Shown here one piece after another: positions 1-64,000 of a stretch of 64,000 nt of DNA (positions are counted from its first letter, which is position 1; every line of letters starts with the position of its first letter). Origin of the DNA: Blastomonas sp. GTDB taxonomy: Bacteria; Pseudomonadota; Alphaproteobacteria; Sphingomonadales; Sphingomonadaceae. Position numbers and translations under genes: made by a program. The stretch covers positions 65,456-129,455 of the forward strand of contig NZ_JAUCZC010000007.1 in assembly GCF_030373265.1 (NCBI RefSeq), read 5' to 3'. The notes below the pieces were generated by a model. The model was not told the origin of the DNA and did not search any database. It saw only the letters and a list, made by a program, of their open reading frames with translations.

Positions 1-90
1 CTTCCACCAGAATGACGCAAACCTCGCGAATCCCCTCGACCCCACGGCATGGACGCGTCAGTCTCGCGCCAGAACAAACAGGGGGCATTG

Positions 91-730
91 ATGGTCGCCA
101 TCGTCCAGACCGTGGCGTATCTGGGGCTCGAGGCGCGCAGCGTCGAGGCGCAGGTGCGGATATCGCCGGGGATGAACAAGGGCATCGCGGTGGTCGGCCT
201 TCCTGACAAGGCGGTGGGTGAAAGCCGCGAACGCGTTCGCGCCGCCATCGCCTCGCTGGGTCTGGCGCTCCCTCCCAAGCGCATCACCGTCAACCTGTCG
301 CCCGCCGATCTGCCCAAGGAAGGCTCGCATTGCGATCTGCCGATCGCGCTGGCGATGCTGGCGGCGATGGGGATCATCGATGCCGAATTGGCCAGCGAAT
401 ATGTCGCGGTGGGCGAACTCGCGCTCGACGGACGGATCGCCGCCTCGCCCGGCGTATTGCTCGCCGCGCTGCACGCCTCTGCCACCGGACGCGGGTTGAT
501 CTGCCCGGCGGCGCAGGGGGCGGAAGCGGCTTGGGCGGGCGGCATCGACGTGATCGCTGCGCCCGATCTGCTGACCTTGCTCAACCACCTCAAGGGCAAT
601 GGCCGGCTCAGCCCGCCCAAGCCCGGCATCGCCGAAGCGCCCGCACCGGGCCCCGACCTCAAACAGGTCAAGGGGCAGGAGACCGCCAAGCGCGCGCTCG
701 AGATCGCGGCTGCCGGGGGCCACAACATGG
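91..730 (+). pseudogene. comM: comM/yifB (Mg-chelatase-like AAA+ competence protein), 5' fragment split by island insertion
   Basis: ORF 49..738; the likely start is ATG 91 (MVAIVQTVAYLGLEA...VVGLPDKAVGESRERVRAAI, a typical ComM N-terminus). The frame reaches AAAGGHNM, enters foreign DNA and stops at 736-738. The Walker-A half resumes at 11797. Confidence 0.85.
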
Positions 731-731
731 T
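721..731. other. attL junction core (CACAACATGGT)
   Basis: This 11-mer recurs as CACAACAGGGT at 11788-11798 (10/11 identical). The sequence to its left is comM and the sequence to its right is island DNA. Confidence 0.7.
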
Positions 732-797
732 AAGATAATATACGGTTACACCCATGAGCCGGAGCAGTCTGCAACGGCATGCTGGCAGGAGCCTAAA

Positions 798-1133
798 ATG
801 GGTCGCAAACGCAATGTATGTTATGAAGTAGTGCTTCGTGATGGTGGTGGGGGGTATTGGCTCACGATTGAGCCGCAGCACCGGACATTCTCCGATGAAT
901 TTCTCCTGAGCAAATCCGAGCTACACAGTAGGGCGGTCGCAGTCGTAAGCTCCTTAGGCACGGTCGTCCTGCGAGATGAGACAACCGAAGACGGGTCGGG
1001 TGCTGAACGAACTGGGCGCTATTTTGCTGCCCGCGCACCTTGGGCAAACAACGATTACGCCCCTCCGATCACCGATGATGAACCGACCCTCTTCGATGCT
1101 CGTCTCATGCCTGATTGGTATTATCGACGCTAA
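798..1133 (+). CDS. hypothetical protein (111 aa), first gene inside the island left end
   Basis: Internal ATG at 798 of track ORF 330..1133, preceded by AGGAG with 6-nt spacing. Sequence is MGRKRNVCYEVVLRDGGGGYWLTIEPQ... I recognise no family. Confidence 0.45.
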   Translation: MGRKRNVCYEVVLRDGGGGYWLTIEPQHRTFSDEFLLSKSELHSRAVAVVSSLGTVVLRDETTEDGSGAERTGRYFAARAPWANNDYAPPITDDEPTLFDARLMPDWYYRR

Positions 1134-1136
1134 GCA

Positions 1137-1257
1137 GGGATGCTTCGCATCCCAATTTCAAGCCCCACACCTTTGCACGCGTGCAGCCCCAATTTCCGAC
1201 GTTGTGATCGTATTGGCCTGTATTGAGTGATCCAAAACCCCTAATTTACAGGTATTG
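1137..1257 (+). other. candidate oriT / relaxosome binding region
   Basis: Intergenic region directly upstream of the RHH-T4CP-relaxase operon. It contains hairpin GGGATGC-TTC-GCATCCC (1137-1153), a perfect 12-bp palindrome TGCACGCGTGCA (1174-1185), the 9-bp direct repeat CCCAATTTC (1151-1159 and 1188-1196), and three GTATTG motifs (1210, 1220, 1252). Confidence 0.4.
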
Positions 1258-1268
1258 ACGAAATACAC

Positions 1269-1604
1269 ATGGCCGCCACCACCGTCATTCAGACCCGCAT
1301 CGTTCCGAAGCTTGCTATGCTGCTAGACAGCCGCGCCGCCGAAGCAGGGATCACACGCGCCGAGATGGTCCGCATAATGTTAGAAGCGGCGCTTGATTCC
1401 CCGCAGCCGGTTCGCGCCACAGTGACCGATCCGCTGCTAGGCGAGATCGCTGTAGAGCTGGGTGCGCTCATAGCCCGGGTAGATGCGTGCGAAACCAGCG
1501 CACACAACGCCCATGCCACCGCTCGCCTTGCTGCGCTCATGCTCCTACCCGCCGAGCGCCAGCAAGCGTTCATTGACAAGCTCAAGCAGGCCATTCGCTC
1601 ATGA
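1269..1604 (+). CDS. ribbon-helix-helix (CopG/MobC-like) relaxosome accessory protein
   Basis: 111 aa. The N-terminus TRIVPKLAMLLDSRAAEAGITRAEMVRIMLEAAL fits a beta-strand plus two-helix RHH pattern. Its stop overlaps the T4CP start (ATGA at 1601-1604). Confidence 0.6.
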   Translation: MAATTVIQTRIVPKLAMLLDSRAAEAGITRAEMVRIMLEAALDSPQPVRATVTDPLLGEIAVELGALIARVDACETSAHNAHATARLAALMLLPAERQQAFIDKLKQAIRS

Positions 1605-3412
1605 GCCGTGCGACTGAACAGGCGGGGCGTGGCCATGCCATCGAGAAATGGCGCTTGCGTTCGACGCTCATTCTGTTGCGCACAGGCGTAGCCTTCAGCC
1701 TGCTGGGCATGGTGAGCGGTGTAACGTTGGTCGGCCTCGCATCAAACGATACAGACCGCCAGCACGCAATCTCATTCACGAAAGCTAAAGCCTCACAGCA
1801 TCTGGATGCTGCCATACAGATTGATCCCCGTCGTTCCGTTGCAGCGCCCACAGTTCTAAATAGAGACGCGCCGGAGCGTATCGCTGCGGTCCGACTCTTC
1901 TCGCGAATGGCCATAGCTGGCGGCCTCCTCGGACTTCTGCTCGGCATTGGTGGGGTTACGCTTTTGCGGGGCCACTGGATTAAGGCGGCCCAACACGCAG
2001 CTCTCGATCAAGTGCTGCGCGGCAACCGGGTCGCGACCGCCGATGAGCTCACGAGGCTTGTCATGAAGAACAAGCCGTCAGAACCTTTGCGCATCGGAGG
2101 GGTGCCAATCCCGCCGCAAGACGAGGCTCGGCATTTCTTGGACATTGGTAAATCGGGCACCGGCAAAACCAGCGTCTTGCAAGATCATCTCAGCCAGATC
2201 GTAGCCCGCGGAGAAAATGCACTAATCTTCGATCCGGATGGCAGCTACGTTGAACGCTTCTTCCAACCCGAACGCGGCGATATAATTCTGAATCCTTGGG
2301 ACGGACGCAGCCATCGCTGGAACATGCTCGCCGACATCGCCAGCTTGGACGATGCCCACCGCATCGCCGCCATCTTGCTCCCCAAGCCCTCGAAAGTTGG
2401 CGAAAGCAATTTCTGGTTCGATCAAGCCCGAGCCCTGCTGGCCCATATCCTAGATCATACGGCCCACACTGAGTCCGCAAGTTTGGATGCGCTCTCCTCT
2501 ATCCTTAACACCACCACCGCTGAAGATTTGCGCACGATCGTGACTAACACGGCGGCAGCCCGCATTTTCGAGTCGGGGGGTGAACGAGCCACCGCTAGCG
2601 TTCTGTTTATGATGACAATGGCCGCCCGCACCGTCGCAACGCTAGCCACCATCCCGGAGAACGCACCTACCTTCAGCTTCGACTGCTTTTACGCTGGCCT
2701 CGCCGAACATGAAGGCCCGAAGCCAATGATTTTCTTGGCGGTACCGCGTCGATATCGCGACGCTGGCGGACCTATAATTGCGGCGTGGATAGATGCGGCA
2801 GCGTCGGCCATCCTTCAGCGCAACCCCGGAGACGCGCCAAAGGCTTGGTTGTTTCTGGACGAGTTAGCTTCACTCCCTCCGGTCCAATCCTTGCTCACTC
2901 TGCTACCAGAAGGCCGCAAGCACCGAGCCTGCGTCGTCATCGCCTTTCAGTCTATCGCGCAGCTGAGACAGACGTATGGCAATGACGGCGCGGAAATCAT
3001 TTCCGGCCAAACCGCCACCCAGTTCATTATGGCACCGGGCGATGCGGCAACTGCTAAGTGGGCTGTCGATCTATTCGGCTCGGCTGAGGTTGAGACCCAA
3101 CGCGCCAGCGAATCCCTGGGTGACGACCCCAAAGCGCACGGGTCACTTGCCATCCACCGCGAGCGCAAAGCCATTGTTATGGACAGCGAAGTCACCAACC
3201 TCGCCACCGGCGAAGGCTTCCTGCGTCTGTCAGGCTACCCAATCGCTCAAGTGCTGATCGCGCCGCCTAAAGCCCTGGACATTATTGCGCCAGCCTTTGT
3301 TCCTGCGCGCCTAACTCCCCGCACCTGTTCAACTTCGTCCTGCAGCGCACCACCCGTGGACGCAGTTCGGATAGAGGACCGCGATGACTGGTTGTCGATG
3401 GGAGGGCTATGA
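1601..3412 (+). CDS. type IV coupling protein (TraG/TraD/VirD4 family)
   Basis: 603 aa with two N-terminal TM segments, Walker A GKSGTGKTS and Walker B-like WLFLDELASLP. It is translationally coupled to the relaxase gene. Confidence 0.8.
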   Translation: MSRATEQAGRGHAIEKWRLRSTLILLRTGVAFSLLGMVSGVTLVGLASNDTDRQHAISFTKAKASQHLDAAIQIDPRRSVAAPTVLNRDAPERIAAVRLFSRMAIAGGLLGLLLGIGGVTLLRGHWIKAAQHAALDQVLRGNRVATADELTRLVMKNKPSEPLRIGGVPIPPQDEARHFLDIGKSGTGKTSVLQDHLSQIVARGENALIFDPDGSYVERFFQPERGDIILNPWDGRSHRWNMLADIASLDDAHRIAAILLPKPSKVGESNFWFDQARALLAHILDHTAHTESASLDALSSILNTTTAEDLRTIVTNTAAARIFESGGERATASVLFMMTMAARTVATLATIPENAPTFSFDCFYAGLAEHEGPKPMIFLAVPRRYRDAGGPIIAAWIDAAASAILQRNPGDAPKAWLFLDELASLPPVQSLLTLLPEGRKHRACVVIAFQSIAQLRQTYGNDGAEIISGQTATQFIMAPGDAATAKWAVDLFGSAEVETQRASESLGDDPKAHGSLAIHRERKAIVMDSEVTNLATGEGFLRLSGYPIAQVLIAPPKALDIIAPAFVPARLTPRTCSTSSCSAPPVDAVRIEDRDDWLSMGGL

Positions 3413-6219
3413 TGGTAGCTAAGCCCATCAAACTCACCGACCCCGCTGCGGCTTATAATTATTATCAGGCCGACGATTATTGGAGCCGCGAAGCTGCAGG
3501 CCAGTGGAAGGGTCGCGCTGCGCGGGCCCTCGGTTTAGAAGGGGAAGTCGACCCCGACCAATTCATGAGCCTGCTCAAGGGGCAGTTGCCAAATGGCACC
3601 CAGATCGGCACTAGCCGCAAAGGCGTGCGCGAGCATACCCCGGGTTTCGACCTCACCATGAGTGCACCCAAGTCAGTATCGGTAATAGGGCTAGTCGCGG
3701 GTGACCGCCGAGTCATCGACGCACATGCTCGCGCGGTCGATGTTGCTCTAGGATATGCCGAACGTCATATCGGCGTTACCCGTATTCGCAATGGGGAGAC
3801 GGTCGAGCGGATCGCTACGGAGAAGCTGGCCATCGCGCAATTTTTGCACGTAACCGCCCGCGAAACCGAAAACGGCACGCCTGCGCCGCAGATCCATTCG
3901 CACAACGTCATCCTAAACATGACTCAGGACTGTGACAGCAACTGGCGCAGCCTTGATGCACGTGACCTCTATCGCCTCCAGAAGCACATTGGCGCGGTCT
4001 ACCATATGGAACTTGCAGCCGAATTGCGGCAGCTTGGCTACAGCGTAATCGTCGCGCCCGATACCACCTTTGAGATTGATGGCGTGCCCGAGCATGTGTT
4101 ACGCGCCTTCTCGCCCCGGTCCCGTCAGATCGAGGCCGCCTTGGCCGCACGAGGGCAGACCCGCGCCAATGCATCAGCAGCCGAGAAGAGCGTCATTGCG
4201 CTGAAAACCCGCGCACCCAAGCGAACTGTCAATTATGCCACGCTCGCCGCCACTTGGCGCACCCAAGCCGATGAACTAGGACTCGACGAAGACGCCCGCC
4301 GTGCCCTCGTCGATGCAGCCGAAGCCCAAGCGGTCGGCAGACCCAATCTGGGCACAATCCGACGCATGGCCGAAGCAGACAAGGCCGTTTCTTTCGCCAT
4401 GGCCAAGCTCTCCGAGCGCCAGGCAGTGTTCACTGCAGCCGATCTTGAACGTGAAGCAGGGCAAAAAGCTAGCGGCGCTGCAACTCATGGTGATGTGGTC
4501 GCCGCCATCGCTCGAGCCGAGCGAAAACAGGCCCTTATGGTTCGTGCCGCCCCTCGCATGGCAAAGGGCATTGTAGGCTATACAACCCGCGAGGCCGTCA
4601 TCACGGAACAGGCAATGCTCGCGATGGAGACGGAAGGACGCGAAACTGGCAAGCCGATAGTTGGACTGGTTAGGGCTGAGGCCGCTATCGCATCGGCTGA
4701 GCGCCGTTCAGCCCACGCTTGGACCGAGGGACAAAAGGTGGCAACTCGGCAGTTGCTCCTGTCCTCGTCCGCCGTCACTGGCCTGCAGGGCCATGCCGGA
4801 ACTGCCAAGACGACAACCGTTTTAAAGACGGTCGCCGAAGCAGCACGCACCCAAAAGAAAACGGTGCGCGCTCTTGCCCCCACCGCAACGGCTGCCGATG
4901 TATTAGGTCGCGCGATCAAGGCGGAACCTACAACGGTCGCGAGGATGCTATCCCATTCAAGTGAATTGTCCGAACCAGGTACCGAGGTCTGGATCGTGGA
5001 CGAAGCTTCTATGCTGTCAGCGCGCGATGCCCGGCGCCTAATTGCCCGCGCCCGCGATGCTAAGGCTAAACTAATTCTGGTTGGCGATGTCGAACAGCTC
5101 GGCTCGGTGGAGGCAGGGCGCGCATTTGGGCAGCTTCGAGAAGCGGGCATGGAAACGGCCGTGATGGACGAGATCGTGCGCCAATCAAATCACCACACCC
5201 GGAAGGCAGTCGAGGCCATGCTGGCAGGCGATGCCTCGGCGGCTTTCGATGCGCTCGACGCTGGCGGTGGGTCGATAGTCGAGCATGAAGAAGACGATGT
5301 GCGCCATGCGCTGATGGCGAGGGATTTTGTCAAGCTGTCGCCTGAGGAGCGCGCGGCCACTATAGTCTTGGACACAACCCGCGAGGGCAGGCAGCGACTC
5401 ACGGCATCAATAAGATTTGCCCTAGTTAGAGACGGCACACTCGGAGAGCAGGCCATGATCGCGAAGGTGCTAGAGCCTGTTGGTTTCACCCGCGCCGAAG
5501 CGCGCAACGCTGCAAGCTATCAGCCAGGGCAGATCGTGACGTTCCGTAAAGGGGCCGGTAAAGGGCAGCCGCGCCCCGGCATCGGATATAAGGTGGACGC
5601 TGTTGATGCCGACGCCGGAACCGTGCGGCTGATTGGCGAGAAGGACACGCCGATCATCTGGTCACCGGCGATGTCAGGCGGCGATAGGGCTGAAGCTTTC
5701 GTTGAAGTTGAACAGGAATTCCGTGCTGGTGACCGCATACAGTTCACCCGCAACAACTATACTGCCAATCGACTCAACGGCCACACTGCTACGGTGGTAG
5801 AACTTGATCCCATCGGCGGCTCGATGGTTGTAGAGCGGCAGCGCGATGGAAAGCTCCAGCGGCTCGACCTGCATCATTTGGCCGATCGCTATGTCCGTCA
5901 TGGTTGGGTGCAGACCATCCACGCCGCCCAAGGGGCAACCTCTGACCGGGTTATGGCGCATATGGAGTCTTTCCGGACCAACACTGTGGACACTCGAGCC
6001 GCCTACGTCGCCATTAGCCGGGCGAGGTCCTATGCAGTGCTCTACACCGATAGCAGGGCCAAACTCGCGCAAGCTCTCGGCTCGCGAGACGTTGCGCAAG
6101 TGGGAGCGATCGATGAATTGGATACTACGAAAGGCCAGTTAAAAGACGCTGCTCGAAAAAGCGCCGAAATTTCTTACACAACGAACAAGCCAACGTTTAA
6201 CGAGGCATATTCAGTTTGA
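3409..6219 (+). CDS. MOBF-type conjugative relaxase with C-terminal RecD-like helicase (TrwC/TraA family)
   Basis: 936 aa. The N-terminus is a TrwC-like relaxase domain (AAAYNYYQADDYW, histidine motif PQIHSHNVILN). The helicase part has GHAGTAKTT Walker A and VWIVDEASML Walker B. Confidence 0.85.
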   Translation: MMVAKPIKLTDPAAAYNYYQADDYWSREAAGQWKGRAARALGLEGEVDPDQFMSLLKGQLPNGTQIGTSRKGVREHTPGFDLTMSAPKSVSVIGLVAGDRRVIDAHARAVDVALGYAERHIGVTRIRNGETVERIATEKLAIAQFLHVTARETENGTPAPQIHSHNVILNMTQDCDSNWRSLDARDLYRLQKHIGAVYHMELAAELRQLGYSVIVAPDTTFEIDGVPEHVLRAFSPRSRQIEAALAARGQTRANASAAEKSVIALKTRAPKRTVNYATLAATWRTQADELGLDEDARRALVDAAEAQAVGRPNLGTIRRMAEADKAVSFAMAKLSERQAVFTAADLEREAGQKASGAATHGDVVAAIARAERKQALMVRAAPRMAKGIVGYTTREAVITEQAMLAMETEGRETGKPIVGLVRAEAAIASAERRSAHAWTEGQKVATRQLLLSSSAVTGLQGHAGTAKTTTVLKTVAEAARTQKKTVRALAPTATAADVLGRAIKAEPTTVARMLSHSSELSEPGTEVWIVDEASMLSARDARRLIARARDAKAKLILVGDVEQLGSVEAGRAFGQLREAGMETAVMDEIVRQSNHHTRKAVEAMLAGDASAAFDALDAGGGSIVEHEEDDVRHALMARDFVKLSPEERAATIVLDTTREGRQRLTASIRFALVRDGTLGEQAMIAKVLEPVGFTRAEARNAASYQPGQIVTFRKGAGKGQPRPGIGYKVDAVDADAGTVRLIGEKDTPIIWSPAMSGGDRAEAFVEVEQEFRAGDRIQFTRNNYTANRLNGHTATVVELDPIGGSMVVERQRDGKLQRLDLHHLADRYVRHGWVQTIHAAQGATSDRVMAHMESFRTNTVDTRAAYVAISRARSYAVLYTDSRAKLAQALGSRDVAQVGAIDELDTTKGQLKDAARKSAEISYTTNKPTFNEAYSV

Positions 6220-6220
6220 T

Positions 6221-6350
6221 ACGCCTGTGTAGATTAATTTGACGGCCCGCTCCTGCCGTCATTTAACCCGACCGCCGGTTGATACGGAAATCGAGATGGC
6301 GCTTGTGTGTGGGCTGCCAACAGCCATTTGGTTTGAGCGGAGCGCCAATT
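6221..6350 (-). ncRNA. candidate structured ncRNA downstream of the dual-RT operon (possible DRT3-type ncRNA)
   Basis: On the minus-strand RNA an outer stem GGCGCU/AGCGCC (6298-6303 pairs with 6341-6346) encloses hairpin GGCUG-UUGG-CAGCC (6312-6325). An unpaired CACACACA tract follows (6304-6311). Further hairpins follow, including GACGGC...GCCGUC (6241-6260). No ORF is present. Confidence 0.4.
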
Positions 6351-8429
6351 TCAATATACGTCACGACTACGCTTCGCGTCCAGTTCCTTTGTGAGATCAA
6401 ATTTGTCGCCCCAGGCCGTGAACCAATGACTGTTGACCGCCTGAAGCTCTGCCAACTGAGCGGCATCCAAACCGAAGATGGCACCCGCAGAATTTTGAGT
6501 AGCGACCGACACGTAAGGACAAACAACTAGGTCCAGAAATAGCATCAAAGCCTCAGCATCATTTGGACAATGCGTCTTGACAAAATCGAGCTTCGCAAGA
6601 GCCTGAGCTTCAATAAAGGCGCGAAGTTTTGCATACCTCACTTTATTCTTTACGTATGACAAGAGAACGGTGATTGAAAAGTGATTTAAAAATTTCTCGC
6701 GCAGATAAACTCCCGATTTCTCATCCCATTTTATAAGGAAGTGGCTAGCTACAGCCTCTTCCGGAAGCCAATATTCGCGACCAATTCCAGATAGCACTAT
6801 CAGCAGATACAAGCTCTCAATCTCTCTGTGAGAACTCATTTTATTCTTAGCCAGCATCTCGCGAATATTATCATGCACGAATTTGAAAAGCAGATGCTTG
6901 AGCTCATGAGGAAACTGACGACTGGTTAAAAAACCGACTGCTGTCGCCACCATTCGACACATTCTAATAGTATGATTCACTTTCGGACTTGCTGAATAAG
7001 CAAAGAACGAAAACTCGAGAAGAGCTATAATAGCATTTACCATTCGGCGGCGATCAATGTGATCCCCATCACTAGCCAAATAAGCCCCGATAATTATGTC
7101 AACTTTGTTTTCAATAATTGCGAACGTGTAATTCAATAGATCAGAGTATTCTACTTTCGACTCTTTTATTACTGTCTTGTAACCAACAATTAATCGATTG
7201 GCGTTTAAATTACAGCTAAATCTCTTAACAATCTCGCCCCCAGTATCACTATTATCGGTCTCTTCCACAGACGGGTCAATAACTGAATTCATCAAGGTCG
7301 AAATATGCTCTTTCGCAATTGTAATTTCAGTTATTATGGGCTTAGGATATACTTTTAACTTTGCGGGATTTATCGCTAATTTTTTCGATTTCAAAATTTC
7401 TTGAAGCTCCTCAATGACGTGAAGCTCCGTCGATTTATCATTATAGAAAACAAAAAAATCATCGACGTATCGGAAAATCTCATAATGGCTTTTGTGCTTT
7501 AAATTTGCCCGATCGAAAAGAGCGCGCTCCAGTTCAACGTCAACAGACTGAAGAATGATTTCGGCAAATATTCTAGAGAATTCCGGGCCTATTACAATTC
7601 CATTAGTCTCATTCTGATTTAGCTGCTGCATCACAGCATCAAAACGACCGCCAAACGTAGATTTTGATCCATCGAGATTAAACTTCGTCTGATTTTTTCC
7701 CATTACAGCCCAAGGCATTGAATGGGTGTAAATGCTATCAAAGCATTTACTTATATCTATCTGCATCATTGCGTCATATTTTTTTTCGCAACGATGATAT
7801 TTATAGGATTCAAAAAACTTGTGTATATTACGATATTTTTGATATACAAAATAGGAACCGATCTGCTCGTATTCCCGGCCATATTCTTCTACCCCGCCTG
7901 AGATACTTTCAAGATCTTGGTCGTGAAGCTTGTCCTTAAAGAATGCATATCGCGATACTGAAACTGGTCGACGAATAGAAAAGGAGCTTAGCGATGTATA
8001 ATATGTGATCATCGCACTGTGGCGAGCATAAAATTCGGCAATACGAACCTGATTACGCGGATGAACAACACTAAGAGTCCGCCCCTCAATTTTATGCGCA
8101 ACCCGAAAATTAAATGGTATTGTTTCCATTCTGCAGGATTTTAACGGCACACTGCGGCGAGTTATTGGCTTAACAGCCCCCCACTCTTTCTGTGTAGTTG
8201 TTTCCACGACAACATTTTTCTTTACGCCGAATATTAGCTTGATGGTTCTTTCCAGGCCAGGCCCGCGATCTATCCATCGAACCCGGCCGTCCTCGATCTC
8301 AACCTTATGATCCCGTAAAAATGCAAAAAATCCGCGATTTGTGAAAGTTGGTGGAACTTCGAACGGCAGCATATCGGTCATCACTGCACGCTGCCTACGG
8401 TGCGTTAGAGCTACACTTCGTTTAGACAT
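6351..8429 (-). CDS. reverse transcriptase, large (692 aa), Drt3b/UG8-like or AbiA-like defence RT
   Basis: RT palm motifs QIDISKCFDSIYTH, GIVIGPEFSRIFAEIIL, IFRYVDDFFVFYND (catalytic YVDD) and KLAINPAKLKVY, plus a long C-terminal alpha-helical extension. N-terminus has LPFEVPPTFTNRGFF. AT-rich. Its start overlaps the upstream RT gene stop by 8 nt. Confidence 0.8.
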   Translation of the reverse strand: MSKRSVALTHRRQRAVMTDMLPFEVPPTFTNRGFFAFLRDHKVEIEDGRVRWIDRGPGLERTIKLIFGVKKNVVVETTTQKEWGAVKPITRRSVPLKSCRMETIPFNFRVAHKIEGRTLSVVHPRNQVRIAEFYARHSAMITYYTSLSSFSIRRPVSVSRYAFFKDKLHDQDLESISGGVEEYGREYEQIGSYFVYQKYRNIHKFFESYKYHRCEKKYDAMMQIDISKCFDSIYTHSMPWAVMGKNQTKFNLDGSKSTFGGRFDAVMQQLNQNETNGIVIGPEFSRIFAEIILQSVDVELERALFDRANLKHKSHYEIFRYVDDFFVFYNDKSTELHVIEELQEILKSKKLAINPAKLKVYPKPIITEITIAKEHISTLMNSVIDPSVEETDNSDTGGEIVKRFSCNLNANRLIVGYKTVIKESKVEYSDLLNYTFAIIENKVDIIIGAYLASDGDHIDRRRMVNAIIALLEFSFFAYSASPKVNHTIRMCRMVATAVGFLTSRQFPHELKHLLFKFVHDNIREMLAKNKMSSHREIESLYLLIVLSGIGREYWLPEEAVASHFLIKWDEKSGVYLREKFLNHFSITVLLSYVKNKVRYAKLRAFIEAQALAKLDFVKTHCPNDAEALMLFLDLVVCPYVSVATQNSAGAIFGLDAAQLAELQAVNSHWFTAWGDKFDLTKELDAKRSRDVY

Positions 8430-9771
8430 GCCGCCAAGCCTTTACAATTACCTTAAGCTCATCTGCGCTAAAATTATGAAATCGTCGCTGCTCGAATCCA
8501 GATTTAAACCGATACCGGTTCAATGAATTCCTCAGTTTCGGCCGCTTTATCTTTAAGATCTGCTTTTTTAGCAGTGTATCTAGAGGATCGTATTTTTTTA
8601 GATTTGTGATAATTGGACTATTATAGTATATGCCAGTTGTCGCGCTCGACTTACTATTCTTCAATCGCGCGTTTCCTGTCAGAAATTTCAACCTAGCTAC
8701 GATCTCGCGGTAGGCCTGACGTTGTCTCGTGGGAACGTCCCGCCAATACTCGGCGAATGCGGCATCAACCCTACTCCTCAGTCTCTCAATCTTTGCATCA
8801 CTGGGCTCAATTTCTAGTGTTCTCAATGTTGCTGTATAACTGTAACCAAGATAATCAAACTTCTTTGGAGGACCCTTGTCTCCCAAATTAAAATCTTGCG
8901 TCTTTTTTACGTTGTTGGTCAAACTATGCTTATTAAGTATCTCTAGCACCAAGTCCTTGTAACTTCCGCTAGCTGCACCGACCGGAGGCCTTGCAAAAAC
9001 TGCAAAAATGTCATCCACATAGCGGCAGTAGAGGACAGCTCCAGGTAACTCTCTGATAGCTCGGTCAACGGGTCGGAGAAATAGCTCGGCCAAATAGGCG
9101 CTAATACCCACACCGCGGGGAATTCCTTTTGGGCTACCGCTGATTTTCCCGTAGGAGGTAAATATCTGACGGATGAATCGCTTGGACGATGAACTCAGCA
9201 ATTGATCGCTATCGAGTGCTCTATATAGCTTATCTCGATCAATGCTCTCGTAGAATTCAGAAACGTCTGTCCGGACAAATTCGAATGGAAATCCCGTTCC
9301 AATCGTATCACGAACGCGACACGCAAGTTCATGCCGATTTGACTGCTTAACTTTATAAATACGATAGATATTCCACTGCAGCTGCTTCACCACAAAGAAC
9401 GTTTCAGCTGTGCTATCGATGCAGTAGACGGGCTTTCCATTCGGCCCGGTCTTTTGAGAGAGCGTCAATCTAAATTCAGGCTTGGCGACCTCAGCGCTGA
9501 GCTTTTCCATCTCGACATCGACGGCATTCGACTTCGTGGCTTTCAATTCGGCAAGCTCGGCCTTTATTTTCGACTCTGCCGTCTCAAATACCGAAGCAAC
9601 CAAGGATGCTTTGCCCTTCCTCAATTTTCTGAGTTCGGCAACCTTATCTCGAACAGCACCAGTCATTGGGCAAAGATGCGGAAAGTATCTGCCGACGACA
9701 TCCAGCCCCTTGCGATTTTCCCTGTCGAATATTCGCCGGAAATTTTCGGCCGTGAACATCTGATCTAGCAA
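8422..9771 (-). CDS. reverse transcriptase, small (449 aa), Drt3a/UG3-like defence RT
   Basis: RT motifs RTDVSEFYESIDRDKL, GIPRGVGISAYLAELFL, LYCRYVDDIFAVFA (YVDD) and FDYLGYSY. Track start is TTG at 9771, with GGGGGA about 8 nt upstream. An alternative ATG lies at 9759 (MFTAENFRRIF). Confidence 0.8.
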   Translation of the reverse strand: MLDQMFTAENFRRIFDRENRKGLDVVGRYFPHLCPMTGAVRDKVAELRKLRKGKASLVASVFETAESKIKAELAELKATKSNAVDVEMEKLSAEVAKPEFRLTLSQKTGPNGKPVYCIDSTAETFFVVKQLQWNIYRIYKVKQSNRHELACRVRDTIGTGFPFEFVRTDVSEFYESIDRDKLYRALDSDQLLSSSSKRFIRQIFTSYGKISGSPKGIPRGVGISAYLAELFLRPVDRAIRELPGAVLYCRYVDDIFAVFARPPVGAASGSYKDLVLEILNKHSLTNNVKKTQDFNLGDKGPPKKFDYLGYSYTATLRTLEIEPSDAKIERLRSRVDAAFAEYWRDVPTRQRQAYREIVARLKFLTGNARLKNSKSSATTGIYYNSPIITNLKKYDPLDTLLKKQILKIKRPKLRNSLNRYRFKSGFEQRRFHNFSADELKVIVKAWRHV

Positions 9772-10043
9772 CTAGCCGTCCCCCATAATATCACGGCTTT
9801 TAACCGCCGTTCGGCCCTTAGTCTCCACGCATACGCTGCCATGCTCGAATAAGGGACGCCAGCTAAATACACATTTCCCGTCAGATTGAAGTCAGTTTCC
9901 CCGGGAGCCACCCGGAAGCTAGCTGAATGTCAAAAAGTGAGATGGCGCCCCTCACAGCCAGCCGCACTTGCAGCGATCGGCGCGAGCCCTCTGGCTCCAG
10001 GCTTTAGCCCTGGATTTCTGTAAGCACCGCTAGCCGTTTCTGA

Positions 10044-11756
10044 TCACGTGTCTTCCCGCCTTGCTGACCTGCGAGCAGCCAGCCCCTTTTGGAGGACGCC
10101 CTTTATGGTCCGTAGCTGACGCGGGCTTAGGCCTTCGCGTGACAATCGCCGTCCGCTCACGTAAAAATCTAGCGCAATACTCGTCGTTTTCGCGTCGATC
10201 ACGACCGTCCGAACACCTGATTTAAAACGAATGCCGACCCTTCGGGCTTTGTGATGGAAACTCATTTTTTCAACTAATTCGGAGATAGCCACGCGAACTA
10301 TAGACCGCGCCGGAAATCTAACATTCTCATCAGAGGAGTGGATTTCGTTTCTCAATACTTCAATTCGTTTTGCGTGCTCATCTGGCGAAACAGCGCCGCG
10401 CGCTTGAACGAGCGATGCGTTCAAATGGGCAATGAGCCCCTCTTGCGCATCGAACAATTCGATCATTTTCTTGTATTTTTCCAGCGTTTCTTCACGTCGC
10501 ATGCTAATATGCGTCTCAAGCGCGCTATCTGCGCGAGCACGTAGTCGTTCGAGTTCTAATTTTGCTATGGCGCAATCATGTGCAATATTGGCAGCTTGAC
10601 GCGGTGCGGCAAAATGAGCGTCACCAACAGCATCTGAAAGAATCGCATTGAGCACGCCTTGTTCGACTGACGAGTAATTGAACCGAACGTTATTCTTACA
10701 TTTGCCTCCGTGGTCTTGAATAATGCCGCGCTGCATCGCATCGCAGACAAGATAGTCCTCGTAAACGACACGACTATCTGCCCGCTTCTTCTGCCCTTTT
10801 GATCTTAAGGTCATCTTAGCACCGCACCCAGCACAGTATGCCAGGCCAGAAAAGAGATTAGCCAGGCGCCGACCCTGCCCCATATTTAGCCGAGCCTTAT
10901 CTTGCATACTAACCCTCGCACGGGCGTAGAGGTCGGCGCTGATAATCGCGGGGTAATAGTTTTTAATAGGGTCGCCAACTAGTGAACGTTTGCCACTACC
11001 CGACTTCTTGCCTAGTTGAAATTCACCTAGCACGGCTACGTTGTTCAATATCTTTTGAATGTAAGAAGCATGCCAAGCCTGTGATTTTCCAAACGTTGGC
11101 ACCTCCTCTTCGTTCAAACGGCGTGCAATATGATGCTTCCCAAACCCTTGCGCTGTCTCTTCGAAGATACGGACAACGACCTGCGCACGGTCTGCAATAA
11201 TTTTGAAACCCTTTCGTCCCTCACCCACGAGCAACCAAGCCGGCGCTCTGGACGTGAGGATGACATTCTCGCCAGCAAGAATCCGCGCACGCTTGTCGTC
11301 CCATGACGCTGTAATGCGCTCACTCTTTTTCAACGACTCGCGGTGAGCAAGATCGGCCTTGACCACCAGCTCGATTATGGTCGCCATGTCGAGATTATCT
11401 TGCCGATATTGTCGGTCCCCCTCGACGGTTGCTACGATCACCCCGAGGCTTGTGATTTGCTCCAACCAAGTGAAGACCTTTTTCGGCTCTTCTCGGGATA
11501 GGCGGTCCAGGTTCTCGACCAGCAACACGACCCCGTCTTTGAATTCCCCATCCTCTATTCGGGCCTGAATATGCGACATTTTGCCTGCCCGCCGGTGTCC
11601 TCCAGTGAATGCCGAAACCCCCTCCTCTATGATCTCCTCGACAATTTTCCACCCACGCACGCTTGCATGCTCGCGGCACCTTTCGAGCTGGCGGACCTTG
11701 GATGAACCGGCTGACTGTTCTGCACTGGACCAGCGCACATATAGTATGGTATTCAT
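10044..11756 (-). CDS. large serine recombinase (island integrase)
   Basis: Track ORF 10044..11924 runs across attR into comM antisense. The real start is ATG at 11756 (MNTILYVRWSSAEQSAGSS, resolvase catalytic-Ser motif). A recombinase domain, Cys-rich zinc-ribbon region (CAGCGAKM...) and coiled-coil tail follow. Confidence 0.85.
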   Translation of the reverse strand: MNTILYVRWSSAEQSAGSSKVRQLERCREHASVRGWKIVEEIIEEGVSAFTGGHRRAGKMSHIQARIEDGEFKDGVVLLVENLDRLSREEPKKVFTWLEQITSLGVIVATVEGDRQYRQDNLDMATIIELVVKADLAHRESLKKSERITASWDDKRARILAGENVILTSRAPAWLLVGEGRKGFKIIADRAQVVVRIFEETAQGFGKHHIARRLNEEEVPTFGKSQAWHASYIQKILNNVAVLGEFQLGKKSGSGKRSLVGDPIKNYYPAIISADLYARARVSMQDKARLNMGQGRRLANLFSGLAYCAGCGAKMTLRSKGQKKRADSRVVYEDYLVCDAMQRGIIQDHGGKCKNNVRFNYSSVEQGVLNAILSDAVGDAHFAAPRQAANIAHDCAIAKLELERLRARADSALETHISMRREETLEKYKKMIELFDAQEGLIAHLNASLVQARGAVSPDEHAKRIEVLRNEIHSSDENVRFPARSIVRVAISELVEKMSFHHKARRVGIRFKSGVRTVVIDAKTTSIALDFYVSGRRLSREGLSPRQLRTIKGVLQKGLAARRSARREDT

Positions 11757-11787
11757 TTGTAACGATTTATCATAAGGAGTAGCTTGA

Positions 11788-11798
11788 CACAACAGGGT
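11788..11798. other. attR junction core (CACAACAGGGT)
   Basis: Partner of 721-731. The sequence to its right is comM, with GTG ATG GTC GGG CCG CCG encoding VMVGPPG. Confidence 0.7.
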
Positions 11799-12669
11799 GA
11801 TGGTCGGGCCGCCGGGCGCGGGCAAGTCGCTGATGGCCTCGTGCCTTCCTGGCATTCTGCCACCGCTGACCCCGGAAGAGGCACTCGAAGTCTCGATGGT
11901 CGCATCGGTCGCAGGCACGCTCACCGACGGCCGGATCAGCCGCGCGCGCCCGTTCCGCGCGCCCCATCACAGCGCCTCGATGGCGGCACTGGTCGGCGGT
12001 GGGCTCAAGGTGCGCCCGGGTGAGGTCAGCATGGCGCATCTGGGCGTGCTGTTCCTCGACGAACTGCCCGAGTTTCAACGCACCGTGCTCGATTCGCTGC
12101 GCCAGCCGCTCCAGACCGGCGAGGTCAGCGTCGCGCGCGCCAATGCGCACGTCACCTTTCCGGCGCGGGTGCAGATGATCGCAGCGATGAACCCGTGCCG
12201 TTGCGGGCACCTGGGTGATCCGGCGCTCGGCTGCTCGCGCGCGCCGCGCTGCGCTGCCGACTATCAGGCCAAGGTGTCGGGCCCGCTGCTCGACCGCATC
12301 GACCTGCATGTCGAGGTCGAGGCGGTGACCGCTGCCGACCTGACCCTGCCCCCGCCCGCCGAGGGCTCGGCCGAAGTCGCCGCCCGCGTCGCCGCCGCCC
12401 GCGCGCTGCAGACCGCGCGCTACGCCGATATCAAGGCGCGCACCAATGCCGAGATCGACGGCGAGGCGCTGGAGCGGTTCGCGACCCCGGATGAGCCAGC
12501 GCGGCAGCTATTGGCCCGCGCCGCCGAAGCGATGCGGCTCTCGGCGCGGGGGTATACGCGGGTGTTGAGAGTAGCGCGCACAATCGCGGATTTAAGCGGC
12601 GCGGAAACTGTGGGCCGGGTGCAGGTGGCGGAGGCTTTGAGTTATCGGCGAAGGGCGCCGGTGGGGTGA
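11797..12669 (+). pseudogene. comM/yifB 3' fragment (AAA+ ATPase and C-terminal domains)
   Basis: Starts directly with (V)MVGPPGAGKSLMA Walker A. Further motifs are GVLFLDELPEF Walker B and the C-terminal ARGYTRVLRVARTIADL, all typical of ComM/YifB. It has no N-terminal domain of its own. Confidence 0.85.
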
Positions 12670-12697
12670 GGCAGCGGAGCCCCCCGACCCCGCTGCC
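12670..12697. terminator. hairpin between convergent comM and bdhA
   Basis: GGCAGCGG-(12 nt)-CCGCTGCC, an 8-bp stem located between two stop codons. Confidence 0.45.
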
Positions 12698-12708
12698 GTC
12701 GTCGCATG

Positions 12709-13491
12709 TTACTGCGCAGTCCAGCCGCCATCGACGGGAATCGCGGTGCCGGTGATTTGCGCTGCCGCTTCGCTCGAGAGGAACGCGGCGAGTTCGCCCA
12801 TCTGTTCGGGGGTGGCGAACTGCTTGCTCGGCTGCTTTTCGATCAGCAGCTTTTCGGTCGCGGCTTCCACGCTGATGCCCTGGTCGGCCGCCATCGCCTC
12901 GATCTGCTTCTGCACCAGCGGGGTGTGAACCCAGCCGGGGCAGATGGTGTTGCTGGTGATCCCGGTGCCGGCGTTCTCAAGCGCGACGACCTTGCTGAGG
13001 CCGACGACGCCATGCTTGGCCGCGACATAGGCCGCCTTGTGCTTGCTGGCGATCAGGCCGTGCACCGATCCGATGTTGATGATGCGGCCGAAGCCCTTGG
13101 CCTTCATGTGCGGGAGGGCCGCCTGGATGGCGAAGAAGATGCCCGACAGGTTGATCGCAATCACCGCATTCCATTTGTCCGCGGGAAAGTCCTCGACCGC
13201 GTCGGTGTGCTGGATGCCGGCGTTGTTGACGAGGATGTCGACCGAGCCCAGCTTTTCGACGCACAATTCGACCATCGCCTTGACATCATCGGGCTTGGAC
13301 ATGTCGGCGTTGCTGTAGACGACCTCGACGCCATATTTGGCGGCGAGGCCGGCGCGCTCCTTTTCTATTTCATCGGCATCGCCGAAGCCGGTGATGACCA
13401 GATTGGCACCCTTGGACGCCAGAACATTGGCGATGCCCAGACCAATTCCACTGGTCGAGCCGGTGACGACGGCATTCAGTCCCTTAAGCAT
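12709..13491 (-). CDS. bdhA: D-3-hydroxybutyrate dehydrogenase (SDR family)
   Basis: 260 aa with GSTSGIGLGIA cofactor motif, SVHGLIASKHKAAYVAAKHGVVGLSKV catalytic region, ICPGWVHTPLV, and a C-terminal DGGWTAQ as in characterised BDHs. Confidence 0.85.
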   Translation of the reverse strand: MLKGLNAVVTGSTSGIGLGIANVLASKGANLVITGFGDADEIEKERAGLAAKYGVEVVYSNADMSKPDDVKAMVELCVEKLGSVDILVNNAGIQHTDAVEDFPADKWNAVIAINLSGIFFAIQAALPHMKAKGFGRIINIGSVHGLIASKHKAAYVAAKHGVVGLSKVVALENAGTGITSNTICPGWVHTPLVQKQIEAMAADQGISVEAATEKLLIEKQPSKQFATPEQMGELAAFLSSEAAAQITGTAIPVDGGWTAQ

Positions 13492-13642
13492 GTGAGATCC
13501 CCTCGATACGGTTGCGCGGTGCGGCCCGGAAGCATTGTTCGCAAGTGCAGCGAATCGCTCTTGCCGACTCGTCTAACGTGAGTTACCCCTACGTTCCAAC
13601 GGAAATATACGGGTTTCGCATCAGTTTCTGGGGGGAAATGCG

Positions 13643-14731
13643 ATGGCGACGGCTGACCCGTTGACTGCGGCAGATGCTGCGGGTGCGAAATCCAAAAGTG
13701 ACAAATATGTTGCGGCCGCGAACAGCAAGCCGGTCAACCTGGCGCTACAGGGCGGCGGTGCGCACGGGGCGTTTGCCTGGGGGGTGCTCGACCGATTGCT
13801 CGAGGATGGGCGGCTCAAGTTCGATGCGGTGAGCGCGACCAGCGCCGGCGCGATGAACGCCACTGTGCTGGGCTATGGCCTGACCATCGGCGGCGCCGAC
13901 GGGGCGCGCGAAGAGCTCGAGAAATTCTGGAAGAAGATCAGCGACGAAGGCGCCAAGGGCCCGCTGCAGCCATCGTGGATCGACAAGGCGATGGGCAACC
14001 ACAGCCTCGATTTCAGCCCGGCGTTCCTGATGATGGACATCCTCTCGCGGGTGATGTCGCCGTACGAGCTCAACCCGTTCAACCTCAATCCGCTGCGCGA
14101 TGTCCTGCAAGGCGCGGTGGATTTCAACGTGCTGCGCGAGGGCTGCCCGATCAAACTGTTCCTCTCGGCCACCAACGTGCGCACCGGCAAGGTCCGCATG
14201 TTCGAGAACCACGAGATCGGCCCCGATCAGGTGCTCGCTTCGGGCTGCCTGCCGTTCATGTTCCAGACCATCGAGATCGATGGCGAGGCCTATTGGGACG
14301 GCGGCTATATGGGCAACCCGGCGATCTTTCCGCTGATCTACGGCAGCCAGACCAACGATGTCGTGATCGTCCATATCAATCCGCTCAACCGCGAGGAAAT
14401 CCCCAAGACCGCCAAGGATATCCTCAACCGGATCAACGAGATCAGCTTCAATTCCAGCCTGATGCGCGAGATGCGCGCAATCGCGTTCGTCACGCATCTG
14501 ATCGATGACGGCCAGCTCAACGACGACAAGCACCGCCGGATGCTGATCCACTCGATCCAGGACGAGGTCTTCATGGAAAGCCTTGGCGTCACCAGCAAAT
14601 TGAACCCCGACTGGGGCTTCATGAAGAAGCTGCGCGATGTCGGCCGCGCCTGCGCCACCAAATGGCTCGACGAGCATTTCGACGATGTCGGGGTCAACTC
14701 GTCGACGGACATCAAATCCTTTTTCCTGTGA
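13643..14731 (+). CDS. patatin-like phospholipase/esterase family protein
   Basis: 362 aa with oxyanion motif LALQGGGAHGAFAWGVL, nucleophile elbow SATSAGAMNA (GxSxG variant) and DGGYMGNPA catalytic Asp motif. Confidence 0.8.
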   Translation: MATADPLTAADAAGAKSKSDKYVAAANSKPVNLALQGGGAHGAFAWGVLDRLLEDGRLKFDAVSATSAGAMNATVLGYGLTIGGADGAREELEKFWKKISDEGAKGPLQPSWIDKAMGNHSLDFSPAFLMMDILSRVMSPYELNPFNLNPLRDVLQGAVDFNVLREGCPIKLFLSATNVRTGKVRMFENHEIGPDQVLASGCLPFMFQTIEIDGEAYWDGGYMGNPAIFPLIYGSQTNDVVIVHINPLNREEIPKTAKDILNRINEISFNSSLMREMRAIAFVTHLIDDGQLNDDKHRRMLIHSIQDEVFMESLGVTSKLNPDWGFMKKLRDVGRACATKWLDEHFDDVGVNSSTDIKSFFL

Positions 14732-14778
14732 ACTGCCGTTTTCTCTGAACCTCTGGTCAAAAAGGGGGCTGCCTGACC

Positions 14779-15534
14779 ATGACACCTCAAGACATCCTCA
14801 AACTGCCGTCGATGCCCGCGGTCGCGCCCAGCTATCCGCTCGGGCCATACCGCTTCGTCAACCGCGAATTCATGATCGTGACCTACGAGACCGATCCGGT
14901 CGCACTGCGCGCCGCGGTGCCCGAGCCGCTCGAGCCCAACGCCGACAATCTGGTGCTCTACGAGTGGATCAAGATGCCCGACAGCTCGGGCTTTGGCGAC
15001 TATACCGAAAGCGGCATCGTCATCCCCTGCACCTATCAGGGCGAACCGATCAACTATACCGCGCAGATGTATCTCGACGACGAACCGCCGATCAGCGCGG
15101 GCCGCGAGATCTGGGGTTTCCCCAAGAAATACGCGCTGCCCAAGTTGATCGTCGCCTCGGACACGCTGACCGGGACATTGTCCTATGCGGGGCAGACCGT
15201 CGCAATGGGGACGATGGCCTATAAGTGGCAGGAAAGCCCCGGCGGCTGCGAGGCGCAGGCCAAATCGATGACCAAGACATCGTGCAACCTCAAGATCATC
15301 CCCGACGTCGATGGCAGCCCCAAGATCTGCCAGCTGGTCGCATACAACCTCGAGGACATTACGGTGAAGGGCAGCTGGGTCAGCCCGGCGCGGTTGCAGC
15401 TGATTCCGCATGTCAACGCGCCGGTGGCGGACCTTCCGATCCTGCGCATCGTCGGCGGAAAGCACTTCGTCAGCGATCTCACGCTACCGCACGGGCGGGT
15501 GCTGTTCGATTACATCAAAGACGCCGCGGGCTGA
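14779..15534 (+). CDS. adc: acetoacetate decarboxylase family protein, canonical active-site residues present
   Basis: 251 aa. PYRFVNREF (Arg29 equivalent), DYTESG (Glu76 equivalent) and GREIWGFPKKYALPKL (Lys115/Lys116 equivalents) align colinearly with Clostridium Adc as I recall its sequence. Confidence 0.8.
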   Translation: MTPQDILKLPSMPAVAPSYPLGPYRFVNREFMIVTYETDPVALRAAVPEPLEPNADNLVLYEWIKMPDSSGFGDYTESGIVIPCTYQGEPINYTAQMYLDDEPPISAGREIWGFPKKYALPKLIVASDTLTGTLSYAGQTVAMGTMAYKWQESPGGCEAQAKSMTKTSCNLKIIPDVDGSPKICQLVAYNLEDITVKGSWVSPARLQLIPHVNAPVADLPILRIVGGKHFVSDLTLPHGRVLFDYIKDAAG

Positions 15535-15545
15535 GGGAGGGACAT

Positions 15546-16283
15546 ATGAACAAGCAGGATGTGCTGCAGCTCAGCTCGATGCCGCTGCAAAGCCCGACCT
15601 ATCCGGTGGGCCCGTACAAATTCTTCGAACGCCAGTACATGATCGTCAACTATCGCACCGATCCGGCCAAGATCCGCGCGATGCTGCCCGAGCCGCTCGA
15701 GCCCGATGGCGATACCGTATCGATCCAGTGGCTCGATCTGCCCGATGGCGAGGGCTTCGGCGCCTATTCGGCGGTCGCGCAGGCGATCCCCTGCACGCTC
15801 AATGGCGAGAAGTGCAGTTTCCTTACCCAGATGTATGTCGACAACTGCCCGCCGCTGGCAGGTGGACGCGAGATCTGGGGCTATCCGATGAAGTACGGCA
15901 TCGCCAAGCTCGACACGGTCGGCGACACGCTGACCGGGGTGCTGACCTATGCCGGGCAGACCGTCGCCAGCGGAACGATGGTCTACAAGCACGGCAGCCC
16001 GACCGATCCATCGGCGATCGAGGCGCTGCTCAAGCGCACCCAGGTGACGCTCAAGCTGATTCCCGACATCGACGGGTCGCCCGCGATCGCGCAACTGGTG
16101 GGCATCACCTTTGCCGATGTCGTGATCAAGGGTGCGTGGACCGGCCGTGCGCGCGTCGAACTGGTCGATTCGGTCAACTGCCCGCTCGCCGACCTTCCGG
16201 TGCTCGAACATACAGGCGGGCTGCATCTGGTGACCGACATGACGCTGCCGTATGGCCGCGTGCTGCACGATTATCTGGGCTGA
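15546..16283 (+). CDS. acetoacetate decarboxylase-family paralog with substituted catalytic residues
   Basis: Internal ATG 15546 of ORF 15225..16283, preceded by GAGGGAGG. 245 aa, MNKQDVLQLSSMPLQSPTYPVGPYKFFERQYM. It has AYSAVAQ in place of YTESG and GYPMKYG in place of PKK. Confidence 0.75.
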   Translation: MNKQDVLQLSSMPLQSPTYPVGPYKFFERQYMIVNYRTDPAKIRAMLPEPLEPDGDTVSIQWLDLPDGEGFGAYSAVAQAIPCTLNGEKCSFLTQMYVDNCPPLAGGREIWGYPMKYGIAKLDTVGDTLTGVLTYAGQTVASGTMVYKHGSPTDPSAIEALLKRTQVTLKLIPDIDGSPAIAQLVGITFADVVIKGAWTGRARVELVDSVNCPLADLPVLEHTGGLHLVTDMTLPYGRVLHDYLG

Positions 16284-16306
16284 ATCGCCCCACGCGTCCG
16301 CTCCGA

Positions 16307-16342
16307 AACCCCGGCACGGTTACGGCCGCGCCGGGGTTTTCG
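16307..16342. terminator. rho-independent terminator between adc paralog and arsC-family gene
   Basis: AACCCCGGC-(14 nt)-GCCGGGGTT followed by TTTT-containing tail. Confidence 0.7.
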
Positions 16343-16345
16343 TGT

Positions 16346-16693
16346 TCAGAGCAGTTCGGCCACCGTCTCGCTGGGACGGCAGAGCCTCACCGCTGTGGGC
16401 GTCACCACGATCGGGCGGTTGATCAAGATCGGATGCGCCATCATCGCATCGATGATCTGCGCGTCGGAGACGCCGGCGTCATCGAGCCCCAGGTCCTTGA
16501 CCAGGGGCTCCTTGGCACGCAGCAGGCCGCGTGCGCCGCCGTCAGCGCGCGCGATCAGGCTTTCCAGAGTCTCGCGCGAGGGCGGGGTCTTGAGATATTC
16601 GATGACCTCAGGCTCATGCCCCGCCTCGCGGATTGCGGCGAGCACGTTGCGCGAGGTGCCGCATCTGGGGTTGTGATAGACGGTGAACGACAT
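16346..16693 (-). CDS. ArsC/Spx-family arsenate reductase-like protein
   Basis: 115 aa. MSFTVYHNPRCGTSRNVLAAIREAGHEPEVIEYLKTPP matches the glutaredoxin-type ArsC family N-terminus with its catalytic Cys. Confidence 0.75.
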   Translation of the reverse strand: MSFTVYHNPRCGTSRNVLAAIREAGHEPEVIEYLKTPPSRETLESLIARADGGARGLLRAKEPLVKDLGLDDAGVSDAQIIDAMMAHPILINRPIVVTPTAVRLCRPSETVAELL

Positions 16694-16710
16694 CGCCTGG
16701 TGCCCTCGGA

Positions 16711-17262
<552 letters not shown>

Positions 17263-17333
17263 ATGCTTTCCCCGGAAATGTGATGCTGTGATGGATGGAC
17301 CGGGCAAGGTTTCGCGCCGATCGGTTGTGCCGT

Positions 17334-19190
17334 TTATAGCCCTAAAGCCGTCGCGGTCCAGAAGGTAATCCCAGCCGCGACCCAGGCCAGCCCAAACAGA
17401 TAGGTCAGCATGAAAATCGGCCATTTCCAGCCGTTGGTCTCGCGCTTGGTCACCGCGATCGTCGAGATGCACTGCGGCGCGAACACGAACCAGGCGAGGA
17501 ACGCCAGCGCCGTGGGCAGCGACCAGCGCCCCGCAAGGCGTTCGCCCAGCGCCAGCGCCTCGGTTTCCTCGTCGGGCGCATCGATCGCATAGGTCGTCGC
17601 CAGCGCCGAGACCGCAACCTCGCGCGCCGCCATCGCCGGGATCAGCGCCAGTGCGATGTCGCGGCTGAACCCGATCGGCGCCACGACCGGTTCGAGCACG
17701 CCTGCGATTCGTCCGGCAGCCGAATATTCGGACTGGCTCATGCTGCTGCCTTCGGGCACCTGCGGATAGGTGAGCAGCAGCCACAGGCCGATGGTCACCG
17801 CAAAGATGATCGTGCCCGCGCGGCGCAGGAACAGCCAGGCGCGCTGCCACAGCCCCATCGCCAGATCGGCAATGCGCGGCATCTGGTATTTGGGCATTTC
17901 CATCAGGAATCCGCTCGCGCCGCCCTTGGCGACGGTCGAGCGCAGCACCAAAGCGACCACCATCGCGCCGATGATGCCGAAGACATAGAGCCCGAACAGC
18001 ACGAGCCCCTGCATGCCGATCCCCGGGCCCACCGCGGTGGATGGGATGAAGGCGGCGATGATCACGGTATAGACCGGCAGCCGCGCCGAGCAGGTCATCA
18101 GCGGTGCAATCAGGATCGTGGTCAGCCGGTCCTTTTCGTCAGAGATGCTGCGCGTCGCCATGATTCCGGGAATCGCGCAGGCGAAGCTCGACAGCAGCGG
18201 GATGAACGAACGCCCGGACAGGCCGACGCCCGCCATCATCCGGTCCATGATGAACGCCGCACGCGCCATGTAGCCGGTCGCCTCCATCAGCAGGATGAAG
18301 AAGAAAAGGATGATGATCTGCGGCAGGAAAACGACGACCGAGCCGACGCCGGCGATAACACCGTCAACGATCATCGATCGAAAAAAGCCCTCGGGGATCA
18401 CCGCGCTGGCGAACTCGCTCAGCGCCGCAGCGCCCGCCTCCAGCCCATCGGCAAAGGGCGAGGCCCAGCTGAACACCGCCTGGAAGATGATGAACAGCAG
18501 GGCAAACAGGATGATCGGCCCGGCAAACGGATGCAGCAGCACACCATCGGCGCGGTCGGTCCAGCGGCGGCTGTCGGTCTGCGAGACAATGGCAGCGTGC
18601 GCGATGGTTTCCGCGCGTCTGCGCCGCGCGCGCATGTCGGGCTCGCCCAAGGGTGCGTGCGGTGCCTGTTTGGCGAGGATCACCGTATCCAGCGCAGCCG
18701 CAAGCTCGGTGAGGCCCTTGCGCCGCACCGCGACGGTGGGGATCACCGGGACGCCAAGATCCGCCGCCAGCCGCGCCGGATCGAGCGTCAGGCCATCGCG
18801 TTCGGCAAGGTCGACCATGTTGAGCGCGACCACGGTGGGCAGGCCCAGCGCGAGCAGTTCGAGCGCGAACACCAGATGCTGGTCGAGATTGGCCGAATCG
18901 AGCACGATGATCAGCGCCTCGGGCTGGCGTTCGCCCGCCTGGCAGCCCATCACCACGTCGCGGGTGACCGCCTCGTCGGGGCTGGTCGGGTCGAGACTGT
19001 AGCTGCCCGGCAGGTCGATCAGTTCGCCCGGCCGGCCATCGGCAAAGCTGAACCGACCCGATTTGCGCTCGACCGTAACGCCGGGATAATTCGCGATCTT
19101 CTGGCGTGCGCCGGTGAGCGCGTTGAACAGCGCGCTCTTGCCAGCGTTGGGGTTGCCGACCAGTGCGATCAGCGGCTGGTGAAGGGTCAT
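17334..19190 (-). CDS. feoB: ferrous iron transporter FeoB
   Basis: 618 aa with an N-terminal GTPase ([19 protein letters not shown]) followed by a polytopic membrane domain. Confidence 0.9.
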
Positions 19191-19462
19191 TCGGCGGCTT
19201 CCGGTAGGTCAGCAGGCACGGCTTCGAGAGGGCGCAGCGTGATCGCGCGGGCGTGGACACGGCGGATCGCCACCGTCATCCGCCCGATGCTGAGCGCGAT
19301 CGGATCACGCCCGAAAAAGATGCCGCGATGGCGGATGGTGACGCTCGCGCCTTCGTCGACGCCCAGTGCGCGCAGCCTTTTGCCTTCGTCTGAAGGCAGG
19401 ACGCTCCAGTCGATCGCGGCAATTTCCGCGCGCTGGCCGGTTGGGAGCTGGTCAAGAAGCAT
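19187..19462 (-). CDS. feoA: FeoA family iron transport protein
   Basis: 91 aa from ATG 19462 (MLLDQLPTGQRAEIAAI...GASVTIRHRG, an SH3-like FeoA). Its stop overlaps the feoB start. Confidence 0.75.
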   Translation of the reverse strand: MLLDQLPTGQRAEIAAIDWSVLPSDEGKRLRALGVDEGASVTIRHRGIFFGRDPIALSIGRMTVAIRRVHARAITLRPLEAVPADLPEAAE

Positions 19463-19479
19463 GATGGTGTTGCGAACCG

Positions 19480-19490
19480 CTATCAATATC
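19480..19490 (-). promoter_or_regulatory. possible Fur-box half-site upstream of feoA
   Basis: The minus strand reads GATATTGATAG, matching 9 of the first 10 positions of the GATAATGATAATCATTATC consensus. The second half of the box is not conserved. Confidence 0.25.
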
Positions 19491-19584
19491 CGCTGCGCGA
19501 CGCCAGCGATTTCTTGTGACACCATCTCCTGGCATGGGCTCGACGAGGCTTGGCGCGACCCGGACGGCGGGCTAGGCCAGACAG

Positions 19585-21180
19585 ATGGCACACGATCCGT
19601 CCCAGCCTGACGCGCTTATCATCGGCGGCGGCCACAACGGCCTGGTCTGCGCCTTCTATCTGGCGCGCGCGGGCATGTCGGTGCGCATCCTGGAAGCGCG
19701 CGAAGTGGTCGGCGGGGCTGCGGTGACGCAGGAATTTTACCCTGGCTTTCGCAATTCTGTGGCGAGCTACACCGTCAGCCTGCTGCAACCGCGCGTCATC
19801 GCCGACATGGGGCTGGTCGCGCGCGGCTATCGCGTGATCGAGCGGCCGGTCTCGAACTTCCTGCCGCTGCCCGATGGCGATCATCTGATTCTGGGCGGTG
19901 GCCTGGAGCGGACCCAGGCGGCGTTCGCACGCTTCTCGAAAGCCGATGCCGAGGCGCTGCCCGGTTATTATGCGATGCTCGAGCGGGTCGCCGATGTGCT
20001 GCGCGATCTGGCGCTGCGCCCGCCGCCCAATCTCGGCGGCGGCGTCGCCGGGCTGATCGAGGCGCTGACCACCGGGCGGCTGCTGTCGCGCCTGCCGTGC
20101 GAGGTGCAGCGCGACATGCTCGACCTGTTCACCAAGTCGGCGCGCGAATTCTTGGCACCCTGGTTCGAGAGCGCGTCCGTGCAGGCGGCGTTCGGGTTCG
20201 ACGCGGTGGTCGGCAATTACGCCAGCCCGGATACGCCGGGCTCGGCCTATGTGCTGCTCCACCATGTGTTCGGCGAGGTCAACGGCAACAAGGGAAGCTG
20301 GGGGCATGTCATCGGCGGCATGGGCTCGATCACGCAGATGATGGCGCAGGCGTGCGCCGAGCACGGCGTCGAGATCAGCCTCAACAGCCCGGTCGAACAG
20401 GTGCTGGTCGAGGACGGGCGCGCCACCGGGGTGCGACTGGCGAGTGGCGAAGAGCTGCGCGCGCCGCGGATTATCGCCAATGTCGGGCCGAAGCTGCTCT
20501 ATGGCCGCATGGTGCCGCGCGCCGCGCTTCCGCAAGATTTCGCGCGGCGGATCCAAGGCTATGTCTGTGGATCGGGCAGCTTCCGGATGAACGTCGCGCT
20601 CGACCGGCTGCCGAATTTTGCCGCGCTTCCCGGAGACGGCGAACATCAGCGCGCCGGGATCGTGATCGCCCCCAGCCTCGATTACATGGACCGCGCGTTC
20701 AGCGACGCCAAGGCGCATGGCTGGTCGCGCGCGCCGATCGTCGAGATGCTGATCCCCTCGATCGTCGACGACAGTCTGGCGCCTGCGGGGCACCATGTCG
20801 CCAGCCTGTTCTGCCAGCAGTTCGACCCCAAGCTGGACTGGACGCCGCAGCAGGAAGCGGCGGCGGCCGATACGATCATCGATACGGTCGAGGCGCATGC
20901 ACCGGGTTTCCGCGCCTCGATCCTTGGGCAACAGGTGCTCAGCCCCAAGGGGCTCGAGCGCACCTTCGGGCTGATCGGCGGCGACATCTTCCACGGGCGG
21001 ATGAGCCTCGACCAGCTCTGGGCGGCACGGCCCGTGCTGGGCCACGCCGATTATCGCGGGCCGCTCAAAGGCCTGTATATGTGCGGATCGGGCACCCATC
21101 CCGGCGGCGGCGTCACCGGCGCACCGGGGCACAATGCGGCGAAGGTCGTGCTGGCGGATCGCAAGTGGCGGCGAGGATGA
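19585..21180 (+). CDS. phytoene-desaturase-family NAD(P)/FAD-dependent oxidoreductase
   Basis: 531 aa with DALIIGGGHNGLVCAFYLARAG dinucleotide-binding motif and the C-terminal GLYMCGSGTHPGGGVTGAPG motif typical of CrtI-like oxidoreductases. Confidence 0.75.
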   Translation: MAHDPSQPDALIIGGGHNGLVCAFYLARAGMSVRILEAREVVGGAAVTQEFYPGFRNSVASYTVSLLQPRVIADMGLVARGYRVIERPVSNFLPLPDGDHLILGGGLERTQAAFARFSKADAEALPGYYAMLERVADVLRDLALRPPPNLGGGVAGLIEALTTGRLLSRLPCEVQRDMLDLFTKSAREFLAPWFESASVQAAFGFDAVVGNYASPDTPGSAYVLLHHVFGEVNGNKGSWGHVIGGMGSITQMMAQACAEHGVEISLNSPVEQVLVEDGRATGVRLASGEELRAPRIIANVGPKLLYGRMVPRAALPQDFARRIQGYVCGSGSFRMNVALDRLPNFAALPGDGEHQRAGIVIAPSLDYMDRAFSDAKAHGWSRAPIVEMLIPSIVDDSLAPAGHHVASLFCQQFDPKLDWTPQQEAAAADTIIDTVEAHAPGFRASILGQQVLSPKGLERTFGLIGGDIFHGRMSLDQLWAARPVLGHADYRGPLKGLYMCGSGTHPGGGVTGAPGHNAAKVVLADRKWRRG

Positions 21181-21313
21181 GCCTCTCCCCTCCCGCGTGC
21201 GGGAGGGGTGGCCGAAGGCCGAGGTGGGCCTGAACTGAACGATCGCGCTTTCCAGGCCCACCCCCGGTCCGGCAAGCCAGACCTGCCCCTCCCGCCTGCG
21301 GGAGGGGAGAGGT
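21181..21313. repeat. palindromic intergenic element with two CCCCTCCCGC-NNN-GCGGGAGGGG hairpins
   Basis: Hairpins at 21187-21208 and 21286-21307. The termini are inverted (CCTCTCCCCTCCCGC ... GCGGGAGGGGAGAGG). An internal inverted pair is GTGGGCC (21224-21230) and GGCCCAC (21255-21261). Confidence 0.6.
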
Positions 21314-21667
21314 TTACTGAACGATCTCTTCCTTCACATCGGCCTCGGGCGGCGTCGTGAGATACAGCCCCGTCGTGCCGATCAGCGTCAGCGCGATGAA
21401 CCCCGCCTGATAGAGATTGATCGACTGGCGGAACACCAGCCAGCCGATCACCGCCACCGCCACCACGCCGACGCCCGACCAGATCGCATAGGCGATGCCC
21501 ATCGGGATGCGGGTGAAGGCGAAGGCCAGCAGCCAGAAGCACAGGCCATAGCAGGCCATCGACGCCATGCCGAAAGCCGGCTTGCTGAACCCTGCCGACG
21601 CCTTGAGCAGGCTGGTGCCTGCGATCTCGCAGACGATGGCCAAGGCCAACAGCACCCATGCATTCAT
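21314..21667 (-). CDS. SMR-family small multidrug resistance transporter (EmrE/QacE-like)
   Basis: 117 aa from ATG 21667 (MNAWVLLALAIVCEIAGTSLLKAS..., with the conserved membrane Glu in TM1). Four TM helices. Confidence 0.8.
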   Translation of the reverse strand: MNAWVLLALAIVCEIAGTSLLKASAGFSKPAFGMASMACYGLCFWLLAFAFTRIPMGIAYAIWSGVGVVAVAVIGWLVFRQSINLYQAGFIALTLIGTTGLYLTTPPEADVKEEIVQ

Positions 21668-21678
21668 TGTCTGCCCCT

Positions 21679-22485
21679 TCACCCTGGCTGCTTGGGCAGC
21701 GCAAGCGAAACGCCCGCGAGCATCCGCGCCGCGGTCGCCTGTTTCATGAACGCCCAGACCTCGGTATCGAAGCCGGGATCGGCCTGGACCGGCCAATTGT
21801 CCATGTCGTCATACATCTTCATCGTGCCAGTCCACATCGCGGGCGAGGCGACATCGGTGAACGGCTTGAGCAGGTCGAACCAGCGTTGGACGAAGCCCGC
21901 GGCCGCCTCGCCCGAAGGGTCCATCGGCAGCGCTGCCTTGATATCGTCGCCCAGCGCCTTCCACTCGGCAGCATAAGCGTCCTGATCGAAATCCTCGCCC
22001 AGCGCGCCCATGCGGTCGGCCCATTCGGCCTGTTGCTCGGGGGTAAAATAGCGGTCGGTAACCGCCTTCCATTGGTCTTGAGACATCGTGGTACTGTCCT
22101 GTTGTTCGTGTCGGATCAGCGAGCAAAAGGTCTCGGCATCGATGGGCTCGCCGCGATCGATGCGTGACTTGACGGAAACGAGCAGCGTTTGCGCCTCGGA
22201 TATGCGCCGCGCCTGCGCCTCGAGATGGTCGAGCTGCGCGGTAATCAGGCCGTGCAGGTCGATCCTGCGGTTGGCGGTCAGCCGCTGGATCTGCGCCAGC
22301 GTGAGCCCTGCCTTCTTGAGCGACAATATCAGGTTGAGCCGCTCGAGCGCTGCGGCATCATAATGCCGTCGCCCCGACGCGGTACGCAACGGCTGCACCA
22401 GCCCGCGCGCCTCGTAGAACCGCAGCGCGCGGGCGGTGAGACCAGTCAGCCGGGTGACGGCGGCGATGTCGAGCGAATCAGCCAT
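21679..22485 (-). CDS. MerR-family transcriptional regulator with TipAS-like C-terminal domain
   Basis: 268 aa. The HTH is IAAVTRLTGLTARALRFYEARGLVQPLRTASGRRHYD. It ends 12 nt upstream of the SMR gene. Confidence 0.8.
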   Translation of the reverse strand: MADSLDIAAVTRLTGLTARALRFYEARGLVQPLRTASGRRHYDAAALERLNLILSLKKAGLTLAQIQRLTANRRIDLHGLITAQLDHLEAQARRISEAQTLLVSVKSRIDRGEPIDAETFCSLIRHEQQDSTTMSQDQWKAVTDRYFTPEQQAEWADRMGALGEDFDQDAYAAEWKALGDDIKAALPMDPSGEAAAGFVQRWFDLLKPFTDVASPAMWTGTMKMYDDMDNWPVQADPGFDTEVWAFMKQATAARMLAGVSLALPKQPG

Positions 22486-22501
22486 AAGCGGCTTATGCCA
22501 C

Positions 22502-22516
22502 TTGACGCAGCGTCAA
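22502..22516. promoter_or_regulatory. candidate MerR operator palindrome
   Basis: TTGACGC-A-GCGTCAA, a perfect 7-bp inverted repeat 17 nt upstream of the merR-family start. It contains a TTGACG -35-like hexamer on both strands. Confidence 0.4.
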
Positions 22517-22611
22517 CATCAAGGGGTTTTCTCAGGCGCGAACGGCGGCCGTGCACCGGCACAGGACAGGCCGGCGCTTCACGGCGACGGGCACCTATCG
22601 AATGATCAGCC

Positions 22612-23844
22612 TCAATCGTTCGCCAACAGCAGGTCGGGCAGGTCGCCGCTCGCGCCGCGTGCCTCATCGATGATGAACCGCCGGATCAGGCCGGTGCGCC
22701 CGACAATCTGCATGCCCAGACGCCGCACCAGCGACGGCCCGCTTCCTGGCAGACCGTAAAGCCGGTTGAGCACATCGGTCGCACCAGCCATCATCGCATT
22801 GTCGAGCATCCGCCAGTTCTGATAGCGCTTGAGCTGGGCCAGATCGCCGGGATCAAGCCCCAGCCGCGCGCCTTCGCCCAGCACCTGCGCCAACGCGGCG
22901 GCATCGCGCAACCCAAGGTTGAGCCCCTGCCCCGCGATCGGATGAATGATGTGGGCGCTGTCGCCTACCAACGCGATCCGCGGCGCGACCATGGCGCTGG
23001 CCTGACACAGGGTCAGCGGCCAGCTGCTGCGCGGCGCGACGGGCGTGATATCGCCCAGAAACCCGCCGCTCATCTTGGTCAGCGCAGCGCCGAAGGCCCG
23101 GTCGGACAACGACACCCAGGCATCGGCCTTGCCTTCGGGCACCGTCCAGACGATCGACGCCATCGCGCGGCCCTCGTCGTCATCGTTGAGCGGGAGAATG
23201 GCGAGCGGGCCATCGGGATAGAATATCTCGAACGCGGTGTTCTGGTGCGATTTTTCCAGCGTCACCGCCGTCACGATGCCGCGCTGCCCATAGGACCATT
23301 GGCCCAGAGTGATCCCGGCCAGATCGCGCGTCGGCGACTGCCGGCCTTCGGCGCCGACCAGCAGCGATGCGGAAAATGCGCGCCCATCAGCAAGCGTGAT
23401 CGTGGCGCGGTGCGCATCGACTGAACGGGTGGCGACTTCGGCAGCCATCACCAGATCGATGTCCGGGTCGGCGCTCGCCGCTTCGAACAGGCACGCGCGC
23501 AACAGGCTGTTGGGCAGCATCACCCCCATGCCCTCGACCCCGGCATCGAAATCCAGTCCGCCCTTGCGCAGCCCATCGCTGACGGCAATGCGATCGATCG
23601 GGCAGGCATCGCGCCACAATGCGTCGGCCAGGCCCAGATTGTGCAGCATCTGCCAGCTCGTGCTCGCCAGTGCCGACGCGCGCCCGTCAAAGGCGGGGTC
23701 GGCCAGCGTTTTTGGCGTGATCCGGTCCACCACCCGAACGCTCATTCCGGAACGCGCCAGCGCCAGTGCCAAGGCAAGGCCGACCGGCCCTGCGCCCATG
23801 ATGAGGATGTCGCTATGCTGTGCTGAAGTGGGGGTCTGGGTCAT
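22612..23844 (-). CDS. UbiH/UbiF/VisC/COQ6-family FAD-dependent ubiquinone biosynthesis hydroxylase
   Basis: 410 aa with ILIMGAGPVGLALALALARSG FAD motif, ALVGDSAHIIHPIAGQGLNLGLRDA motif and a family-typical C-terminus. Confidence 0.8.
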   Translation of the reverse strand: MTQTPTSAQHSDILIMGAGPVGLALALALARSGMSVRVVDRITPKTLADPAFDGRASALASTSWQMLHNLGLADALWRDACPIDRIAVSDGLRKGGLDFDAGVEGMGVMLPNSLLRACLFEAASADPDIDLVMAAEVATRSVDAHRATITLADGRAFSASLLVGAEGRQSPTRDLAGITLGQWSYGQRGIVTAVTLEKSHQNTAFEIFYPDGPLAILPLNDDDEGRAMASIVWTVPEGKADAWVSLSDRAFGAALTKMSGGFLGDITPVAPRSSWPLTLCQASAMVAPRIALVGDSAHIIHPIAGQGLNLGLRDAAALAQVLGEGARLGLDPGDLAQLKRYQNWRMLDNAMMAGATDVLNRLYGLPGSGPSLVRRLGMQIVGRTGLIRRFIIDEARGASGDLPDLLLAND

Positions 23845-23944
23845 CGCGCCAATGTAGGACGCAAGATGCCCGCTGAACAGGGGCTTTGCCGCCCGGACTC
23901 GCGCTTAAGTCCTTGCTTGACGCGGAGTCCGTCCTCTGCGCAAA

Positions 23945-26320
23945 ATGGGAGATATTTACCATATTGCCGGAGTAATGCAGGACATGGCCAGTCGCGCCGC
24001 CACCAGAAACGCGCCCGATTGGCGCGACCTGATGCGTCAAAGCCTGTTGCGCAGCGGCAGCCTGATCCTGTCGTTGACGCTGTTTACCGTCGCGGTGTTC
24101 GTGGCGATCTCGATGATCACCTATGAGCAGACCGATCCGTCGTTCAACACCGCGGCAGGCGGTCCGATCGATAACTGGATGGGGGCGACCGGCGCCTGGA
24201 TTTCCGATCTCATGTTGTTTCTAGCAGGGCCTGCCAGTGCGCTGATCCTTCCGATCACCGCGGTGCAGGCGCACCGGATGTGGATCAACCGCCCCTTGGG
24301 CCATTGGCGCCGCGCCTTTCTGGCAACCTTGGCCAGCATCCTGCTGCTCGCCGTGGCGGCGGCGATCTTTTTCGGCGAGTCTGCGCAAGCCTTTCCTGCC
24401 GGGCCCGGGGGTCTTGCCGGATTGATCGGTGCGCGCGGCGTCGCGGCCCTCGGCAATCTGCTCCCACCGGCGGGCGCTGTCTGGGGGATCTATGGCAGCG
24501 CAAGCCTGTTTGCCCTGGTCGGAACGCTTTTGGGCTGGAAGGCGCTCGGTCTCGAACGCGGGCTGCTGCGGATGCCGCCGATCAAGGTCAGCGTGCCTGA
24601 AGCGCTGTTCCGTAAGCCCATCGGTCCGGTGATCGATGAAGACGACGCTGACAGCCTCGACAACGCGCAGGAGCCTCAGCGTCCTGCGCTGGCCGCGCCG
24701 CGCAAGGAAGCCGTTCCCGACAACCGTCCGCCGCCGGAAATTACCGAACCTTCGCTGCGTCCGGCCAAGGCCCAGCTTGGCCCCAAGAGCAAGCAGGGCG
24801 ATTTCTTCGGGCCCTATGACCTGCCCTCGGTCGACCTGCTCGATCCGCCGCCATCCAGCACCGGCCCGGCGCTCGACAAGATCGCGCTGGAGCGCAACGC
24901 GCGGCTGCTCGAGACCGTGCTCAGCGACTTCAACGTCAAGGGTGAGATCACCGCGGTCCGTCCCGGCCCGGTCGTCACCCGCTACGAGCTGCTGCCCGCG
25001 CCCGGCATCAAGGCCAACCGCGTCATCCAACTGGCCGACGACATCGCGCGCAACATGTCGGCGCGGTCGGCGCGCGTCGCAGCGATCCCGTGCCGCAAGG
25101 AACTGGGCATCGAGTTGCCCAACCAGCACCGCGATGCCGTGGTGCTGCACGAAATGATCGGGTCGAGCCACTTTGCAGAGAACACCGGCCAGCTTCCGGT
25201 GATCCTGGGCAAGAACATCTCGGGCGACCCGGTGATCGCCGACCTGGCGCCGATGCCGCATCTGCTGATCGCGGGGACCACCGGATCGGGCAAGTCGGTC
25301 GGCCTCAACGCCATGATCCTGTCGCTGCTCTACCGGATGACGCCGGAGACGCTGCGGTTGATCATGATCGATCCCAAGATGCTCGAGCTGTCGATCTATG
25401 ACGGCATCCCGCATCTGCTCTCGCCGGTGGTCACCGAGCCGCAAAAGGCGATCCGCGCGCTCAAATGGGCGGTCGAGCAGATGGAAGAGCGCTACCGGAT
25501 GATGAGCGAATTGAAGGTTCGCAGCCTGGTCAACTTCAACGACAAGATCCGTGTCGCCAAGGCCAAGGGCATTCCGCTGGGCGAAGAGGTCCAGACCGGC
25601 TGGGATCCTGTCAGCGGCCAGCCGCAATATGAAAAGAAGCAGCTCGATTACGAGCCGATGCCCCAGATCGTGGTCATCGTCGACGAGCTCGCCGACTTGA
25701 TGATGACCGCGGGCAAGGAAGTCGAGTTCCTGATCCAGCGGCTGGCGCAGAAGGCCCGCGCAGCAGGCATCCATCTGATCATGGCGACGCAGCGTCCCTC
25801 GGTCGACGTTATCACCGGCGTGATCAAGGCCAACCTGCCCACCCGGATCAGCTTCCACGTCACCAGCAAGATCGATTCGCGCACCATCCTGGGCGAACAG
25901 GGTGCCGAGCAGCTGCTGGGCAAGGGCGACATGCTGTATATGTCGGGCGGCAAACAGGTCGAGCGCGTCCACGGGCCGTTCGTGTCCGATGAAGAGGTCC
26001 GCCGGGTTGCCGATCACTGGCGCTCGCAGGGCGCGCCCGACTACGTTCAGGCGGTCACCGAAGAGCCCGAAGACGGCGGCTTTGCGCTCGATGGAGCAAG
26101 CCTCGATGATACGCCCGAAGAGCAGATGTACCGCAGCGCGTGCCAGATCGTGTTCGAAAGCCAGAAGGCCTCGACCAGCTGGCTGCAGCGCCAGTTGCGG
26201 ATCGGCTACAACAGCGCGGCGCGGCTGGTCGAGCGAATGGAGGAAGACGGCTTCATCAGCGCGCCCAACCATGTGGGCCGGCGCGAGGTGTATCGCGACA
26301 AGGACGGCAACCCGCTATAA
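23945..26320 (+). CDS. ftsK: DNA translocase FtsK
   Basis: 791 aa with N-terminal TM helices, a Pro-rich linker, motor domain HLLIAGTTGSGKSVGLNAMILSL and VVIVDELADLMM, and a C-terminal gamma winged-helix domain. The exact start is uncertain. Confidence 0.9.
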   Translation: MGDIYHIAGVMQDMASRAATRNAPDWRDLMRQSLLRSGSLILSLTLFTVAVFVAISMITYEQTDPSFNTAAGGPIDNWMGATGAWISDLMLFLAGPASALILPITAVQAHRMWINRPLGHWRRAFLATLASILLLAVAAAIFFGESAQAFPAGPGGLAGLIGARGVAALGNLLPPAGAVWGIYGSASLFALVGTLLGWKALGLERGLLRMPPIKVSVPEALFRKPIGPVIDEDDADSLDNAQEPQRPALAAPRKEAVPDNRPPPEITEPSLRPAKAQLGPKSKQGDFFGPYDLPSVDLLDPPPSSTGPALDKIALERNARLLETVLSDFNVKGEITAVRPGPVVTRYELLPAPGIKANRVIQLADDIARNMSARSARVAAIPCRKELGIELPNQHRDAVVLHEMIGSSHFAENTGQLPVILGKNISGDPVIADLAPMPHLLIAGTTGSGKSVGLNAMILSLLYRMTPETLRLIMIDPKMLELSIYDGIPHLLSPVVTEPQKAIRALKWAVEQMEERYRMMSELKVRSLVNFNDKIRVAKAKGIPLGEEVQTGWDPVSGQPQYEKKQLDYEPMPQIVVIVDELADLMMTAGKEVEFLIQRLAQKARAAGIHLIMATQRPSVDVITGVIKANLPTRISFHVTSKIDSRTILGEQGAEQLLGKGDMLYMSGGKQVERVHGPFVSDEEVRRVADHWRSQGAPDYVQAVTEEPEDGGFALDGASLDDTPEEQMYRSACQIVFESQKASTSWLQRQLRIGYNSAARLVERMEEDGFISAPNHVGRREVYRDKDGNPL

Positions 26321-26348
26321 GGTCGCGGGTCACTTCTGACCCGCGACC
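26321..26348. terminator. perfect 12-bp-stem hairpin between convergent ftsK and AI-2E transporter genes
   Basis: GGTCGCGGGTCA-CTTC-TGACCCGCGACC. It starts 1 nt after the ftsK stop and overlaps the last codons of the minus-strand gene. Confidence 0.55.
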
Positions 26349-27391
26349 TTGATATCCTTGTCGAGCAGCGTCTTCACATAGAGGCGCTGAACCATGACGA
26401 AGATCACGACGGTCAGCGGCGCCGCCAGCAGGACGCCCATAAATCCAAAGAGCAGCCCTGCGGCAACCACGGCAAACAACAGCACCGCAGGGGGCACGTC
26501 TACCGCGTGCTTCTGGATCATCGGCTGCAGCAGATTGCTCTGCAGCTGCTGGACTATGATGTACAGCACCAGCGTCCAGAGTGCGATCGTGGGCGAAACG
26601 GTGAACGCCAGCAGCACCGCGGGGACGGCCGCGATGATCGGGCCGACCATGGGGATGATGTCGAGTAGACCAGCGATCAGTCCCAGACCGCCGGCCGCGG
26701 GGACACCCAACAGCGCAAGTCCCGCCGCCGAAAACATGGCGACAAAAATCGACGAAACCGCCTGCCCCAGCATCCAGCCGCGCAATCCGCGAGCTGCATC
26801 CTCAAGCGCATCATCGAGCGGCTTTTCCGCACGCTGCGGCATGAGCAGGACGACGCCGCGCCGATAGACCTGAGGGTCGCTGGCGATGAAGATCGCGCCA
26901 AAGAAGATGAGCAGAAAGTTGGCGAGACTGTTGGTTGCCGTCATCGCGAACCCGCCAAGGCGCGATGCCATGCTGGAGATGTCGCCGCTACCCTGCTTGA
27001 AGAGGTCGCGGGCCGATTGCCCGAGACCGATCTGGTCGAGCTGGGCTTCGACACTGTTGATGGCGGGCGGGATGCTCTGCTGGATGGTATCGAACTGGCT
27101 GGCGAGCTGTGACCCGAACAGGGTGAACACGCCCGCGAAAACGCCCAGCAGCAGGACCACCGAAATCGCCAGGGCCGGGCCGCGGCTCATACCGGTAACG
27201 CGACACACGCCACCTGCGATCGACGAAAGGATAGCTGCAAGCACTAGGGCGGCAAACACCATCATGAGGAATCCGGCGAGTTCCACCAACAGCCACGCGA
27301 GGCCCAAGATGGCCACGACGACCATCGTCATGGCAGCGACCCGGCCCATTCCCGTCATGCGGTCAGGCCCATCACGGTTTGCAGGCTCCAT
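26330..27391 (-). CDS. AI-2E family transporter (PerM/UPF0118)
   Basis: 353 aa polytopic membrane protein with the LLDIIPMVGPIIAAVPAVLLAF motif typical of UPF0118. Confidence 0.75.
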   Translation of the reverse strand: MEPANRDGPDRMTGMGRVAAMTMVVVAILGLAWLLVELAGFLMMVFAALVLAAILSSIAGGVCRVTGMSRGPALAISVVLLLGVFAGVFTLFGSQLASQFDTIQQSIPPAINSVEAQLDQIGLGQSARDLFKQGSGDISSMASRLGGFAMTATNSLANFLLIFFGAIFIASDPQVYRRGVVLLMPQRAEKPLDDALEDAARGLRGWMLGQAVSSIFVAMFSAAGLALLGVPAAGGLGLIAGLLDIIPMVGPIIAAVPAVLLAFTVSPTIALWTLVLYIIVQQLQSNLLQPMIQKHAVDVPPAVLLFAVVAAGLLFGFMGVLLAAPLTVVIFVMVQRLYVKTLLDKDIKVAGQK

Positions 27392-27546
27392 TATGTCAGA
27401 CTTTCACAAGAGAGCAGCGCCACTGGTACCTGACCAGTGGCGCTGATGATTAGAATGAGGTGAATACCATCGGTGATTGACTTGGAAAAGCAGGGACGAT
27501 ACCCGGCACCAGATCGATGTCGCAGAAGCGCGAAGCGCTGGTGGCT

Positions 27547-27720
27547 TCAGGTTACCTTTTTGTAGATGAAGGTACCGATGACGAACAGGGCGACGGCTAT
27601 CACCACCGCGATCCAGAACAGGATTTTAGCAAGGTCCCAGGCGAAGCCAGCCAGTCCGCCAAAACCCAGCACCCCCAGAACAAGTGCAATGATCGCGAAA
27701 ATGAGGGCGGCTCTAAGCAT
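27547..27720 (-). CDS. DUF1328/UPF0391 small membrane protein (57 aa), absent from the ORF track
   Basis: My manual translation gives MLRAALIFAIIALVLGVLGFGGLAGFAWDLAKILFWIAVVIAVALFVIGTFIYKKVT, the characteristic two-TM YtjA-like pattern. ATG at 27720, TGA at 27547. Confidence 0.7.
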   Translation of the reverse strand: MLRAALIFAIIALVLGVLGFGGLAGFAWDLAKILFWIAVVIAVALFVIGTFIYKKVT

Positions 27721-27835
27721 GGGAAGTCCTTCCAGCGGCGGTTGGCAATAACGTTTCGATTTACGTTACGCGACGCTGCGCCGAAAGGTTCCCCACCAGC
27801 GACGGTTGCCTGTCATCAGGCGAACGCTTTAGGCC

Positions 27836-28180
27836 TTAGATGGAGAAACTCGACCCGCAGCCGCAGCCGGAGGCAGCGTTCGGGTTGGTAACCTGAAAGG
27901 CAGAACCACCGAGCGATTCAACAAAGTCGACCGCGCTGCCGCGTACCAGATCGAGGCTCATCTCGTCCACAACGAGCGACACGCCGTCCTGGACCGCGAT
28001 GGTATCCCCTTCCTCGGCAGCATCCGCCAGACCGAAGCGGTACTGGAACCCCGAGCACCCTCCGCCTTCGACCGACAGCCGAAGCACGGCCGGCTTGCCC
28101 TGCTTCGCGGCAATCGCCGCGACGCGGTTCGCGGCACTTGGGGTGAGGATGATATCGGCGGTGGCTGTCTGCTGGTCCAT
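27836..28180 (-). CDS. HesB/IscA/ErpA-family iron-sulfur cluster insertion protein
   Basis: 114 aa with LRLSVEGGGCSGFQY and the C-terminal CGCGSSFSI motif. Confidence 0.85.
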   Translation of the reverse strand: MDQQTATADIILTPSAANRVAAIAAKQGKPAVLRLSVEGGGCSGFQYRFGLADAAEEGDTIAVQDGVSLVVDEMSLDLVRGSAVDFVESLGGSAFQVTNPNAASGCGCGSSFSI

Positions 28181-28325
28181 GGCTTCAACATAAGCCTTTC
28201 GGCTCGCAGCGACAAGCGGCGTGCATCAAATGCCCAACTTCGCTGTGCGCGCCAGACACAAAAAAGGGGCCGGTCCGAAGACCGACCCCGATTTTGTTGC
28301 CAGATCTTGCGATCCAGCGAGTGGC

Positions 28326-29441
28326 TTACATGCCCGAACCCGGACCGTACGTGATTTCCACGCGACGGTTCTGAAGTTCGCGAACGCCATCGGCGGTCTG
28401 CACGCGGTTCTGGGTTTCCCCGAAAGCCTGAGTGCTGATCGCGCTTGCCGGGATGTTCCGCGAGACCAGGTAGGCCTTGACGGATTCGGCGCGGCGCTGA
28501 GACAGACCAACGTTGTAGGTAGCCGGACCCGAACGGTCGGCGTGACCTGCCAGCATGACCGGAACCGAACCACAGCTGCCATAGGCTGCCACGGCGTTGT
28601 CCAGAATGGTCGCTGCTTCCGGCGTGATGTTCGACTTATCGAAGTCGAAGAACACGATGTACGGACCCTTCTCGCAAACCGGCGGAGGCGGCGGCGGAGG
28701 AGGCGGCGGGGGAGGCGGGGGCGGCGGGGGCGGCGGCGGCGGGGGAGGCGGCGGAGCCACTTCTTCACCACCGAAGTTGTAGATGATGCTGCCCAGGACC
28801 GAGTGGCTGCGGAAGCGGCCATCGAAATCACGTCCGGCGCTATCGATCAGGCTGACCGAATCGCTGTTGAAGAAGCGATACTTCAGACCAACGTCCCAGC
28901 TGTCGCTCAGCGGAGCGCGAACGCCTGCCAAGATCTGCCAAGCAAAGCCGGTGTCGGAATCGTCGACAAAACGACCGGTGCCGGGCTGGGTCGAACCGTT
29001 GATGTCGGTACGAGCCACGCCGACGCCGCCGCCGACAAAGCCCTGAAGGCCGTCATCGGGGCCGAAGTCGACCAAGCCGTTGAGCATGAACGAAAGCACG
29101 TTCGCGCTGCCGACTGCGTCAAAGCGACCAGTCTGGAGCGGACCGACGCCACGCGAGATGCCGACGCCATTGGCCTGAACGCCGTTGATATCAGCTTCAC
29201 GATAGCTGACTTCGGCTTCCATACGGAACGGACCGAAATCGTAACCCACGATGCCGCCGACATCATAACCGGTTCTGGTATCGGCGACCACAGCATTGCT
29301 GACCGCACCGACATCAAATTCGATGTCCTCGACGAGCATGGCGCCGCCTTCGACGCCAACATACCACTGGCCATCACGGGCAAGCGCCGGTGTGGTCAGG
29401 GCGGTAGATGCCAACGCCAGTCCTATGACTAACTTTCGCAT
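28326..29441 (-). CDS. OmpA-family outer membrane protein (beta-barrel, poly-Pro hinge, OmpA C-terminal domain)
   Basis: Real start is ATG 29441 (MRKLVIGLALASTALTTPALA signal peptide), giving 371 aa. The C-terminus has LAGHADRSGPATYNVGLSQRRAESV, a peptidoglycan-binding motif. Confidence 0.85.
   Translation of the reverse strand: MRKLVIGLALASTALTTPALARDGQWYVGVEGGAMLVEDIEFDVGAVSNAVVADTRTGYDVGGIVGYDFGPFRMEAEVSYREADINGVQANGVGISRGVGPLQTGRFDAVGSANVLSFMLNGLVDFGPDDGLQGFVGGGVGVARTDINGSTQPGTGRFVDDSDTGFAWQILAGVRAPLSDSWDVGLKYRFFNSDSVSLIDSAGRDFDGRFRSHSVLGSIIYNFGGEEVAPPPPPPPPPPPPPPPPPPPPPPPPPVCEKGPYIVFFDFDKSNITPEAATILDNAVAAYGSCGSVPVMLAGHADRSGPATYNVGLSQRRAESVKAYLVSRNIPASAISTQAFGETQNRVQTADGVRELQNRRVEITYGPGSGM
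28681..28755. repeat. 25 consecutive proline codons (imperfect GGN/CCN repeat) in the OmpA hinge
   Basis: The + strand reads 25 successive GGC/GGA/GGG triplets, which are CCN codons on the coding strand. Confidence 0.9.
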
Positions 29442-29633
29442 AGATATTCCCCTTATAATTAGGATTTGGAAACGACAACTCGGCAACGTTACTAACCCCA
29501 ACAAGGTTGCCACGCAAGCGCGGTTTTGCCGATAGTGTTGCCGAAATGTCGCCATTTCAGGGGGTGCCTGACAAAAAAAGGCGTTGCTGGCGTACCAGCG
29601 GCGACGATGCACGCATCGGCCTCGCCCAGCGAA

Positions 29634-30679
29634 TCATAGTCCCATAATACCCATGAGATCAATCGTGTAGCGTTGATCAATTCCAGGTCGCGCAGCGCCG
29701 ACAGCAGCGCTGCCACCGTCGACCGTGCCTGGGTATAGACGATGTCTCCGCCTGCAGGGCCGCAGACCGCGGCCGGCGTTATCCACGTAATGCCACCAAA
29801 GATCCGAACGATGGCGCTGGTCCGTTCCAAAGACCCGCATTTTGACGGCGGGCGGCGCAAACCGCCAGCCGCCGGCAGTGAAGACGTCCATTGCAGTTGC
29901 GTGGTAAGCTAAAAGGCTGACGGGCGAAGGCCCGACAATCCATGCTTGCCTGCATCGGCATTTACCCCGTCCGGGATCAGCCGCCATCCCTTCGACACAG
30001 CCGCACCACGCATCGATCACCACGAGCGCCTCGTTGTTCGTGATTTCCTTTTGCGACTCCGAGGCGAACTCGGCTGTTGTGGACCGCGCAAAATTTCGCG
30101 CTCGGCGGCCGAGCACAGCGTCGCCTGCGCCCCGCCCGGTCAGCGCAGGCGGCGCAGCGACGGTTTCCAGCGCGGGCATATGGCGGCCGATGCAATCGGC
30201 CAGCAACCCGTTTTGTCCCTCAACCATCACTTTGCGCGCTTCGCCCGGACTGGCTCCGACCAAAGTGGATCGGGCTTCGCTTCGCCATTCGCGCGAGCCC
30301 ACTCGGCGCCCGCCCGCGTCTTGCCAAAGCCCCTCCCCGCCATGGTCAGCCATATCCACCACGGGCCAAGCGGCGCGATCTGCCTGGGCCGTGCCCAGAA
30401 GGGCCAGCAGCGCACAAGCCCTGAGCCCCCGAGCGTCATCGTATTGGGTCGCATTGCCAATGCTGGCATCAGGGCGCCTGACCGGTTTTGCGCGCCGCGC
30501 CTCGCGGTGTTAAGCATCCGGAGCTCAAGGTCGCCATGGTCGGCAGCGATCGCGTTTTGCCGCCCGCTGCGAAACGCCGGACTGCTCACGCGCAGCCAAT
30601 GCACCGCTGAGCGCGACACTCCGGCACGCTTCGCCGCGACCGAACGGTTGAACGCTTCGGCCAGATGATCGAGGAACAC
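29634..30679 (-). pseudogene. decayed GTA/phage remnant: HTH small-terminase-like N-terminus, large-terminase Walker-A fragment, DUF2793-like fragment
   Basis: ORF 30227..30679 has WIWLTMAGRGFGKTRAGAEWA (large-terminase P-loop as in RcGTA-type clusters), then terminates. The out-of-frame ORF 29634..30362 continues with ARKVMVEGQNGLLA. It then carries SQKEITNNEALVVIDAW and GGWRFAPP, which resemble the DUF2793 N-terminus. No other head or tail genes are nearby. Confidence 0.5.
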
Positions 30680-30852
30680 CCACAGGCAATCCTCTTATAT
30701 CAAATCGGACAACAGGCGTATCCGCAAGGGGCCGGGCATGTCGCACGGCATCGCCAATCCCGATCACGCGATCGACCCGATCCTCTCTTTCGCAATGTTC
30801 CTGTCTTACTCCTGATCAGCATCACAAAGTTGACAGTAAACCTATACGGTTA

Positions 30853-31386
30853 TCAATAGAGCCCATCAGGTGGTGCGGGGTCATGCAGCTGGTTCAGTCG
30901 GCGCAGCGCAACGCAGGCCAATCTGGCGGTTTCGCTCTTGCGCCGAGCCGGAGCGAGGGGCCGGGTAGACGCGGGGCGAATGATCTCTGCGTCATAGGCA
31001 TCGGCAATGATCAGCCCCGTCGTCTCGGGTAGGAAGGCGGGCAACTGGACCAAGCCCGAATCCAGTGTCGGAGGAAGGCCCCAATAGAAGCGATCGCAAT
31101 GATCGAGATATTCGGGCCATTTGGCATCGCCCAGCAGATCGGCGCGTGCGACCTTGATTTCGACGATTACGATTGCGCCACGCGAATCGATTCCCATCAG
31201 GTCGGCCCGGCGGCCGTTGGGCAGCGCGATTTCGGGCGCCACCCAGATCTGGTTGCGGCGGAAAAGGCGCGCTATGCCCCGCGCCACCGCCGCTGCGCCC
31301 TGCGGCGGGCCGCAGCTATCGATCGGCGCCTGCAGAGATTGGGTATCTGCCGGAACAGACATGTGATGGAGCACGGCGTCGGTCAT
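30853..31386 (-). CDS. MmcB-family DNA repair protein (DUF1052-like)
   Basis: 177 aa. RRADLMGIDSRGAIVIVEIKVARADLLGDAKWPEYLDHCDRFYW looks like a restriction-endonuclease-like fold motif (D...E-x-K). Confidence 0.55.
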   Translation of the reverse strand: MTDAVLHHMSVPADTQSLQAPIDSCGPPQGAAAVARGIARLFRRNQIWVAPEIALPNGRRADLMGIDSRGAIVIVEIKVARADLLGDAKWPEYLDHCDRFYWGLPPTLDSGLVQLPAFLPETTGLIIADAYDAEIIRPASTRPLAPARRKSETARLACVALRRLNQLHDPAPPDGLY

Positions 31387-31466
31387 GCCGCAGCCCTAAT
31401 ACAAAACAAGAACAAATGAAAGTCTGCGGTGCAAGCCCCATTGGAAAGCTGGGCGGGATCGCGCGA

Positions 31467-31853
31467 TCAGAGGAGCGGTGGGTATCCAGCATCGGCCAGG
31501 ATCTGCCGATAAGCCTCGTCGGATTCCGTGTGGAGCAGTCGGGCGGCAGCGTGGCTAAACCGTCCTTCCGCCCGCGCCTTGTCGAGCGCCATGATTCCTG
31601 CCTGCAGGACAACCCCCAGTGTCTCGAGGTCGTAGGCAACGATCCGCCGGAGCTCAGGTGACAACGCGACCAGCAATCCGGACAGGTCCGCGCCCAGTGC
31701 CAGCGGGTCGGTGGCGGGTTTCAGCGGGCACCCTGCCAGCCGCGCGACGGTTGCCATAACCGGTGCGAGCGCCTCGACTCGCGCAGTGATGCCCTGCGTC
31801 TCGGCGCTTGCATCGGCATCAGCAGCCAGAATCGGGGCGAGTGGGGCGAACAT
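31467..31853 (-). CDS. hypothetical protein (128 aa)
   Basis: Clean ORF with plausible composition in a gap between annotated genes. I recognise no motif. Confidence 0.35.
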   Translation of the reverse strand: MFAPLAPILAADADASAETQGITARVEALAPVMATVARLAGCPLKPATDPLALGADLSGLLVALSPELRRIVAYDLETLGVVLQAGIMALDKARAEGRFSHAAARLLHTESDEAYRQILADAGYPPLL

Positions 31854-32110
31854 GGGAATCAGTCATAGCCAGACGGGGTTAACACCTCTCTAAAGGTCCG
31901 ATGCGGGCACTTCATCGTGGCGAGAAAGACACAATCTTTCGCCAAACTTGATGTTTTTAGCATTTTCCTCTTGTGCAGCGCAGCATGACACGGCAGCATT
32001 ACTGTCGCTGATCATGAGCACCCCAATCTAGCGCCCAGGGACGCTGTATTAAAAGAGGGTCGCCATCGCAGCGCAGGCGGGACGAAACGCATCCAGTTGA
32101 AAGGAAAAAC

Positions 32111-32953
32111 ATGCGTACGTCCAAATTCCATCGGGGCCTTGCTGGCCTCGCCATCCTCATATCGTCGGCCGTTGCCACCCCTGCGTTCGCGCAGGAGGAA
32201 GAGGCATCGCCGCCGGTCACCATCTCGGGCTCTGTCGGTCTTGTTTCGGACTATCGCTTTCGCGGCGTATCGCAGTCCGATGAAGGCGTCGCGATCCAGG
32301 GCGGTTTCACCGTCAGCCATGAATCGGGCTTCTATGCCGGCACATGGGGGTCCAACCTCGCAGGCTGGGGAACCTTCGGCGGACCGAACCTCGAGGTCGA
32401 TCTGTTCGCAGGCTATGCAACGACTGTCGGTTCTGCCGGCATCGACGTCGGCGTTACTTGGTACATGTACCCCGACGGCTTCGACAACACCGACTTTTTT
32501 GAAGGCTATGCCAAGCTCAAGGGCACGGCCGGGCCGGTCGGGCTGACGGCGGCTGTGTATTATGCGCCCAAGCAGGAAGCGCTGGGCAACTTCTCTGCCA
32601 CACCGTTCAGCCGCGGACAGAAGCAGGACAACCTGTATCTCGCAGGGGACGCGGCGATCGCCATCCCCGACACACCGCTGACGCTGACCGCGCATATCGG
32701 CTATTCGGACGGCAACCCCGGCCTCGGCCCAAATGGCACCAGTATCGCCCCAACCGGCAAATACTGGGACTATTCGTTTGGGGCAGCGGTCAACGTCTAT
32801 GGGCCACTGACCCTCAGTGTCACCTATGTCGACACCGACATCACCCGCGCCGAATCGGCCTATCTGTTGCCCAACTTCCAGAAGTTCCGCAACGGTGGCG
32901 GCGGACAGATTGCCGACTCGGCAATTGTTTTCGGGGTAACCGCAGCGTTCTGA
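32111..32953 (+). CDS. TorF-family putative outer membrane porin (TIGR02001-like)
   Basis: 280 aa with signal peptide LAILISSAVATPAFAQ, GSVGLVSDYRFRGVSQSD and GFYAGTWGSN motifs, and a terminal aromatic residue (AAF). Confidence 0.7.
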   Translation: MRTSKFHRGLAGLAILISSAVATPAFAQEEEASPPVTISGSVGLVSDYRFRGVSQSDEGVAIQGGFTVSHESGFYAGTWGSNLAGWGTFGGPNLEVDLFAGYATTVGSAGIDVGVTWYMYPDGFDNTDFFEGYAKLKGTAGPVGLTAAVYYAPKQEALGNFSATPFSRGQKQDNLYLAGDAAIAIPDTPLTLTAHIGYSDGNPGLGPNGTSIAPTGKYWDYSFGAAVNVYGPLTLSVTYVDTDITRAESAYLLPNFQKFRNGGGGQIADSAIVFGVTAAF

Positions 32954-32990
32954 TCCACGCCTGACTTCAAATGCTTTCCTTTGGGGGGAT

Positions 32991-33029
32991 GGCCGCATCT
33001 GTCTGCGACGGGTGCGGCCAGTCTTTTTT
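32991..33029 (+). terminator. rho-independent terminator after the porin gene
   Basis: GGCCGCA-(15 nt)-TGCGGCC followed by AGTCTTTTTT. A second hairpin GGTTTGC...GCAAACC follows at about 33033-33054. Confidence 0.65.
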
Positions 33030-33084
33030 GGTCGGTTTGCTTTGTTTGGCAAACCGGCGGCTTTTTCGCTAAAGGCCGGGGCGC

Positions 33085-33825
33085 ATGACCAGATTGCGCC
33101 TTGCCACCACGACACCGGGAGAGCCCGAGATATTCCATTCGCTGCAGGGCGAGGGGATATCCGCAGGCAGGCCGTCGGTGTTCGTTCGCCTGTCGGGATG
33201 CAATCTCGCCTGTCAGTGGTGCGATACGCCCTACACCTGGTATTTTACGGGCCATCCGGGCAAGCATCGCGGGGACCAGACCTACCAGCGCCGCGACAAC
33301 AGCGTGACCCTCGATATCGCCGATGTGGCCGATCAAATCGCTGCCCATGAGTGCCGGCATATCGTCTTCACCGGCGGCGAGCCGCTGCTGCAGCAGCCCG
33401 CACTCGCGGCGCTGTGCGATCTTTTGGGGCCGGATTATCATATTGAGATCGAGAGCAACGGCACGGTCGCGCTGGCAGCGGGCTTTGATCGCCATGTCGA
33501 TCAGCTCAACCTGTCACCCAAGCTTGCGCATTCAGGCAATGATCCGGGCCTGCGGATGAATGAGGCAGCGCTGGTGGCCTATGCCCGCGACACCCGCGCT
33601 TGGTTCAAGTTCGTTGTCGCCCAGCCGCACGATGCGGAAGAGATCACCGCTTTGGCCGACCGCTGCGGCATCGCTTCGGACCGCATCCTGCTGATGCCCG
33701 AAGGCACCTGCGCGACCGATCTGCACGCACGCAGCCGCTGGCTGGGGCCCTTGTGTCTCGAGCGTGGCTGGCGCTTCACCGACCGGCTGCACATCCATCT
33801 GTATGGCGATACGCGCGGAACATGA
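33085..33825 (+). CDS. queE: 7-carboxy-7-deazaguanine synthase (radical SAM)
   Basis: 246 aa with the GEGISAGRPSVFVRLSGCNLACQWCDTPYTW cluster motif typical of QueE. Confidence 0.85.
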   Translation: MTRLRLATTTPGEPEIFHSLQGEGISAGRPSVFVRLSGCNLACQWCDTPYTWYFTGHPGKHRGDQTYQRRDNSVTLDIADVADQIAAHECRHIVFTGGEPLLQQPALAALCDLLGPDYHIEIESNGTVALAAGFDRHVDQLNLSPKLAHSGNDPGLRMNEAALVAYARDTRAWFKFVVAQPHDAEEITALADRCGIASDRILLMPEGTCATDLHARSRWLGPLCLERGWRFTDRLHIHLYGDTRGT

Positions 33826-35532
33826 TCAGCGTAGGGCAGTGAGGTTGCCCTGATTGCGCCAGCGGCCGACAACACGGGCGACCATCTCCTCTTCGCCGCC
33901 GTGCTGACACCACAACGTGCTGAACAGTGGATCGTCCGATGCCGGGCGGCGGGCCTCGGCCAGATCGTCGAACGACACGCGAATCGGGATCGACACGCCC
34001 TCGCCGCAAATGATGCACTCACGGTTGCGCAGCGCGGGGATCGAATCGAGAAAGCCACGTGCCCCTTCGGGCATCGCCGAGCGGACATGCGCCTGGTCGC
34101 GGTCGTTGTTCAAACGCATCGCGATGATGGTGCCACACTGCGACAGCACCCCTTCGGAAAGATCGGACGGACGCTGGGTGATCAGGCCGAGCGATACGCC
34201 GTATTTGCGGCCCTCCTTGGCGATGCGGCTGAGCACATTGCGCACCGCGCTGTGTTCGAGCACCCGGTCGGAAGGAATGTAGCGGTGCGCCTCTTCGCAC
34301 ACCAGCAGCACCGGGGTGATCTTGTCCTTGCGGCTCCAGATCGCAAAGTCGAACACCATACGGCTGAGAACGGCGACAACCGTCGAGGTAATGTCGGAAG
34401 GAACGCCGGACACATCGATGATCGAGATCGGCTTGCCATCGGCGGGCAGGCGGAAAATCCTGCCGATGAAGTCGGCCATATTGTCCCCAACTAGCATGCC
34501 GGAGAACATGAAGCTGTAGCGCGGATCGGCCTTGATCTCCTCGATCTTGCCCTTGATCCGCAGGAACGGCGCGCTCGATGTCGCCTTGTCCAGCCTGCCC
34601 ATCTCGTTCTGGATGTTGGCGACAAGGTCGGACAGCATATAAGGAATGGGGGTATCGACCGTCACGCGCGAGGCGCCCTGCGCCGCCCTGCCCTTCAGCC
34701 GCGCGGTCAGCAGGCACTTGGCCAGAATTTCGGCATCGGTCTGCCGCTCGGCGCCCGAGGAGGTGAGGAACACCTCGCAATGCTCCTCGAAATTCATCAG
34801 CCAATAGGGCATCGACAGATTGCCGACATCGAACAGCGCGCCATTTTCGGCAAAGGCAGTGGAATACTCGCCATGGGGATCGACCATCACGATATGGCCT
34901 TCGGGCATCATATCGCAGATGCGGTGAAGGATCAGCGCGGCAGCGGTCGATTTTCCGGTGCCTGTGGACCCAAGCAGTGCAAAGTGCTTGCTCAGCAGCG
35001 CGTCAACATACAGTGCCCCGCGGGTGTCCAGGGTCGGATAGACCGTTCCCACCTCGATATGCGGACGGGCATCGGCAGCGTAGACCTGTTTCAGGTCGGC
35101 GCTGGTCATCGCGAAGAGCGGCGTTCCGGGGACCGGATAGCGTGTCACCCCGCGCCGGAAGTTGAAGATTCGCCCGGTCAGCTTTTCCTCTTCGCCCTCG
35201 CCGAGAAAATCGATCTGGCAGACGATCAGTCCGGCTTCGCGCTGGTGCATCCGCTGCGTGCGGACATTGGCCACCAGCCAGCGTGCACCCATGCGGATCT
35301 TGACCTGGCTACCCACCTGGCCTGCCATCGACACGCTGGGATCCTTGTGCGTCATCAGCGTGGCAAGGCGACTGGCATCGAGCAGCACCTGCGAGCTCGA
35401 CCCGGCAATTTCGATGACCTCGCCGATCTTGAGATGCTCGACAGGACGGTGGACCGTCCGCTCCAGCGAGGGAAGGTCGGCAGGGTCGGCTGGTGCGCGA
35501 TCCTGGAAATTGCGGGGATTAAGTTCAACCAT
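33826..35532 (-). CDS. HerA-like/DUF87 P-loop ATPase
   Basis: 568 aa with an N-terminal barrel-like region, Walker A LLGSTGTGKST and Walker B PVLLVCEEAHRYI. Its stop abuts the queE stop. Confidence 0.7.
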   Translation of the reverse strand: MVELNPRNFQDRAPADPADLPSLERTVHRPVEHLKIGEVIEIAGSSSQVLLDASRLATLMTHKDPSVSMAGQVGSQVKIRMGARWLVANVRTQRMHQREAGLIVCQIDFLGEGEEEKLTGRIFNFRRGVTRYPVPGTPLFAMTSADLKQVYAADARPHIEVGTVYPTLDTRGALYVDALLSKHFALLGSTGTGKSTAAALILHRICDMMPEGHIVMVDPHGEYSTAFAENGALFDVGNLSMPYWLMNFEEHCEVFLTSSGAERQTDAEILAKCLLTARLKGRAAQGASRVTVDTPIPYMLSDLVANIQNEMGRLDKATSSAPFLRIKGKIEEIKADPRYSFMFSGMLVGDNMADFIGRIFRLPADGKPISIIDVSGVPSDITSTVVAVLSRMVFDFAIWSRKDKITPVLLVCEEAHRYIPSDRVLEHSAVRNVLSRIAKEGRKYGVSLGLITQRPSDLSEGVLSQCGTIIAMRLNNDRDQAHVRSAMPEGARGFLDSIPALRNRECIICGEGVSIPIRVSFDDLAEARRPASDDPLFSTLWCQHGGEEEMVARVVGRWRNQGNLTALR

Positions 35533-35638
35533 CGCGCCGTCCGGAGCCTTTCTGAAGCAGGTACACCCCGCTCTCTAACCGGATTGGGTAAATTTTCCCT
35601 CTATGCTGAATGGCTTGGATGGACGGCAGAAACCCGCA

Positions 35639-36403
35639 TCAAATCTTGCGGAACACCACGCCGCCCAGCCAGCCGAGCAACAGGGAGATCAGCACGGCAC
35701 TGACGCCATAAAAAAAGGGCTGATATTCCGCCATCGTCGCCACAAACCGTTCGAAGCCAAACTTGCGGATCTCGATCTCACGCACCGCTGCGGCGAGAAC
35801 CTGACCATCCCGGACGAGAAACGTCTCTGCCGTGTAGGTGCCTGTGGGAACACTGGCGGGAATCGAAAGCCGTGCCTGATACAGCACGCCTTCCAGGATC
35901 TCGACGCTGCCTTCCTGCTGCTTGTAAAGCCCTTCGCGCCGGTTGAGGTCGACCAACCCGGCCAGAAAGCGCTGCTGCTCCTTGGGATCGATCGAGCCGG
36001 CGGGCGACAGCTGCAGGTTGGGCAGGCCGAATTCGTAAATGGCTGCGGTGCGCTCATCGACGATCTTTTCGATCGGGCGCGACGAGGCCAAGGCGTAATA
36101 TCCGGGTGCCGAACGGAATTCGGTGCTTGCAGCGTTGATCCATATCCCTGCTATCTGCTGCTTCTCGCGCAGGATGATCGACTGCGGCGGGCCCTTGAGG
36201 ATCACCACAATATCGCTGTTGCCCGAAGGCGGGGTACCGCCGGGGTAGACGATCGCGCCGAACAGCAGCAGCTCTGCGCCGGTAAAGCCGTACTGGATCT
36301 GGATGTCGCGCTGCGACACTTCGGGCACCAGCACCGGTTCGGTCGCAGCAGAGGTCATCAGCCACGTCCCCAGCAGCAGGGCCAACCACCGCAGCGCGCT
36401 CAT
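35639..36403 (-). CDS. TIGR02186-family membrane-anchored protein
   Basis: Real start is ATG 36403 (MSALRWLALLLGTWLMTSAA signal peptide), giving 254 aa with a C-terminal TM. It overlaps the upstream TauE gene stop by ATGA. The rest of track ORF 35639..37447 is spurious. Confidence 0.6.
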   Translation of the reverse strand: MSALRWLALLLGTWLMTSAATEPVLVPEVSQRDIQIQYGFTGAELLLFGAIVYPGGTPPSGNSDIVVILKGPPQSIILREKQQIAGIWINAASTEFRSAPGYYALASSRPIEKIVDERTAAIYEFGLPNLQLSPAGSIDPKEQQRFLAGLVDLNRREGLYKQQEGSVEILEGVLYQARLSIPASVPTGTYTAETFLVRDGQVLAAAVREIEIRKFGFERFVATMAEYQPFFYGVSAVLISLLLGWLGGVVFRKI

Positions 36404-37317
36404 GGCAGCAACTCTACCGAATAGATTTCCGCCGGGCGGAAGCCCAGCCCGATCCCCAACCGCAAAGCCACCAGCAGCACCAGCACCGACAGCAGCAGTC
36501 GCAGATATTCGGGCGGCAGCTTCTGCGCGAAACGCGCTCCGATCTGCGCGCCGGTGACGCTGCCGATCAGCAGCAGCACTGCAAGCACGATGTCCACCGC
36601 TTTGGTGGTCAGGCTGTGGACCATGGTCGAGGCGAGGGTCACGAACAGGATCTGGAACAGCGAGGTACCGACCACGACCTGCGCGCCCATGCCCAGCAGA
36701 TACAGCATCGCAGGCACCATCACGAAGCCGCCGCCCACGCCCAGCAGGATCGTCAGGATACCCGTGGCAAAGCCCAGGATCAGCGGCGCGAGCGGCGAGA
36801 TGTACAGGCCCGAGCGATAAAACCGCCAGCGCAGCGGCAGGTTGGCGACCAGCGGGTGATGCCGCCGCTTCTTGGCGGGCAGCTTTTCGCCGCGCCGCAT
36901 CGCCAGCACGCTGGCCAGGCTTTCGCGCGCCATGATGCCGCCGATCGACCCTAGCAGCAGCACATAGACGATGTTGATCACGGTATCGATCTGGCCGAGC
37001 TGCTGCAGCGCCCGGAACAGCGCGGCGCCGGCAAACGTTCCGAATATCCCGCCGACCACCAGCACCCCGCCCATCTGGTAATCGACCCCCTTGCGGCGGC
37101 TGTAGGCGATGACGCCCGACACGCTCGATCCGGTGACCTGGGTGGAGGCGGAGGCCGCCGCCACGGTCGGCGGAATGCCGTAGAAGATCAGCAGCGGTGT
37201 GGTGAGAAATCCACCGCCCACCCCGAACATCCCCGACAGAATGCCTACAAGCCCGCCCAGCCCGATGATGACGAAGCCGTTGACCGAAAGATTCGCGATG
37301 GGAAGATAGACGTCCAT
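36400..37317 (-). CDS. TauE/SafE-family sulfite/anion exporter
   Basis: 305 aa polytopic membrane protein with repeated GxGGG motifs (GMFGVGGGFLTTPLL and LLGVGGGFVMVPAML). Confidence 0.8.
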   Translation of the reverse strand: MDVYLPIANLSVNGFVIIGLGGLVGILSGMFGVGGGFLTTPLLIFYGIPPTVAAASASTQVTGSSVSGVIAYSRRKGVDYQMGGVLVVGGIFGTFAGAALFRALQQLGQIDTVINIVYVLLLGSIGGIMARESLASVLAMRRGEKLPAKKRRHHPLVANLPLRWRFYRSGLYISPLAPLILGFATGILTILLGVGGGFVMVPAMLYLLGMGAQVVVGTSLFQILFVTLASTMVHSLTTKAVDIVLAVLLLIGSVTGAQIGARFAQKLPPEYLRLLLSVLVLLVALRLGIGLGFRPAEIYSVELLP

Positions 37318-37391
37318 GGTGTGCGATCGACGCTAGACGCTTTGCAGGCTCAGCAGAAGGGGGCACGCGCCCTTCAACGCGCACCTTGGGC

Positions 37392-38215
37392 TTAAAAACC
37401 GGTGGACAGCGTCGCTGCCGCGCCCGAAGCGGGCTGCGCGTTGCCATCCACCCGCTGACGCCAGTCGAGCGCGACCGTCATCTGGCTGTCCCCGAGTGGC
37501 ATCGCCAGCGCTGCGCGCGGCCCCATATCGACCCAGTGGACCCAACGCAGCGCACCATCGGAATCCGATTCCTGCTGGCCACCGGCCCAGAGCCCGCCGC
37601 CCACCGATACAGTATGCCGATCGCGCGCCGCAACCTGCCGCGTGGACACCATCTGCCCATCGAAAACCCCCGGCGGGTGTTCAGGCCGACAACACCTGCC
37701 TGCGCAAAGGCTTTGACCTTAATCTGGCTACGGCCCAGCCTGGTGGCACCACCGGACACCAGCATCGCTGCGAACCGGGCCTTCTGGCCTTCGAAGAGGC
37801 CGAAGCGCCGCTCCACAGCCAGCTCGAGCGGAATGTTGCCCCATGGCCGCGCAGTGATGCCCAGCGCCAAGGTGCGGTCATCGGCACGTGCAAGTGCAGT
37901 GGCAGCGCAGGCATAGAGCGCAGACGCCTGCCCGCCATCGCCCAGGGCATGGCGCACGATCAACCCTGCCTGACTGCCGCCATACTGAGCGCCCAGCGCC
38001 AGCGCTGCGCTTCCGCCATTGGGGCGCACCAGCGACCAGGCATAGATCCACCAGCTTTTTTGTCGGGCCTGCAAAGCCAAGGCCCGGCCCCTATCGCCGC
38101 CGCCATGATCGCAAGGACATTGCCGACATGAGCGCGAGGGATCGACCACAGCGCCTGACGACAGCCAATTTGTGCTGCTACACGAATACCGCACCACCAT
38201 CCGCCACGCCAGCAT
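37392..38215 (-). pseudogene. possible frameshifted outer-membrane beta-barrel gene
   Basis: ORF 37478..38215 has beta-strand-like alternating sequence until ...GLNTRRGFSMG and then turns Arg/Trp-rich. ORF 37392..37652 in another frame continues plausibly and ends ...ATLSTGF, a typical OMP terminal Phe. The frames meet at homopolymers A4C5 (37663-37671). Confidence 0.35.
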
Positions 38216-38615
38216 CAGGCCTGCCGATCAGAAGGATGCTGAACACCGGGTAAAGAGGCGCAGGCGGATAAATGCCGGCACCCGCACACGCACCTGCGCG
38301 GGCGTTCAGCCAGCACACGAGCCCGCAATACCCCGCGATCACTCGCATCGCCAACAGCACAGAACGCCGGTCGTGCGCGCGCATCCAGATACCGGCGGTG
38401 CTGCGGCCCTAAACGGTACGCTCCCAGCCGCTAATTGCGTTGTAAATGGTCCATCGGGTCTTTTGCCGCACCGACGCGGTCGGCTCACCCGGAACATAGA
38501 AACAGGTTGCGATTAGATCGCCCGCCGCTCTGGTGAATGTGAATGCGAAAGGTGATCGCCAAGTTGCTGTTCGGCCGTCCCAAGAATTCCGCCCGGCGGG
38601 CCGGTCATCGCCCTG

Positions 38616-40160
38616 TCAAAGCGCCCAGGCCATCGGCAGGGAGCCGTCTGAATTGCGCGATCCGCTACTTTGTGCCTGAATGCCTGCTTCGCGCAATTTC
38701 GTCATAACATAATCGGTGGCATCGCCGCTGCCTCCTACCGTCACCGTCAGCCCCGTGCGCCGCCCCGCCCAGATCGCCAGCGCAAGGTTCGATGCCCCTT
38801 GCGTGTCGGGCGCGTCGCCATCGAAACTGACCGAGGGCAGCGGCACGGGGGGCGGGATCAGCTGCATCTGCCATTGCGGCTCGGCCTGGGCGAGACGCTG
38901 CTCGAGCGCACGATAGGTGGCAAGGCTGGCCCCGGGCAATGGCAGCGCGCGGACCTGCGCCAGCCTCTTGTCGCGATCCACCAGCACCGCATCGGGCGAA
39001 ACGCCCGCCATGATGGCCAGTTCGCGCCCGACCAAAGCCACGGCCTGCCGCTCCTTGCTGGCCTTGTCCCGCGCGGACGCCGAGGCGAGCTGGGCCGCTT
39101 CGGCATCCCCTGCCGCGGTGCCGACCCGGAACTGGTCGAGGCTCAACTTGACCGGCCGTTCCAGCAATTTCTGCAGCGAGGCTTCGCCCAGCCGGGCCGC
39201 GTCGTTGCGGTATTCGGGGGTCAGGATCGTCGCCCTGACCAGCAGCGGATCGGTCGAAAAATCGATATCGAGCTGATCGATCTTGGCCTGGCCGGGGAAT
39301 TGGTCGGCCAGCGCATCGCGCGTCTGACGCTGGGCACGGGCTTCCCAGGCGATCTGGCTGAGCGAATAGCCCAGCGGGATGGCCAGTGCCAGAAAAGCGG
39401 CGGTAATGACCGCCGCCTGGACGCCGCTCTGGCGGCTGGTCAGCTTCGGGCCGAACCCATACAGCCGCGCCATCACGGCAGCGGCGATCGCGATCGTCAT
39501 CAGGTTGGTGACGAACAGCATGAGCGCCCCGAAGAATACCGTTCCGTTGAGCGTCGCCAGCCCGAAGCCGACGGTGGCCAGCGGCGGCATCAACGCGGTG
39601 GCGATTGCCACGCCGACGATGGTGCCTTCGCGCCCGCGAATCATCGCATAGGCGCCGGCAAGGGCGGAAAACAGCGCGACCAGCAGATCGAACAGGTTGG
39701 GCCGGGTGCGCGCGACGATTTCGGGCGTGATGTCCTTGATCGGCGAGAAGAACACGATCAGCGCGGTAAACAGCACCGCCAGCAGCACGCCGCCGGCCAG
39801 GCTCATCGCCGTGCGGCGGATCTCGTTGCCGTCGACCAGTGCCATCCCGAAGCCCAGGCCGATGATCGGGCCCATCAGCGGCGAGATGAGCATGGCGCCG
39901 ATCACAACCGCAGGCGAGGACAGCAACAGCCCCAGCACCGCGATGCCTGCCGACATCAGAATCATGAACGCATAACGCGGGGTCAGCCCGGACTCGTCAT
40001 CGACCTTGGCGATGACCGCGCGGTGCTCGATCGAGGGGATCACCGATCCGCGCCACCATCGGCCGAGCGGGCCGGCGATCTGCACGGCAAACGCTTCGAG
40101 GCGACCGGCAATGCCACCGCGTCTTTGCGCGATCACAGTCTGGTCGGGCTGGTCGGTCAT
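38616..40160 (-). CDS. DUF389-like integral membrane protein
   Basis: 514 aa with multiple TM helices, the motif AVVIGAMLISPLMGPIIGLG and a long soluble C-terminal region. Confidence 0.55.
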   Translation of the reverse strand: MTDQPDQTVIAQRRGGIAGRLEAFAVQIAGPLGRWWRGSVIPSIEHRAVIAKVDDESGLTPRYAFMILMSAGIAVLGLLLSSPAVVIGAMLISPLMGPIIGLGFGMALVDGNEIRRTAMSLAGGVLLAVLFTALIVFFSPIKDITPEIVARTRPNLFDLLVALFSALAGAYAMIRGREGTIVGVAIATALMPPLATVGFGLATLNGTVFFGALMLFVTNLMTIAIAAAVMARLYGFGPKLTSRQSGVQAAVITAAFLALAIPLGYSLSQIAWEARAQRQTRDALADQFPGQAKIDQLDIDFSTDPLLVRATILTPEYRNDAARLGEASLQKLLERPVKLSLDQFRVGTAAGDAEAAQLASASARDKASKERQAVALVGRELAIMAGVSPDAVLVDRDKRLAQVRALPLPGASLATYRALEQRLAQAEPQWQMQLIPPPVPLPSVSFDGDAPDTQGASNLALAIWAGRRTGLTVTVGGSGDATDYVMTKLREAGIQAQSSGSRNSDGSLPMAWAL

Positions 40161-40301
40161 CGTCTCTCACCATCTGCGGCCTGGCCAGGGGTGGACCGGC
40201 TAAGGCTTTGGCGATAGACGGATAAGGCCCGCCGTGCCAGATGCCCGCAGCGTTTTTTGCCGCGACGCGACCGCGAATGACAGTAAAAAGGTGACACAGC
40301 C

Positions 40302-41615
40302 ATGACCAGGATCAACCGTTTCGGCCTGCTGGTGCTTTTGCTGCTGTGCGCGGCTTGTGCCCCCAAGACCGGACCCCAGGCGACGGCCAGCACAGATCCG
40401 ATCGACGATATCGCGCGGCAATATGTCATGCTTTCGCTCGAAATCGGCACGCACGAAGATGGCTATATCGATGCCTATTACGGCCCGGCGGAGTGGAAAC
40501 GTGCGGCCGAGGCCTCGCCGCGCGCGCTACCTGCGCTCGCCCAGGCAGTCGATGCGCTGGACGGGCGGATCGCTGCACTTGATGTGACCGGCCGCGAAGC
40601 GATGGTACAGCGCCGGGTCACGTTCCTGCGGGCCCAGCTCAACGCGGCGCGGACCCGGCTGCGGATGCTGCGCGGCGAGACATTGAGCTTCCGCGAGGAA
40701 TCGCTCGGCCTGTTCGGCGCCACCCCGGACATCCAGCCGCTGGCAAGCTATGACCCTGTGCTCAGCCGGATCGAGGCGCTGCTCCCGGGCGCGGGCACGC
40801 TCGCCGAGCGGGTCGATGCGTTCCAGGAGCAATTCGTCATTCCCGCCGACCGGCTGCAACCCGTGTTCGACCGCGCGATCGCCGAATGCCGGGCGCGCAC
40901 CGCGGCCCACATCCCGTTGCCCAAGGGCGAGAGCTTCCGCATGGAGTTCGTCACCGGCAAGCCGTGGAGCGGGTACAATTATTATCAGGGCAACCTCGCC
41001 AGCCTGATCCAGATCAACACCGATCTGCCGATCCGCATCAGCCGCGCGGTCGATCTGGGCTGTCACGAAGGCTATCCGGGCCATCACGCGCTCAACTATC
41101 TGCTCGAACAGCGACTGATGCGGGGACGCGGCTGGATGGAATACAGCGTCTATCCCCTTTACAGCCCGCAAAGCCTGATCGCCGAAGGCTCGGCCAATTA
41201 CGGGATCGACCTGGCGTTTCCCGGCGACCAGAAGCTCGCCTTCGAAATGCGCGAGCTTTATCCGCTGGCGGGACTGGCCACCACCGATGCGGCGCGTCTG
41301 GCCGCGCTGCAGGAGGCGTTGACCGGCCTGCGCGGCGCGCGTTTCACGATCGCGCAGATGTATCTGGATGGCCAAATCGACCGCGATCGTGCCATCGCCC
41401 TGACGCAGAAATACCAGTTGATGAGCGAGGCGCGGGCAAAGCAGTCGATCGGCTTTACCGACACCTATCGCAGCTATGTCATCAATTACGGGCTGGGGCA
41501 GGACATGGTGGGCGAATTCGTCGAGGCCGCAGGATCCGATGCCAAATCCCGCTGGGCGGCGATGGAACGCGTGATCAGCGAACCGACTTTGCCCGCTGAT
41601 TTGGCGGTGCGCTAA
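40302..41615 (+). CDS. DUF885-like lipoprotein (putative metallopeptidase-like)
   Basis: 437 aa with lipobox LLLLCAAC near the N-terminus and a GCHEGYPGHH motif resembling the DUF885 HExxPGHH signature. Confidence 0.5.
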   Translation: MTRINRFGLLVLLLLCAACAPKTGPQATASTDPIDDIARQYVMLSLEIGTHEDGYIDAYYGPAEWKRAAEASPRALPALAQAVDALDGRIAALDVTGREAMVQRRVTFLRAQLNAARTRLRMLRGETLSFREESLGLFGATPDIQPLASYDPVLSRIEALLPGAGTLAERVDAFQEQFVIPADRLQPVFDRAIAECRARTAAHIPLPKGESFRMEFVTGKPWSGYNYYQGNLASLIQINTDLPIRISRAVDLGCHEGYPGHHALNYLLEQRLMRGRGWMEYSVYPLYSPQSLIAEGSANYGIDLAFPGDQKLAFEMRELYPLAGLATTDAARLAALQEALTGLRGARFTIAQMYLDGQIDRDRAIALTQKYQLMSEARAKQSIGFTDTYRSYVINYGLGQDMVGEFVEAAGSDAKSRWAAMERVISEPTLPADLAVR

Positions 41616-41626
41616 GCACCACTTCC

Positions 41627-41706
41627 GTCATTCCCGCGAACGCGGGAATCCCGCTATTGCGCCAAGGGCAGCGCACAAGCGGGACCCCCGCCTGCGCGGG
41701 GGTGAC
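41627..41706 (+). repeat. 80-bp REP/MITE-like intergenic element, copy 1
   Basis: GTCATTCCCGCGAACGCGGGAATCCCGC...GCGGGACCCCCGCCTGCGCGGGGGTGAC with two hairpins. A near-identical copy in the same orientation lies at 62893-62972. Confidence 0.8.
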
Positions 41707-41746
41707 GTGGTGAGATGCAGCCATCCAAGGCTATTGGAACGCCCGG

Positions 41747-42169
41747 TCAGCTTGCAAACAGCATCGCGTCGTCGGCAAACGCCTTGAACTCGAGCGCATT
41801 GCCGGCCGGGTCGTGAAAGAACATCGTCGCCTGTTCGCCGACCTGGCCGGCGAACCGGATATGCGGTTCGATGACGAAGCGCGTCCCCGCCGCATGCAGC
41901 CGCTCGCCCAGCGCCTGCCAATCCGTCATGGTCAGAACGACGCCGAAATGCGGAACCGGCACATCATGGCCATCGACGGGATTGTGGTGCGCTCGCGCGC
42001 CGCTGGCTGCGGGATCGAGATGCGCGACGATCTGGTGACCGAACAGGTCGAAATCGATCCAGTGATCGGACGATCGTCCTTCGCCGCAGCCCAGCACATC
42101 GCGATAGAAGCGCCGCGCGGCGTCGAGGTCATCGACCGGGAAGGCGAGGTGAAAGGGTCTGAGAGCCAT
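41747..42169 (-). CDS. VOC/glyoxalase-family protein
   Basis: 140 aa from ATG 42169 ([28 protein letters not shown]..., ...[12 protein letters not shown]). Confidence 0.7.
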
Positions 42170-42182
42170 GAATACGCGCGGC

Positions 42183-42716
42183 TCAGAAAGTCGCCAGCGC
42201 GGCGCCGAGCCCGGTGGCCACGACGTTGATGACGATCGGCTTGCCTTCAAGGTCGAGAAATACCAGTTCGAGCTTCTGCGCTTTCTTGAGGTGGTCCATA
42301 TCGGCAACGGCCAAGGGCTTTTCCGCAATGCAACCTTCGGGCAGGCAGCGGCTGAACACGATCTGGTCGATGCCCTTTGCCTTGTCGCCGTCGATCTGGA
42401 TCAGCGCGCCGGTGTCCAGCCGCACGCCCAGCGGTACCTTGACCAGCAACCCGGTCTTGCCGGTCGACTTCTGCTTGGCGATGGCGACGCGGATCACTTC
42501 CTTGCCGTTGGCCTCGTCGATCAGCGACTGGACGGTATCGCAGATTTCGGCCTCGCCAGCGCCCTTGCATCCGGTGGTCCAGGGCTTGGCGCCATCGGCC
42601 ACCTTCTGGGCGGCGGCAGGCGCTGCCTGCTGCGGCGCCTGCTGGGCCGCCAGAGGTGCGCCCATCAAGGCAACGGGCGCAAGACAGATAAGGGTGCGGA
42701 GCATGAAGCGCATCAC
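42183..42716 (-). CDS. invasion-associated locus B (IalB) family protein
   Basis: 177 aa with a signal peptide and an IalB-like pattern ([16 protein letters not shown] ..., [12 protein letters not shown]). It starts 12 nt after the tpsA stop. Confidence 0.7.
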
Positions 42717-42728
42717 ATCAAACTTTCT

Positions 42729-45700
42729 TCATTGGGCGGGCTGAAACGTCCACAGCGGTACCGGCGCAGCCGAGCACAGGCTGATATACGTACAGCCGGT
42801 ACGCTGTCCACCGCCCCGCGACGGATCGCCGGGCTGCGCGGAATCGAGCGGACGGGTTTCGGGCGCGAGCAGCACCGGCAACGGCGCGGCCAATCCCTGG
42901 AGGACCTGGAGCGGCGATGTCGCATTGGGGGTCTCCGGCATCGCAACGCTACCCTGACCGGGCAATGCGATCACCGGCGGAGGAGGGTTTGCCGGCACAG
43001 GCGTCGATGGCGCTGCATCCGATCCAGCCCCGGGAGGCTGGGCCACCGGGTCGTCGCCGGTCGTTCCGCCCCCGGCCGGAGGCGGCACGATAACGGGAGG
43101 ATTGGCGGCTGGCGGGTTAGCGGCCGGCGGATCCTGCGTCGGTGGCATGATCGGTGCGAGCACGGTCATCACGCCGGGACGGTAGGTGATCTGATAGTTG
43201 CGCGCGGTACCGCGCGAGGCGTTGATGACATACTGGCCGGAGGCAGCGCTTCCGCCACCCGACGAGCGCAGCACCAGCCCGGTGACGACATCGCCAGTAT
43301 CGCCATTGCGCAGGCCCGAATAGCTCACCGTCAGCACCGGATCGCCGCTGCCTTGCTCTGTCACCAGGCTGTTCGCGGTGATCAGCAGCCGCGCGCGATC
43401 GATTGTCAGGCGACCGGCCGTGTAAGCGAAGTCGTAGTTCAGCGCTGAAGCACCCGATGCGGTGATTGCGTAGCTGCCGACATCCGAGCCGATGGAGGCA
43501 ACGGTGCCGAACGTCAGGCCGCTGACGACATCGGCGCGATCGCCGTTGCGGAAGCCTGTGATCATCGCGCCGAATGCGGGGTTGTCCAGTCCGTATTCAC
43601 GATTGGCATTGCTGACCCGCACCTGCAGCAGCGCCTTGGTGATGGTCAGCGTGCCGGGGATGTAATCGAAACGGTAATTGGCCGCCGTGGCTCCCGATCC
43701 GGTGATCACATAGTCGCCGACGTTAGTCCGCACGATTGCCCCGGTGCGCAGCCTGAGCCCTGAGACCACCGCATCGGTGTCACCATTGCGGAACCCGGTG
43801 ATGCTGGCGGTCAGCGCGGGGTTGGCAGAGCCATACACCCGGGTTTTGCTGTCCACGGTCACCGTGAGCGGCGCAGGCGTGATCGCCAGCGTGCCGGGGA
43901 TGTACGCGAAGTCATAGTTCAGCGCGCTGCCGCCTGATACGCCTATGCTGTAATTGCCGACACCCGATGCATTGGTCGCAGGGGTCGCAAGCACCAGCCC
44001 GCTGATCACAGATGCGGTGTCGCCATTGCGAAGGCCAGCGATCGTGCTGGTCAACACAGGATTGGCAAGGCCGTATTCGCGAGCCAGGCTGTCCGCGCTG
44101 ATGGTCAGCAGCGCCCTGGTGATCGTCAGCGTGCCCGGCACATAGGCGAAGTCGTAATTGGTGGCAGATGCCCCCGATCCGGTGATGACATAGCTGCCGA
44201 CATCCGATCCCGCCGTGGCGGGGGTACCGTACACCAGCCCGGAGATCACGCTCGCGGTATTGCCGTTGCGCAGGCCGGTCACCGATCCGGTGAAGCCCGG
44301 GTTGGCCAGGCCATATTCGCGCGTCGCATCGTTGGCGGTCACCGTCAGCAGCGCCCGCGTGATCGTCAGCGTACCGGGCGTATAGGCAAAGTCGTAATTC
44401 GCCGCCGCGCCGCCCGATCCGGTAATCGCGAACGTGCCGACGTCGGACGCGGCGGTGGCCGCCGAGCCGTAGACCAGACCCGAGACCACGCTGGCGGTAT
44501 CGCCCGCGCGCAGCCCTGTGATCGATCCAGTGAACACCGGGTTGGCGAGGCCGTATTCGCGGCTCGCATCGTCGGCGGCAACGGTGAGCAGCGCCCGCGT
44601 AATCGTCAGTGTGCCGGGAACATAGCTGAAGTCGTAATTGGTGGCGGACGCCCCCGAACCTGTGATGGCGTAGCTGCCAATGCCCGAGTTGAGCACCGCG
44701 TTGCTGCCATAGACCAGCCCCGACACCACGCCGTCATCGTCGCCATTGAGGAACCCGCTGATCGAACCGGTGAACGCCGGGTCGGCAAGGCCATATTCGC
44801 GCGTGGCATCGTCGGCGATCACGGTGAGCAGAGCCTTGGTGATCGTCAGCGTGCCCGGAACATAGGCGAAGTCGTAATTGGTGGCAGATGCCCCCGATCC
44901 GGTGATGACATAGCTGCCGACATCCGATCCCGCCGTGGCGGGGGTACCGTACACCAGCCCGGAGATCACGCTCGCGGTATTGCCGTTGCGCAGGCCGGTC
45001 ACCGATCCGGTGAAGCCCGGGTTGGCCAGGCCATATTCGCGCGTCGCATCGTTGGCGGTCACCGTCAGCAGCGCCCGCGTGATCGTCAGCGTACCGGGCG
45101 TATAGGCAAAGTCGTAATTCGCCGCCGCGCCGCCCGATCCGGTAATCGCGAACGTGCCGACGTCGGACGCGGCGGTGGCCGCCGAGCCGTAGACCAGACC
45201 CGAGACCACGCTGGCGGTATCGCCCGCGCGCAGCCCTGTGATCGATCCAGTGAACACCGGGTTGGCGAGGCCGTATTCGCGGCTCGCATCGTCGGCGGCA
45301 ACGGTGAGCAGCGCCCGCGTAATCGTCAGTGTGCCGGGAACATAGCTGAAGTCGTAATTGGTGGCGGACGCCCCCGAACCTGTGATGGCGTAGCTGCCAA
45401 TGCCCGAGTTGAGCACCGCGTTGCTGCCATAGACCAGCCCCGACACCACGCCGTCATCGTCGCCATTGAGGAACCCGCTGATCGAACCGGTGAACGCCGG
45501 GTCGGCAAGGCCATATTCGCGCGTGGCATCGTCGGCGATCACGGTGAGCAGAGCCTTGGTGATCGTCAGCGTGCCCGGAACATAGGCGAAGTCGTAATTG
45601 GTCGCGGTCGCGCCCGAGCCGGTGATGCTGTAGAGTCCGGCATCGGATGTGATCAGCGCATCGCTGCCATAGACCAGCCCCGAGATCACGCTTTGCGTGT

Positions 45701-48700
45701 CCGAATTGAGCAGGCCGGTGATCGATCCGGTGAACAGCGGATCGGACGCGCCATATGGGCGGCTGGCATCATCGGCGGTCACCGTCAGCAGCGCCTTGGT
45801 GATGGTCAGCGTGCCCGGAACATAATCGAAGTCGTAATTGTCGGCAAAGGCCTCGCCCAGATCGATGGTATAGCTGCCCACGTCCGAGGTGATGTCGGCG
45901 ATGGTGCTGAAGCTGGGGCTGGACAGGATCACGCTTGCGTCATCGCCGTTGACGAAGCCCGAATAGGTGACCGTGAACGCCGGATTGTCGAGACCATATT
46001 GCCGCGTCTGGTCGTCGGCGCGTGCGGTGAGCAGCGCCCGCAGCGTCGTCAGCGCGCCGGTGACGAAATCGAAGCCATAGCCGACATCGGAGACCAGCGT
46101 GCCGGCATCGATGAAGATCGTGTCGGTGCCGGCATTGCCCGAAGCGAAATCGAACAGGTTCGGCGCGCCGCTGAACGCATAGGCCTCGCTCTCGCCATTG
46201 ACCAGTCCCGAGAACTGGAAGCCATAGGCCGGCGTTGCCTCGCCATAGGTCCGCGTCGCATCATCGGCGGTGAAGGTGAGGATCGGCTGGCGGGAGAAGA
46301 TGAACAGGTTGCCCGGCTGGGTGATGGTGTCGGGCTGCGCCAACACGAAATTGCGGTTATACAGATTGTTGCCGGTCAGGCCGCCGCGATCGATAACGTC
46401 ATAGTCATCCGAATAGACCAGGAAGCGGCCACTACCGGTCAGGTTGAAGACACCGGCGCCTGCCAGATTGGTAAACACATCGCTGCGCACGACAATGGCG
46501 TAGTCAGGGCCACTCGCGGTCAGCACCGCCCCTGGCAGAAGCGTGACACCGGCGTTGCCCGACATCCCGGCATTGAGGACTTCGATCGCGCTGGCCGTGA
46601 CCGACCCCAGGCTGATGGCACCGGACTGGAAGAACGTGTGATCGTTGCCCGACGAAATGCCGACACCCACAAAACCGGTTCCGGCGTCGATGAAGCCGCC
46701 CGGGCCGAAGGTGATCACCGCATCGCCTGAATCGCGGAAGGCATCGACCACGCCATTGGCCACGAGATCATTGGCGATCAGGTTCACGCTGCCGTTATCG
46801 GAGACGATCCCGGCGTTGACGAAGATCGAACGGCCCGCCCGGAAGGTCAGGAAACCGCCGTCGCCCGAAGGGTTGTCGACGAGAATAGCGGCATTGACGG
46901 TGATGTCGTTGTTGGCCTGCAATTCGACACCGGTGCCGCCGGACAGGATCGCGGCGAGCGCGCTGGCGCTGATCGTCACGTCCGCGCCGGGATCGTCGCC
47001 AAATCCGAACCCGGGCAGTACGCTTTCGCCCAGCGAGAAGAAATAGGCCGCGCCCGATGCTTCGGCCTGACCATCGGGTCCGTTGCTGCGCGGCGCGCCG
47101 ACAACCAGGCGCCCGGCGTCGATCGACAGACCGAGGCCGAAATCGCTGTCGAGCGTGTCTGCAACCGCAATGTCATTGGGGCCGGTGACGTCGGCCCCGG
47201 CGCGGAAATCCAGACCGGGCGCTGCAAAGCTGGGGTTGGCGAAGCTGAACACATAGGCAATGCTCGAACCGAAGGTGCCCGCCGCCAGGCTGAGCCCGTC
47301 GAGCGCGACCGACGCGCCGAAACCGGCCAGCCCGCTGAGCGAAAGGTTGTTGCCGCCGGCATAGCCCTCGCCGATGGTGCCCACCAGCGAACCGCCGGTC
47401 AGATCGCTGCTCGCAAAGGTGAACAGATGCACCGCGCCGGCCTGCGGAGCCGCGTTGGTGAACCCGCCATCCAGCGCCGCGCCGACAGCGAGCCGATATC
47501 CATCCAGCGCCACCGACGAGCCGAACCGGTCCGCCGCATCGAGGACGGCCGAAAGGTTGACGTCGCCCGCGCCATTATACCCGGCGCCCATCGTCCCGAT
47601 CAGCGCCGTACCGGTGAACATGTCGTCGGCAAAGCCGAACAGATAGACCGCACCGGAACCCGCCACATCACCGCCAAAGCCGTTATCGTTGGGCGAACCC
47701 ACGGCAAGACGGTTGCCGCTCAGCGATACGGCGGTCCCGAAGCCCGCGCCGGCTGCCAGCGCGAGGTTTAAGTCGCCGCCACCGAGATAGCCATTGCCGA
47801 TCCGCGCTATCTGGGCAGGGTCGCTGAAGGCCGCGTCGCTGAAGCCGAACAGATAGACCGCGCCGGACAGCAAGGCGCTGTCCCCCTCGCCGCCATCGAA
47901 CGGCGCGCCGACCGCCAGCCGGTTGCCGTCGAGCGAGACAGCGGTGCCGAAAAGGTCGTCGGCGGCCAATCCGCCGACCGAGAGGTTCTTGCCCCCCGAA
48001 TAGCCCGCGCCGATGACACCCTCGAGCACCGGTGCGGCAAAATCGGCATCGGCGAAGGTGAACAGATAGACCGCACCCGCGTTAGCCACAGCACCCAGCG
48101 CACCATCGTCGCCCGGCGCTCCCACCGCCAGCCGGTTGCCATCGAGCGAGAGCGAGCGACCGAACGCATCGAACGCCCCATCGGGACCCTGCGCGCCGTC
48201 TGGAAATGTCAGGTCGATTCCCAGGGCCGAGCGATAGCCCGCGCCGATCGTGCCGGCCAGCCTTCCGCCCGTGAAAGCAGGGTCGTCGAAGGTGAACAGG
48301 TGCACCGCGCCGATGTTGAAAAAGGCATCGCCCGGACCATCGTCGGATGCGGCCCCCACCGCCAGGCGATTGCCATCCAGCGCCACCGATATGCCGAAAT
48401 CGTCGAAGAACCCGAGGTCTACACCGACATTCTTGCCGCCGGAATAATCCCGCCCGATGGTCGCCTCGAGCACGGGACCGGTGAACTGATCATCGGCGAA
48501 GCTGAAGGCGTAGACCGCACCGGCCCCGTCTGTGTCATTGAAGGCGCCATTGTCCCGCGTCGCGCCAACGACAAGGCGGTTGCCGTCGAGCGACACGCTG
48601 GTTCCGAAATAATCGCCTGAAGACAGCTGCGACAGATCGATGTCGTCCGCGCCGGAATAGCCGAAGCCGATGGTCGAGCGCAGGCTGCCGCCGCCGAACT

Positions 48701-51700
48701 GATCGTCGGCAAAGGCGAAGGTGTACACCGCACCCAGATCGAAGACACTGGCGGCGATCCCGCCATCGTCCAGCCTGGCACCGACCGCCAGTCCGCGCCC
48801 GTCCAACGCCACCGATGTCCCGAAGACATCGCCCGACCCCAGCATGGTCATGTCGATATCGCCGGGCTGGGTGTAGCCAAATCCGATCTTGCCAACCGAC
48901 GTGATCGCAGAGGGAATTGGCCCTGCAAAGCTGAACAGATACACCGCGCCGGCTTCGTTCACATCGCCTTCGACACCATCGTCGCCCGGCGCTCCGACCG
49001 CCAGCCTCAGGCCGTCCAGCGCCACCGAATGCCCGAAAAGGTCTTCGGATGTGTTGCCGGGATCAAGATCGATGCCCGCACCGTAACCCTGCCCGATGGT
49101 CGCCTGCAACGACGGCGCGGCAAACATCGCGTCGGCAAAGCTGAACAGATACACCGCGCCGGCGTCGAACTCTTCATTGGCGATGCCGTCATCGCCGATC
49201 GCGCCGACCGCCAGCATCGTGCCATCGAGCGATACCGATGTGCCGAAGAGATCAAAGGCCCCGAGGCTGTCGACCGAAAGGTTGCTGCCGCCGCTATAGC
49301 CCGCGCCGATCACCGAACGCAGCACCGGCGCGCCGAATGCAAGATCGCCAAAGGTCAGCAGATAGACCGCGCCCGACAGCGGCCTCAGACCCGCCGCGCC
49401 GTCATCGTCAGGCGAACCGATCGCCAGCCGCAATCCATCGAGCGACACCGAAGCGCCAAAACGCTCGTCAAAGGCTATGCCATTGGCGGCCAGCGAGCTG
49501 CTCAGCCCATTGGCATAGCCGCTGCCGATCGAACCTGCGAGCGACAGCCCGGTAAAGGCGGTGTCGGCGAACGTGAACAGATAGACCTTGCCGATCCCGA
49601 AACGATCAGCCGTGACACCGTCATCGCCCGGAGCACCGACGACCAGCCGCCCGGCATCGAGCGCGACGCTCGATCCGAAAGAATCTCCCGGGGCCAGCCC
49701 GGTGATCGAAAGATTGCTGTCGGTGCCCGAATAGCCCGCGCCGACTATCCCCCACAAAAGCGGTGCGGAGAAGTCGGTATCGCCGAAATTCAGCAGATAG
49801 ACCGCGCCAGCGTTCGGGCCGTCTTCCAGGATACCGCGATCACCGCGCGATCCGACGGCCAGCGTGGTGCCGTCGAGCGAGACCGCGCCGCCGAATTCGT
49901 CGAACGCGTCCACGCCCAAGATCGACAGGTCGTTCGAACCGCTGATGTAATCGCGGCCCAGCGTCGACGCGAGCGAGATGCTGGCAAAGCTGGTGTCGGC
50001 AAAGTTGAAAAGATAGACCGCGCCGGCACTGTCTGCGTCATTGTTGGCGCCATCATCGCCCGAGGCACCCACCGCGAGGCCCAGGGTGCCGAGCGATACG
50101 GCGGATCCGAACTGATCTCCGGTTTCCAGCGTCAGGCTGAAATCGCCAGCGAGAATGTTGTAACCATCGCCGATCGTCCCGGCTCGCTCGCCGCCATTGA
50201 AGATGCTGTTGGTGAAGGTGAACAGATAGGCCGCACCGGTATTGGTGACGTTGTTGCCCTGACCGTCATCGCCGGGAACGCCGACTGCCAGTTGGGTGCC
50301 GCGCAGCGACACGCTGGCCCCGAAGCTGTCACCCAGGGTGAGATCGCCGACCGAGACGTTCTTGAACCCGCTATAGTCGCGGCCGACCCGCGCCTCGAGC
50401 ACAGGGCTGGCAAAGCCGGTGTTGGCGAAGCTGAACAGATAGACCGCGCCGGCATTTGCGGTGTCATCGTTGGCGCCATCGTCGCCAGGAGCGCCGACCG
50501 CCAGCCGCAACCCATCCAGGGCCACCGACGCGCCGAACATGTCGCCATCCTCGAGAACGGCGACATCGAAATTGCCAGCGCCCGTATAGCCCTGGCCGAT
50601 GATGCCGGTGACGGTCGGGGCGGAAAAAGTCGCGTCGGCAAAGGTGAACAGATACGCCGCGCCGAACGTCGTGCCGGGATCCCCGCCGATGCCCGCCACG
50701 TCGGGGGCGCCAGGCACGCCGATGACCAGCCGGTTGCCAAGCAACGCGACCGACACGCCGATATTGTCGCCGGGGTCGCCCAGCAGGTCGAGGTTCTTCT
50801 GCGCGCCATAGCCCGTGCCGATCGTGCCCCTGAGCGCAAGGTCACGCAAGCTTCCGCCATCGAAGCTGAACAGATAGACCGCGCCGGAATTGAAGCTGGT
50901 GTCGGCAAAGCCGTCCGCGCCGACTGCACCTATCGCGAGCCGGTTCTGGCTGAGCGCTACCGACGAACCGAACTGGTCATCATTGTCCATCTCGCCCGGC
51001 GCATAGTCCAGGAAATCGGTATAGCCTGCACCGATGAGGCCATTCAGCGAGAACCCGCCCTCGTCATCGTTGAACACATAGACCGCCCCTGTGCCCTCGC
51101 GCAGATCGCCCGCACCATTGTCGCCGGGCGCGCCCACGGCCAGATACGAGCCATCGAGCGCGAGCGACGAACCGAACCGCTCGGCACTGCCGATCCCGTC
51201 GATATTGAGGTCGAGGCTGCCTTCATAGCCTGCTCCGATCGTGCCGATGAGCGAACCCTCACCAAAACCGGGGCTGAAAAACCCGAACTGATAGACCGCT
51301 CCGGCGCCAGACAATCCGTTCCCATCGCCCTGATCGCCCGGCGCGCCGACGAACAGCCGAAACCCATCCTGATCGAGGGCGACCGCGCTGCCGAACAGGT
51401 CGCCTGAATCGAGCTGGCCAACGTCGATATCCTTGATGCCCGTCGCGCCCGCGGCGACATAGCCTTCAAGCTGCCCGCCATTGAAAGCTGCATCGGCAAA
51501 GCTGAACAGATAGGCCGCGCCGGAATCGAACACGCCATTGCCCTGCCCGTCGTCGAACGGGGCGCCCACCACCAGCGCGTTGCCACGCAGCGCGACCGAC
51601 GCGCCGAAATTGTCGAAATCCTCCAGCCCGGCCATATCGATGCTTTGCGCGCCGACATAACCGGTGCCGATCTTGCCGACCAGAGCCCCGCCACCGAACT

Positions 51701-54700
51701 GCGCGTCGCTGAACGTGAACAGGAACACCGATCCGACGTCGAAGCCCGGCGGATCGCCGTTGCCCCGGTCACCAGGAACGCCGACGGCCAGCCGGTTGCC
51801 GTCGAGCGAAAGCGCGGAGCCGAACCGGCTGCCGAAATCCAGCGGGACCGAGACATTCTTGCCGCCGGCATAGCCATCGCCGATGATCGCCTCGAGCATC
51901 GGCGACCGGAACGCCAGATCGGCAAAGCTGAACAGATACACCGCGCCCAGGTCCACGCCCGATCCCGCGCTGCCGCCATCGCCGGGAACGCCGACCGCTA
52001 GCCGCCGTCCGTCCAGCGCCACGGCCGCGCCGAATTGCGGCCCCAGGAAACTGCCCGATGACGTAGGAAGCGACAGCGAGAAGTTCTGCTGCCCCTCATA
52101 GCCCGAACCCAGCGTGTCGATGAGCCGCGGCTCGGCAAAACCCGCGCCGCCAAAGGTGAACAGATAGGCCGCGCCGGATCCCGGAGCGCTGTCGTTCGGC
52201 CCCGAACTGTTGGAGGCGCCTGCGACCAGCCGGTTGTTGTCGAGCGAGACGGCACTGCCGAGCTGGAAGCCAGCCTCGATCGCGCGCAGCTTGAGCGAAT
52301 AATCGCCCGCACCGGCATAGCCCGATCCGATCTGCCCGGTCTGGGTTATGCCCGAGAAGCCGCTGCCGCCGAAGGTGAACAGGAACACCGCGCCGGAATT
52401 GCCCTCGAAGCCGCTGGCACCTGCATCCCCCATCGCGCCGACGGCGAGCTGCCGCCCCTGCAACGAGACCGACTGACCGAAACGGCTGCCGCCAGGCACC
52501 GAAAGGTTGAGGCCCGGCGGCGTGAAATCGTCGCTGCCCAGGTAAAACGCACCGATCGTGGCATCGAGCGTCGCATTGGCATAGGCCGTGTCGGCAAAGC
52601 TGAACAGGAACACCGCGCCTGGATCAAAGAAATCGTCCATGAACCCGTCATCGCCGGGCGCGCCGACCGCCAACCGCAGCCCGTCCAGCGCCACCGCGCT
52701 GCCGAACCGGTCGCCACTCGAAAGATCAGCGAAATCGGCGTCGCTGCCACCCTCATAGCCCTTGCCGATGGTCGACAGCCTGATCGGGGTGGCCGAGAAA
52801 TCGGGCGAGCCCAGATCGAACAGATGGACCGCGCCTGCATCGAACGCGGGAAGCACCGGATCGGTACCCGCATCGCCTGCCGCGCCGACCGCGATGAAGT
52901 TTCCGTCGAGCGATACCGCGCTGCCGAACTGTGCGCCCTGAGCCGAGATCGATCCCCCGGTGAACGTCTCGAAATTCAGCACACGGGCCAGCGCGCCCGC
53001 ATCGAACGTCGTGCTGCCGAAGGTGAAGAGATAGACCGCGCCGGCGTCCAGATCGCCCGAATTGTTGTTCAGGCCGTCGTCACCCGGCGCCCCCACTGCC
53101 AGCCTCAGCCCGTCGAGCGAAACCGAGGTGCCGAACATGTCGCTCGCGTCGAGCCGTGCGACCGACAGGTTTTTGCCGCCGCTATAGCCCGATCCGATGA
53201 CCGACTGGAGCACCGGCGCGCTGAACTGCGCATCGCCGAAGGTGAAGAGATAGACCGCGCCGGCATTGGGGTTGCTGTTGCCCGCGCCATCGTCGAACGG
53301 CGCGCCCACCGCCAGCCGGTTGCCATCCAGCGCGACCGAGGTGCCGAAGCCGTCGAACCGTTCCAAGCCTTCGCCGGCCAGCGACAGGCCGGTGAAATCG
53401 CGATATCCTGCGCCCAGCGTCCCGACCTGCCGGCCGCCCTTGAAGGTGGCTTCATCGAAGGTGAACAGATAGACCGCACCGGCATCGGTTGTGGCGTCGT
53501 TTTGCCCGTCGTCATTGGCCACGCCGATGACCAGTCGATTGCCGTCGAGCGCCGCCGCACCGATGGAGTCGCCAGCACCATAGCCCGCCAGGGTCAGATC
53601 CCCGAAGGCGTTGCCGTAGTTTGCGCCGATCGTGGCCCTGAGCTGCGGTGCCAATCCCGGGTCATCCGACAGCGTGAACAGACGGACCGCGCCGGAATCG
53701 GGCGCGCTGTTCTCGCCACCATCGTCGAGCGACGCCACCACCGACAGGCGATTGCCGTCGAGCGAGACCGACTGCCCGAAATGATCCGATGGATCGAGAA
53801 AGTTCAGATCGACATCGCTGGAGCCGGAATACCCAAACCCGATTCTCGACTGCAGGGTGCCGGATTCGAACGCGGGAGAGTCGAATGCGAACAGATACAC
53901 CGCGCCTGTGCTGAAGCTGGCATTGCCTTCGCCATCGTCGAACACCGCCCCGACCGCGAGGCGGCTGCCGCTCAGCGACACCCCCGCTCCGAAATAATCA
54001 TTGGCATCGAGCGCCAGCGCGATGTCCTTCGCCCCGCCATAGCCCTCGCCGATGGTCGCCTCGAGCAGCGGGTTGCTGAACAGGCTGTCGGCGAACGAGA
54101 AGAGATACACCGCGCCGGCATCACTGGCAGCGTTGGTTGCGCCATCGTCGAACAGTGCCCCCACGGCCAAACGATCACCGTCGAGCGAAACGCTCGCCCC
54201 GAACAGATCGCTCGCCTCCAGGTTCGCAACCGACAGGTTCGCCGGGCCGGAATAGCCCGCGCCCACAATGCCGCGCAGCGTGCCGTTGCCGAATGTCACG
54301 TCATCGAAGGTGAACAGATAGACCGCGCCTGCATCGGTCGCGGCATTGCCTTCGCCGTCGTCGTTTCTCGCCGAAACCGCCAGCCGCTGCCCATCGAGCG
54401 ACAGCGCATAGCCGAACAGGTCACCCGCCTCGAGCCCGGCCAGCGCGATGTTCCGACCGCCGCTATAGCCCGACCCGATGACCGCGCTCAGCACCGGCGC
54501 GGCAAACAGGCTGTCGGCGAAGGAGAACAGATAGACCGCCCCGGCGTCAGGCTGGCCATCGTCGGCGCCATCGTCGCCGGGGATCCCGACGGCCAGCCGG
54601 TTGCCATCGAGCGAGAGCGCTGACCCGAACCCGTCGCCTGCCGCGATGCTGGCCGGAGCGGCACCTGGCCCTGAAGCGCTGAACGCCTGCAGCACGAGCC

Positions 54701-56582
54701 CGTATTGGCTCGGCGTGTTGGTGACATCGGCGATGATGATGTTCTTCGGATCGAGCAACAGCTTGCCGCCGCGCTGGCCGTCGCGCGCGGTTTCCACCGT
54801 GCCGCGATAGACCAGCGTCTCCTTGCCCGAAATCTCGATCTGGCCACCAAGACCGCCGACCAGGCCACCAAGCGCGATCGCCTTGCCCAGAAACGTCGTC
54901 CGCTCGTCCGACCACAAGACGATCTCGCCGGCATTGCCGCGCATGCCGATTGCCGAGACATCGATCGTCACCGCATCGGTTGCGACCAGTGTCCGCGCGT
55001 TGGGCAGTTCGTCGAGGCTGAGACCCCTGCCGCCCTGGAACTCTCCGCCCAGCCGCACCCGGCCACCGCGCACGCCACCCTGCGCATAGAATTGCGCCGA
55101 GAACAGGTCGAGCCGCGGTGCACTGACATCGATCGATCCGCCAAAACCATGGCTGCCCGATGCGCGGAACCTGCCCGAGGAGATGATCTGGTCGTCCGAG
55201 ACATAGCGGATCGTTCCGCCGTGCAGCCCGCTCGCATCGATGAACGCATCGCCGGTGTCGATCGCACGGCGCGTGGTGTGGATATCGACATTGCCGCCTT
55301 TGCCCAGCCCGGCGTTGACCGTGATCCGCCCGGCGAGCGAGAATCCGCCCGCATCGAGCTGGATCTTGCCACCCGCATCCGCGCCGCTGGCCGAAAGGAT
55401 CGAGCCGAACGAGAGAAAATCGCTGCCGGTGATGTGCGCGGTGCCGCCGGCCTTGCTGCCATCGAGGTTGATCGTGCCATCGAGAATGGTGCGCGCAGCC
55501 GAGATGGTCAGCGTACCCCCGGTGCCGCTGGCCGCCAGCGCCTGGCCCGGCGCGGCGGCGGCATCGCCGTCGAGCGAACCAACCCAGCCGATATTGCTGT
55601 TGTTGCCGCCCTTGGCCGGGCGGCCGCCTGTCTGCACGGCATTGGTGCCCGATGACAGGTCCATCGCGACATTGCTGCCGACCTGCACCTCGCCCGGAGC
55701 CGCGATCGTGACCTTGGCGGCGATCAGCGAGACCTTGCCGTCGGCGCCGACCTGCATGCTGGCAGCCTGCGGGGTGCCGATGCGCACCGACTGGTTGACC
55801 AGATCGCGCGCCGCCGAGGCGGTGATCAGCAGCGATCCGCCGCGGGCATCCACCACGCCGTCGATATCGACCAGCGCGCCCTTGTCGTCGAGCTTGGTGA
55901 CCGCATCGCCGACCTGGAAGCGGATCAGGTTGTCGCCGTGCAGGTCGAGCGTGAACGCCTGCGCGCCGCCAAAGGCGATCCTGCCCATATGCGCGGTGAT
56001 GATTCCGTCATTGGCGACCTGCGGCGCGACGAACGCGGCGATGCCCGCATCGCGCACCGTGATCGTGCTGTGATTGATGATCTTCGCGCCGGCCCGCCCG
56101 GGCGTGCCGAAGCGCAAGCTTCCGCCCGCCATGAAGGCATCGTTGCCGATATCCGCGCTGGTCGCGACCAAGCCTGCGACATCGACCCTGGCATCCTTGC
56201 CGAAGACGATGCCGTTGCCGTTGATCAGATAGACCTGACCATTGGCGGTCAGCTCGCCCATGATCTGGCTGATTTCGGGCCCGGTCACCCGGTTGAGCGC
56301 GATCGACCGTGCGCCGGGCTGGCGGAAATCGACGCCCTGGCCCGCGCCGATCGAAAAGCTGTCCCAGTTGATGACGACGCGGTCGCTGGTCTGGTCGATG
56401 CGCACCCGGTCGGTGCCCTGACCGTTGATCGTCGCATTGCCCGCGACGACATTGCCGCCCCCGGGGTTGGCCAGTGCCGTCTGCGCGGTGACGATGGCAA
56501 GGCCCGCCACCCCGGTGCGCAAGGCGGTCCGCCAGCCTGCACTGCGGCGGTGACGTGGGCGAAGGGTCAGCAAATGGCTCAT
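42729..56582 (-). CDS. giant two-partner-secretion exoprotein (TpsA, filamentous haemagglutinin family), 4617 aa
   Basis: Real start is ATG 56582 (MSHLLTLRPRHRRSAGWRT... extended signal), overlapping the tpsB stop by ATGA. TPS domain: NPGGGNVVAGNATI...VINWDSFSIGAGQGVDFRQP...ALNRVTG...GELTANGQVYLINGNGIVFG. About 36 FG-GAP-like units, about 13 MBG-type repeats and a Pro-rich tail follow. Confidence 0.9.
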   Translation of the reverse strand: MSHLLTLRPRHRRSAGWRTALRTGVAGLAIVTAQTALANPGGGNVVAGNATINGQGTDRVRIDQTSDRVVINWDSFSIGAGQGVDFRQPGARSIALNRVTGPEISQIMGELTANGQVYLINGNGIVFGKDARVDVAGLVATSADIGNDAFMAGGSLRFGTPGRAGAKIINHSTITVRDAGIAAFVAPQVANDGIITAHMGRIAFGGAQAFTLDLHGDNLIRFQVGDAVTKLDDKGALVDIDGVVDARGGSLLITASAARDLVNQSVRIGTPQAASMQVGADGKVSLIAAKVTIAAPGEVQVGSNVAMDLSSGTNAVQTGGRPAKGGNNSNIGWVGSLDGDAAAAPGQALAASGTGGTLTISAARTILDGTINLDGSKAGGTAHITGSDFLSFGSILSASGADAGGKIQLDAGGFSLAGRITVNAGLGKGGNVDIHTTRRAIDTGDAFIDASGLHGGTIRYVSDDQIISSGRFRASGSHGFGGSIDVSAPRLDLFSAQFYAQGGVRGGRVRLGGEFQGGRGLSLDELPNARTLVATDAVTIDVSAIGMRGNAGEIVLWSDERTTFLGKAIALGGLVGGLGGQIEISGKETLVYRGTVETARDGQRGGKLLLDPKNIIIADVTNTPSQYGLVLQAFSASGPGAAPASIAAGDGFGSALSLDGNRLAVGIPGDDGADDGQPDAGAVYLFSFADSLFAAPVLSAVIGSGYSGGRNIALAGLEAGDLFGYALSLDGQRLAVSARNDDGEGNAATDAGAVYLFTFDDVTFGNGTLRGIVGAGYSGPANLSVANLEASDLFGASVSLDGDRLAVGALFDDGATNAASDAGAVYLFSFADSLFSNPLLEATIGEGYGGAKDIALALDANDYFGAGVSLSGSRLAVGAVFDDGEGNASFSTGAVYLFAFDSPAFESGTLQSRIGFGYSGSSDVDLNFLDPSDHFGQSVSLDGNRLSVVASLDDGGENSAPDSGAVRLFTLSDDPGLAPQLRATIGANYGNAFGDLTLAGYGAGDSIGAAALDGNRLVIGVANDDGQNDATTDAGAVYLFTFDEATFKGGRQVGTLGAGYRDFTGLSLAGEGLERFDGFGTSVALDGNRLAVGAPFDDGAGNSNPNAGAVYLFTFGDAQFSAPVLQSVIGSGYSGGKNLSVARLDASDMFGTSVSLDGLRLAVGAPGDDGLNNNSGDLDAGAVYLFTFGSTTFDAGALARVLNFETFTGGSISAQGAQFGSAVSLDGNFIAVGAAGDAGTDPVLPAFDAGAVHLFDLGSPDFSATPIRLSTIGKGYEGGSDADFADLSSGDRFGSAVALDGLRLAVGAPGDDGFMDDFFDPGAVFLFSFADTAYANATLDATIGAFYLGSDDFTPPGLNLSVPGGSRFGQSVSLQGRQLAVGAMGDAGASGFEGNSGAVFLFTFGGSGFSGITQTGQIGSGYAGAGDYSLKLRAIEAGFQLGSAVSLDNNRLVAGASNSSGPNDSAPGSGAAYLFTFGGAGFAEPRLIDTLGSGYEGQQNFSLSLPTSSGSFLGPQFGAAVALDGRRLAVGVPGDGGSAGSGVDLGAVYLFSFADLAFRSPMLEAIIGDGYAGGKNVSVPLDFGSRFGSALSLDGNRLAVGVPGDRGNGDPPGFDVGSVFLFTFSDAQFGGGALVGKIGTGYVGAQSIDMAGLEDFDNFGASVALRGNALVVGAPFDDGQGNGVFDSGAAYLFSFADAAFNGGQLEGYVAAGATGIKDIDVGQLDSGDLFGSAVALDQDGFRLFVGAPGDQGDGNGLSGAGAVYQFGFFSPGFGEGSLIGTIGAGYEGSLDLNIDGIGSAERFGSSLALDGSYLAVGAPGDNGAGDLREGTGAVYVFNDDEGGFSLNGLIGAGYTDFLDYAPGEMDNDDQFGSSVALSQNRLAIGAVGADGFADTSFNSGAVYLFSFDGGSLRDLALRGTIGTGYGAQKNLDLLGDPGDNIGVSVALLGNRLVIGVPGAPDVAGIGGDPGTTFGAAYLFTFADATFSAPTVTGIIGQGYTGAGNFDVAVLEDGDMFGASVALDGLRLAVGAPGDDGANDDTANAGAVYLFSFANTGFASPVLEARVGRDYSGFKNVSVGDLTLGDSFGASVSLRGTQLAVGVPGDDGQGNNVTNTGAAYLFTFTNSIFNGGERAGTIGDGYNILAGDFSLTLETGDQFGSAVSLGTLGLAVGASGDDGANNDADSAGAVYLFNFADTSFASISLASTLGRDYISGSNDLSILGVDAFDEFGGAVSLDGTTLAVGSRGDRGILEDGPNAGAVYLLNFGDTDFSAPLLWGIVGAGYSGTDSNLSITGLAPGDSFGSSVALDAGRLVVGAPGDDGVTADRFGIGKVYLFTFADTAFTGLSLAGSIGSGYANGLSSSLAANGIAFDERFGASVSLDGLRLAIGSPDDDGAAGLRPLSGAVYLLTFGDLAFGAPVLRSVIGAGYSGGSNLSVDSLGAFDLFGTSVSLDGTMLAVGAIGDDGIANEEFDAGAVYLFSFADAMFAAPSLQATIGQGYGAGIDLDPGNTSEDLFGHSVALDGLRLAVGAPGDDGVEGDVNEAGAVYLFSFAGPIPSAITSVGKIGFGYTQPGDIDMTMLGSGDVFGTSVALDGRGLAVGARLDDGGIAASVFDLGAVYTFAFADDQFGGGSLRSTIGFGYSGADDIDLSQLSSGDYFGTSVSLDGNRLVVGATRDNGAFNDTDGAGAVYAFSFADDQFTGPVLEATIGRDYSGGKNVGVDLGFFDDFGISVALDGNRLAVGAASDDGPGDAFFNIGAVHLFTFDDPAFTGGRLAGTIGAGYRSALGIDLTFPDGAQGPDGAFDAFGRSLSLDGNRLAVGAPGDDGALGAVANAGAVYLFTFADADFAAPVLEGVIGAGYSGGKNLSVGGLAADDLFGTAVSLDGNRLAVGAPFDGGEGDSALLSGAVYLFGFSDAAFSDPAQIARIGNGYLGGGDLNLALAAGAGFGTAVSLSGNRLAVGSPNDNGFGGDVAGSGAVYLFGFADDMFTGTALIGTMGAGYNGAGDVNLSAVLDAADRFGSSVALDGYRLAVGAALDGGFTNAAPQAGAVHLFTFASSDLTGGSLVGTIGEGYAGGNNLSLSGLAGFGASVALDGLSLAAGTFGSSIAYVFSFANPSFAAPGLDFRAGADVTGPNDIAVADTLDSDFGLGLSIDAGRLVVGAPRSNGPDGQAEASGAAYFFSLGESVLPGFGFGDDPGADVTISASALAAILSGGTGVELQANNDITVNAAILVDNPSGDGGFLTFRAGRSIFVNAGIVSDNGSVNLIANDLVANGVVDAFRDSGDAVITFGPGGFIDAGTGFVGVGISSGNDHTFFQSGAISLGSVTASAIEVLNAGMSGNAGVTLLPGAVLTASGPDYAIVVRSDVFTNLAGAGVFNLTGSGRFLVYSDDYDVIDRGGLTGNNLYNRNFVLAQPDTITQPGNLFIFSRQPILTFTADDATRTYGEATPAYGFQFSGLVNGESEAYAFSGAPNLFDFASGNAGTDTIFIDAGTLVSDVGYGFDFVTGALTTLRALLTARADDQTRQYGLDNPAFTVTYSGFVNGDDASVILSSPSFSTIADITSDVGSYTIDLGEAFADNYDFDYVPGTLTITKALLTVTADDASRPYGASDPLFTGSITGLLNSDTQSVISGLVYGSDALITSDAGLYSITGSGATATNYDFAYVPGTLTITKALLTVIADDATREYGLADPAFTGSISGFLNGDDDGVVSGLVYGSNAVLNSGIGSYAITGSGASATNYDFSYVPGTLTITRALLTVAADDASREYGLANPVFTGSITGLRAGDTASVVSGLVYGSAATAASDVGTFAITGSGGAAANYDFAYTPGTLTITRALLTVTANDATREYGLANPGFTGSVTGLRNGNTASVISGLVYGTPATAGSDVGSYVITGSGASATNYDFAYVPGTLTITKALLTVIADDATREYGLADPAFTGSISGFLNGDDDGVVSGLVYGSNAVLNSGIGSYAITGSGASATNYDFSYVPGTLTITRALLTVAADDASREYGLANPVFTGSITGLRAGDTASVVSGLVYGSAATAASDVGTFAITGSGGAAANYDFAYTPGTLTITRALLTVTANDATREYGLANPGFTGSVTGLRNGNTASVISGLVYGTPATAGSDVGSYVITGSGASATNYDFAYVPGTLTITRALLTISADSLAREYGLANPVLTSTIAGLRNGDTASVISGLVLATPATNASGVGNYSIGVSGGSALNYDFAYIPGTLAITPAPLTVTVDSKTRVYGSANPALTASITGFRNGDTDAVVSGLRLRTGAIVRTNVGDYVITGSGATAANYRFDYIPGTLTITKALLQVRVSNANREYGLDNPAFGAMITGFRNGDRADVVSGLTFGTVASIGSDVGSYAITASGASALNYDFAYTAGRLTIDRARLLITANSLVTEQGSGDPVLTVSYSGLRNGDTGDVVTGLVLRSSGGGSAASGQYVINASRGTARNYQITYRPGVMTVLAPIMPPTQDPPAANPPAANPPVIVPPPAGGGTTGDDPVAQPPGAGSDAAPSTPVPANPPPPVIALPGQGSVAMPETPNATSPLQVLQGLAAPLPVLLAPETRPLDSAQPGDPSRGGGQRTGCTYISLCSAAPVPLWTFQPAQ
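44140..45602. repeat. exact 720-bp tandem duplication (2.03 copies) inside tpsA
   Basis: Line-by-line comparison shows 44140-44882 is identical to 44860-45602. This duplicates three MBG-type domains (240 aa). Identical antisense ORF pairs in the track (44366/45086 and 44606/45326) confirm it. Confidence 0.95.
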
Positions 56583-58330
56583 CGTGTTGCCCCGATCGAG
56601 AAGAAGATACGCGGATCGCTGCTGCCATCGGGCGTGAAGCGGGCCTTGCCCGGCCATGCGGCATAGACCTCGCCGAACAGGCCGTAAGGCAGCGCGATGC
56701 GCGACCCGCCGCCTGCCGACCACAATTCGGTGACCCGCAGCTCGGCAAAATCGAGCCGCCCGCTCTGGCGCAGGATGCCGGCGTCGACGAACAGGAACGG
56801 CTGGACGGTGACCGGGCCGAAGCTCAGCCGGTCGTTGAGTTCCATCGCCACGTTGATGCAATGGTCGCCGCCTGCTGCGCCATAATCATAGGCCCGGCCG
56901 AAGCGGTCGCCGCCGAAATTGCATTCGCGCGAGGCTGCCGCGCCGCGGTTCAGGCCCATCTGCGCCTCTGCCGTCACCCGCACCCGGCTGGTGCCGACCA
57001 GCGGCGCGTTCCACACCAGCGATGCGGTGGCGGCGGTGAACTCGGGATCGCCCTGGGTACGGCTGCGCAAGGGGTTGAACCGGCCGGTGGCGCCAAGACC
57101 ATCGATGCCCTGGCTCACCCCCAGTCGGAACAGGCCGATGGTGCCATCGCTTGCCGCCCAGTCATAGCTGCCATAAAGTTCATAAAAGCGGCTGCGGTCA
57201 TCGATCAGGGTCACGCCGAAGATGCCGCTGTCGGAGTTGATCGCGGTCGCGTCCAGTCCGACGATCAGGCTGGAGTTGCGCGTCCGCCGCAGCGGATAGC
57301 TGAGCCCGGCGCGCACCACTTCTTCCTCGCCCTCGAACTGCAGGATCGAGAGGAACCCGCGCACCGCCCGCGACCGGGCACGCGAATAGGACAGGGTGCC
57401 GGTCAGGCCATCGTCGGTGATCGGCGCGCTGTACTGGACATAGCCCGAAACGAAGCCGTCGGTGGGCAGGGTCGCGCGCGCATCCAGCAGCAACTGATCG
57501 CCGGGGATCAACAGCGAATTGACCGTCACCCCGGCGCGATAGCGCTGCTCGCCCAGATTGTCCCGGATGCGATTGTCGAACTGCGCCTCGAGCACCACCG
57601 GGTCGAGATCGACCACCACCAGCAGGCTGGCGGCACCGGGGGTGGCTTCGGATGGGCGGACCACGACCGAGACGTCCATTCCGCCGAGGTCGCCGCTGGT
57701 CAGGATCGCGCGTTCGAGTTCATCGACCTTTACCGGACCGCGCTTGATGAGCGGCGTGAACCGACGGCGGATCATGTCGGTCAGCCGCGTCTCCCCGACC
57801 AGCCCCGCACCCGATTTGAGCTGGATCTCGATGGCATCGACGCTGCCCTCGACCACCTGGAGCACGACCACGCCATCCGCCACGTCTTGGGTTGGGACGA
57901 TGGCGAATGACAAGGCATAGCCTGCCTCGGCATAGACTCGGGTGAGCAGGTCGGCGGCGCGATAGATATCCGCCAGCGACAGCTCCTGGCCTAGAAAGGG
58001 CGCGAGCGGTGCCTGCAGCCGGTCTTCGGCGATCACATCGAAGCCGACGATGCGGAACCGGGTGACCCGGACCCTCGCGGTATCGTCGATCGCGCTCGGA
58101 TCAGTGCGCGGCCGATCGATGGTGAAGGGCGTGCGCGGCGTGGACAGCGGCACTTCGGGCTCACGGTTCTCGCGCTCGAATGTGCCGGCAGGCGGGCGAA
58201 GCGGGCCGGGAACAGACTGGGCGGCACCGGCTGCAGGCCATGCCATGGCGGTCGCCAGCGCGAAGGCTATACAGCCACGCGACAGGGCGCTGCGTTTGAC
58301 GCCGAGTGTCAACATCCGCGAAAGGTTCAT
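56579..58330 (-). CDS. TpsB outer-membrane transporter (ShlB/FhaC/HecB family)
   Basis: 583 aa with a signal peptide, POTRA-like region and 16-strand-barrel-like C-terminus ending ...FFSIGATR. It lies immediately upstream of tpsA and is translationally coupled to it. Confidence 0.85.
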   Translation of the reverse strand: MNLSRMLTLGVKRSALSRGCIAFALATAMAWPAAGAAQSVPGPLRPPAGTFERENREPEVPLSTPRTPFTIDRPRTDPSAIDDTARVRVTRFRIVGFDVIAEDRLQAPLAPFLGQELSLADIYRAADLLTRVYAEAGYALSFAIVPTQDVADGVVVLQVVEGSVDAIEIQLKSGAGLVGETRLTDMIRRRFTPLIKRGPVKVDELERAILTSGDLGGMDVSVVVRPSEATPGAASLLVVVDLDPVVLEAQFDNRIRDNLGEQRYRAGVTVNSLLIPGDQLLLDARATLPTDGFVSGYVQYSAPITDDGLTGTLSYSRARSRAVRGFLSILQFEGEEEVVRAGLSYPLRRTRNSSLIVGLDATAINSDSGIFGVTLIDDRSRFYELYGSYDWAASDGTIGLFRLGVSQGIDGLGATGRFNPLRSRTQGDPEFTAATASLVWNAPLVGTSRVRVTAEAQMGLNRGAAASRECNFGGDRFGRAYDYGAAGGDHCINVAMELNDRLSFGPVTVQPFLFVDAGILRQSGRLDFAELRVTELWSAGGGSRIALPYGLFGEVYAAWPGKARFTPDGSSDPRIFFSIGATR

Positions 58331-58650
58331 GCGGGGTGATCGTCCGATTTCCCCGAAGGGCGTTGAGAGGGCGCGACCCCGTCTCGGGAAATCAGAGTGA
58401 AACCCCTGTCACCCGGTACCGTGTTGTCGTGATGCAGCTATGCGGCCGATCACAACGCCATCATTACCGGACGATCAGCCGACCACGCAAATCCAATAGG
58501 GATTGCGCACCGCCAGCCAATCAGGGGAGGCCCCCGCCTCCTGCCGGAACGCTATGCAGGCAGGGCACAAAAACGCAAGAAAAACCGTCGGTTTGTGGGC
58601 AATAATACGGCAGGTCGATGCGCATTTCCCACACCGCGTTCGAGCGGGCG

Positions 58651-59358
58651 CTAGGCTGCCAGCGCCGCCGCGTTGCGCAGCACCAATGTGCCCGCGCTGC
58701 GGCTTTCGCTCCAGCCGCCACGGCGGCGGAACTGATCGGCGCAGTTGGGTTCGAGATAGATGATCGTGACCGGCTGGGTCAGCGCGCAGAGCCGCTCGGC
58801 GACCGGCGCCATCACGGCATCGTCGAAAGGATCGTAGAAATAGCACAATAGGGGCACGTCGTTCGGCGGGACATACTTGCGCGCATCCATGCACACGACC
58901 TCGATCGGCGCAACCAGCCCCCCTTTCGCCTGCACGATGTCGCGGTTGGCGAGCGCGATCTTCGCCAGTTCGGGCGCGAATTCGACTCCGATCACCCGGT
59001 GGAAGCCGAAGCGGGCGGCCTCGAGCAGCGCCCGGCCCTTGCCGCAGCCATAGTCGATGAACACCGTCCGGCCAAAATCCACGCCCAGCTCGGCAAACCA
59101 AACCGGCATGTCGGCGCCGTTGCTCGACTGATAGCGCCGGGCATGCGCAGCGACCGAAGGATCGACCTCAAGTGTGTGCAGTTCTCTGATCGCAAAGGTG
59201 TCCGTGCCCCAGGTCTGGTCGAACGCCTGGAACTGGCGGTCGCGCGCCCTGGCCCGCGGCGTCATTTCGCGCGCATGATAGGCGATGTTGTGTGCCACCA
59301 GACGCACGATCTCGGCGGGTGAGCGGCCCTTGAGGCGGCGGACGAGCGATGTCATCAT
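58651..59358 (-). CDS. class I SAM-dependent methyltransferase
   Basis: Likely start is ATG 59358 (MMTSLVRRLKG...), giving 235 aa. SAM motif I is VFIDYGCGKGRALLEAA. The upstream part of ORF 58651..59535 overlaps the divergent promoter region. Confidence 0.6.
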   Translation of the reverse strand: MMTSLVRRLKGRSPAEIVRLVAHNIAYHAREMTPRARARDRQFQAFDQTWGTDTFAIRELHTLEVDPSVAAHARRYQSSNGADMPVWFAELGVDFGRTVFIDYGCGKGRALLEAARFGFHRVIGVEFAPELAKIALANRDIVQAKGGLVAPIEVVCMDARKYVPPNDVPLLCYFYDPFDDAVMAPVAERLCALTQPVTIIYLEPNCADQFRRRGGWSESRSAGTLVLRNAAALAA

Positions 59359-59512
59359 GTCTGGGCAGGCCTTCGCAGTTGACGGGCGTCCGGCGGGGAC
59401 GGCAAGCTCACCGCCGACCAGCTTCCTACAGGGTAGAACCCGCTTAACCATGATCCACCGATATCTGCGGGGGAATTTACCTGCATTTACAGTGCAATTA
59501 AGGACAGACTGC

Positions 59513-60319
59513 ATGACCGACCCAATTCGGATCACATCGTTCGGACAGGTGGAAACGGTGACGCTCGCCCGCCCCGAGGCCCTGAATGCGATGGACGAGC
59601 CGATGATTCTGGCGCTGCAGGACTATTTCCGCACCCTGGCCGAGCGCCCGCAGGTGCGGGTCGTGATTCTCAATGCCGAGGGCCGCGCGTTCTGCGCCGG
59701 GCTGGATCTGAAGGGCTGGGCTCCGCGCCAGCAAGACGGCGAGACCGAAGGTGCGGTGCATGGCGGCTGGCGCACCCAGCGCGCGATCGCCACCGTGATG
59801 CAGCTGATGCGATCCTGCCCGCAACCCGTCATCGCCTGCGCACAAGGCGCGGCGTGCGGCGGCGGGATGTCGCTGCTGCTCGCCAGCGACGTGCGCTATT
59901 GCACCCCCGATTTTCGGATGAACGCCGCGTATATCCGCATCGGCCTGGGCGGTTGCGATATGGGGTCGAGCTATTTCCTGCCGCGGCTGGTGGGCAGCTC
60001 GCTCGCGTCCGAAATGATCCTGTCGGGGCGCTTCGTCGGTGCCGAGCGCGCGCTGGCGGCAGGCTTTGTCAGCGAGATCGCGGAACAGGGAGATATCATG
60101 GCCAGAGCCGAGGCCCTGGCCGCTGACATGCTGCTCGCCAGCCCGATGGGGCTGCGGCTGAGCAAGGACGTGCTCAACCGCAACATCGATGCAACCGGGT
60201 TCGAGGCGGCCCTGGCGCTGGAGGACCGCCAGCAGATCATGCTCAGCATGACCGAGGACTATGCCGAGGCGAGACGGGCGTTCGCCGAGAAGCGGGTGCC
60301 GCAGTACCGCGACCGTTGA
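59513..60319 (+). CDS. enoyl-CoA hydratase/isomerase (crotonase) family protein
   Basis: Start ATG 59513 after AAGGACAG, giving 268 aa (MTDPIRITSFGQVETVTLARPEALNAM, FCAGLDLKG oxyanion motif). Confidence 0.8.
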   Translation: MTDPIRITSFGQVETVTLARPEALNAMDEPMILALQDYFRTLAERPQVRVVILNAEGRAFCAGLDLKGWAPRQQDGETEGAVHGGWRTQRAIATVMQLMRSCPQPVIACAQGAACGGGMSLLLASDVRYCTPDFRMNAAYIRIGLGGCDMGSSYFLPRLVGSSLASEMILSGRFVGAERALAAGFVSEIAEQGDIMARAEALAADMLLASPMGLRLSKDVLNRNIDATGFEAALALEDRQQIMLSMTEDYAEARRAFAEKRVPQYRDR

Positions 60320-60479
60320 GGCGCGCGAAAAATCACGTTGCCAAGCGCCGCGATGCCGTAACGTCAGCCTGTGATCGCGCGGAAATCCGCACGTTTGCGG
60401 GTCGATGGCGCTTTGCTTTTGCGCGCTTCCGGTGCAGATTGGCGTCCAACGCCCGACACGGGCAGCAAAGGTGAGGACC

Positions 60480-61655
60480 ATGACTGAAGACGAAGACCTG
60501 GAAAGCTTCCGCGCCGAAGTGCGCGCCTTTCTCGATGCAGAACTTCCCGCCGAAAAGCGCTTTGCCGCCGACGGCTTTGCCAACGCCAGCAAGGAACTGA
60601 CCGCCTGGTGGCAGGGCGTTCGCGCCAAGCGCGGCTGGGGTGCTCCCGGCTGGCCAAAGCAATATGGCGGCAGCGAATGGTCGCTGGCCAAGAAGCGCAT
60701 CTTTGCCGATGAATCGACCAAGGCGGGCGCGCCGTCCTACAGCCCGTTCGGCATCACCATGGTCGCGCCGGTCATCTATACCTTCGGTACCGAAGAGCAG
60801 AAGGCAGAGCATCTGCCGCACATCCTGAATGGCACGCGCTTCTGGTGCCAGGGCTATTCCGAGCCCGGCGCAGGATCCGACCTTGCCAGCCTCAAGACCC
60901 GCGCGATCCGCGATGGCGACGACTATGTCGTCAACGGCCAGAAGACCTGGACCACGCAGGGCCATTGGGCCGACTGGATCTTCTGCCTGGTACGCACCAA
61001 CACCGAGGTGAAGCAGCAGAACGGCATCTCGTTCCTGCTGATCGACATGAACACGCCCGGAATCGAGGTCCGCCCGATCCGCACCATCGACGGCATGCAC
61101 CACCTGAACGAGGTGTTCTTCACCGATGTTCGCGTGCCGGTAAAGAACCTGGTCGGCAACGAGAACGACGGCTGGACCTATGCCAAGTTCCTGCTGGGCA
61201 ACGAGCGTGCCGGGATCGCGGGCGTCACCCGCACCAGCGGCGACATTGCGCGCCTGCGCGAATGGGCCAGCTCGACCGAGCGCTTCATCGATCCGCCGAT
61301 CAACGATCCCCGGATCGCGCAGCGGCTCGACGATCTCGAGCAGCGGCTCGCCAAATTGGCGGCGCTCGAAGCCCGCGCGCTCGAATCGCCCAGCCAGTCG
61401 ATGGAAGCGATGCGTCTGGTCGCGCCGTTGAAGCTGCTGGGCACCGAGCTGTCGCAGGACGTGTCCGAGCTCGCGCTGGATATCGCAGGGCCGGCCGCGC
61501 TGCCGCGTCCGGCGGAAAACCCCGCGCATCCTTACGGCCAGGAAGGCGAGCACGCGATGTCGGTGTTCCTCTTCGGCCGCGCGCAGTCGATCTATGGCGG
61601 CACCAACGAGGTGCAGAAGAACATTCTCGCCAAGATGATGGCCGCCGGGCTCTAA
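60480..61655 (+). CDS. acyl-CoA dehydrogenase family protein
   Basis: Start ATG 60480 after AAAGGTGAGGA, giving 391 aa. Motifs are WCQGYSEPGAGSDLASLKT, GQKTWTT and the C-terminal QSIYGGTNEVQKNILAK. Confidence 0.8.
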   Translation: MTEDEDLESFRAEVRAFLDAELPAEKRFAADGFANASKELTAWWQGVRAKRGWGAPGWPKQYGGSEWSLAKKRIFADESTKAGAPSYSPFGITMVAPVIYTFGTEEQKAEHLPHILNGTRFWCQGYSEPGAGSDLASLKTRAIRDGDDYVVNGQKTWTTQGHWADWIFCLVRTNTEVKQQNGISFLLIDMNTPGIEVRPIRTIDGMHHLNEVFFTDVRVPVKNLVGNENDGWTYAKFLLGNERAGIAGVTRTSGDIARLREWASSTERFIDPPINDPRIAQRLDDLEQRLAKLAALEARALESPSQSMEAMRLVAPLKLLGTELSQDVSELALDIAGPAALPRPAENPAHPYGQEGEHAMSVFLFGRAQSIYGGTNEVQKNILAKMMAAGL

Positions 61656-61766
61656 GGCCCGTTCCCGCCATCTCCGTTTGTCCCGAGCGAAGTCGAGGGA
61701 CGTACGCACAAGACCTGGCGCGGATGACCCCATCTGCGCCAGGCAGATATTCAGGACGAAACACCC

Positions 61767-62870
61767 ATGTTCGCACCCAATGATGACCAACAGCTGCTGA
61801 CCGACAGCGCCCGCCGCTTTACCCAGAAACATTATGCCGACGACAAGCTCGGCCAGATGGGCGAAGCCCCGCTCAACACCGCTCTGTGGGCCGAAATGGC
61901 CGAAGCCGGCTGGCTGATGCTGCCGTTTGCCGAGGCCGATGGCGGACTCCAGCCCGACGGCCAATCGGGCCTGGGCGATTGCGTCAGCCTGTTCGAAGTG
62001 CTCGGCGAAGGCCTGGTGGTCGAGCCCGTCCTTGCCAGCACGATCCTGGGCGGTGGCCTGATCGCCGCGAGCGCTGAATCGCAGCAGCGCAGCGACCTGA
62101 TCGAAGCCATCGTTTCGGGCGGCGCCCCCATCGGCGTCGCGCTGCACGAGCCGCGCGCCCGGCACGACATCTGGTATTGCGAAGCCCGCGCCACCCAAAG
62201 CGGCGACGGCTGGACGCTGTCGGGCCACAAGTCGCTGGCGCATGGCGCGGCAGTGGCCGAGCAGATCATCGTTCTCGCCCGGATCGAAGGCGAACCCGGC
62301 AGCGGCGGCCAAGGGCTGGGGCTGTTCCTGGTTCCCGCCAATGGTGCTGGCGTCACCGTAACCGCTTACCGGCTGCGCGACGACCATTGGGCCGCTGACG
62401 TGGCGCTGGACAATGCCGCAGTCGGCGCGGATGCGCTACTGCTGGGCACCGGCGATGCCGCTGAGGTCCTCGCCAAGGTGATCGACAAGGCGCGGCTGCT
62501 GCTGGCCGCCGAGGGCACCGGCATCATGCGCCGGCTGTGCCTGGCGACTCAGCAATACACCACCGAGCGCAAGCAGTTCGGCGTGCCGCTCGCCACCTTC
62601 CAGGTGCTGCAGCACCGCATGGTCGACATGTCGGTGGCGTTCGACCAGGCGCGCTCGCTCGTGTATGAGGCGGTGACGCACGACCTGGCCGGCGATGCCG
62701 ACGCCATGACCCGGTCCGCACGCGCCGCCTATCGCGCGGTCAGCGAGGACGGCGTCGAGGTCGGCAAGCAGGCGGTCCAGCTGCACGGCGGCATGGGCAT
62801 GTCCGAAGAGCTGCCGCTGGGCCGCGCGCTGCGCCGCCTGCTGGCGATCCGCCAGGCGTTTCCACTCTAA
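61767..62870 (+). CDS. acyl-CoA dehydrogenase family protein (second, shorter paralog)
   Basis: 367 aa with an ACAD-like fold (GDGWTLSGHKS, TERKQFGVPLATFQVLQHRM, VQLHGGMGMSEELP). It ends before the conserved IY(E/G)GT segment. Confidence 0.7.
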   Translation: MFAPNDDQQLLTDSARRFTQKHYADDKLGQMGEAPLNTALWAEMAEAGWLMLPFAEADGGLQPDGQSGLGDCVSLFEVLGEGLVVEPVLASTILGGGLIAASAESQQRSDLIEAIVSGGAPIGVALHEPRARHDIWYCEARATQSGDGWTLSGHKSLAHGAAVAEQIIVLARIEGEPGSGGQGLGLFLVPANGAGVTVTAYRLRDDHWAADVALDNAAVGADALLLGTGDAAEVLAKVIDKARLLLAAEGTGIMRRLCLATQQYTTERKQFGVPLATFQVLQHRMVDMSVAFDQARSLVYEAVTHDLAGDADAMTRSARAAYRAVSEDGVEVGKQAVQLHGGMGMSEELPLGRALRRLLAIRQAFPL

Positions 62871-62892
62871 CTCGCGCTCTTTTCAGCTGCCC

Positions 62893-62972
62893 GTCATTCC
62901 CGCGAACGCGGGAATCCCGCTTGTTCGCCAAGGGTTGGACAGAAGCGGGACCCCCGCTTTGGCGGGGGTGAC
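62893..62972 (+). repeat. 80-bp REP/MITE-like intergenic element, copy 2
   Basis: GTCATTCCCGCGAACGCGGGAATCCCGC...GCGGGACCCCCGCTTTGGCGGGGGTGAC. Same architecture as 41627-41706. Confidence 0.8.
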
Positions 62973-62997
62973 GATCCAGAGCGCGATCCTTCCCGGC

Positions 62998-63795
62998 TTA
63001 CCGGAACGGCAACCCCATCGACCAGCCGAAGCGGCTGGATTCTCGGCCGGGATAATCGGTCAGGCCGATCGCCATGGTTTCGTGCCCGCCGCTGGGCCGC
63101 GGGCGATAGGTGCCCAGCAGCCGGTCCCAGATCGACAGGCAGAAGCCGTAATTGCTGTCATGCTCCACCCGCCGGGTGCTGTGGTGGACGCGGTGCATGT
63201 CGGGCGTCACGATCACCCACCGCAACACGCTGTCCAGCCACAAGGGCAGCGCCAGATTGGCGTGGTTGAACATCGGCAGCACCGCGAGCAGCACCTCGAA
63301 CACGATCAGCGCCCATAACGGCGCCCCCAGCGCGAGGGCTACGCCCAGCTTGAACAGCATCGACAGCCCGATCTCGAGCGGGTGGAAGCGCAAAGCCGTC
63401 GACATGTCGAGGTCGCGATCAGCGTGATGCACCCGGTGCAAGCGCCACAGCAAAGGCAGCCGGTGGGTGGCCCAGTGCTGTGTCCAGACCGCCAGATCGA
63501 GCAGCAGGATCGCCAGCACGCCCTGCAGCCAGCCGGGCCAGCCGGTCAACGGCAACAGCCCGAAATCGGGCTGTTGCGCATAGCCGGTCACTGCGCCGAA
63601 CACGCCAATGAACACCAGGGCCTGCACCCCGCGCTCGATCGGCATGTTGACCAGAACGAAGCCCAGATGCGTGCGCCAGCGCGGCGCCACCGGCAAGCGA
63701 CGCCGCCGCGGCCAGAGCGCCTCGGCGAGCAGCAGCGCCAGCGCCACGCCGATCAGCAGCGCGCTGATAAGCAGAGGCTGGCTGCTGGCGATCAT
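62998..63795 (-). CDS. sterol desaturase / fatty-acid hydroxylase superfamily membrane protein
   Basis: 265 aa with His boxes HWATHR, HRVHHAD and HRVHHSTRRVEHDSNYG, and four TM helices. Confidence 0.8.
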   Translation of the reverse strand: MIASSQPLLISALLIGVALALLLAEALWPRRRRLPVAPRWRTHLGFVLVNMPIERGVQALVFIGVFGAVTGYAQQPDFGLLPLTGWPGWLQGVLAILLLDLAVWTQHWATHRLPLLWRLHRVHHADRDLDMSTALRFHPLEIGLSMLFKLGVALALGAPLWALIVFEVLLAVLPMFNHANLALPLWLDSVLRWVIVTPDMHRVHHSTRRVEHDSNYGFCLSIWDRLLGTYRPRPSGGHETMAIGLTDYPGRESSRFGWSMGLPFR

Positions 63796-64000
63796 GATGC
63801 GGCGGCGAGTTCGGACTGCTGTGCCATCGTCGGGTAATCGGTATAGCCCTCGGGTCCCTGGCCATACCAGCGCTTGGAGTTGTCCGGGGTCAACGATGCG
63901 TCGATCGCCAGCCTTGCGGGCAGATCCGGGTTGGCAAGGAAGGTGCGGCCAAAGCTGATCGCATCGGCGCTTCCCGCCGCCATCGCGGCAGCCGCGCTTT
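63792..64000 (-). CDS. NADH:flavin oxidoreductase (Old Yellow Enzyme family), C-terminal part; gene runs off the window
   Basis: GSADAISFGRTFLANPDLPARL...YGQGPEGYTDYP is the conserved OYE C-terminus. The frame stays open to position 64000. Its stop overlaps the next gene start (ATGA). Confidence 0.75.
   Translation of the reverse strand, partial: SAAAAMAAGSADAISFGRTFLANPDLPARLAIDASLTPDNSKRWYGQGPEGYTDYPTMAQQSELAAAS

Follow-up and report, generated by a model that had tools for sequence, protein, structure and literature searches.

An integrative mobilizable element with DRT3 cargo interrupts comM in Blastomonas sp.

The comM gene (YifB/Mg-chelatase-like) of Blastomonas sp. is broken at codon 212/213, and its two parts are separated by 11,067 bp, counted between equivalent junction positions, in the 64-kb stretch of DNA analysed here (hereafter the window). 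This raises the question of what the intervening DNA is, how it came to lie inside a coding sequence and whether its departure would give the gene back.

The two parts of comM and their junctions

The features at the two ends of the insert are as follows.

91..731, + strand: 5' part of comM (yifB), codons 1-212 and the first two bases of codon 213
721..731, + strand: attL core CACAACATGGT; probable crossover dinucleotide G730-T731, with G729-G730 as the alternative
11788..11798, + strand: attR core CACAACAGGGT; 11788-11795 element-derived, probable crossover G11797-T11798
11797..12669, + strand: 3' part of comM, from Walker A onwards, with the AAA+ and C-terminal domains

In the occupied state the 5' part of comM reads into a stop at 736-738, and the resulting open reading frame (49/91..738) ends in ...AAAGGHNMVR and matches Pfam ChlI (4.8e-36) together with the first 26 positions of Mg_chelatase. 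The right-hand open reading frame begins with VMVGPPGAGKS and matches Mg_chelatase (6e-79, positions 26-206) and Mg_chelatase_C (2.5e-29), and in the Mg_chelatase model the two halves meet exactly. ComM is thus cut after its N-terminal ChlI/Lon-like domain, which leaves the gene inactive for as long as the insert stays in place. Joined in silico, the halves give a protein of 503 amino acids that is 97% identical, with 0 gaps, to intact YifB/ComM of B. fulva (P0121, 503 amino acids) and that shows full-length collinearity with about 75 further orthologues from Alphaproteobacteria; at the nucleotide level, identity to B. fulva is 88% up to position 731 and 86.5% from 11788 onwards. Both halves are undecayed and free of frameshifts, and sequence comparison finds 0 bases gained and 0 lost at the join; exact restoration of comM is therefore expected upon excision. 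The G+C content is 0.65-0.72 in the flanks versus 0.38-0.62 within the insert. The first-pass annotation, made from the letters of the sequence, had proposed that an integrative mobilizable element splits comM and that nothing is missing from the gene at the join, and had suggested comparing the joined gene with intact orthologues; the abutting Pfam halves, the exact join, the collinearity and the gene content of the insert (see below) bear it out on both counts.

As the same annotation had noticed, both junctions carry CACAACA(T/G)GGT (CACAACANGGT), at 721-731 and 11788-11798. This pair is unique in the window: two copies were found against 0.02 matches expected, and 0 of 100 shuffles gave two. 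The crossover had been placed inside the shared CACAACA, and here comparison with other comM loci led us to a different position. Empty comM sites are found in B. fulva (L165, L166) and in Blastomonas sp. CACIA14H2 (L057). Because the empty site of B. fulva reads CACAACATGGTGATG and no orthologue has Arg after GGHN, G11795 is derived from the element; of the two joins that had been considered, GGHN(M/R)VMV, the Met form is thus native and the Arg form is rejected. The CACAAC at attR is the end of an attP arm, GTAGCTTGACACAAC, which four elements of different hosts have in common; both att arms agree with the family consensus, and the host side in a related occupied locus (L084) is CATAAT, not CACAAC. 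With G11795 and the CACAAC of attR both contributed by the element, and CATAAT on the host side of L084, the crossover must fall within the bases G729-G730-T731, on the right-hand side of the T/G mismatch.

Within these three bases, GT (730-731 / 11797-11798) is most likely the crossover dinucleotide, as judged from the following sequence comparisons. Related elements (those of the window, L084 and L119) share a 3-nt core at positions 3-5 after AAC, and a distant relative (L152) shares positions 3-4 alone (GA), in better agreement with GG at 729-730 than with GT. The dyad axis of attB falls on GT (15/24 complementary pairs) and that of the L084 attP on CT (14/24), and the attP of the window is only weakly symmetrical, its 9/24 at position 4 being equalled at two further positions. 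GT is preferred to GG on account of this symmetry and of the avoidance of a palindromic GC in the relatives. With the join marked by a slash, attB would then be ...GGC CAC AAC ATG/GTG ATG GTC... and attP ...GTAGCTTGACACAACAGG/GTAAGATAATATACGGTTACACC..., and the predicted junctions read ...GGGGGCCACAACATGGTGATGGTCGGG... for attB and ...GTAGCTTGACACAACAGGGTAAGATAATATACGG... for attP. Neither a target-site duplication nor terminal inverted repeats were found at the element ends, a generic repeat search across the element returned short chance families only, and a scan for sigma-70 promoters and terminators gave nothing interpretable at the junctions.

Integration, transfer and cargo genes of the insert

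Between the junctions we recognized the following features.

798..1133, + strand: orf111, small conserved family-specific protein, function unassigned (from homologues)
1134..1268, + strand: conserved intergenic block, candidate oriT, with hairpin GGGATGCttcGCATCCC, palindrome TGCACGCGTGCA and CGTATTGGCCTGTAT
1269..1604, + strand: ribbon-helix-helix-like (RHH) relaxosome accessory protein in the TrwA position (Pfam RHH_1, E=0.0064)
1601..3412, + strand: type IV coupling protein (T4CP), TrwB/VirD4-like (Pfam TrwB_AAD_bind 4.1e-92, TraG-D_C 7e-20)
3409..6219, + strand: MOBF relaxase-helicase, TrwC/TraI-like (Pfam TrwC 6.7e-80, AAA_30 4.7e-44)
6222..6350, - strand: candidate DRT3 non-coding RNA (ncRNA), ACACAC template motif at 6310-6305
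6351..8429, - strand: Drt3b, UG8 reverse transcriptase (PADLOC Drt3b 5.8e-195; Pfam RVT_1; YVDD motif)
8422..9771, - strand: Drt3a, UG3 reverse transcriptase (PADLOC Drt3a 4.9e-115)
10044..11756, - strand: large serine recombinase (LSR, integrase), 570 amino acids, from its Pfam domains

The LSR is the sole recombinase in the element and adjoins the junction. Its Pfam domains are, in order, Resolvase (PF00239, 1.1e-15), Recombinase (PF07508, 2.3e-14) and Zn_ribbon_recom (PF13408, 5e-9), its R8 and S10 (YVRWSSAEQ) are invariant in 19 homologues, and the protein is identical to the NCBI entry 'recombinase family protein [Blastomonas sp.]'. The best solved relative is the YokA/SprA integrase of SPbeta; a phage origin was considered and rejected, the best matches among deposited phages having at most 27% identity. 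Of 70 evaluable loci with relatives of the LSR (30-73% identity), at least 50 have the LSR gene next to a fragment of comM whose break falls at residues 205-232, and the relatives occur there in two orientations. These features are consistent with conservative attP x attB recombination by the element's own LSR. Such targeting is well documented: comM is the commonest target of site-specific serine integrases across bacteria, with 12.4% of site-specific LSRs directed at Mg-chelatase/ComM homologues (Durrant et al. 2022, PMC10083194), alphaproteobacterial pipolins that carry an LSR insert in a comM homologue (PMC11551731), and sr1WO of phage WO in Wolbachia inserts in a Mg-chelatase-like/ComM gene (PMC9203015).

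Transfer genes among the eight open reading frames of the element are confined to the LSR, the TrwC relaxase and the TrwB coupling protein. The TrwC match of the relaxase spans profile positions 3-285 of 286, the YNYY and HSHN motifs are visible in its translation, and it matches the PDB structures of TrwC (1omh, 7.8e-51) and TraI (5n8o, 1.8e-66) and is 46-49% identical to MobF of sphingomonad plasmids. The RHH_1 match of the accessory protein falls below the curated cut-off, and weak RHH_1 matches were obtained at the equivalent position in L081 and L084. The intergenic block upstream of the RHH gene is a candidate oriT from its sequence: its blocks are kept in four elements despite protein identities of only 40-63% among them, and its hairpin is present in the centroid fold, although the fold is no better than that of shuffles. 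No mating-pore genes were found in the 11-kb element, TrbB/C/E/J/L/F/G/I gave no tblastn match in the 64-kb window, and no helper type IV secretion system (T4SS) lies within the 64 kb examined; on the Blastomonas plasmid pBSY18_2, a homologous module of small open reading frame, T4CP and MobF adjoins a Trb T4SS. With its own integration module, relaxase and coupling protein and no mating-pore genes, the insert of 11,067 bp qualifies as an integrative mobilizable element (IME). The first-pass annotation had reached this class from the presence of a relaxase, a T4CP and an RHH protein, and its assignment stands with a weak RHH match. As a home for the element we rejected the PIME family, which uses a guaA-adjacent site and IncP helpers (bioRxiv 2026.01.12.698999) and whose description is without comM, a serine recombinase or TrwC/MOBF.

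The anti-phage cargo that had been suspected proved to be a DRT3 system. The genes drt3a and drt3b overlap on one strand, and the true start of drt3a is possibly 9666 (414 amino acids in the Logan gene call). In EcoDRT3 the ncRNA lies downstream of drt3b (PMC13174585), and here an ACACAC, one of four in the 64 kb, falls within the 131-bp gap downstream of drt3b. The minimum free energy structure of the candidate ncRNA puts ACACAC in a loop, with a fold z of -1.1, no better than shuffles, and an Rfam scan of 1-13000 at E <= 0.1 gave no match. The slot between relaxase and integrase, which here holds the low-G+C DRT3 genes, holds EcoRII-Vsr-Dcm in sister elements, the backbone being kept. In L084 this backbone is flanked by the two halves of comM, and in L081 it adjoins comM; among the relatives, whose survey had been proposed at first reading, both occupied and empty sites occur. 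In addition, a sister genome has a comM that is irreversibly inactivated by a transposon, and loss of ComM is therefore tolerated in the genus.

Mobility of the element and competing explanations

No recombination directionality factor (RDF) was recognizable among the element's open reading frames. The candidate for an excision factor, by inference only, is orf111, which in the circular form adjoins attP and is divergent from the LSR gene. It has four homologues in total, and those in L084, L081 and Sphingomonas sp. Leaf357 occupy the same position; it has no Pfam or PADLOC match, and its AF2 model (pLDDT 67) gave no Foldseek match with E <= 0.001. Neither the attP junction nor a circular form was found: Logan contigs have the integrated form, and viral contigs scanned with the attP arm gave 19 unrelated chance matches. 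An 11.4-kb Logan contig with orf111 was considered as a possible circle and rejected, as it is the integrated form and 100% identical to window positions 402-11133, the part compared.

We consider it highly probable that an IME with a mobilizable backbone and DRT3 cargo was integrated in comM by its own LSR. On this account, the LSR would insert the element in the Walker-A-encoding segment of comM by conservative attP x attB recombination. Judging from gene content, the excised circle would be nicked by the TrwC-type MOBF relaxase at the oriT-like region upstream of the RHH gene, and the TrwB-type coupling protein that the element encodes would pass it on to a mating pore supplied by a conjugative element in the same cell. 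Systems of the Trb/P type, which accompany homologous relaxase modules on plasmids of sphingomonads, are an example of such a pore. The LSR would then re-insert the element in comM of the new host. The highly conserved target may confer a wide host range, and loss of ComM plausibly reduces recombination-mediated curing of the element.

Since the source is a metagenome-assembled genome, a plasmid fragment joined to chromosomal comM by faulty assembly or binning had to be considered, and we regard this as next to impossible. Two independent Logan assemblies from separate runs (L186, L187) agree with the window at 100% identity wherever they were compared, across attL and into the element (L186 was compared as far as window position 11133, and attR is reached only by extrapolation from the length of its contig), and because both cross attL identically a chimera at the left junction is excluded; moreover, unrelated samples (L084, L119) show this architecture between comM halves, and in the reading frame of comM the two break points meet to the base. 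It is likewise very improbable that the insert is a Tn7-like or other AbaR-type transposon or a self-transmissible integrative conjugative element. That comM is the classic AbaR target (PMC11472951) might suggest the former, but the insert lacks transposase genes of the TnsA/B/C type as well as the end structures of such a transposon, and its only recombinase is the LSR at the junction; the latter is opposed by the absence of mating-pore open reading frames from the 11 kb and of Trb homologues from the window.

Less easily set aside, though still unlikely, is an immobile remnant that integrated once, lacks an RDF or has decayed sites and has left comM a dead pseudogene. LSRs without an RDF do not excise (PMC12286644), and the unrecognized RDF, the failure to find a circular or attP form in Logan or viral contigs and the occurrence of the element with DRT3 cargo in one sampling project only would all agree with such a remnant. 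Against it, none of the eight open reading frames is truncated, each aligning with homologues over its whole length, both comM halves are as well preserved as described above, both att arms match the family consensus, and the low-G+C cargo points to recent turnover. We are more doubtful still of a regulated switch of the kind of the Listeria comK prophage or of SPbeta and skin in B. subtilis, in which the element excises under defined conditions to restore ComM and re-integrates later, a notion put forward in the first-pass annotation that would be favoured by the scar-free excision to be expected, by an insertion inside the coding sequence instead of at the gene end, and by the closest solved relative, SprA/YokA of SPbeta, which reconstitutes spsM. 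However, neither excision, an RDF nor a regulatory link was found, comM is targeted by LSRs across bacteria and by unrelated element types (PMC10083194), this widespread targeting is more readily explained by a conserved site that is safe or prevents curing than by switching to the benefit of the host, and the genus tolerates ComM loss.

Relation to known elements and significance

The integrated IME resembles the published comM-targeting LSR elements (PMC10083194, PMC11551731, PMC9203015) in its LSR at the edge, its insertion within the comM coding sequence with the halves flanking, its very short common core and its alphaproteobacterial host. WO and the pipolins are a phage and piPolB elements, whereas the Blastomonas element is a small IME whose transfer module is TrwABC-like and whose cargo is DRT3; the likeness of the insertion site is one at gene level. 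The AbaR/AbGRI islands (Tn6022-type, Tn7-like) of Acinetobacter baumannii also interrupt the Mg-chelatase domain of comM and carry accessory cargo, often defence systems in environmental strains, and they lower transformation (PMC11472951); they arise by Tn7-like transposition with target duplication, whereas the Blastomonas element, which encodes a relaxase and a coupling protein of its own, is ascribed to conservative recombination by a serine integrase. The transfer genes follow the order of TrwA-TrwB-TrwC in R388 (small DNA-binding protein, coupling protein, relaxase-helicase), and the MobF of pBSY18_2 is 46% identical to the element's relaxase; unlike R388 and the sphingomonad MOBF-Trb plasmids, the element is chromosomally integrated and has no Trb/VirB mating-pore or replication genes. 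With EcoDRT3 (PMC13174585) the cargo shares the Drt3a (UG3) and Drt3b (UG8) pair and an ACACAC in the non-coding stretch downstream of drt3b, but the Blastomonas DRT3 is IME cargo, known here from sequence alone, with a candidate ncRNA.

Insertion within an ORF that precise excision would restore is shared with the gene reconstitution elements that work by an LSR, namely SPbeta (SprA/YokA with SprB/YotN, spsM) and skin (SpoIVCA, sigK) of B. subtilis and the Listeria comK prophage ('active lysogeny'). For these systems an RDF is known, and their control is tied to development or infection; neither feature was found in the Blastomonas element.

A more far-reaching interpretation, to which we give little weight, is that the backbone (orf111, RHH, T4CP, TrwC, cargo slot and LSR) is a defence-gene shuttle of Sphingomonadales, with insertion at the Walker-A codons of comM as an evolved anti-curing device and excision triggered by a helper. 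Insertion would then block ComM-dependent recombination of transformed or GTA-delivered DNA, and entry of a Trb-type helper plasmid would trigger excision through an unrecognized RDF such as orf111; if this were true, ComM would be transiently restored, which would link conjugation, defence cargo and recombination proficiency.

Targeting of comM by LSRs, defence cargo on IMEs and inactivation of comM by mobile elements have all been published previously, and the Blastomonas element, in keeping with the published habit of comM-targeting integrases, raises no new question. What it offers is a base-precise attB/attP pair with a likely crossover dinucleotide for an alphaproteobacterial comM-specific serine integrase, and the documentation of a small IME backbone in which defence systems replace one another in the cargo slot (DRT3 versus EcoRII-Vsr-Dcm). 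It is useful for the annotation of such islands and adds a further case to those in which mobile elements disable comM.

Interruption of comM and its precise rejoining in silico

The window holds the YifB/ComM gene in two halves. The left ORF ends ...AAAGGHNMVR* (stop at 738) and matches the Pfam domains ChlI and Mg_chelatase positions 1-26, and the right ORF, starting at 11797 with VMVGPPGAGKS..., matches the remainder of Mg_chelatase from position 26, together with Mg_chelatase_C; since the halves meet at profile position 26, the break is exact relative to the domain model. The sequence CACAACANGGT occurs only twice in the 64 kb, at 721-731 (attL) and 11788-11798 (attR), with 0.02 copies expected by chance. 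The G+C content is 0.65-0.72 in the flanks and, within the insert, 0.56-0.62 in the left half, 0.38-0.47 in the two reverse-transcriptase genes and 0.49-0.56 in the recombinase gene. When the comM halves were joined in silico and scanned against one genome per species, full-length collinear orthologues were found in ~75 of the 80 best loci, the best from Sphingomonadaceae being 74-81% identical. The intact Blastomonas fulva ComM (P0121), found by protein search, has the length of the join (503 aa) and is 97% identical to it with zero gaps, the junction reading AAAGGHNMVM(T)GPPGAGKS. The empty site in B. fulva DNA reads GGGGGGCACAACATGGTGATGACCGGG, to which the window aligns on the left to position 731 and on the right from 11788; as no base is absent or duplicated, precise excision would restore comM. 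The first-pass annotation, which had described comM as split by an insert with nothing missing, is therefore confirmed in its observation and largely right in its interpretation. A binning chimera at attL was rejected, since two Logan assemblies from separate sequencing runs (L186 and L187) cross this junction and are 100% identical to the window across the fetched stretches. While the element is integrated, ComM is cut short after its N-terminal domain. In B. fulva (L165), comM and the short-chain dehydrogenase gene are separated by a 459-aa DUF6438/ankyrin gene (4562-5941), which is missing from the window (~12670).

The crossover had been placed inside CACAACA, which four lines of evidence contradict: a mismatched base, the attP arm, the positions shared by attL and attR, and dyad symmetry. 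The base following CACAACA is T at attL, G at attR and T in the B. fulva empty site, and the codon after GGHN specifies L, M, V or I, never R, in all orthologues found with the motif; G11795 thus comes from the element, which puts the crossover to the right of this base. The attR sequence is GTAGCTTGACACAAC in the window and in three related elements of other hosts, whereas the host side (attL) of the related locus L084 reads CATAAT. CACAAC at attR thus terminates an attP arm that is conserved and mimics host codons, and is no duplicated target. With bases numbered from the first base after AAC, attL and attR of the window agree at positions 1, 3-5 and 7, those of L084 at 2-7 and those of L119, a further relative, at 3-5, leaving 3-5 (G729 G730 T731) common to all three. 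The reconstructed attB has 15/24 complementary pairs about position 4-5 (at most 9 elsewhere) and the L084 attP 14/24 (at most 10 elsewhere). The window has GT at 4-5 and its relatives have CT, neither palindromic, whereas a crossover at 3-4 would fall on a palindromic GC in both L084 and L119. GT at 730-731 / 11797-11798 is therefore the favoured crossover dinucleotide. GG (729-730) is a less likely alternative: in the distant relative L152 attL and attR agree at positions 3-4 only, and the window's own attP is weakly symmetric (9/24 at position 4, equal to two other positions).

Gene content, sister elements and cargo

Inside the element are eight ORFs, together with two non-coding stretches that are conserved; its features include the following.

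Features of the element
798-1133, orf111, no match in the domain search
1134-1268, non-coding block, candidate oriT
1269-1604, RHH-like protein (weak RHH_1 match, E = 0.0064)
1601-3412, coupling protein (TrwB_AAD_bind 4e-92)
3409-6219, relaxase-helicase (TrwC 7e-80; PDB TrwC 1omh 8e-51)
6222-6350, minus strand, candidate DRT3 ncRNA
8429-6351, minus strand, Drt3b (PADLOC 6e-195)
9771-8422, minus strand, Drt3a (PADLOC 5e-115)
11756-10044, minus strand, large serine recombinase (Resolvase, Recombinase, Zn_ribbon_recom; catalytic Ser10 invariant)

In EcoDRT3 the ncRNA lies downstream of drt3b and ACACAC is its template motif (PMC13174585); the candidate here agrees in position (the 131-bp gap downstream of drt3b) and carries ACACAC on the correct strand. 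Its predicted fold was no better than that of shuffles and it matched no Rfam family.

Stakelama marina (L081) and loci L084, L087, L082/L083 and L118 also carry the complete backbone, which in L084 is flanked by both comM halves. Between relaxase and recombinase, L081, L084 and L087 carry EcoRII, Vsr and a Dcm methylase with an HTH, L082 carries three ORFs of unknown kind, and the window (6220-10043, G+C 0.38-0.47) carries DRT3. One defence system has been exchanged for another while the backbone stayed constant. L118 has no cargo between recombinase and relaxase, extra genes past its RHH gene (ParB_N, PRTase-CE; L118 6305-9374) and no comM within 4 kb. Other comM-targeting relatives differ in their modules, e.g. 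L098, which has a Mob_Pre relaxase. A limited literature search found no published description of the backbone. The PIME family was ruled out as its home: the PIME text contains no comM, serine recombinase or TrwC/MOBF and refers instead to a guaA-adjacent site and IncP helpers.

Elsewhere in the window, a 4710-aa ORF (42729-56861, minus strand) encodes a giant secreted adhesin-like protein in which a two-partner-secretion (TPS) domain is accompanied by at least 18 FG-GAP repeats and 13 MBG domains, and a HerA-like ATPase gene (DUF87 5e-45) lies at 33826-35532 (minus strand).

Recombinases that target comM

An NCBI protein from a Blastomonas sp. MAG has the same sequence as the recombinase, and relatives with 30-73% identity number in the hundreds, many of them source-named as Sphingomonadaceae. 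We surveyed 83 recombinase loci from public assemblies and metagenomes, 70 of them evaluable; in at least 50 of these 70 the recombinase gene is adjoined by a piece of comM whose break lies at residues 205-232, and in a few more the two overlap. In 17 loci the recombinase gene adjoins the 3' part of comM, the arrangement seen in the window, and in 33 it directly follows the 5' part; the element arm adjoining the 5' part is similar in both orientations (AAGATAATATA...CTACACC). In L096, L108, L111 and L112, which have the other orientation, comM similarity extends to residue 230-275, into the start of the recombinase gene, which points either to a junction that differs slightly or to a comM-like stretch carried by the element. 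Four loci with distantly related recombinases (L129, L132, L133 and L159; 31-38% identity) adjoin comM broken near residue 26-32, a second target within the same gene. That comM is a known island hotspot, as the first reading had stated, agrees with published cases. Mg-chelatase/ComM homologues are reported to be the target of 12.4% of site-specific large serine recombinases (PMC10083194); like the element, alphaproteobacterial pipolins (PMC11551731) and phage WO in Wolbachia, through sr1WO (PMC9203015), enter yifB by means of a large serine recombinase, and comM insertions in Acinetobacter likewise carry defence systems (PMC11472951).

Inferred transfer, possible reversibility and the fate of ComM

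Four elements with proteins only 40-63% identical share the conserved block that separates orf111 from the RHH gene (counterparts at L084 19778-19957, L081 21443-21622 and L118 ~6110-6300). It contains a hairpin (GGATGCttcGCATCC), a palindrome (GCACsCGTGC) and the motif CGTATyGsCCTGTAT, and is a candidate oriT; its CGTATTG appears to resemble the R388 oriT immediately 5' of the nic site. As previously noted, the element has no mating-pore genes, and tblastn with eight Trb proteins gave no match in the whole window. The closest plasmid relaxases (46-49% identity) are on sphingomonad plasmids, and pBSY18_2 of Blastomonas sp. RAC04 carries a small ORF, coupling protein and MobF in the same order as the element, adjoining a complete Trb (P-type) secretion system, which makes suitable helpers within the genus plausible.

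The proposal that the element is a reversible switch, excising to restore comM, gains from the possibility of scarless reconstitution and from the closest solved relative of its recombinase, SPbeta SprA/YokA, which reconstitutes a host gene. However, no circular form was found in a viral-contig scan for the attP arm or among Logan contigs, which represent the integrated form, and searches with orf111 homologues, structure models and Foldseek yielded no recognisable directionality factor. Moreover, in Blastomonas sp. CACIA14H2 (L057) the recombinase site is empty and comM is split ~90 bp further downstream (~11878-11887 in window terms) by a 4.3-kb IS1595-family transposon (L057 5770-10075; transposase at 7852-8808). 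The transposon carries three passenger ORFs of unknown kind, its 27-bp terminal inverted repeats (CGGCATTATGTAGCAAATGCACCAAGG) are perfect, and an 8-bp target duplication (GAAGCGCT) accompanies it. As comM is irreversibly broken there, ComM loss is tolerated in the genus, and we consider a switch very unlikely.

From the structure of the element we infer a life cycle in which the recombinase would integrate it conservatively into comM, excision would require a directionality factor, the TrwC-type relaxase would nick the DNA, the element's own coupling protein would pass it to a helper pore for export, and re-integration would follow in the recipient. ComM promotes recombination of heterologous DNA in transformation and is required for GTA-mediated acquisition in Rhodobacter (PMC12378983). 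Loss of ComM plausibly shields the element from recombinational curing, as has already been argued for other comM insertions (PMC11472951).

Follow-up and report, generated by a model that had tools for sequence, protein, structure and literature searches.

The RNA encoded on the minus strand at 6232-6346 of the window (i.e., the entire 64,000-nt stretch of DNA analyzed) is, in all likelihood, the template RNA of a DRT3 (UG3+UG8) anti-phage system, an assignment that draws on its sequence and on analogy with the E. coli system characterized by others. The preliminary description of the window had proposed a DRT3 ncRNA in the gap between drt3b and the convergent relaxase gene, and the canonical position of the gap, its match to a covariance model (R1) and its conserved motif and helices all agree with that proposal. 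In a set of about 100 homologous loci, the motif and the helices that flank it show conservation and covariation. The role of the ACACAC motif and this kind of RNA are already published (in 2022 and 2026). The new material presented here is modest, i.e., a pseudoknotted RNA architecture and a candidate promoter embedded in the drt3b coding sequence; the RNA is otherwise an ordinary member of its kind and the gain is incremental. The assignment would settle the single component of this complete DRT3 system that is not a protein-coding gene and that current pipelines and Rfam leave unannotated.

In a previous survey, 300 nt downstream of UG8 were taken for analysis, and the accessible text of that paper describes group-specific structures with a globally conserved and exposed 'CACACA'-like motif in 17 of 20 UG8 groups, for which a function as a recognition site was speculated (Mestre et al., 2022, NAR, PMC9226505). 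RIP-seq revealed that the DRT3 ncRNA is encoded downstream of drt3b (Wang et al., 2026, 10.64898/2026.05.04.722794). The same study found that mutation of the ACACAC loop of EcoDRT3 abolished both defence and poly(dTdG) synthesis, that purified Drt3a required the ncRNA, dGTP and dTTP, and that Drt3b made poly(dCdA) without RNA or any other nucleic-acid template (10.64898/2026.05.04.722794). The statement in the preliminary description that DRT3 makes GT/AC repeat DNA is correct and matches these results. As relayed in the reviews PMC13314766, PMC13213688 and PMC13434031, Deng et al. (Science 2026) reported a 6:6:6 complex of Drt3a, Drt3b and ncRNA, and the cryo-EM account given in PMC13434031 places A108CACAC113 of the 130-nt RNA in the Drt3a active site. 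Two stem-loops frame the template in DRT2, DRT3, DRT9 and DRT10 (10.64898/2026.06.29.735271). It should be noted that in Table S3 of 10.64898/2026.05.04.722794 the coordinates of EcoDRT3a and EcoDRT3b seem to be swapped relative to the protein lengths and that the ncRNA coordinates fall inside one of the listed genes; the ncRNA sequence given in that table maps 16 nt past drt3b in E. coli genomes.

In the window, drt3b lies immediately downstream of drt3a, with an overlap of 8 nt (Table 1). Drt3a matched its PADLOC profile (E 4.9e-115) and PDB chain 9z6y_A, 'Drt3a' (E 9.8e-26), contains an RVT_1 domain and has an intact YVDD at 251-254 when aligned with the Drt3a of E. coli and Zymomonas. It would be the enzyme expected to copy the ncRNA template. 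Drt3b likewise matched PADLOC (E 5.8e-195), RVT_1 and PDB chain 9z6y_H, 'Drt3b' (E 1.2e-59), and its sequence clusters at an identity of at least 90% with WP_300881063.1 of Blastomonas sp., which is annotated as Drt3b. The functional residues of EcoDRT3b identified by Wang et al. (2026, 10.64898/2026.05.04.722794) are all kept in the window Drt3b, and E24, R117, D225, F230, R286, the YVDD and Y692 are invariant in an alignment of 7 homologs that share 29-73% identity. As judged from the protein sequences, the locus is a bona fide Drt3a/Drt3b pair.

We noticed that the reported Drt3a anchor of the EcoDRT3 5' stem-loop, Y419 in PDB 9Z6Z, corresponds, after correction for a His6 insertion in the PDB chain, to the tyrosine in the C-terminal WKYV. 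As a point against the assignment, this position is His448 in the window Drt3a (AWRHV; codon at about 8428-8430 on the minus strand); it is also His in E. coli Y5 (GWSHV) and is Tyr in Zymomonas.

Table 1. Features of the DRT3 locus and its surroundings. Nucleotide positions are those of the window; Drt3b residues are numbered along the protein.
Feature	Position	Strand	Details
T4CP (TrwB coupling protein)	1601-3412	+	
TrwC relaxase	3409-6219	+	
DRT3 ncRNA (predicted)	about 6346 to 6232-6241	-	roughly 106-115 nt; conserved core 6241-6346 (106 nt)
P1 (clamp, outer stem)	6341-6346 with 6298-6303	-	GGCGCU with AGCGCC; 5/6 pairs change both sides (A4)
Pseudoknot	6335-6340 with 6247-6252	-	CCGCUC (directly past P1) with GAGCGG (P4 loop); 6/6 pairs covary
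P2 hairpin	6312-6325; 6321-6325 with 6312-6316	-	GGCUG-UUGG-CAGCC; 5/5 pairs covary (A4)
Probable template tract	6304-6311	-	CACACACA; single-stranded between P2 and P1; ACACAC = 6305-6310
P3 hairpin	6267-6295; 6285-6295 with 6267-6277	-	CUCGAUUUCCG / CGGCGGUCGGG, loop UAUCAAC
P4 hairpin	6241-6260; 6255-6260 with 6241-6246	-	GACGGC-AGGAGCGG-GCCGUC; 9/9 pairs covary (A4)
Candidate sigma-70-type promoter	6353-6382	-	-35 TGGACG 6377-6382; 18-nt spacer; -10 TATATT 6353-6358
drt3b	6351-8429	-	UG8; Class 1 reverse transcriptase; alpha-repeat domain; 692 aa
drt3a	8422-9771	-	UG3; Class 2 reverse transcriptase; 449 aa; TTG start
Large serine recombinase	10044-11924	-	
Mg-chelatase/ComM(YifB)-like ORF	11797-12669	+	5'-truncated; Pfam match from profile position 26
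Patatin-like phospholipase ORF	13643-14731	+	outside presumed element boundary
Drt3b dA gate	E24		EcoDRT3b E22
Drt3b active-site contact	R117		EcoDRT3b R71
Drt3b catalysis	D225 and YVDD 321-324		EcoDRT3b D182 and YVDD
Drt3b active-site contact	F230		EcoDRT3b F187
Drt3b dC switch	R286		EcoDRT3b R241
Drt3b priming tyrosine	Y692 (last residue)		EcoDRT3b Y666

The gap comprises 130 nt between the stop codon of drt3b (6351-6353) and that of the convergent relaxase gene (6217-6219), and its minus strand reads AAUU-GGCGCU-CCGCUC-AAACCAAAU-GGCUG-UUGG-CAGCC-CACACACA-AGCGCC-AUC-UCGAUUUCCG-UAUCAAC-CGGCGGUCGGG-UUAAAU-GACGGC-AGGAGCGG-GCCGUC-AAAUUAAUCUACACAGGCGU. The coordinates that had been given beforehand were exact for both strands of the outer stem, the hairpin GGCUGUUGGCAGCC and the CACACACA tract, all on the minus strand, as well as for the GACGGC-N8-GCCGUC hairpin, an additional ACACA at 6226-6230 and both stop positions. 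The statement that the gap held no ORF does not stand in the strict sense, given that two mechanical ORFs of at least 60 aa, 6263-6526(-) and 6279-6530(+), reach the gap from inside drt3b. What does stand is that neither of them looks like a gene: both start inside drt3b, and the substitutions seen in this region are compensatory rather than codon-like.

A scan of one genome per species recovered 18 loci whose Drt3b proteins were 63-78% identical to that of the window. In all 18, a block of ~110 nt that begins 4-5 nt past the drt3b stop was conserved far above the protein. Across these 18 genomic loci and about 20 close relatives from metagenomes, Drt3b was just 60-78% identical and the nucleotide similarity dropped off just past the GCCGUC strand of P4; blastn comparison with 45 related loci placed the similarity from 6347 down to 6231-6241. 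A profile-based scan of metagenomes yielded 80 more loci, with Drt3b identity down to 35%. Of the metagenomic loci, 70 extended 98 nt or more past the drt3b stop (Drt3b identity 35-77%), and all 70 had ACACAC on the sense strand 24-68 nt past that stop. The additional ACACA at 6226-6230, which had been noted as a second copy of the motif, falls outside the conserved block and was not retained as part of the element.

The covariance model R1 was built from 37 close relatives with nested helices only. In the window it had a single match, 6227-6350(-), with a score of 122.1 bits (E 1.5e-29; next best 8.2 bits), a score that is partly circular since the window sequence is in the seed. Independent support comes from 46 non-seed loci: R1 matched directly past drt3b in 46 of 53 divergent loci, including those of E. 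coli Y5 and a Zymomonas plasmid. The order of elements in the R1 class, which the window shares, is P1, the pseudoknot strand, an optional P2, CACACA, the second strand of P1 (P1'), P3 and P4. Searches against Rfam 15 returned nothing overlapping 6221-6350 at E <= 10 and no gathering-level match anywhere in the window, and megablast of the locus against plasmids returned no match. The preliminary description had also named 9772-10043 as a place where the ncRNA might map instead. When these 272 nt upstream of drt3a were compared with about 100 loci by blastn, none of the loci showed similarity, and the RT strand of the segment lacks ACACAC; this alternative site was rejected.

Thermodynamic folding of the single sequence was uninformative as evidence. 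The minimum free energy (MFE) of the gap was -39.7 kcal/mol with a z-score of -0.90, and 32 of 200 shuffled sequences folded equally well. Thus, the helices cannot be called real from the window sequence alone, and the verdict on them must come from related loci. The MFE structure lacks the outer stem and the hairpin named in the preliminary description and prefers an alternative nested pairing. The nested structure derived by comparison has an energy of -37.0 kcal/mol with the pseudoknot left out; the pseudoknot duplex could contribute up to about -9.5 kcal/mol, which would make the comparative structure competitive with the MFE.

Comparative analyses supported five helices by covariation, i.e., P1, P2, P3, P4 and the pseudoknot. 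In alignment A4, which holds 46 divergent sequences, 92% of the cells were paired, compared with 39-50% when the partners were slid by 1-3 columns, 36 of 37 pairs had compensatory double changes and none of 500 shuffles reached any of the observed measures, although the nested helices are favoured in this comparison because the nested part of the alignment was fitted to the model. The pseudoknot provides an independent test, given that this helix was absent from the model that made the alignment. Its cells in A4 were paired at 90%, versus 36-56% when slid, and its compensated cells numbered 47, versus 12.7 +/- 5 in shuffles. Of the helices that had been read from the sequence, covariation in A4 upheld P1 (the outer stem), P2 (the hairpin that precedes the template) and P4 (the GACGGC hairpin); the long hairpin P3 and the pseudoknot had been missed. 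The look at homologous loci that had been suggested as a check thus found both conservation and covariation.

The 3' strand of P1, AGCGCC, abuts the 3' end of the template and forms the clamp, or 3' anchor. P2, which is paired at 100% in alignment A3, lies immediately 5' of the template and is a candidate 5' template-boundary anchor; it is absent from a subset of the divergent loci and hence cannot be a universal boundary element. Both P1 and P2 are nearly invariant in the close subfamily and are uninformative there for that reason. P3 is present in the MFE and centroid folds, and both sides changed at 9 of its 11 pairs in A3, which consists of close relatives, and at 11 of 11 in A4. In the loop of P3 (6278-6284), a motif is kept (UAUAUCAAU, GUAUCAAUC, CAUAUGCAU, CCUAUGCAUGG) across RNAs that are otherwise very divergent, and its conservation in such divergent RNAs suggests a sequence-specific protein contact.

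Two further pairings were rejected. An AACC/GGUU pairing, which the preliminary description had included, is present and 88% paired but has zero compensatory changes and did no better than shuffles; the GGG of this proposed pairing covaries instead with the base of P3. Slid or shuffled controls did as well as a closing helix at the 3' end (GGGU/ACCC; GGUUAA/UUAAUC in the window).

A scan for consensus sequences located a candidate ncRNA promoter at the end of drt3b, where the final T of the candidate -10 element is the first base of the drt3b stop codon. The start predicted from it, at about 6346, coincides with the first base of P1. Of 83 DRT3 loci, 55 share this arrangement, compared with 1.6% of 7-nt windows elsewhere in drt3b, and the penultimate Val codon (Val691) is GTA in 41 of 41 close relatives, compared with 15% GTA among the Val codons gene-wide, but this evidence is confounded by the conserved C-terminal peptide of Drt3b (ELDAK..S.EVY). 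These observations suggest that the ncRNA may have a promoter of its own that overlaps the drt3b coding sequence at the codons of the priming tail; processing from an operon transcript is also possible. The ncRNA would then be made either by read-through of the operon or from the promoter that lies within the 12 terminal codons of drt3b.

At the other end, many relatives have a terminator-like U-run past P4. The window locus has no U-run or terminator past P4, and the 3' end of its RNA is uncertain (6232-6241) because P4 is not terminator-like there. The U-runs of the relatives, together with the location of the gap between convergent stops and the terminator-like score of the P2 complement on the plus strand, are what would be expected if the region between drt3b and the TrwC relaxase gene contained only transcription terminators or 3'-UTR stabilizers with an incidental CA repeat. 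However, the downstream genes differ in every locus, so the conservation tracks drt3b rather than its neighbour, and the motif is found in 70 of 70 loci. In addition, five covarying helices with a pseudoknot go far beyond the needs of a terminator, and on the minus strand of the window a proper U-run is lacking past both P4 and P2. An explanation by terminators alone is barely credible.

For the DRT3 template RNA, the fold suggested by the comparative analyses would consist of a 5-6 bp clamp, P1, that encloses the pseudoknot strand, P2 and a single-stranded C-ACACAC-A, with P3 and P4 coming after it. The 64 kb window contains (CA)4 a single time, both strands counted, ACACAC is invariant in alignments A1 and A3, and the unpaired probability of the tract in the ensemble is 0.72-0.94, which bears out the earlier reading that CACACACA is left single-stranded between P2 and P1. 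By analogy with EcoDRT3, it is very probable that poly(GT) DNA is copied from the exposed tract. The proposal that a CA repeat beside a clamp helix serves as template is likewise supported by the literature on EcoDRT3 and by the conservation observed here.

It is conceivable that the RNA belongs to DRT3 and that its CA tract serves as a protein recognition or attachment site, or as a scaffold, rather than as a template. A recognition or binding role was what Mestre et al. suggested in the accessible text of their paper (PMC9226505), the ncRNA is also a scaffold in the 6:6:6 complex as relayed from Deng et al., and the RNA architecture found here is unlike that of the class tested experimentally. 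In contrast, the EcoDRT3 motif is reported to lie in the Drt3a active site and its mutation to abolish poly(dTdG) synthesis, and in the window the motif has a stem on either side, an arrangement identical to that of other Class 2 template RNAs. Moreover, the residues by which Drt3b specifies the complementary (CA)n strand are retained in the window protein, which makes sense only if (TG)n is also made. A CA tract without template function is thus very improbable.

If the tract is the template, and as suggested by homology with the E. coli DRT3, Drt3a would bind the RNA and, with a stem on each side of ACACAC, hold this motif in its active site. Drt3a would then copy the tract repeatedly, with slippage and realignment in a telomerase-like manner, to produce poly(dTdG). 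Drt3b would be primed from its C-terminal Y692 and gated by E24 and R286. Formation of the poly(dTdG)/poly(dCdA) duplex and a trigger linked to RecBCD/Gam are known from the literature on a different DRT3 subgroup.

The DRT3 genes lie between the TrwC relaxase/TrwB pair and the large serine recombinase gene, which abuts the ComM-like ORF (window 1-11950). This arrangement resembles one end of an integrative conjugative element that has entered comM of a sphingomonad-like host, with DRT3 as cargo. Such a position at the end of a conjugative element could also suit a decaying or inactive copy whose RNA owes its conservation to nothing more than recent descent. However, neither ORF is truncated, all catalytic, gate and priming residues are intact, and the RNA fits the family model at 122 bits with every helix intact. 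Furthermore, relatives of the locus are spread over many alpha- and beta-proteobacterial genera, and the compensatory changes among them indicate purifying selection. The chance that the copy is decaying appears very small.

As far as the accessible text of Mestre et al. (PMC9226505) goes, the RNAs of its groups 1-17 are encoded, like the window RNA, on the strand of UG8/drt3b and no more than 300 nt downstream of it, and they likewise expose CACACA in group-specific structures with little sequence similarity between groups. No defining difference between the window RNA and these groups emerged from this comparison.

The EcoDRT3 ncRNA of E. coli ECOR12 is 161 nt long by RIP-seq (10.64898/2026.05.04.722794) and 130 nt in the cryo-EM complex relayed from Deng et al. 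(PDB 9Z6Y/9Z6Z). In both EcoDRT3 and the window, the ncRNA is located downstream of drt3b, the key residues of the homologous partner proteins are the same, and a single-stranded ACACAC adjoins, or almost adjoins, the 3' strand of the closing helix on its 5' side, with a stem-loop immediately 5' of the motif. Identity between the proteins is 29% for Drt3a and 29% for Drt3b, and R1 scored at best 2.5 bits against an ECOR12-type locus (L021, E. coli 13P460A), with no sequence similarity detected. The template is 3'-proximal in EcoDRT3, at about nt 113 of 161, and 5'-proximal in the window RNA, at about nt 37-44 of ~110, or nt 36-43 when counted from P1. The extra stem-loops are inside the closing helix in EcoDRT3, whereas in the window RNA they (P3 and P4) lie past it. 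The terminal hairpin of EcoDRT3 is a plain terminator with a GAAA loop, whereas the P4 loop of the window RNA forms a covarying pseudoknot. The predicted fold of the ECOR12 ncRNA (z = -3.0) has a long stem-loop directly 5' of the template, the 3' strand of the closing helix 3 nt past the template, two more stem-loops inside the closing helix and then the plain terminator.

Given that the RNAs lack detectable similarity and place the template differently, the transfer of the mechanism rests on the motif, its position and protein homology. Assignment of the window RNA to the ECOR12 subgroup (Mestre subgroup 9) was considered and rejected, as there is no R1 match and the template is near the opposite end. 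Nevertheless, both classes combine a single-stranded ACACAC with a clamp helix and with a stem on the 5' side of the template, and hence have the same functional core. In the ECOR12 class (L021, L104 and L106), we also observed that UGCGAU/UGCGAA past the 5' clamp strand is complementary to UUCGCG, the apical loop of the stem-loop that precedes the template. This pairing may be the counterpart of the window-class pseudoknot; the three sequences offer no variation for covariation.

The RNA of E. coli Y5 (L019, NZ_CP013483.1) has the same architecture as that of the window, with an identical P2, GGCUGUUGGCAGCC, followed by ACACAC and then P1. Its pseudoknot is fully compensated (UCAGGC/GCCUGA, compared with CCGCUC/GAGCGG in the window), although its Drt3b is just 37% identical, its P3 and P4 differ in sequence and length, and its R1 score is 29 bits. 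E. coli thus has two types of DRT3 with unrelated ncRNAs, the ECOR12-type being found in 13 and the Y5-type in 9 complete genomes. The Y5-type DRT3 (NZ_CP013483.1) belongs to a defence island, where its neighbours are an integrase and a Hachiman system, and the ECOR12-type (L021) is in a P4-like satellite context, adjoining integrase, psu and ogr/delta genes.

RNA of the window class was found in alpha- and beta-proteobacteria, E. coli Y5, and gut and marine metagenomes. Most of the proteobacterial DRT3 loci sampled appear to use an RNA architecture that is unlike the cryo-EM one and has a covarying pseudoknot, and the ACACAC template with its two flanking stems is conserved far past the ~40 sequences of the published model. 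A broader reading is that these RNAs form a widespread, distinct class of DRT3 template RNA, with a 5'-proximal clamped template, a covarying pseudoknot and a promoter of its own in the codons of the Drt3b priming tail; we advance it tentatively, judging it slightly less probable than its opposite. If this holds true, the window class would be a topological permutation of the same functional core, and the published covariance models and cryo-EM structures, all of the ECOR12-type, would miss it. The architecture also offers concrete targets for asking how the boundaries of the template, and the 'zipper' proposed to separate the strands, are built in a second RNA scaffold.

Compared with DRT9, DRT10, DRT2 and telomerase, with which it shares no sequence homology, the DRT3 of the window has its ncRNA downstream rather than upstream of the RT genes, a repeat unit of 2 nt and a second, protein-templated RT for the complementary strand. 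Telomerase RNA has a pseudoknot, as does the window RNA. In all of these systems, a short internal single-stranded template is framed by two anchoring stems (10.64898/2026.06.29.735271), and the templates of DRT9, DRT10, DRT2 and telomerase are reused iteratively to generate tandem repeats, as is proposed here for the DRT3 RNA of the window.

Follow-up and report, generated by a model that had tools for sequence, protein, structure and literature searches.

Identification of a DRT3 module

The window analysed here, a stretch of 64,000 nucleotides from a Blastomonas sp. contig, carries two overlapping reverse transcriptase (RT) genes on a mobile island. This raises the question whether the pair belongs to DRT type 3 (DRT3), which combines UG3 and UG8 RTs with a non-coding RNA (ncRNA), as the original prediction proposed, or whether it is a variant outside the described clades, which was also considered. 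Both open reading frames were confirmed on the minus strand. The first gene, drt3a (8422-9771), encodes a Class 2 (UG3) RT of 449 aa with YVDD at residues 251-254, and the second, drt3b (6351-8429), encodes a Class 1 (UG8) RT of 692 aa with an alpha-repeat C-terminal domain. They overlap by 8 nt (8422-8429), and all the peptide motifs quoted earlier, including RYVDDIFAVF and RYVDDFFVFYND, were found in the translations. The same overlapping order, drt3a and then drt3b on one strand, was seen in essentially all related loci, and the DNA homology to these relatives covers exactly 9773-6241, from the drt3a start to the end of the ncRNA.

Profile searches assigned both proteins clearly. Drt3a scored 385.8 bits against NCBIfam NF041747 (cut-off 200) with residues 1-446 of 449 covered, and Drt3b scored 701.9 bits against NF041748 (cut-off 350) with residues 14-692 covered. 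The top PADLOC matches of the two proteins, a check that had been proposed with the prediction, were Drt3a (E = 4.9e-115) and Drt3b (E = 5.8e-195). DRT3 structures are present in the PDB (26cz, 9z6y/9z6z); Drt3b matched 26cz_A (E = 1.3e-69) and 9z6y_H (E = 1.2e-59) over residues 100-643, an alignment that thus takes in the alpha-repeat region, and Drt3a matched the Drt3a chain 9z6y_A (E = 9.8e-26). The YVDD motif is intact in both RTs, and each aligned to the YVDD motif of EcoDRT3, the system of E. coli ECOR12 (Gao et al. 2020; Wang, Yoneyama et al. 2026, PMC13174585; PDB 26cz).

The generic similarity of RT domains gave weak matches to other families, which would speak for two RTs from group II introns, retrons, AbiK/AbiA, diversity-generating retroelements or CRISPR-associated systems that lie side by side by chance. 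The profile scores refute this explanation and leave it a negligible probability. The scores for the group II intron RT/maturase model (TIGR04416; cut-off 300) were only 59.8 and 54.7 bits, those for the retron model (NF038233; cut-off 235) 37.2 and 20.4 bits, and AbiA (cut-off 250) gave 23 bits, while AbiK reached 97 bits where Drt3b scored 648 with PADLOC. The Drt3a and Drt3b models therefore win over group II intron, retron and AbiK/AbiA families, the outcome on which the prediction had staked itself. The cassette has no effector ORF of the retron kind, and an Rfam search of 1-14000 returned neither group II intron nor retron RNA, nor a match to any other curated family at the locus. The search for template and variable repeats returned only 20-24 nt repeats with about 80% identity in 500-12200, consistent with chance, so the reported absence of group II intron, retron and diversity-generating context is borne out.

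Taken with the downstream ncRNA, these results indicate that the locus is very probably an intact, canonical DRT3 antiphage system, and the DRT3 identification holds across all features that can be tested on sequence. The suggestion of a variant outside the described clades was not upheld: the curated equivalog models cover both proteins from end to end, with scores about double the cut-off, NCBI holds an identical protein named "antiviral reverse transcriptase Drt3b [Blastomonas sp.]", and the clade has thousands of members. The locus shows no novelty; it is an ordinary DRT3 copy already annotated in public databases. Its discovery value is small, as it is a standard DRT3 already named by the NCBI pipeline and the chemistry was established in 2026.

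The start codon of drt3b, ATG at 8429, is backed by invariant N-terminal residues of the clade and by alignment to the N-terminus of EcoDRT3b. The start codon of drt3a is TTG at 9771; at the homologous position in 35 related loci we found ATG in 25, TTG in 7 and GTG in 2, followed by (L/F)DQMFTAEN.

The ncRNA and its putative promoter

The small non-coding region of the original prediction, given there with no position, proved real and was placed on the minus strand at 6346-6241, where it follows the drt3b stop directly. Annotation pipelines omit these coordinates, which are supplied here exactly. The core, about 106 nt long, is made up of a closing helix (P1), three hairpins (P2, P3 and P4) and the template between P2 and P3, and it is conserved at every one of the 42 related loci inspected. 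A covariance model trained on 38 loci, the window not among them, matched 6347-6239 at 108.1 bits (E = 1.5e-21), its sole match within the 64 kb. Of the cells in the helix model 98.4% pair, with compensatory changes at 16 pairs; none of 500 shuffles reached the observed values, and slid controls paired at 37-53%. RNAalifold preferred a nested long-range helix (5-8:112-115) over the local helices, but this extension was rejected as it lacks compensatory changes, whereas P1 and P4 have them. The P4 loop is complementary to the 5' CUCCGCU(C/U) of the ncRNA. The P4 stem and this pairing of P4 loop and 5' strand may be sterically incompatible as a simultaneous pseudoknot, and may be alternatives instead.

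The predicted template for Drt3a, ACACAC, lies unpaired at 6305-6310 (-), directly 3' of P2 and 2 nt 5' of the 3' strand of the closing helix. It is invariant in 39/39 aligned ncRNA sequences and equals the published DRT3 template motif (PMC13174585). Distant loci of E. coli, Enterobacter, Vibrio and Bacteroides likewise have ACACAC downstream of drt3b. The covariance model reached the locus on an E. coli IncY plasmid (32.8 bits) and did not reach those of Enterobacter, Vibrio and Bacteroides. Across 5,426 E. coli genomes blastn returned no match to the ncRNA, and in permissive mode no Rfam family matched the DRT3 ncRNA within 1-14000, where the only hit was a sub-threshold BjrC68 inside comM. 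An exposed CACACA-like motif downstream of UG8 was described as globally conserved in groups 1-17 by Mestre et al. 2022 (PMC9226505), and the same study reports that the ncRNA scaffold and the distance of the motif from the RT end vary among the 17 ncRNA subgroups.

A promoter scan flagged a putative -10 box, TATATT, at 6353-6358 (-). It is made up of the Val, Tyr and stop codons that close drt3b and stops 6 nt short of the ncRNA's conserved 5' end; a -35-like TGGACG is located at 6382-6377 (-). The penultimate Val codon of drt3b is GTA in 41/43 loci, compared with 13% GTA at the other Val codons of the same genes, and the adjoining synonymous sites vary freely. This pattern suggests that the ncRNA probably has a promoter of its own, with the last two sense codons and the stop of drt3b serving as the -10 box. 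A -10 box embedded in the last codons of drt3b is a testable detail, though a minor one.

These data also bear on whether the cassette is an inactive remnant that hitch-hiked on the island after losing expression or function. Such a loss would agree with the promoter scan, in which the region upstream of drt3a (9772-10043) showed no recognisable sigma-70 promoter, with the TTG start of drt3a, and with one mismatch (column 17 = A) in the 8-bp pairing between 5' strand and P4 loop of the window's ncRNA. However, both ORFs are full length with no frameshifts, the catalytic and functional residues are all intact, the ncRNA scores 108 bits against the family model, and TTG or GTG starts occur in 9/35 relatives, which makes a dead cassette very unlikely.

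Functional residues of Drt3b and comparison with known systems

Experiments on EcoDRT3b showed that Y666 primes synthesis and that E22 and R241 gate the nucleotides (PMC13174585). The EcoDRT3b residues E22, R71, D182, I183, F187, R241 and Y276-D279 map onto identical residues in Blastomonas Drt3b, with E22 corresponding to E24, R71 to R117, R241 to R286, and D182, I183 and F187 to D225, I226 and F230. In an alignment of 13 clade sequences E24, R117, D225, F230 and R286 were invariant and I226 was at least 90% conserved. The predicted key residues are E24, R117, D225, F230, R286, Y321-VDD and the terminal Y692, none of which varies in that alignment, and in the predicted protein all residues proven by experiment to matter in E. 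coli DRT3b are kept (E24, R117, R286, YVDD). The C-terminus reads ...RSRDVY, and Y692 is invariant in 13/13 clade proteins and 43/43 loci. In distant Drt3b homologues the Tyr is near-terminal, with tails VYA, VYD, GYDS or VY. The equivalence of Y692 and Eco Y666 rests on position and conservation rather than on direct alignment of the EcoDRT3b tail; in a PDB search with the C-terminal 80 aa of Drt3b the Tyr-bearing tail did not align.

The likeness to EcoDRT3 extends over the whole system. Both consist of drt3a and drt3b followed by an ncRNA, YVDD is present in each RT, the E/R/R gating residues, the Mg-binding D-I and F187 are the same, and a Tyr lies near the C-terminus. In both, ACACAC sits in an unpaired junction that directly precedes the 3' strand of the closing helix (from the MFE fold on the Eco side). 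The sequences themselves are distant. The Drt3b proteins share 38% identity (first 400 aa) and the Drt3a proteins 32% (318 aligned residues, YVDD in register), Drt3a has 449 aa against 398 and Drt3b 692 against 667, and the Tyr is the last residue in Blastomonas but the penultimate one in EcoDRT3b (Y666 of 667). The host is an alphaproteobacterium rather than E. coli. The E. coli DRT3 of Deng et al. 2026 (PDB 9z6y/9z6z) belongs to the same family and is likewise distant in sequence. A tblastn search of plasmids and phages with an EcoDRT3b fragment did not turn up the exact EcoDRT3 locus; the relatives that it returned were no more than about 50% identical.

The closest relatives form a proteobacterial clade with compact ncRNA comprising 43 loci (L001-L043), for example in Shinella fusca (L030) and an Acetobacteraceae MAG (L001), to which the E. 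coli IncY plasmid CP083496 (L045) can be added. Their identity to the Blastomonas proteins is 54-80% for Drt3b in most loci (47% in L038, the most distant) and 42-79% for Drt3a. These loci have in common with the Blastomonas locus the overlap of the two genes, an ncRNA with a mean column identity of 85%, the conserved GTA-TAY-stop box and the cassette boundaries, but differ in the flanking mobile elements.

Predicted mechanism

How a two-RT system works had been called poorly understood in the original prediction. That statement is outdated, as the mechanism was solved, along with structures, by Wang et al. 2026 (PMC13174585) and, according to the summary in PMC13314766, by Deng et al. 2026. 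In the E. coli homologues Drt3a copies the ncRNA ACACAC into poly(dTdG), Drt3b makes protein-primed, protein-templated poly(dCdA), the duplex of the two sets off abortive infection once RecBCD is blocked by phage, and defence by EcoDRT3 is controlled by RecBCD and Gam (PMC13174585). The catalytic motifs of Drt3a and Drt3b are both required for defence according to the DRT3 literature on E. coli, and a 6:6:6 Drt3a:Drt3b:ncRNA complex is attributed to Deng et al. 2026 in the summary of PMC13314766. This mechanism was demonstrated in E. coli homologues, and we carry it over to the Blastomonas locus by inference.

On this model, Drt3a would bind the ncRNA and repeatedly copy the exposed ACACAC (6310-6305) into poly(dTdG). 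Drt3b, probably hexameric, would prime DNA synthesis on its own C-terminal Y692 and then polymerise strictly alternating poly(dCdA) with no nucleic-acid template, with predicted roles for E24 (dATP gate), R286 (dCTP switch) and R117 (stacking). The same 6:6:6 stoichiometry as that summarised for E. coli is expected by analogy. Since the nucleotide-gating and priming residues and the template hexamer are identical, the products should match those of E. coli DRT3. The poly(dTdG) and poly(dCdA) strands would anneal into poly(GT/AC) duplex DNA, which in the uninfected cell would be held low by a host exonuclease acting on dsDNA ends. Phage inhibitors of this guard nuclease would let the duplex accumulate, and growth arrest, that is abortive infection, would follow. 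Alphaproteobacteria generally use AddAB rather than RecBCD. The guard exonuclease, RecBCD in E. coli, would presumably be AddAB in the alphaproteobacterial host, a step that is extrapolated by analogy for the Blastomonas locus. The locus can serve as an alphaproteobacterial representative for asking if AddAB replaces RecBCD as the guarded nuclease.

Several differences from EcoDRT3 could mean that this DRT3-family locus has another product or wiring, in which the compact ncRNA and the clade-specific insertions in the proteins alter assembly, stoichiometry or trigger, for example through control by AddAB or another nuclease or through another phage trigger. The ncRNA has 106 nt against 161 nt in EcoDRT3, the two scaffolds cannot be aligned, and the template lies about 38 nt from the ncRNA 5' end, compared with about nt 111 in EcoDRT3. 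In Drt3b about 44 aa are inserted behind the E-gate and ahead of the counterpart of R71, so that E22 becomes E24 but R71 becomes R117; at the N-terminus of Drt3a some 110 residues cannot be aligned to the initial 57 of EcoDRT3a; and RecBCD is usually missing from the host class. But neither the template hexamer nor any of the residues for nucleotide gating and priming differs from E. coli, and scaffold and template distance already vary among the 17 subgroups (Mestre et al. 2022). We consider a different wiring unlikely, if somewhat less so than an inactive remnant, and prefer the canonical DRT3 chemistry. A further proposal, that the compact ncRNA of this widespread clade is a distinct minimal DRT3 scaffold with its own promoter, and that hosts with AddAB have a different guard nuclease and different triggers, is possible but on balance doubtful.

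The mobile island in comM and base composition

The prediction of a mobilizable island splitting comM of a high-GC alphaproteobacterium was correct, with a MobF relaxase, a coupling protein and a serine recombinase all present. The 5' part of comM (ORF 49-738) matches ChlI and positions 1-26 of the Mg_chelatase profile and then stops, and the 3' part (ORF 11797-12669) matches Mg_chelatase positions 26-206 and Mg_chelatase_C. The two halves directly adjoin both island ends. The left junction repeat, CACAACATGGT (721-731, +), lies at the end of the 5' part and the right one, CACAACAGGGT (11788-11798, +), at the start of the 3' part; they agree at 10/11 positions.

Next to the right junction lies a large serine recombinase (10044-11756, -; 570 aa from a conserved MNTILYVRWS start) with the Pfam domains Resolvase, Recombinase and Zn_ribbon_recom, which is presumed to be the island integrase. 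A type IV coupling protein of the TrwB/TraD type (1601-3412, +) matched Pfam TrwB_AAD_bind (4.1e-92) and scored 249.7 bits against NCBIfam TraD_Ftype, under the equivalog cut-off. A MobF-family (TrwC-type) relaxase-helicase (3409-6219, +), convergent with the DRT3 module, scored 261.5 bits against NCBIfam NF041492 MobF (cut-off 100) and matched Pfam TrwC and AAA_30. No mating-pore genes were found on the island, nor further large ORFs within 732-11787. Judged from these predicted genes, the 11.07-kb island is an integrative mobilizable element (IME), and the 3.53-kb DRT3 cassette is its only recognisable cargo. A search of the surroundings of other DRT3 copies turned up no second case of this island backbone; among related DRT3 loci the comM-inserted setting with MobF and serine recombinase occurs only at this copy. 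The locus is a clean example of the 3.53-kb cassette as a discrete unit moving between unrelated mobile elements and phyla.

The G+C content of the module had been estimated by eye at 35-40% and read as a sign of a nested, recent acquisition. It is indeed low, but the measured value for 6241-9771 was somewhat higher, 44.0%, with 500-nt windows of 36-48% between 6501 and 9500, compared with 59.6% in the relaxase gene and 64.4% in the chromosome at 12-30 kb. Analysis of 25 related loci in many different hosts showed that the cassette was below both flanks in 22 and below at least one flank in all 25. Low G+C is thus a property of the cassette family and not specific to this insertion, so the argument for a recent nested acquisition is weak, and we rejected low G+C as a specific sign of such an event.

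Identity of the two reverse transcriptases

This is an ordinary DRT3 locus that is already annotated in public databases, and the mechanism of DRT3 systems has been solved. Its two genes lie on the minus strand, drt3a at 8422-9771 (449 aa) and drt3b at 6351-8429 (692 aa), with an 8-nt overlap, exactly as the original prediction had placed them, and all the motifs quoted there, including both YVDD boxes, were found in the translations. That prediction had also read the pair as DRT type 3 and proposed Drt3a/Drt3b HMMs as the check, and the HMM searches agreed: the best PADLOC model of the 449-aa protein was Drt3a (E = 4.9e-115; next other family RT_UG17, 3.4e-28), and that of the 692-aa protein was Drt3b (E = 5.8e-195; next other family Drt6, 7.5e-48). 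Both NCBIfam equivalogs matched essentially end to end and scored over their cut-offs, with 385.8 bits for Drt3a (cut-off 200) and 701.9 bits for Drt3b (cut-off 350), and the NCBIfam models for group II intron, retron, AbiA, Drt2, Drt4 and Drt5 proteins all stayed far under theirs. Group II intron, retron, Abi, DGR and CRISPR-RT readings of the locus were rejected on the curated scores, Rfam and repeat searches.

More than 3,700 Drt3b homologues were found at E ≤ 1e-20, and NCBI already holds a protein identical to the window Drt3b ORF, named "antiviral reverse transcriptase Drt3b [Blastomonas sp.]". The NCBI copy has 676 aa, and its start lies 16 codons downstream of 8429 (8382-8429 in the window). 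The longer form, which starts at the ATG at 8429 and overlaps the drt3a stop, is favoured over the shorter one by N-terminal residues that are invariant in the clade and by alignment with the N-terminus of EcoDRT3b, the homologue in the studied system of E. coli ECOR12. For drt3a, the true start is the TTG at 9771, because the same position among 35 relatives held ATG in 25, TTG in 7 and GTG in 2, and the conserved (L/F)DQMFTAEN came next.

Comparison with the published DRT3 mechanism

The original prediction had called the working of two-RT systems poorly understood, which is outdated, since the mechanism has been worked out by Wang, Yoneyama et al. 2026 and Deng et al. 2026. The former showed that an ncRNA encoded downstream of drt3b exposes a conserved 5'-ACACAC-3' loop that is the DRT3a template for poly(dTdG), while DRT3b, a hexamer, primes on Y666 and makes poly(dCdA) without a nucleic-acid template, with E22 and R241 as gates and R71 as stacking residue (PMC13174585). 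The two strands anneal into dsDNA, and this product is held low by RecBCD, so that lambda Gam or RecBCD loss leads to growth arrest (PMC13174585). As summarised in PMC13314766, Deng et al. 2026 independently reported kilobase-scale poly(GT/AC) dsDNA and a 6:6:6 Drt3a:Drt3b:ncRNA complex. Structures are available in the PDB as 26cz (DRT3b) and 9z6y/9z6z (Drt3a and Drt3b), and comparison of the window proteins with 26cz and 9z6y/9z6z gave E values of 1.3e-69 and 1.2e-59 for Drt3b and 9.8e-26 for Drt3a. Alphaproteobacteria generally use AddAB, not RecBCD, and the control step by a guard nuclease at the window locus would be an extrapolation from E. coli.

The EcoDRT3 sequences aligned with the window proteins came from Table S3 of PMC13174585. 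Overall identity was modest: window Drt3b was 38% identical to EcoDRT3b over 400 residues (the EcoDRT3b tail lies outside this alignment), and window Drt3a was 32% identical to EcoDRT3a. EcoDRT3b E22, R71, D182/I183, F187, R241 and Y276-D279 all have identical residues in window Drt3b, at E24, R117, D225/I226, F230, R286 and Y321-D324, and in the clade alignment these positions were invariant except I226, which was at least 90% conserved. The window protein ends in ...KRSRDVY, and the terminal Tyr was present in 43/43 related loci; distant Drt3b proteins end in VYA, VYD, GYDS or VY. By position and conservation, the terminal Tyr thus appears to match the near-terminal priming Tyr of EcoDRT3b. 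A functional variant that makes different products is unlikely, as both the template and the gating residues are identical to those of EcoDRT3.

A compact ncRNA downstream of drt3b

The ncRNA (6346-6241, minus strand, with ACACAC at 6310-6305) was compared across 43 related loci from Alpha-, Beta- and Gammaproteobacteria, Acidobacteria and Verrucomicrobia. In the window, and in each locus whose sequence extends past drt3b, a conserved element starts about 6 nt beyond the drt3b stop and carries ACACAC at offset 42-45, and the motif and much of the surrounding sequence were invariant in a 39-sequence alignment. Our helix model has a closing helix P1, a hairpin P2 directly 5' of the template, a variable hairpin P3 and a hairpin P4, whose loop also pairs with the 5' strand. 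In this model 98.4% of cells were paired, with compensatory changes at 16 pairs, and 0/500 shuffles reached these values, while slid controls were only 37-53% paired. RNAalifold favoured a nested long-range variant of the fold, but compensatory changes were seen in P1 and P4 and none in that variant. P4 and the pairing of its loop with the 5' strand may be alternatives rather than simultaneous, because there is no linker between them.

A covariance model built from 38 other loci, with the window left out, had its sole match in the 64 kb at 6347-6239 on the minus strand, at full length (108.1 bits, E = 1.5e-21). With this high-scoring ncRNA, intact ORFs and intact key residues, the locus is unlikely to be an inactive remnant. 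An E. coli IncY plasmid (CP083496) also has a match to the model immediately after its drt3b. The annotation of this plasmid gives drt3b as two 'hypothetical protein' CDSs (2943-3689 and 3805-4986); the gene is probably frameshifted or interrupted within 2943-4986, and the compact ncRNA is retained downstream.

No Rfam family matched the window element. The EcoDRT3 ncRNA is longer (161 nt, template near nt 111) and could not be aligned to it, but in its MFE fold ACACAC likewise occupies a junction, immediately 5' of the 3' strand of a closing helix. The compact scaffold appears to fall within the described diversity, because Mestre et al. 2022 reported an exposed CACACA-like motif conserved over 17 UG8-ncRNA subgroups at a distance from the RT that "varies greatly".

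Putative promoter within drt3b and region upstream of drt3a

The promoter scan gave a putative ncRNA promoter, TGGACG-18-TATATT, at 6382-6353 on the minus strand. Its -10-like box (TATATT in the window, TATAYT in general) consists of the Val-Tyr-stop codons of drt3b and stops 6 nt short of the conserved 5' end of the ncRNA. The Val codon was GTA in 41/43 loci, while elsewhere in the same genes GTA made up 13% of Val codons, and the stop codon and the synonymous sites beside the box varied freely in the 43 loci. The pattern points to a separate promoter for the ncRNA, lying within the 3' end of drt3b. The same scan found no promoter-like site in 9772-10043. A terminator-like hairpin (GTGAGGGGCGCCATCTCAC followed by TTTTT; 9937-9955, minus strand) lies between the recombinase stop and drt3a, which speaks against drt3 being transcribed simply by read-through from the recombinase gene.

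A mobile cassette on an island in comM

DNA similarity of related loci to the window began at 9773-9770 and stopped at 6241-6231, that is, from the start codon of drt3a to the 3' end of the ncRNA, so the mobile unit is the 3.53-kb cassette of drt3a, drt3b and ncRNA, without a conserved upstream region. The G+C content of this module (6241-9771) was 44.0%, with 36-48% in 500-nt windows between 6501 and 9500, compared with 59.6% in the adjacent relaxase gene and 64.4% in the chromosome. The original prediction was therefore right that the module is AT-rich against its surroundings, and its other figures were about right, but its 35-40% was a slight underestimate. It had further taken the low G+C as a sign of recent nested acquisition. 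However, the cassette was below both flanks in 22/25 loci examined and below at least one flank in 25/25, so low G+C is a trait of the cassette family and does not indicate an unusually recent event at this locus.

The host had been described as a high-GC alphaproteobacterium, and Blastomonas is indeed a member of Sphingomonadales, a high-GC alphaproteobacterial order. The ORF at 49-738 contains ChlI and the first 26 Mg_chelatase profile positions and then ends, and the ORF at 11797-12669 contains Mg_chelatase positions 26-206 and the C-terminal domain; together they make up comM, which is interrupted within its Walker A region. The repeat CACAACA(T/G)GGT is common to both junctions (721-731 and 11788-11798). 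In the intervening 11.07 kb lie two small ORFs, the genes for a TrwB/TraD-type coupling protein and a MobF-family relaxase (261.5 bits, cut-off 100), the DRT3 cassette and the gene for a large serine recombinase; no mating-pore genes were found between the junctions, and no defence match besides DRT3 was found in the island. All this is consistent with an integrative mobilizable element whose sole recognisable cargo is DRT3, and the split comM, relaxase, coupling protein and recombinase bear out the mobilizable island originally proposed. Its backbone was not shared by other DRT3 copies. The two small ORFs (807-1133 and 1269-1604, plus strand; 108 and 111 aa) had no significant Pfam, NCBIfam or PADLOC match, only one sub-threshold VapB-antitoxin hit (17 bits, cut-off 60), and the second, which immediately precedes the coupling-protein gene, possibly encodes an excision factor or an accessory protein of the relaxosome.

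Other genes in the window

The window also contains a HerA-like DUF87 ATPase adjoining an Alph_Pro_TM membrane protein (33826-35532 and 35639-37447, both minus strand), FtsK (23945-26320) and FeoB (17334-19190), and nothing ties these to the DRT3 island. A giant 4,710-aa ORF at 42729-56861 (minus strand), with an N-terminal TPS secretion domain, 18 FG-GAP_2 repeats and 13 MBG_2 domains, resembles a TpsA-type two-partner-secretion exoprotein.
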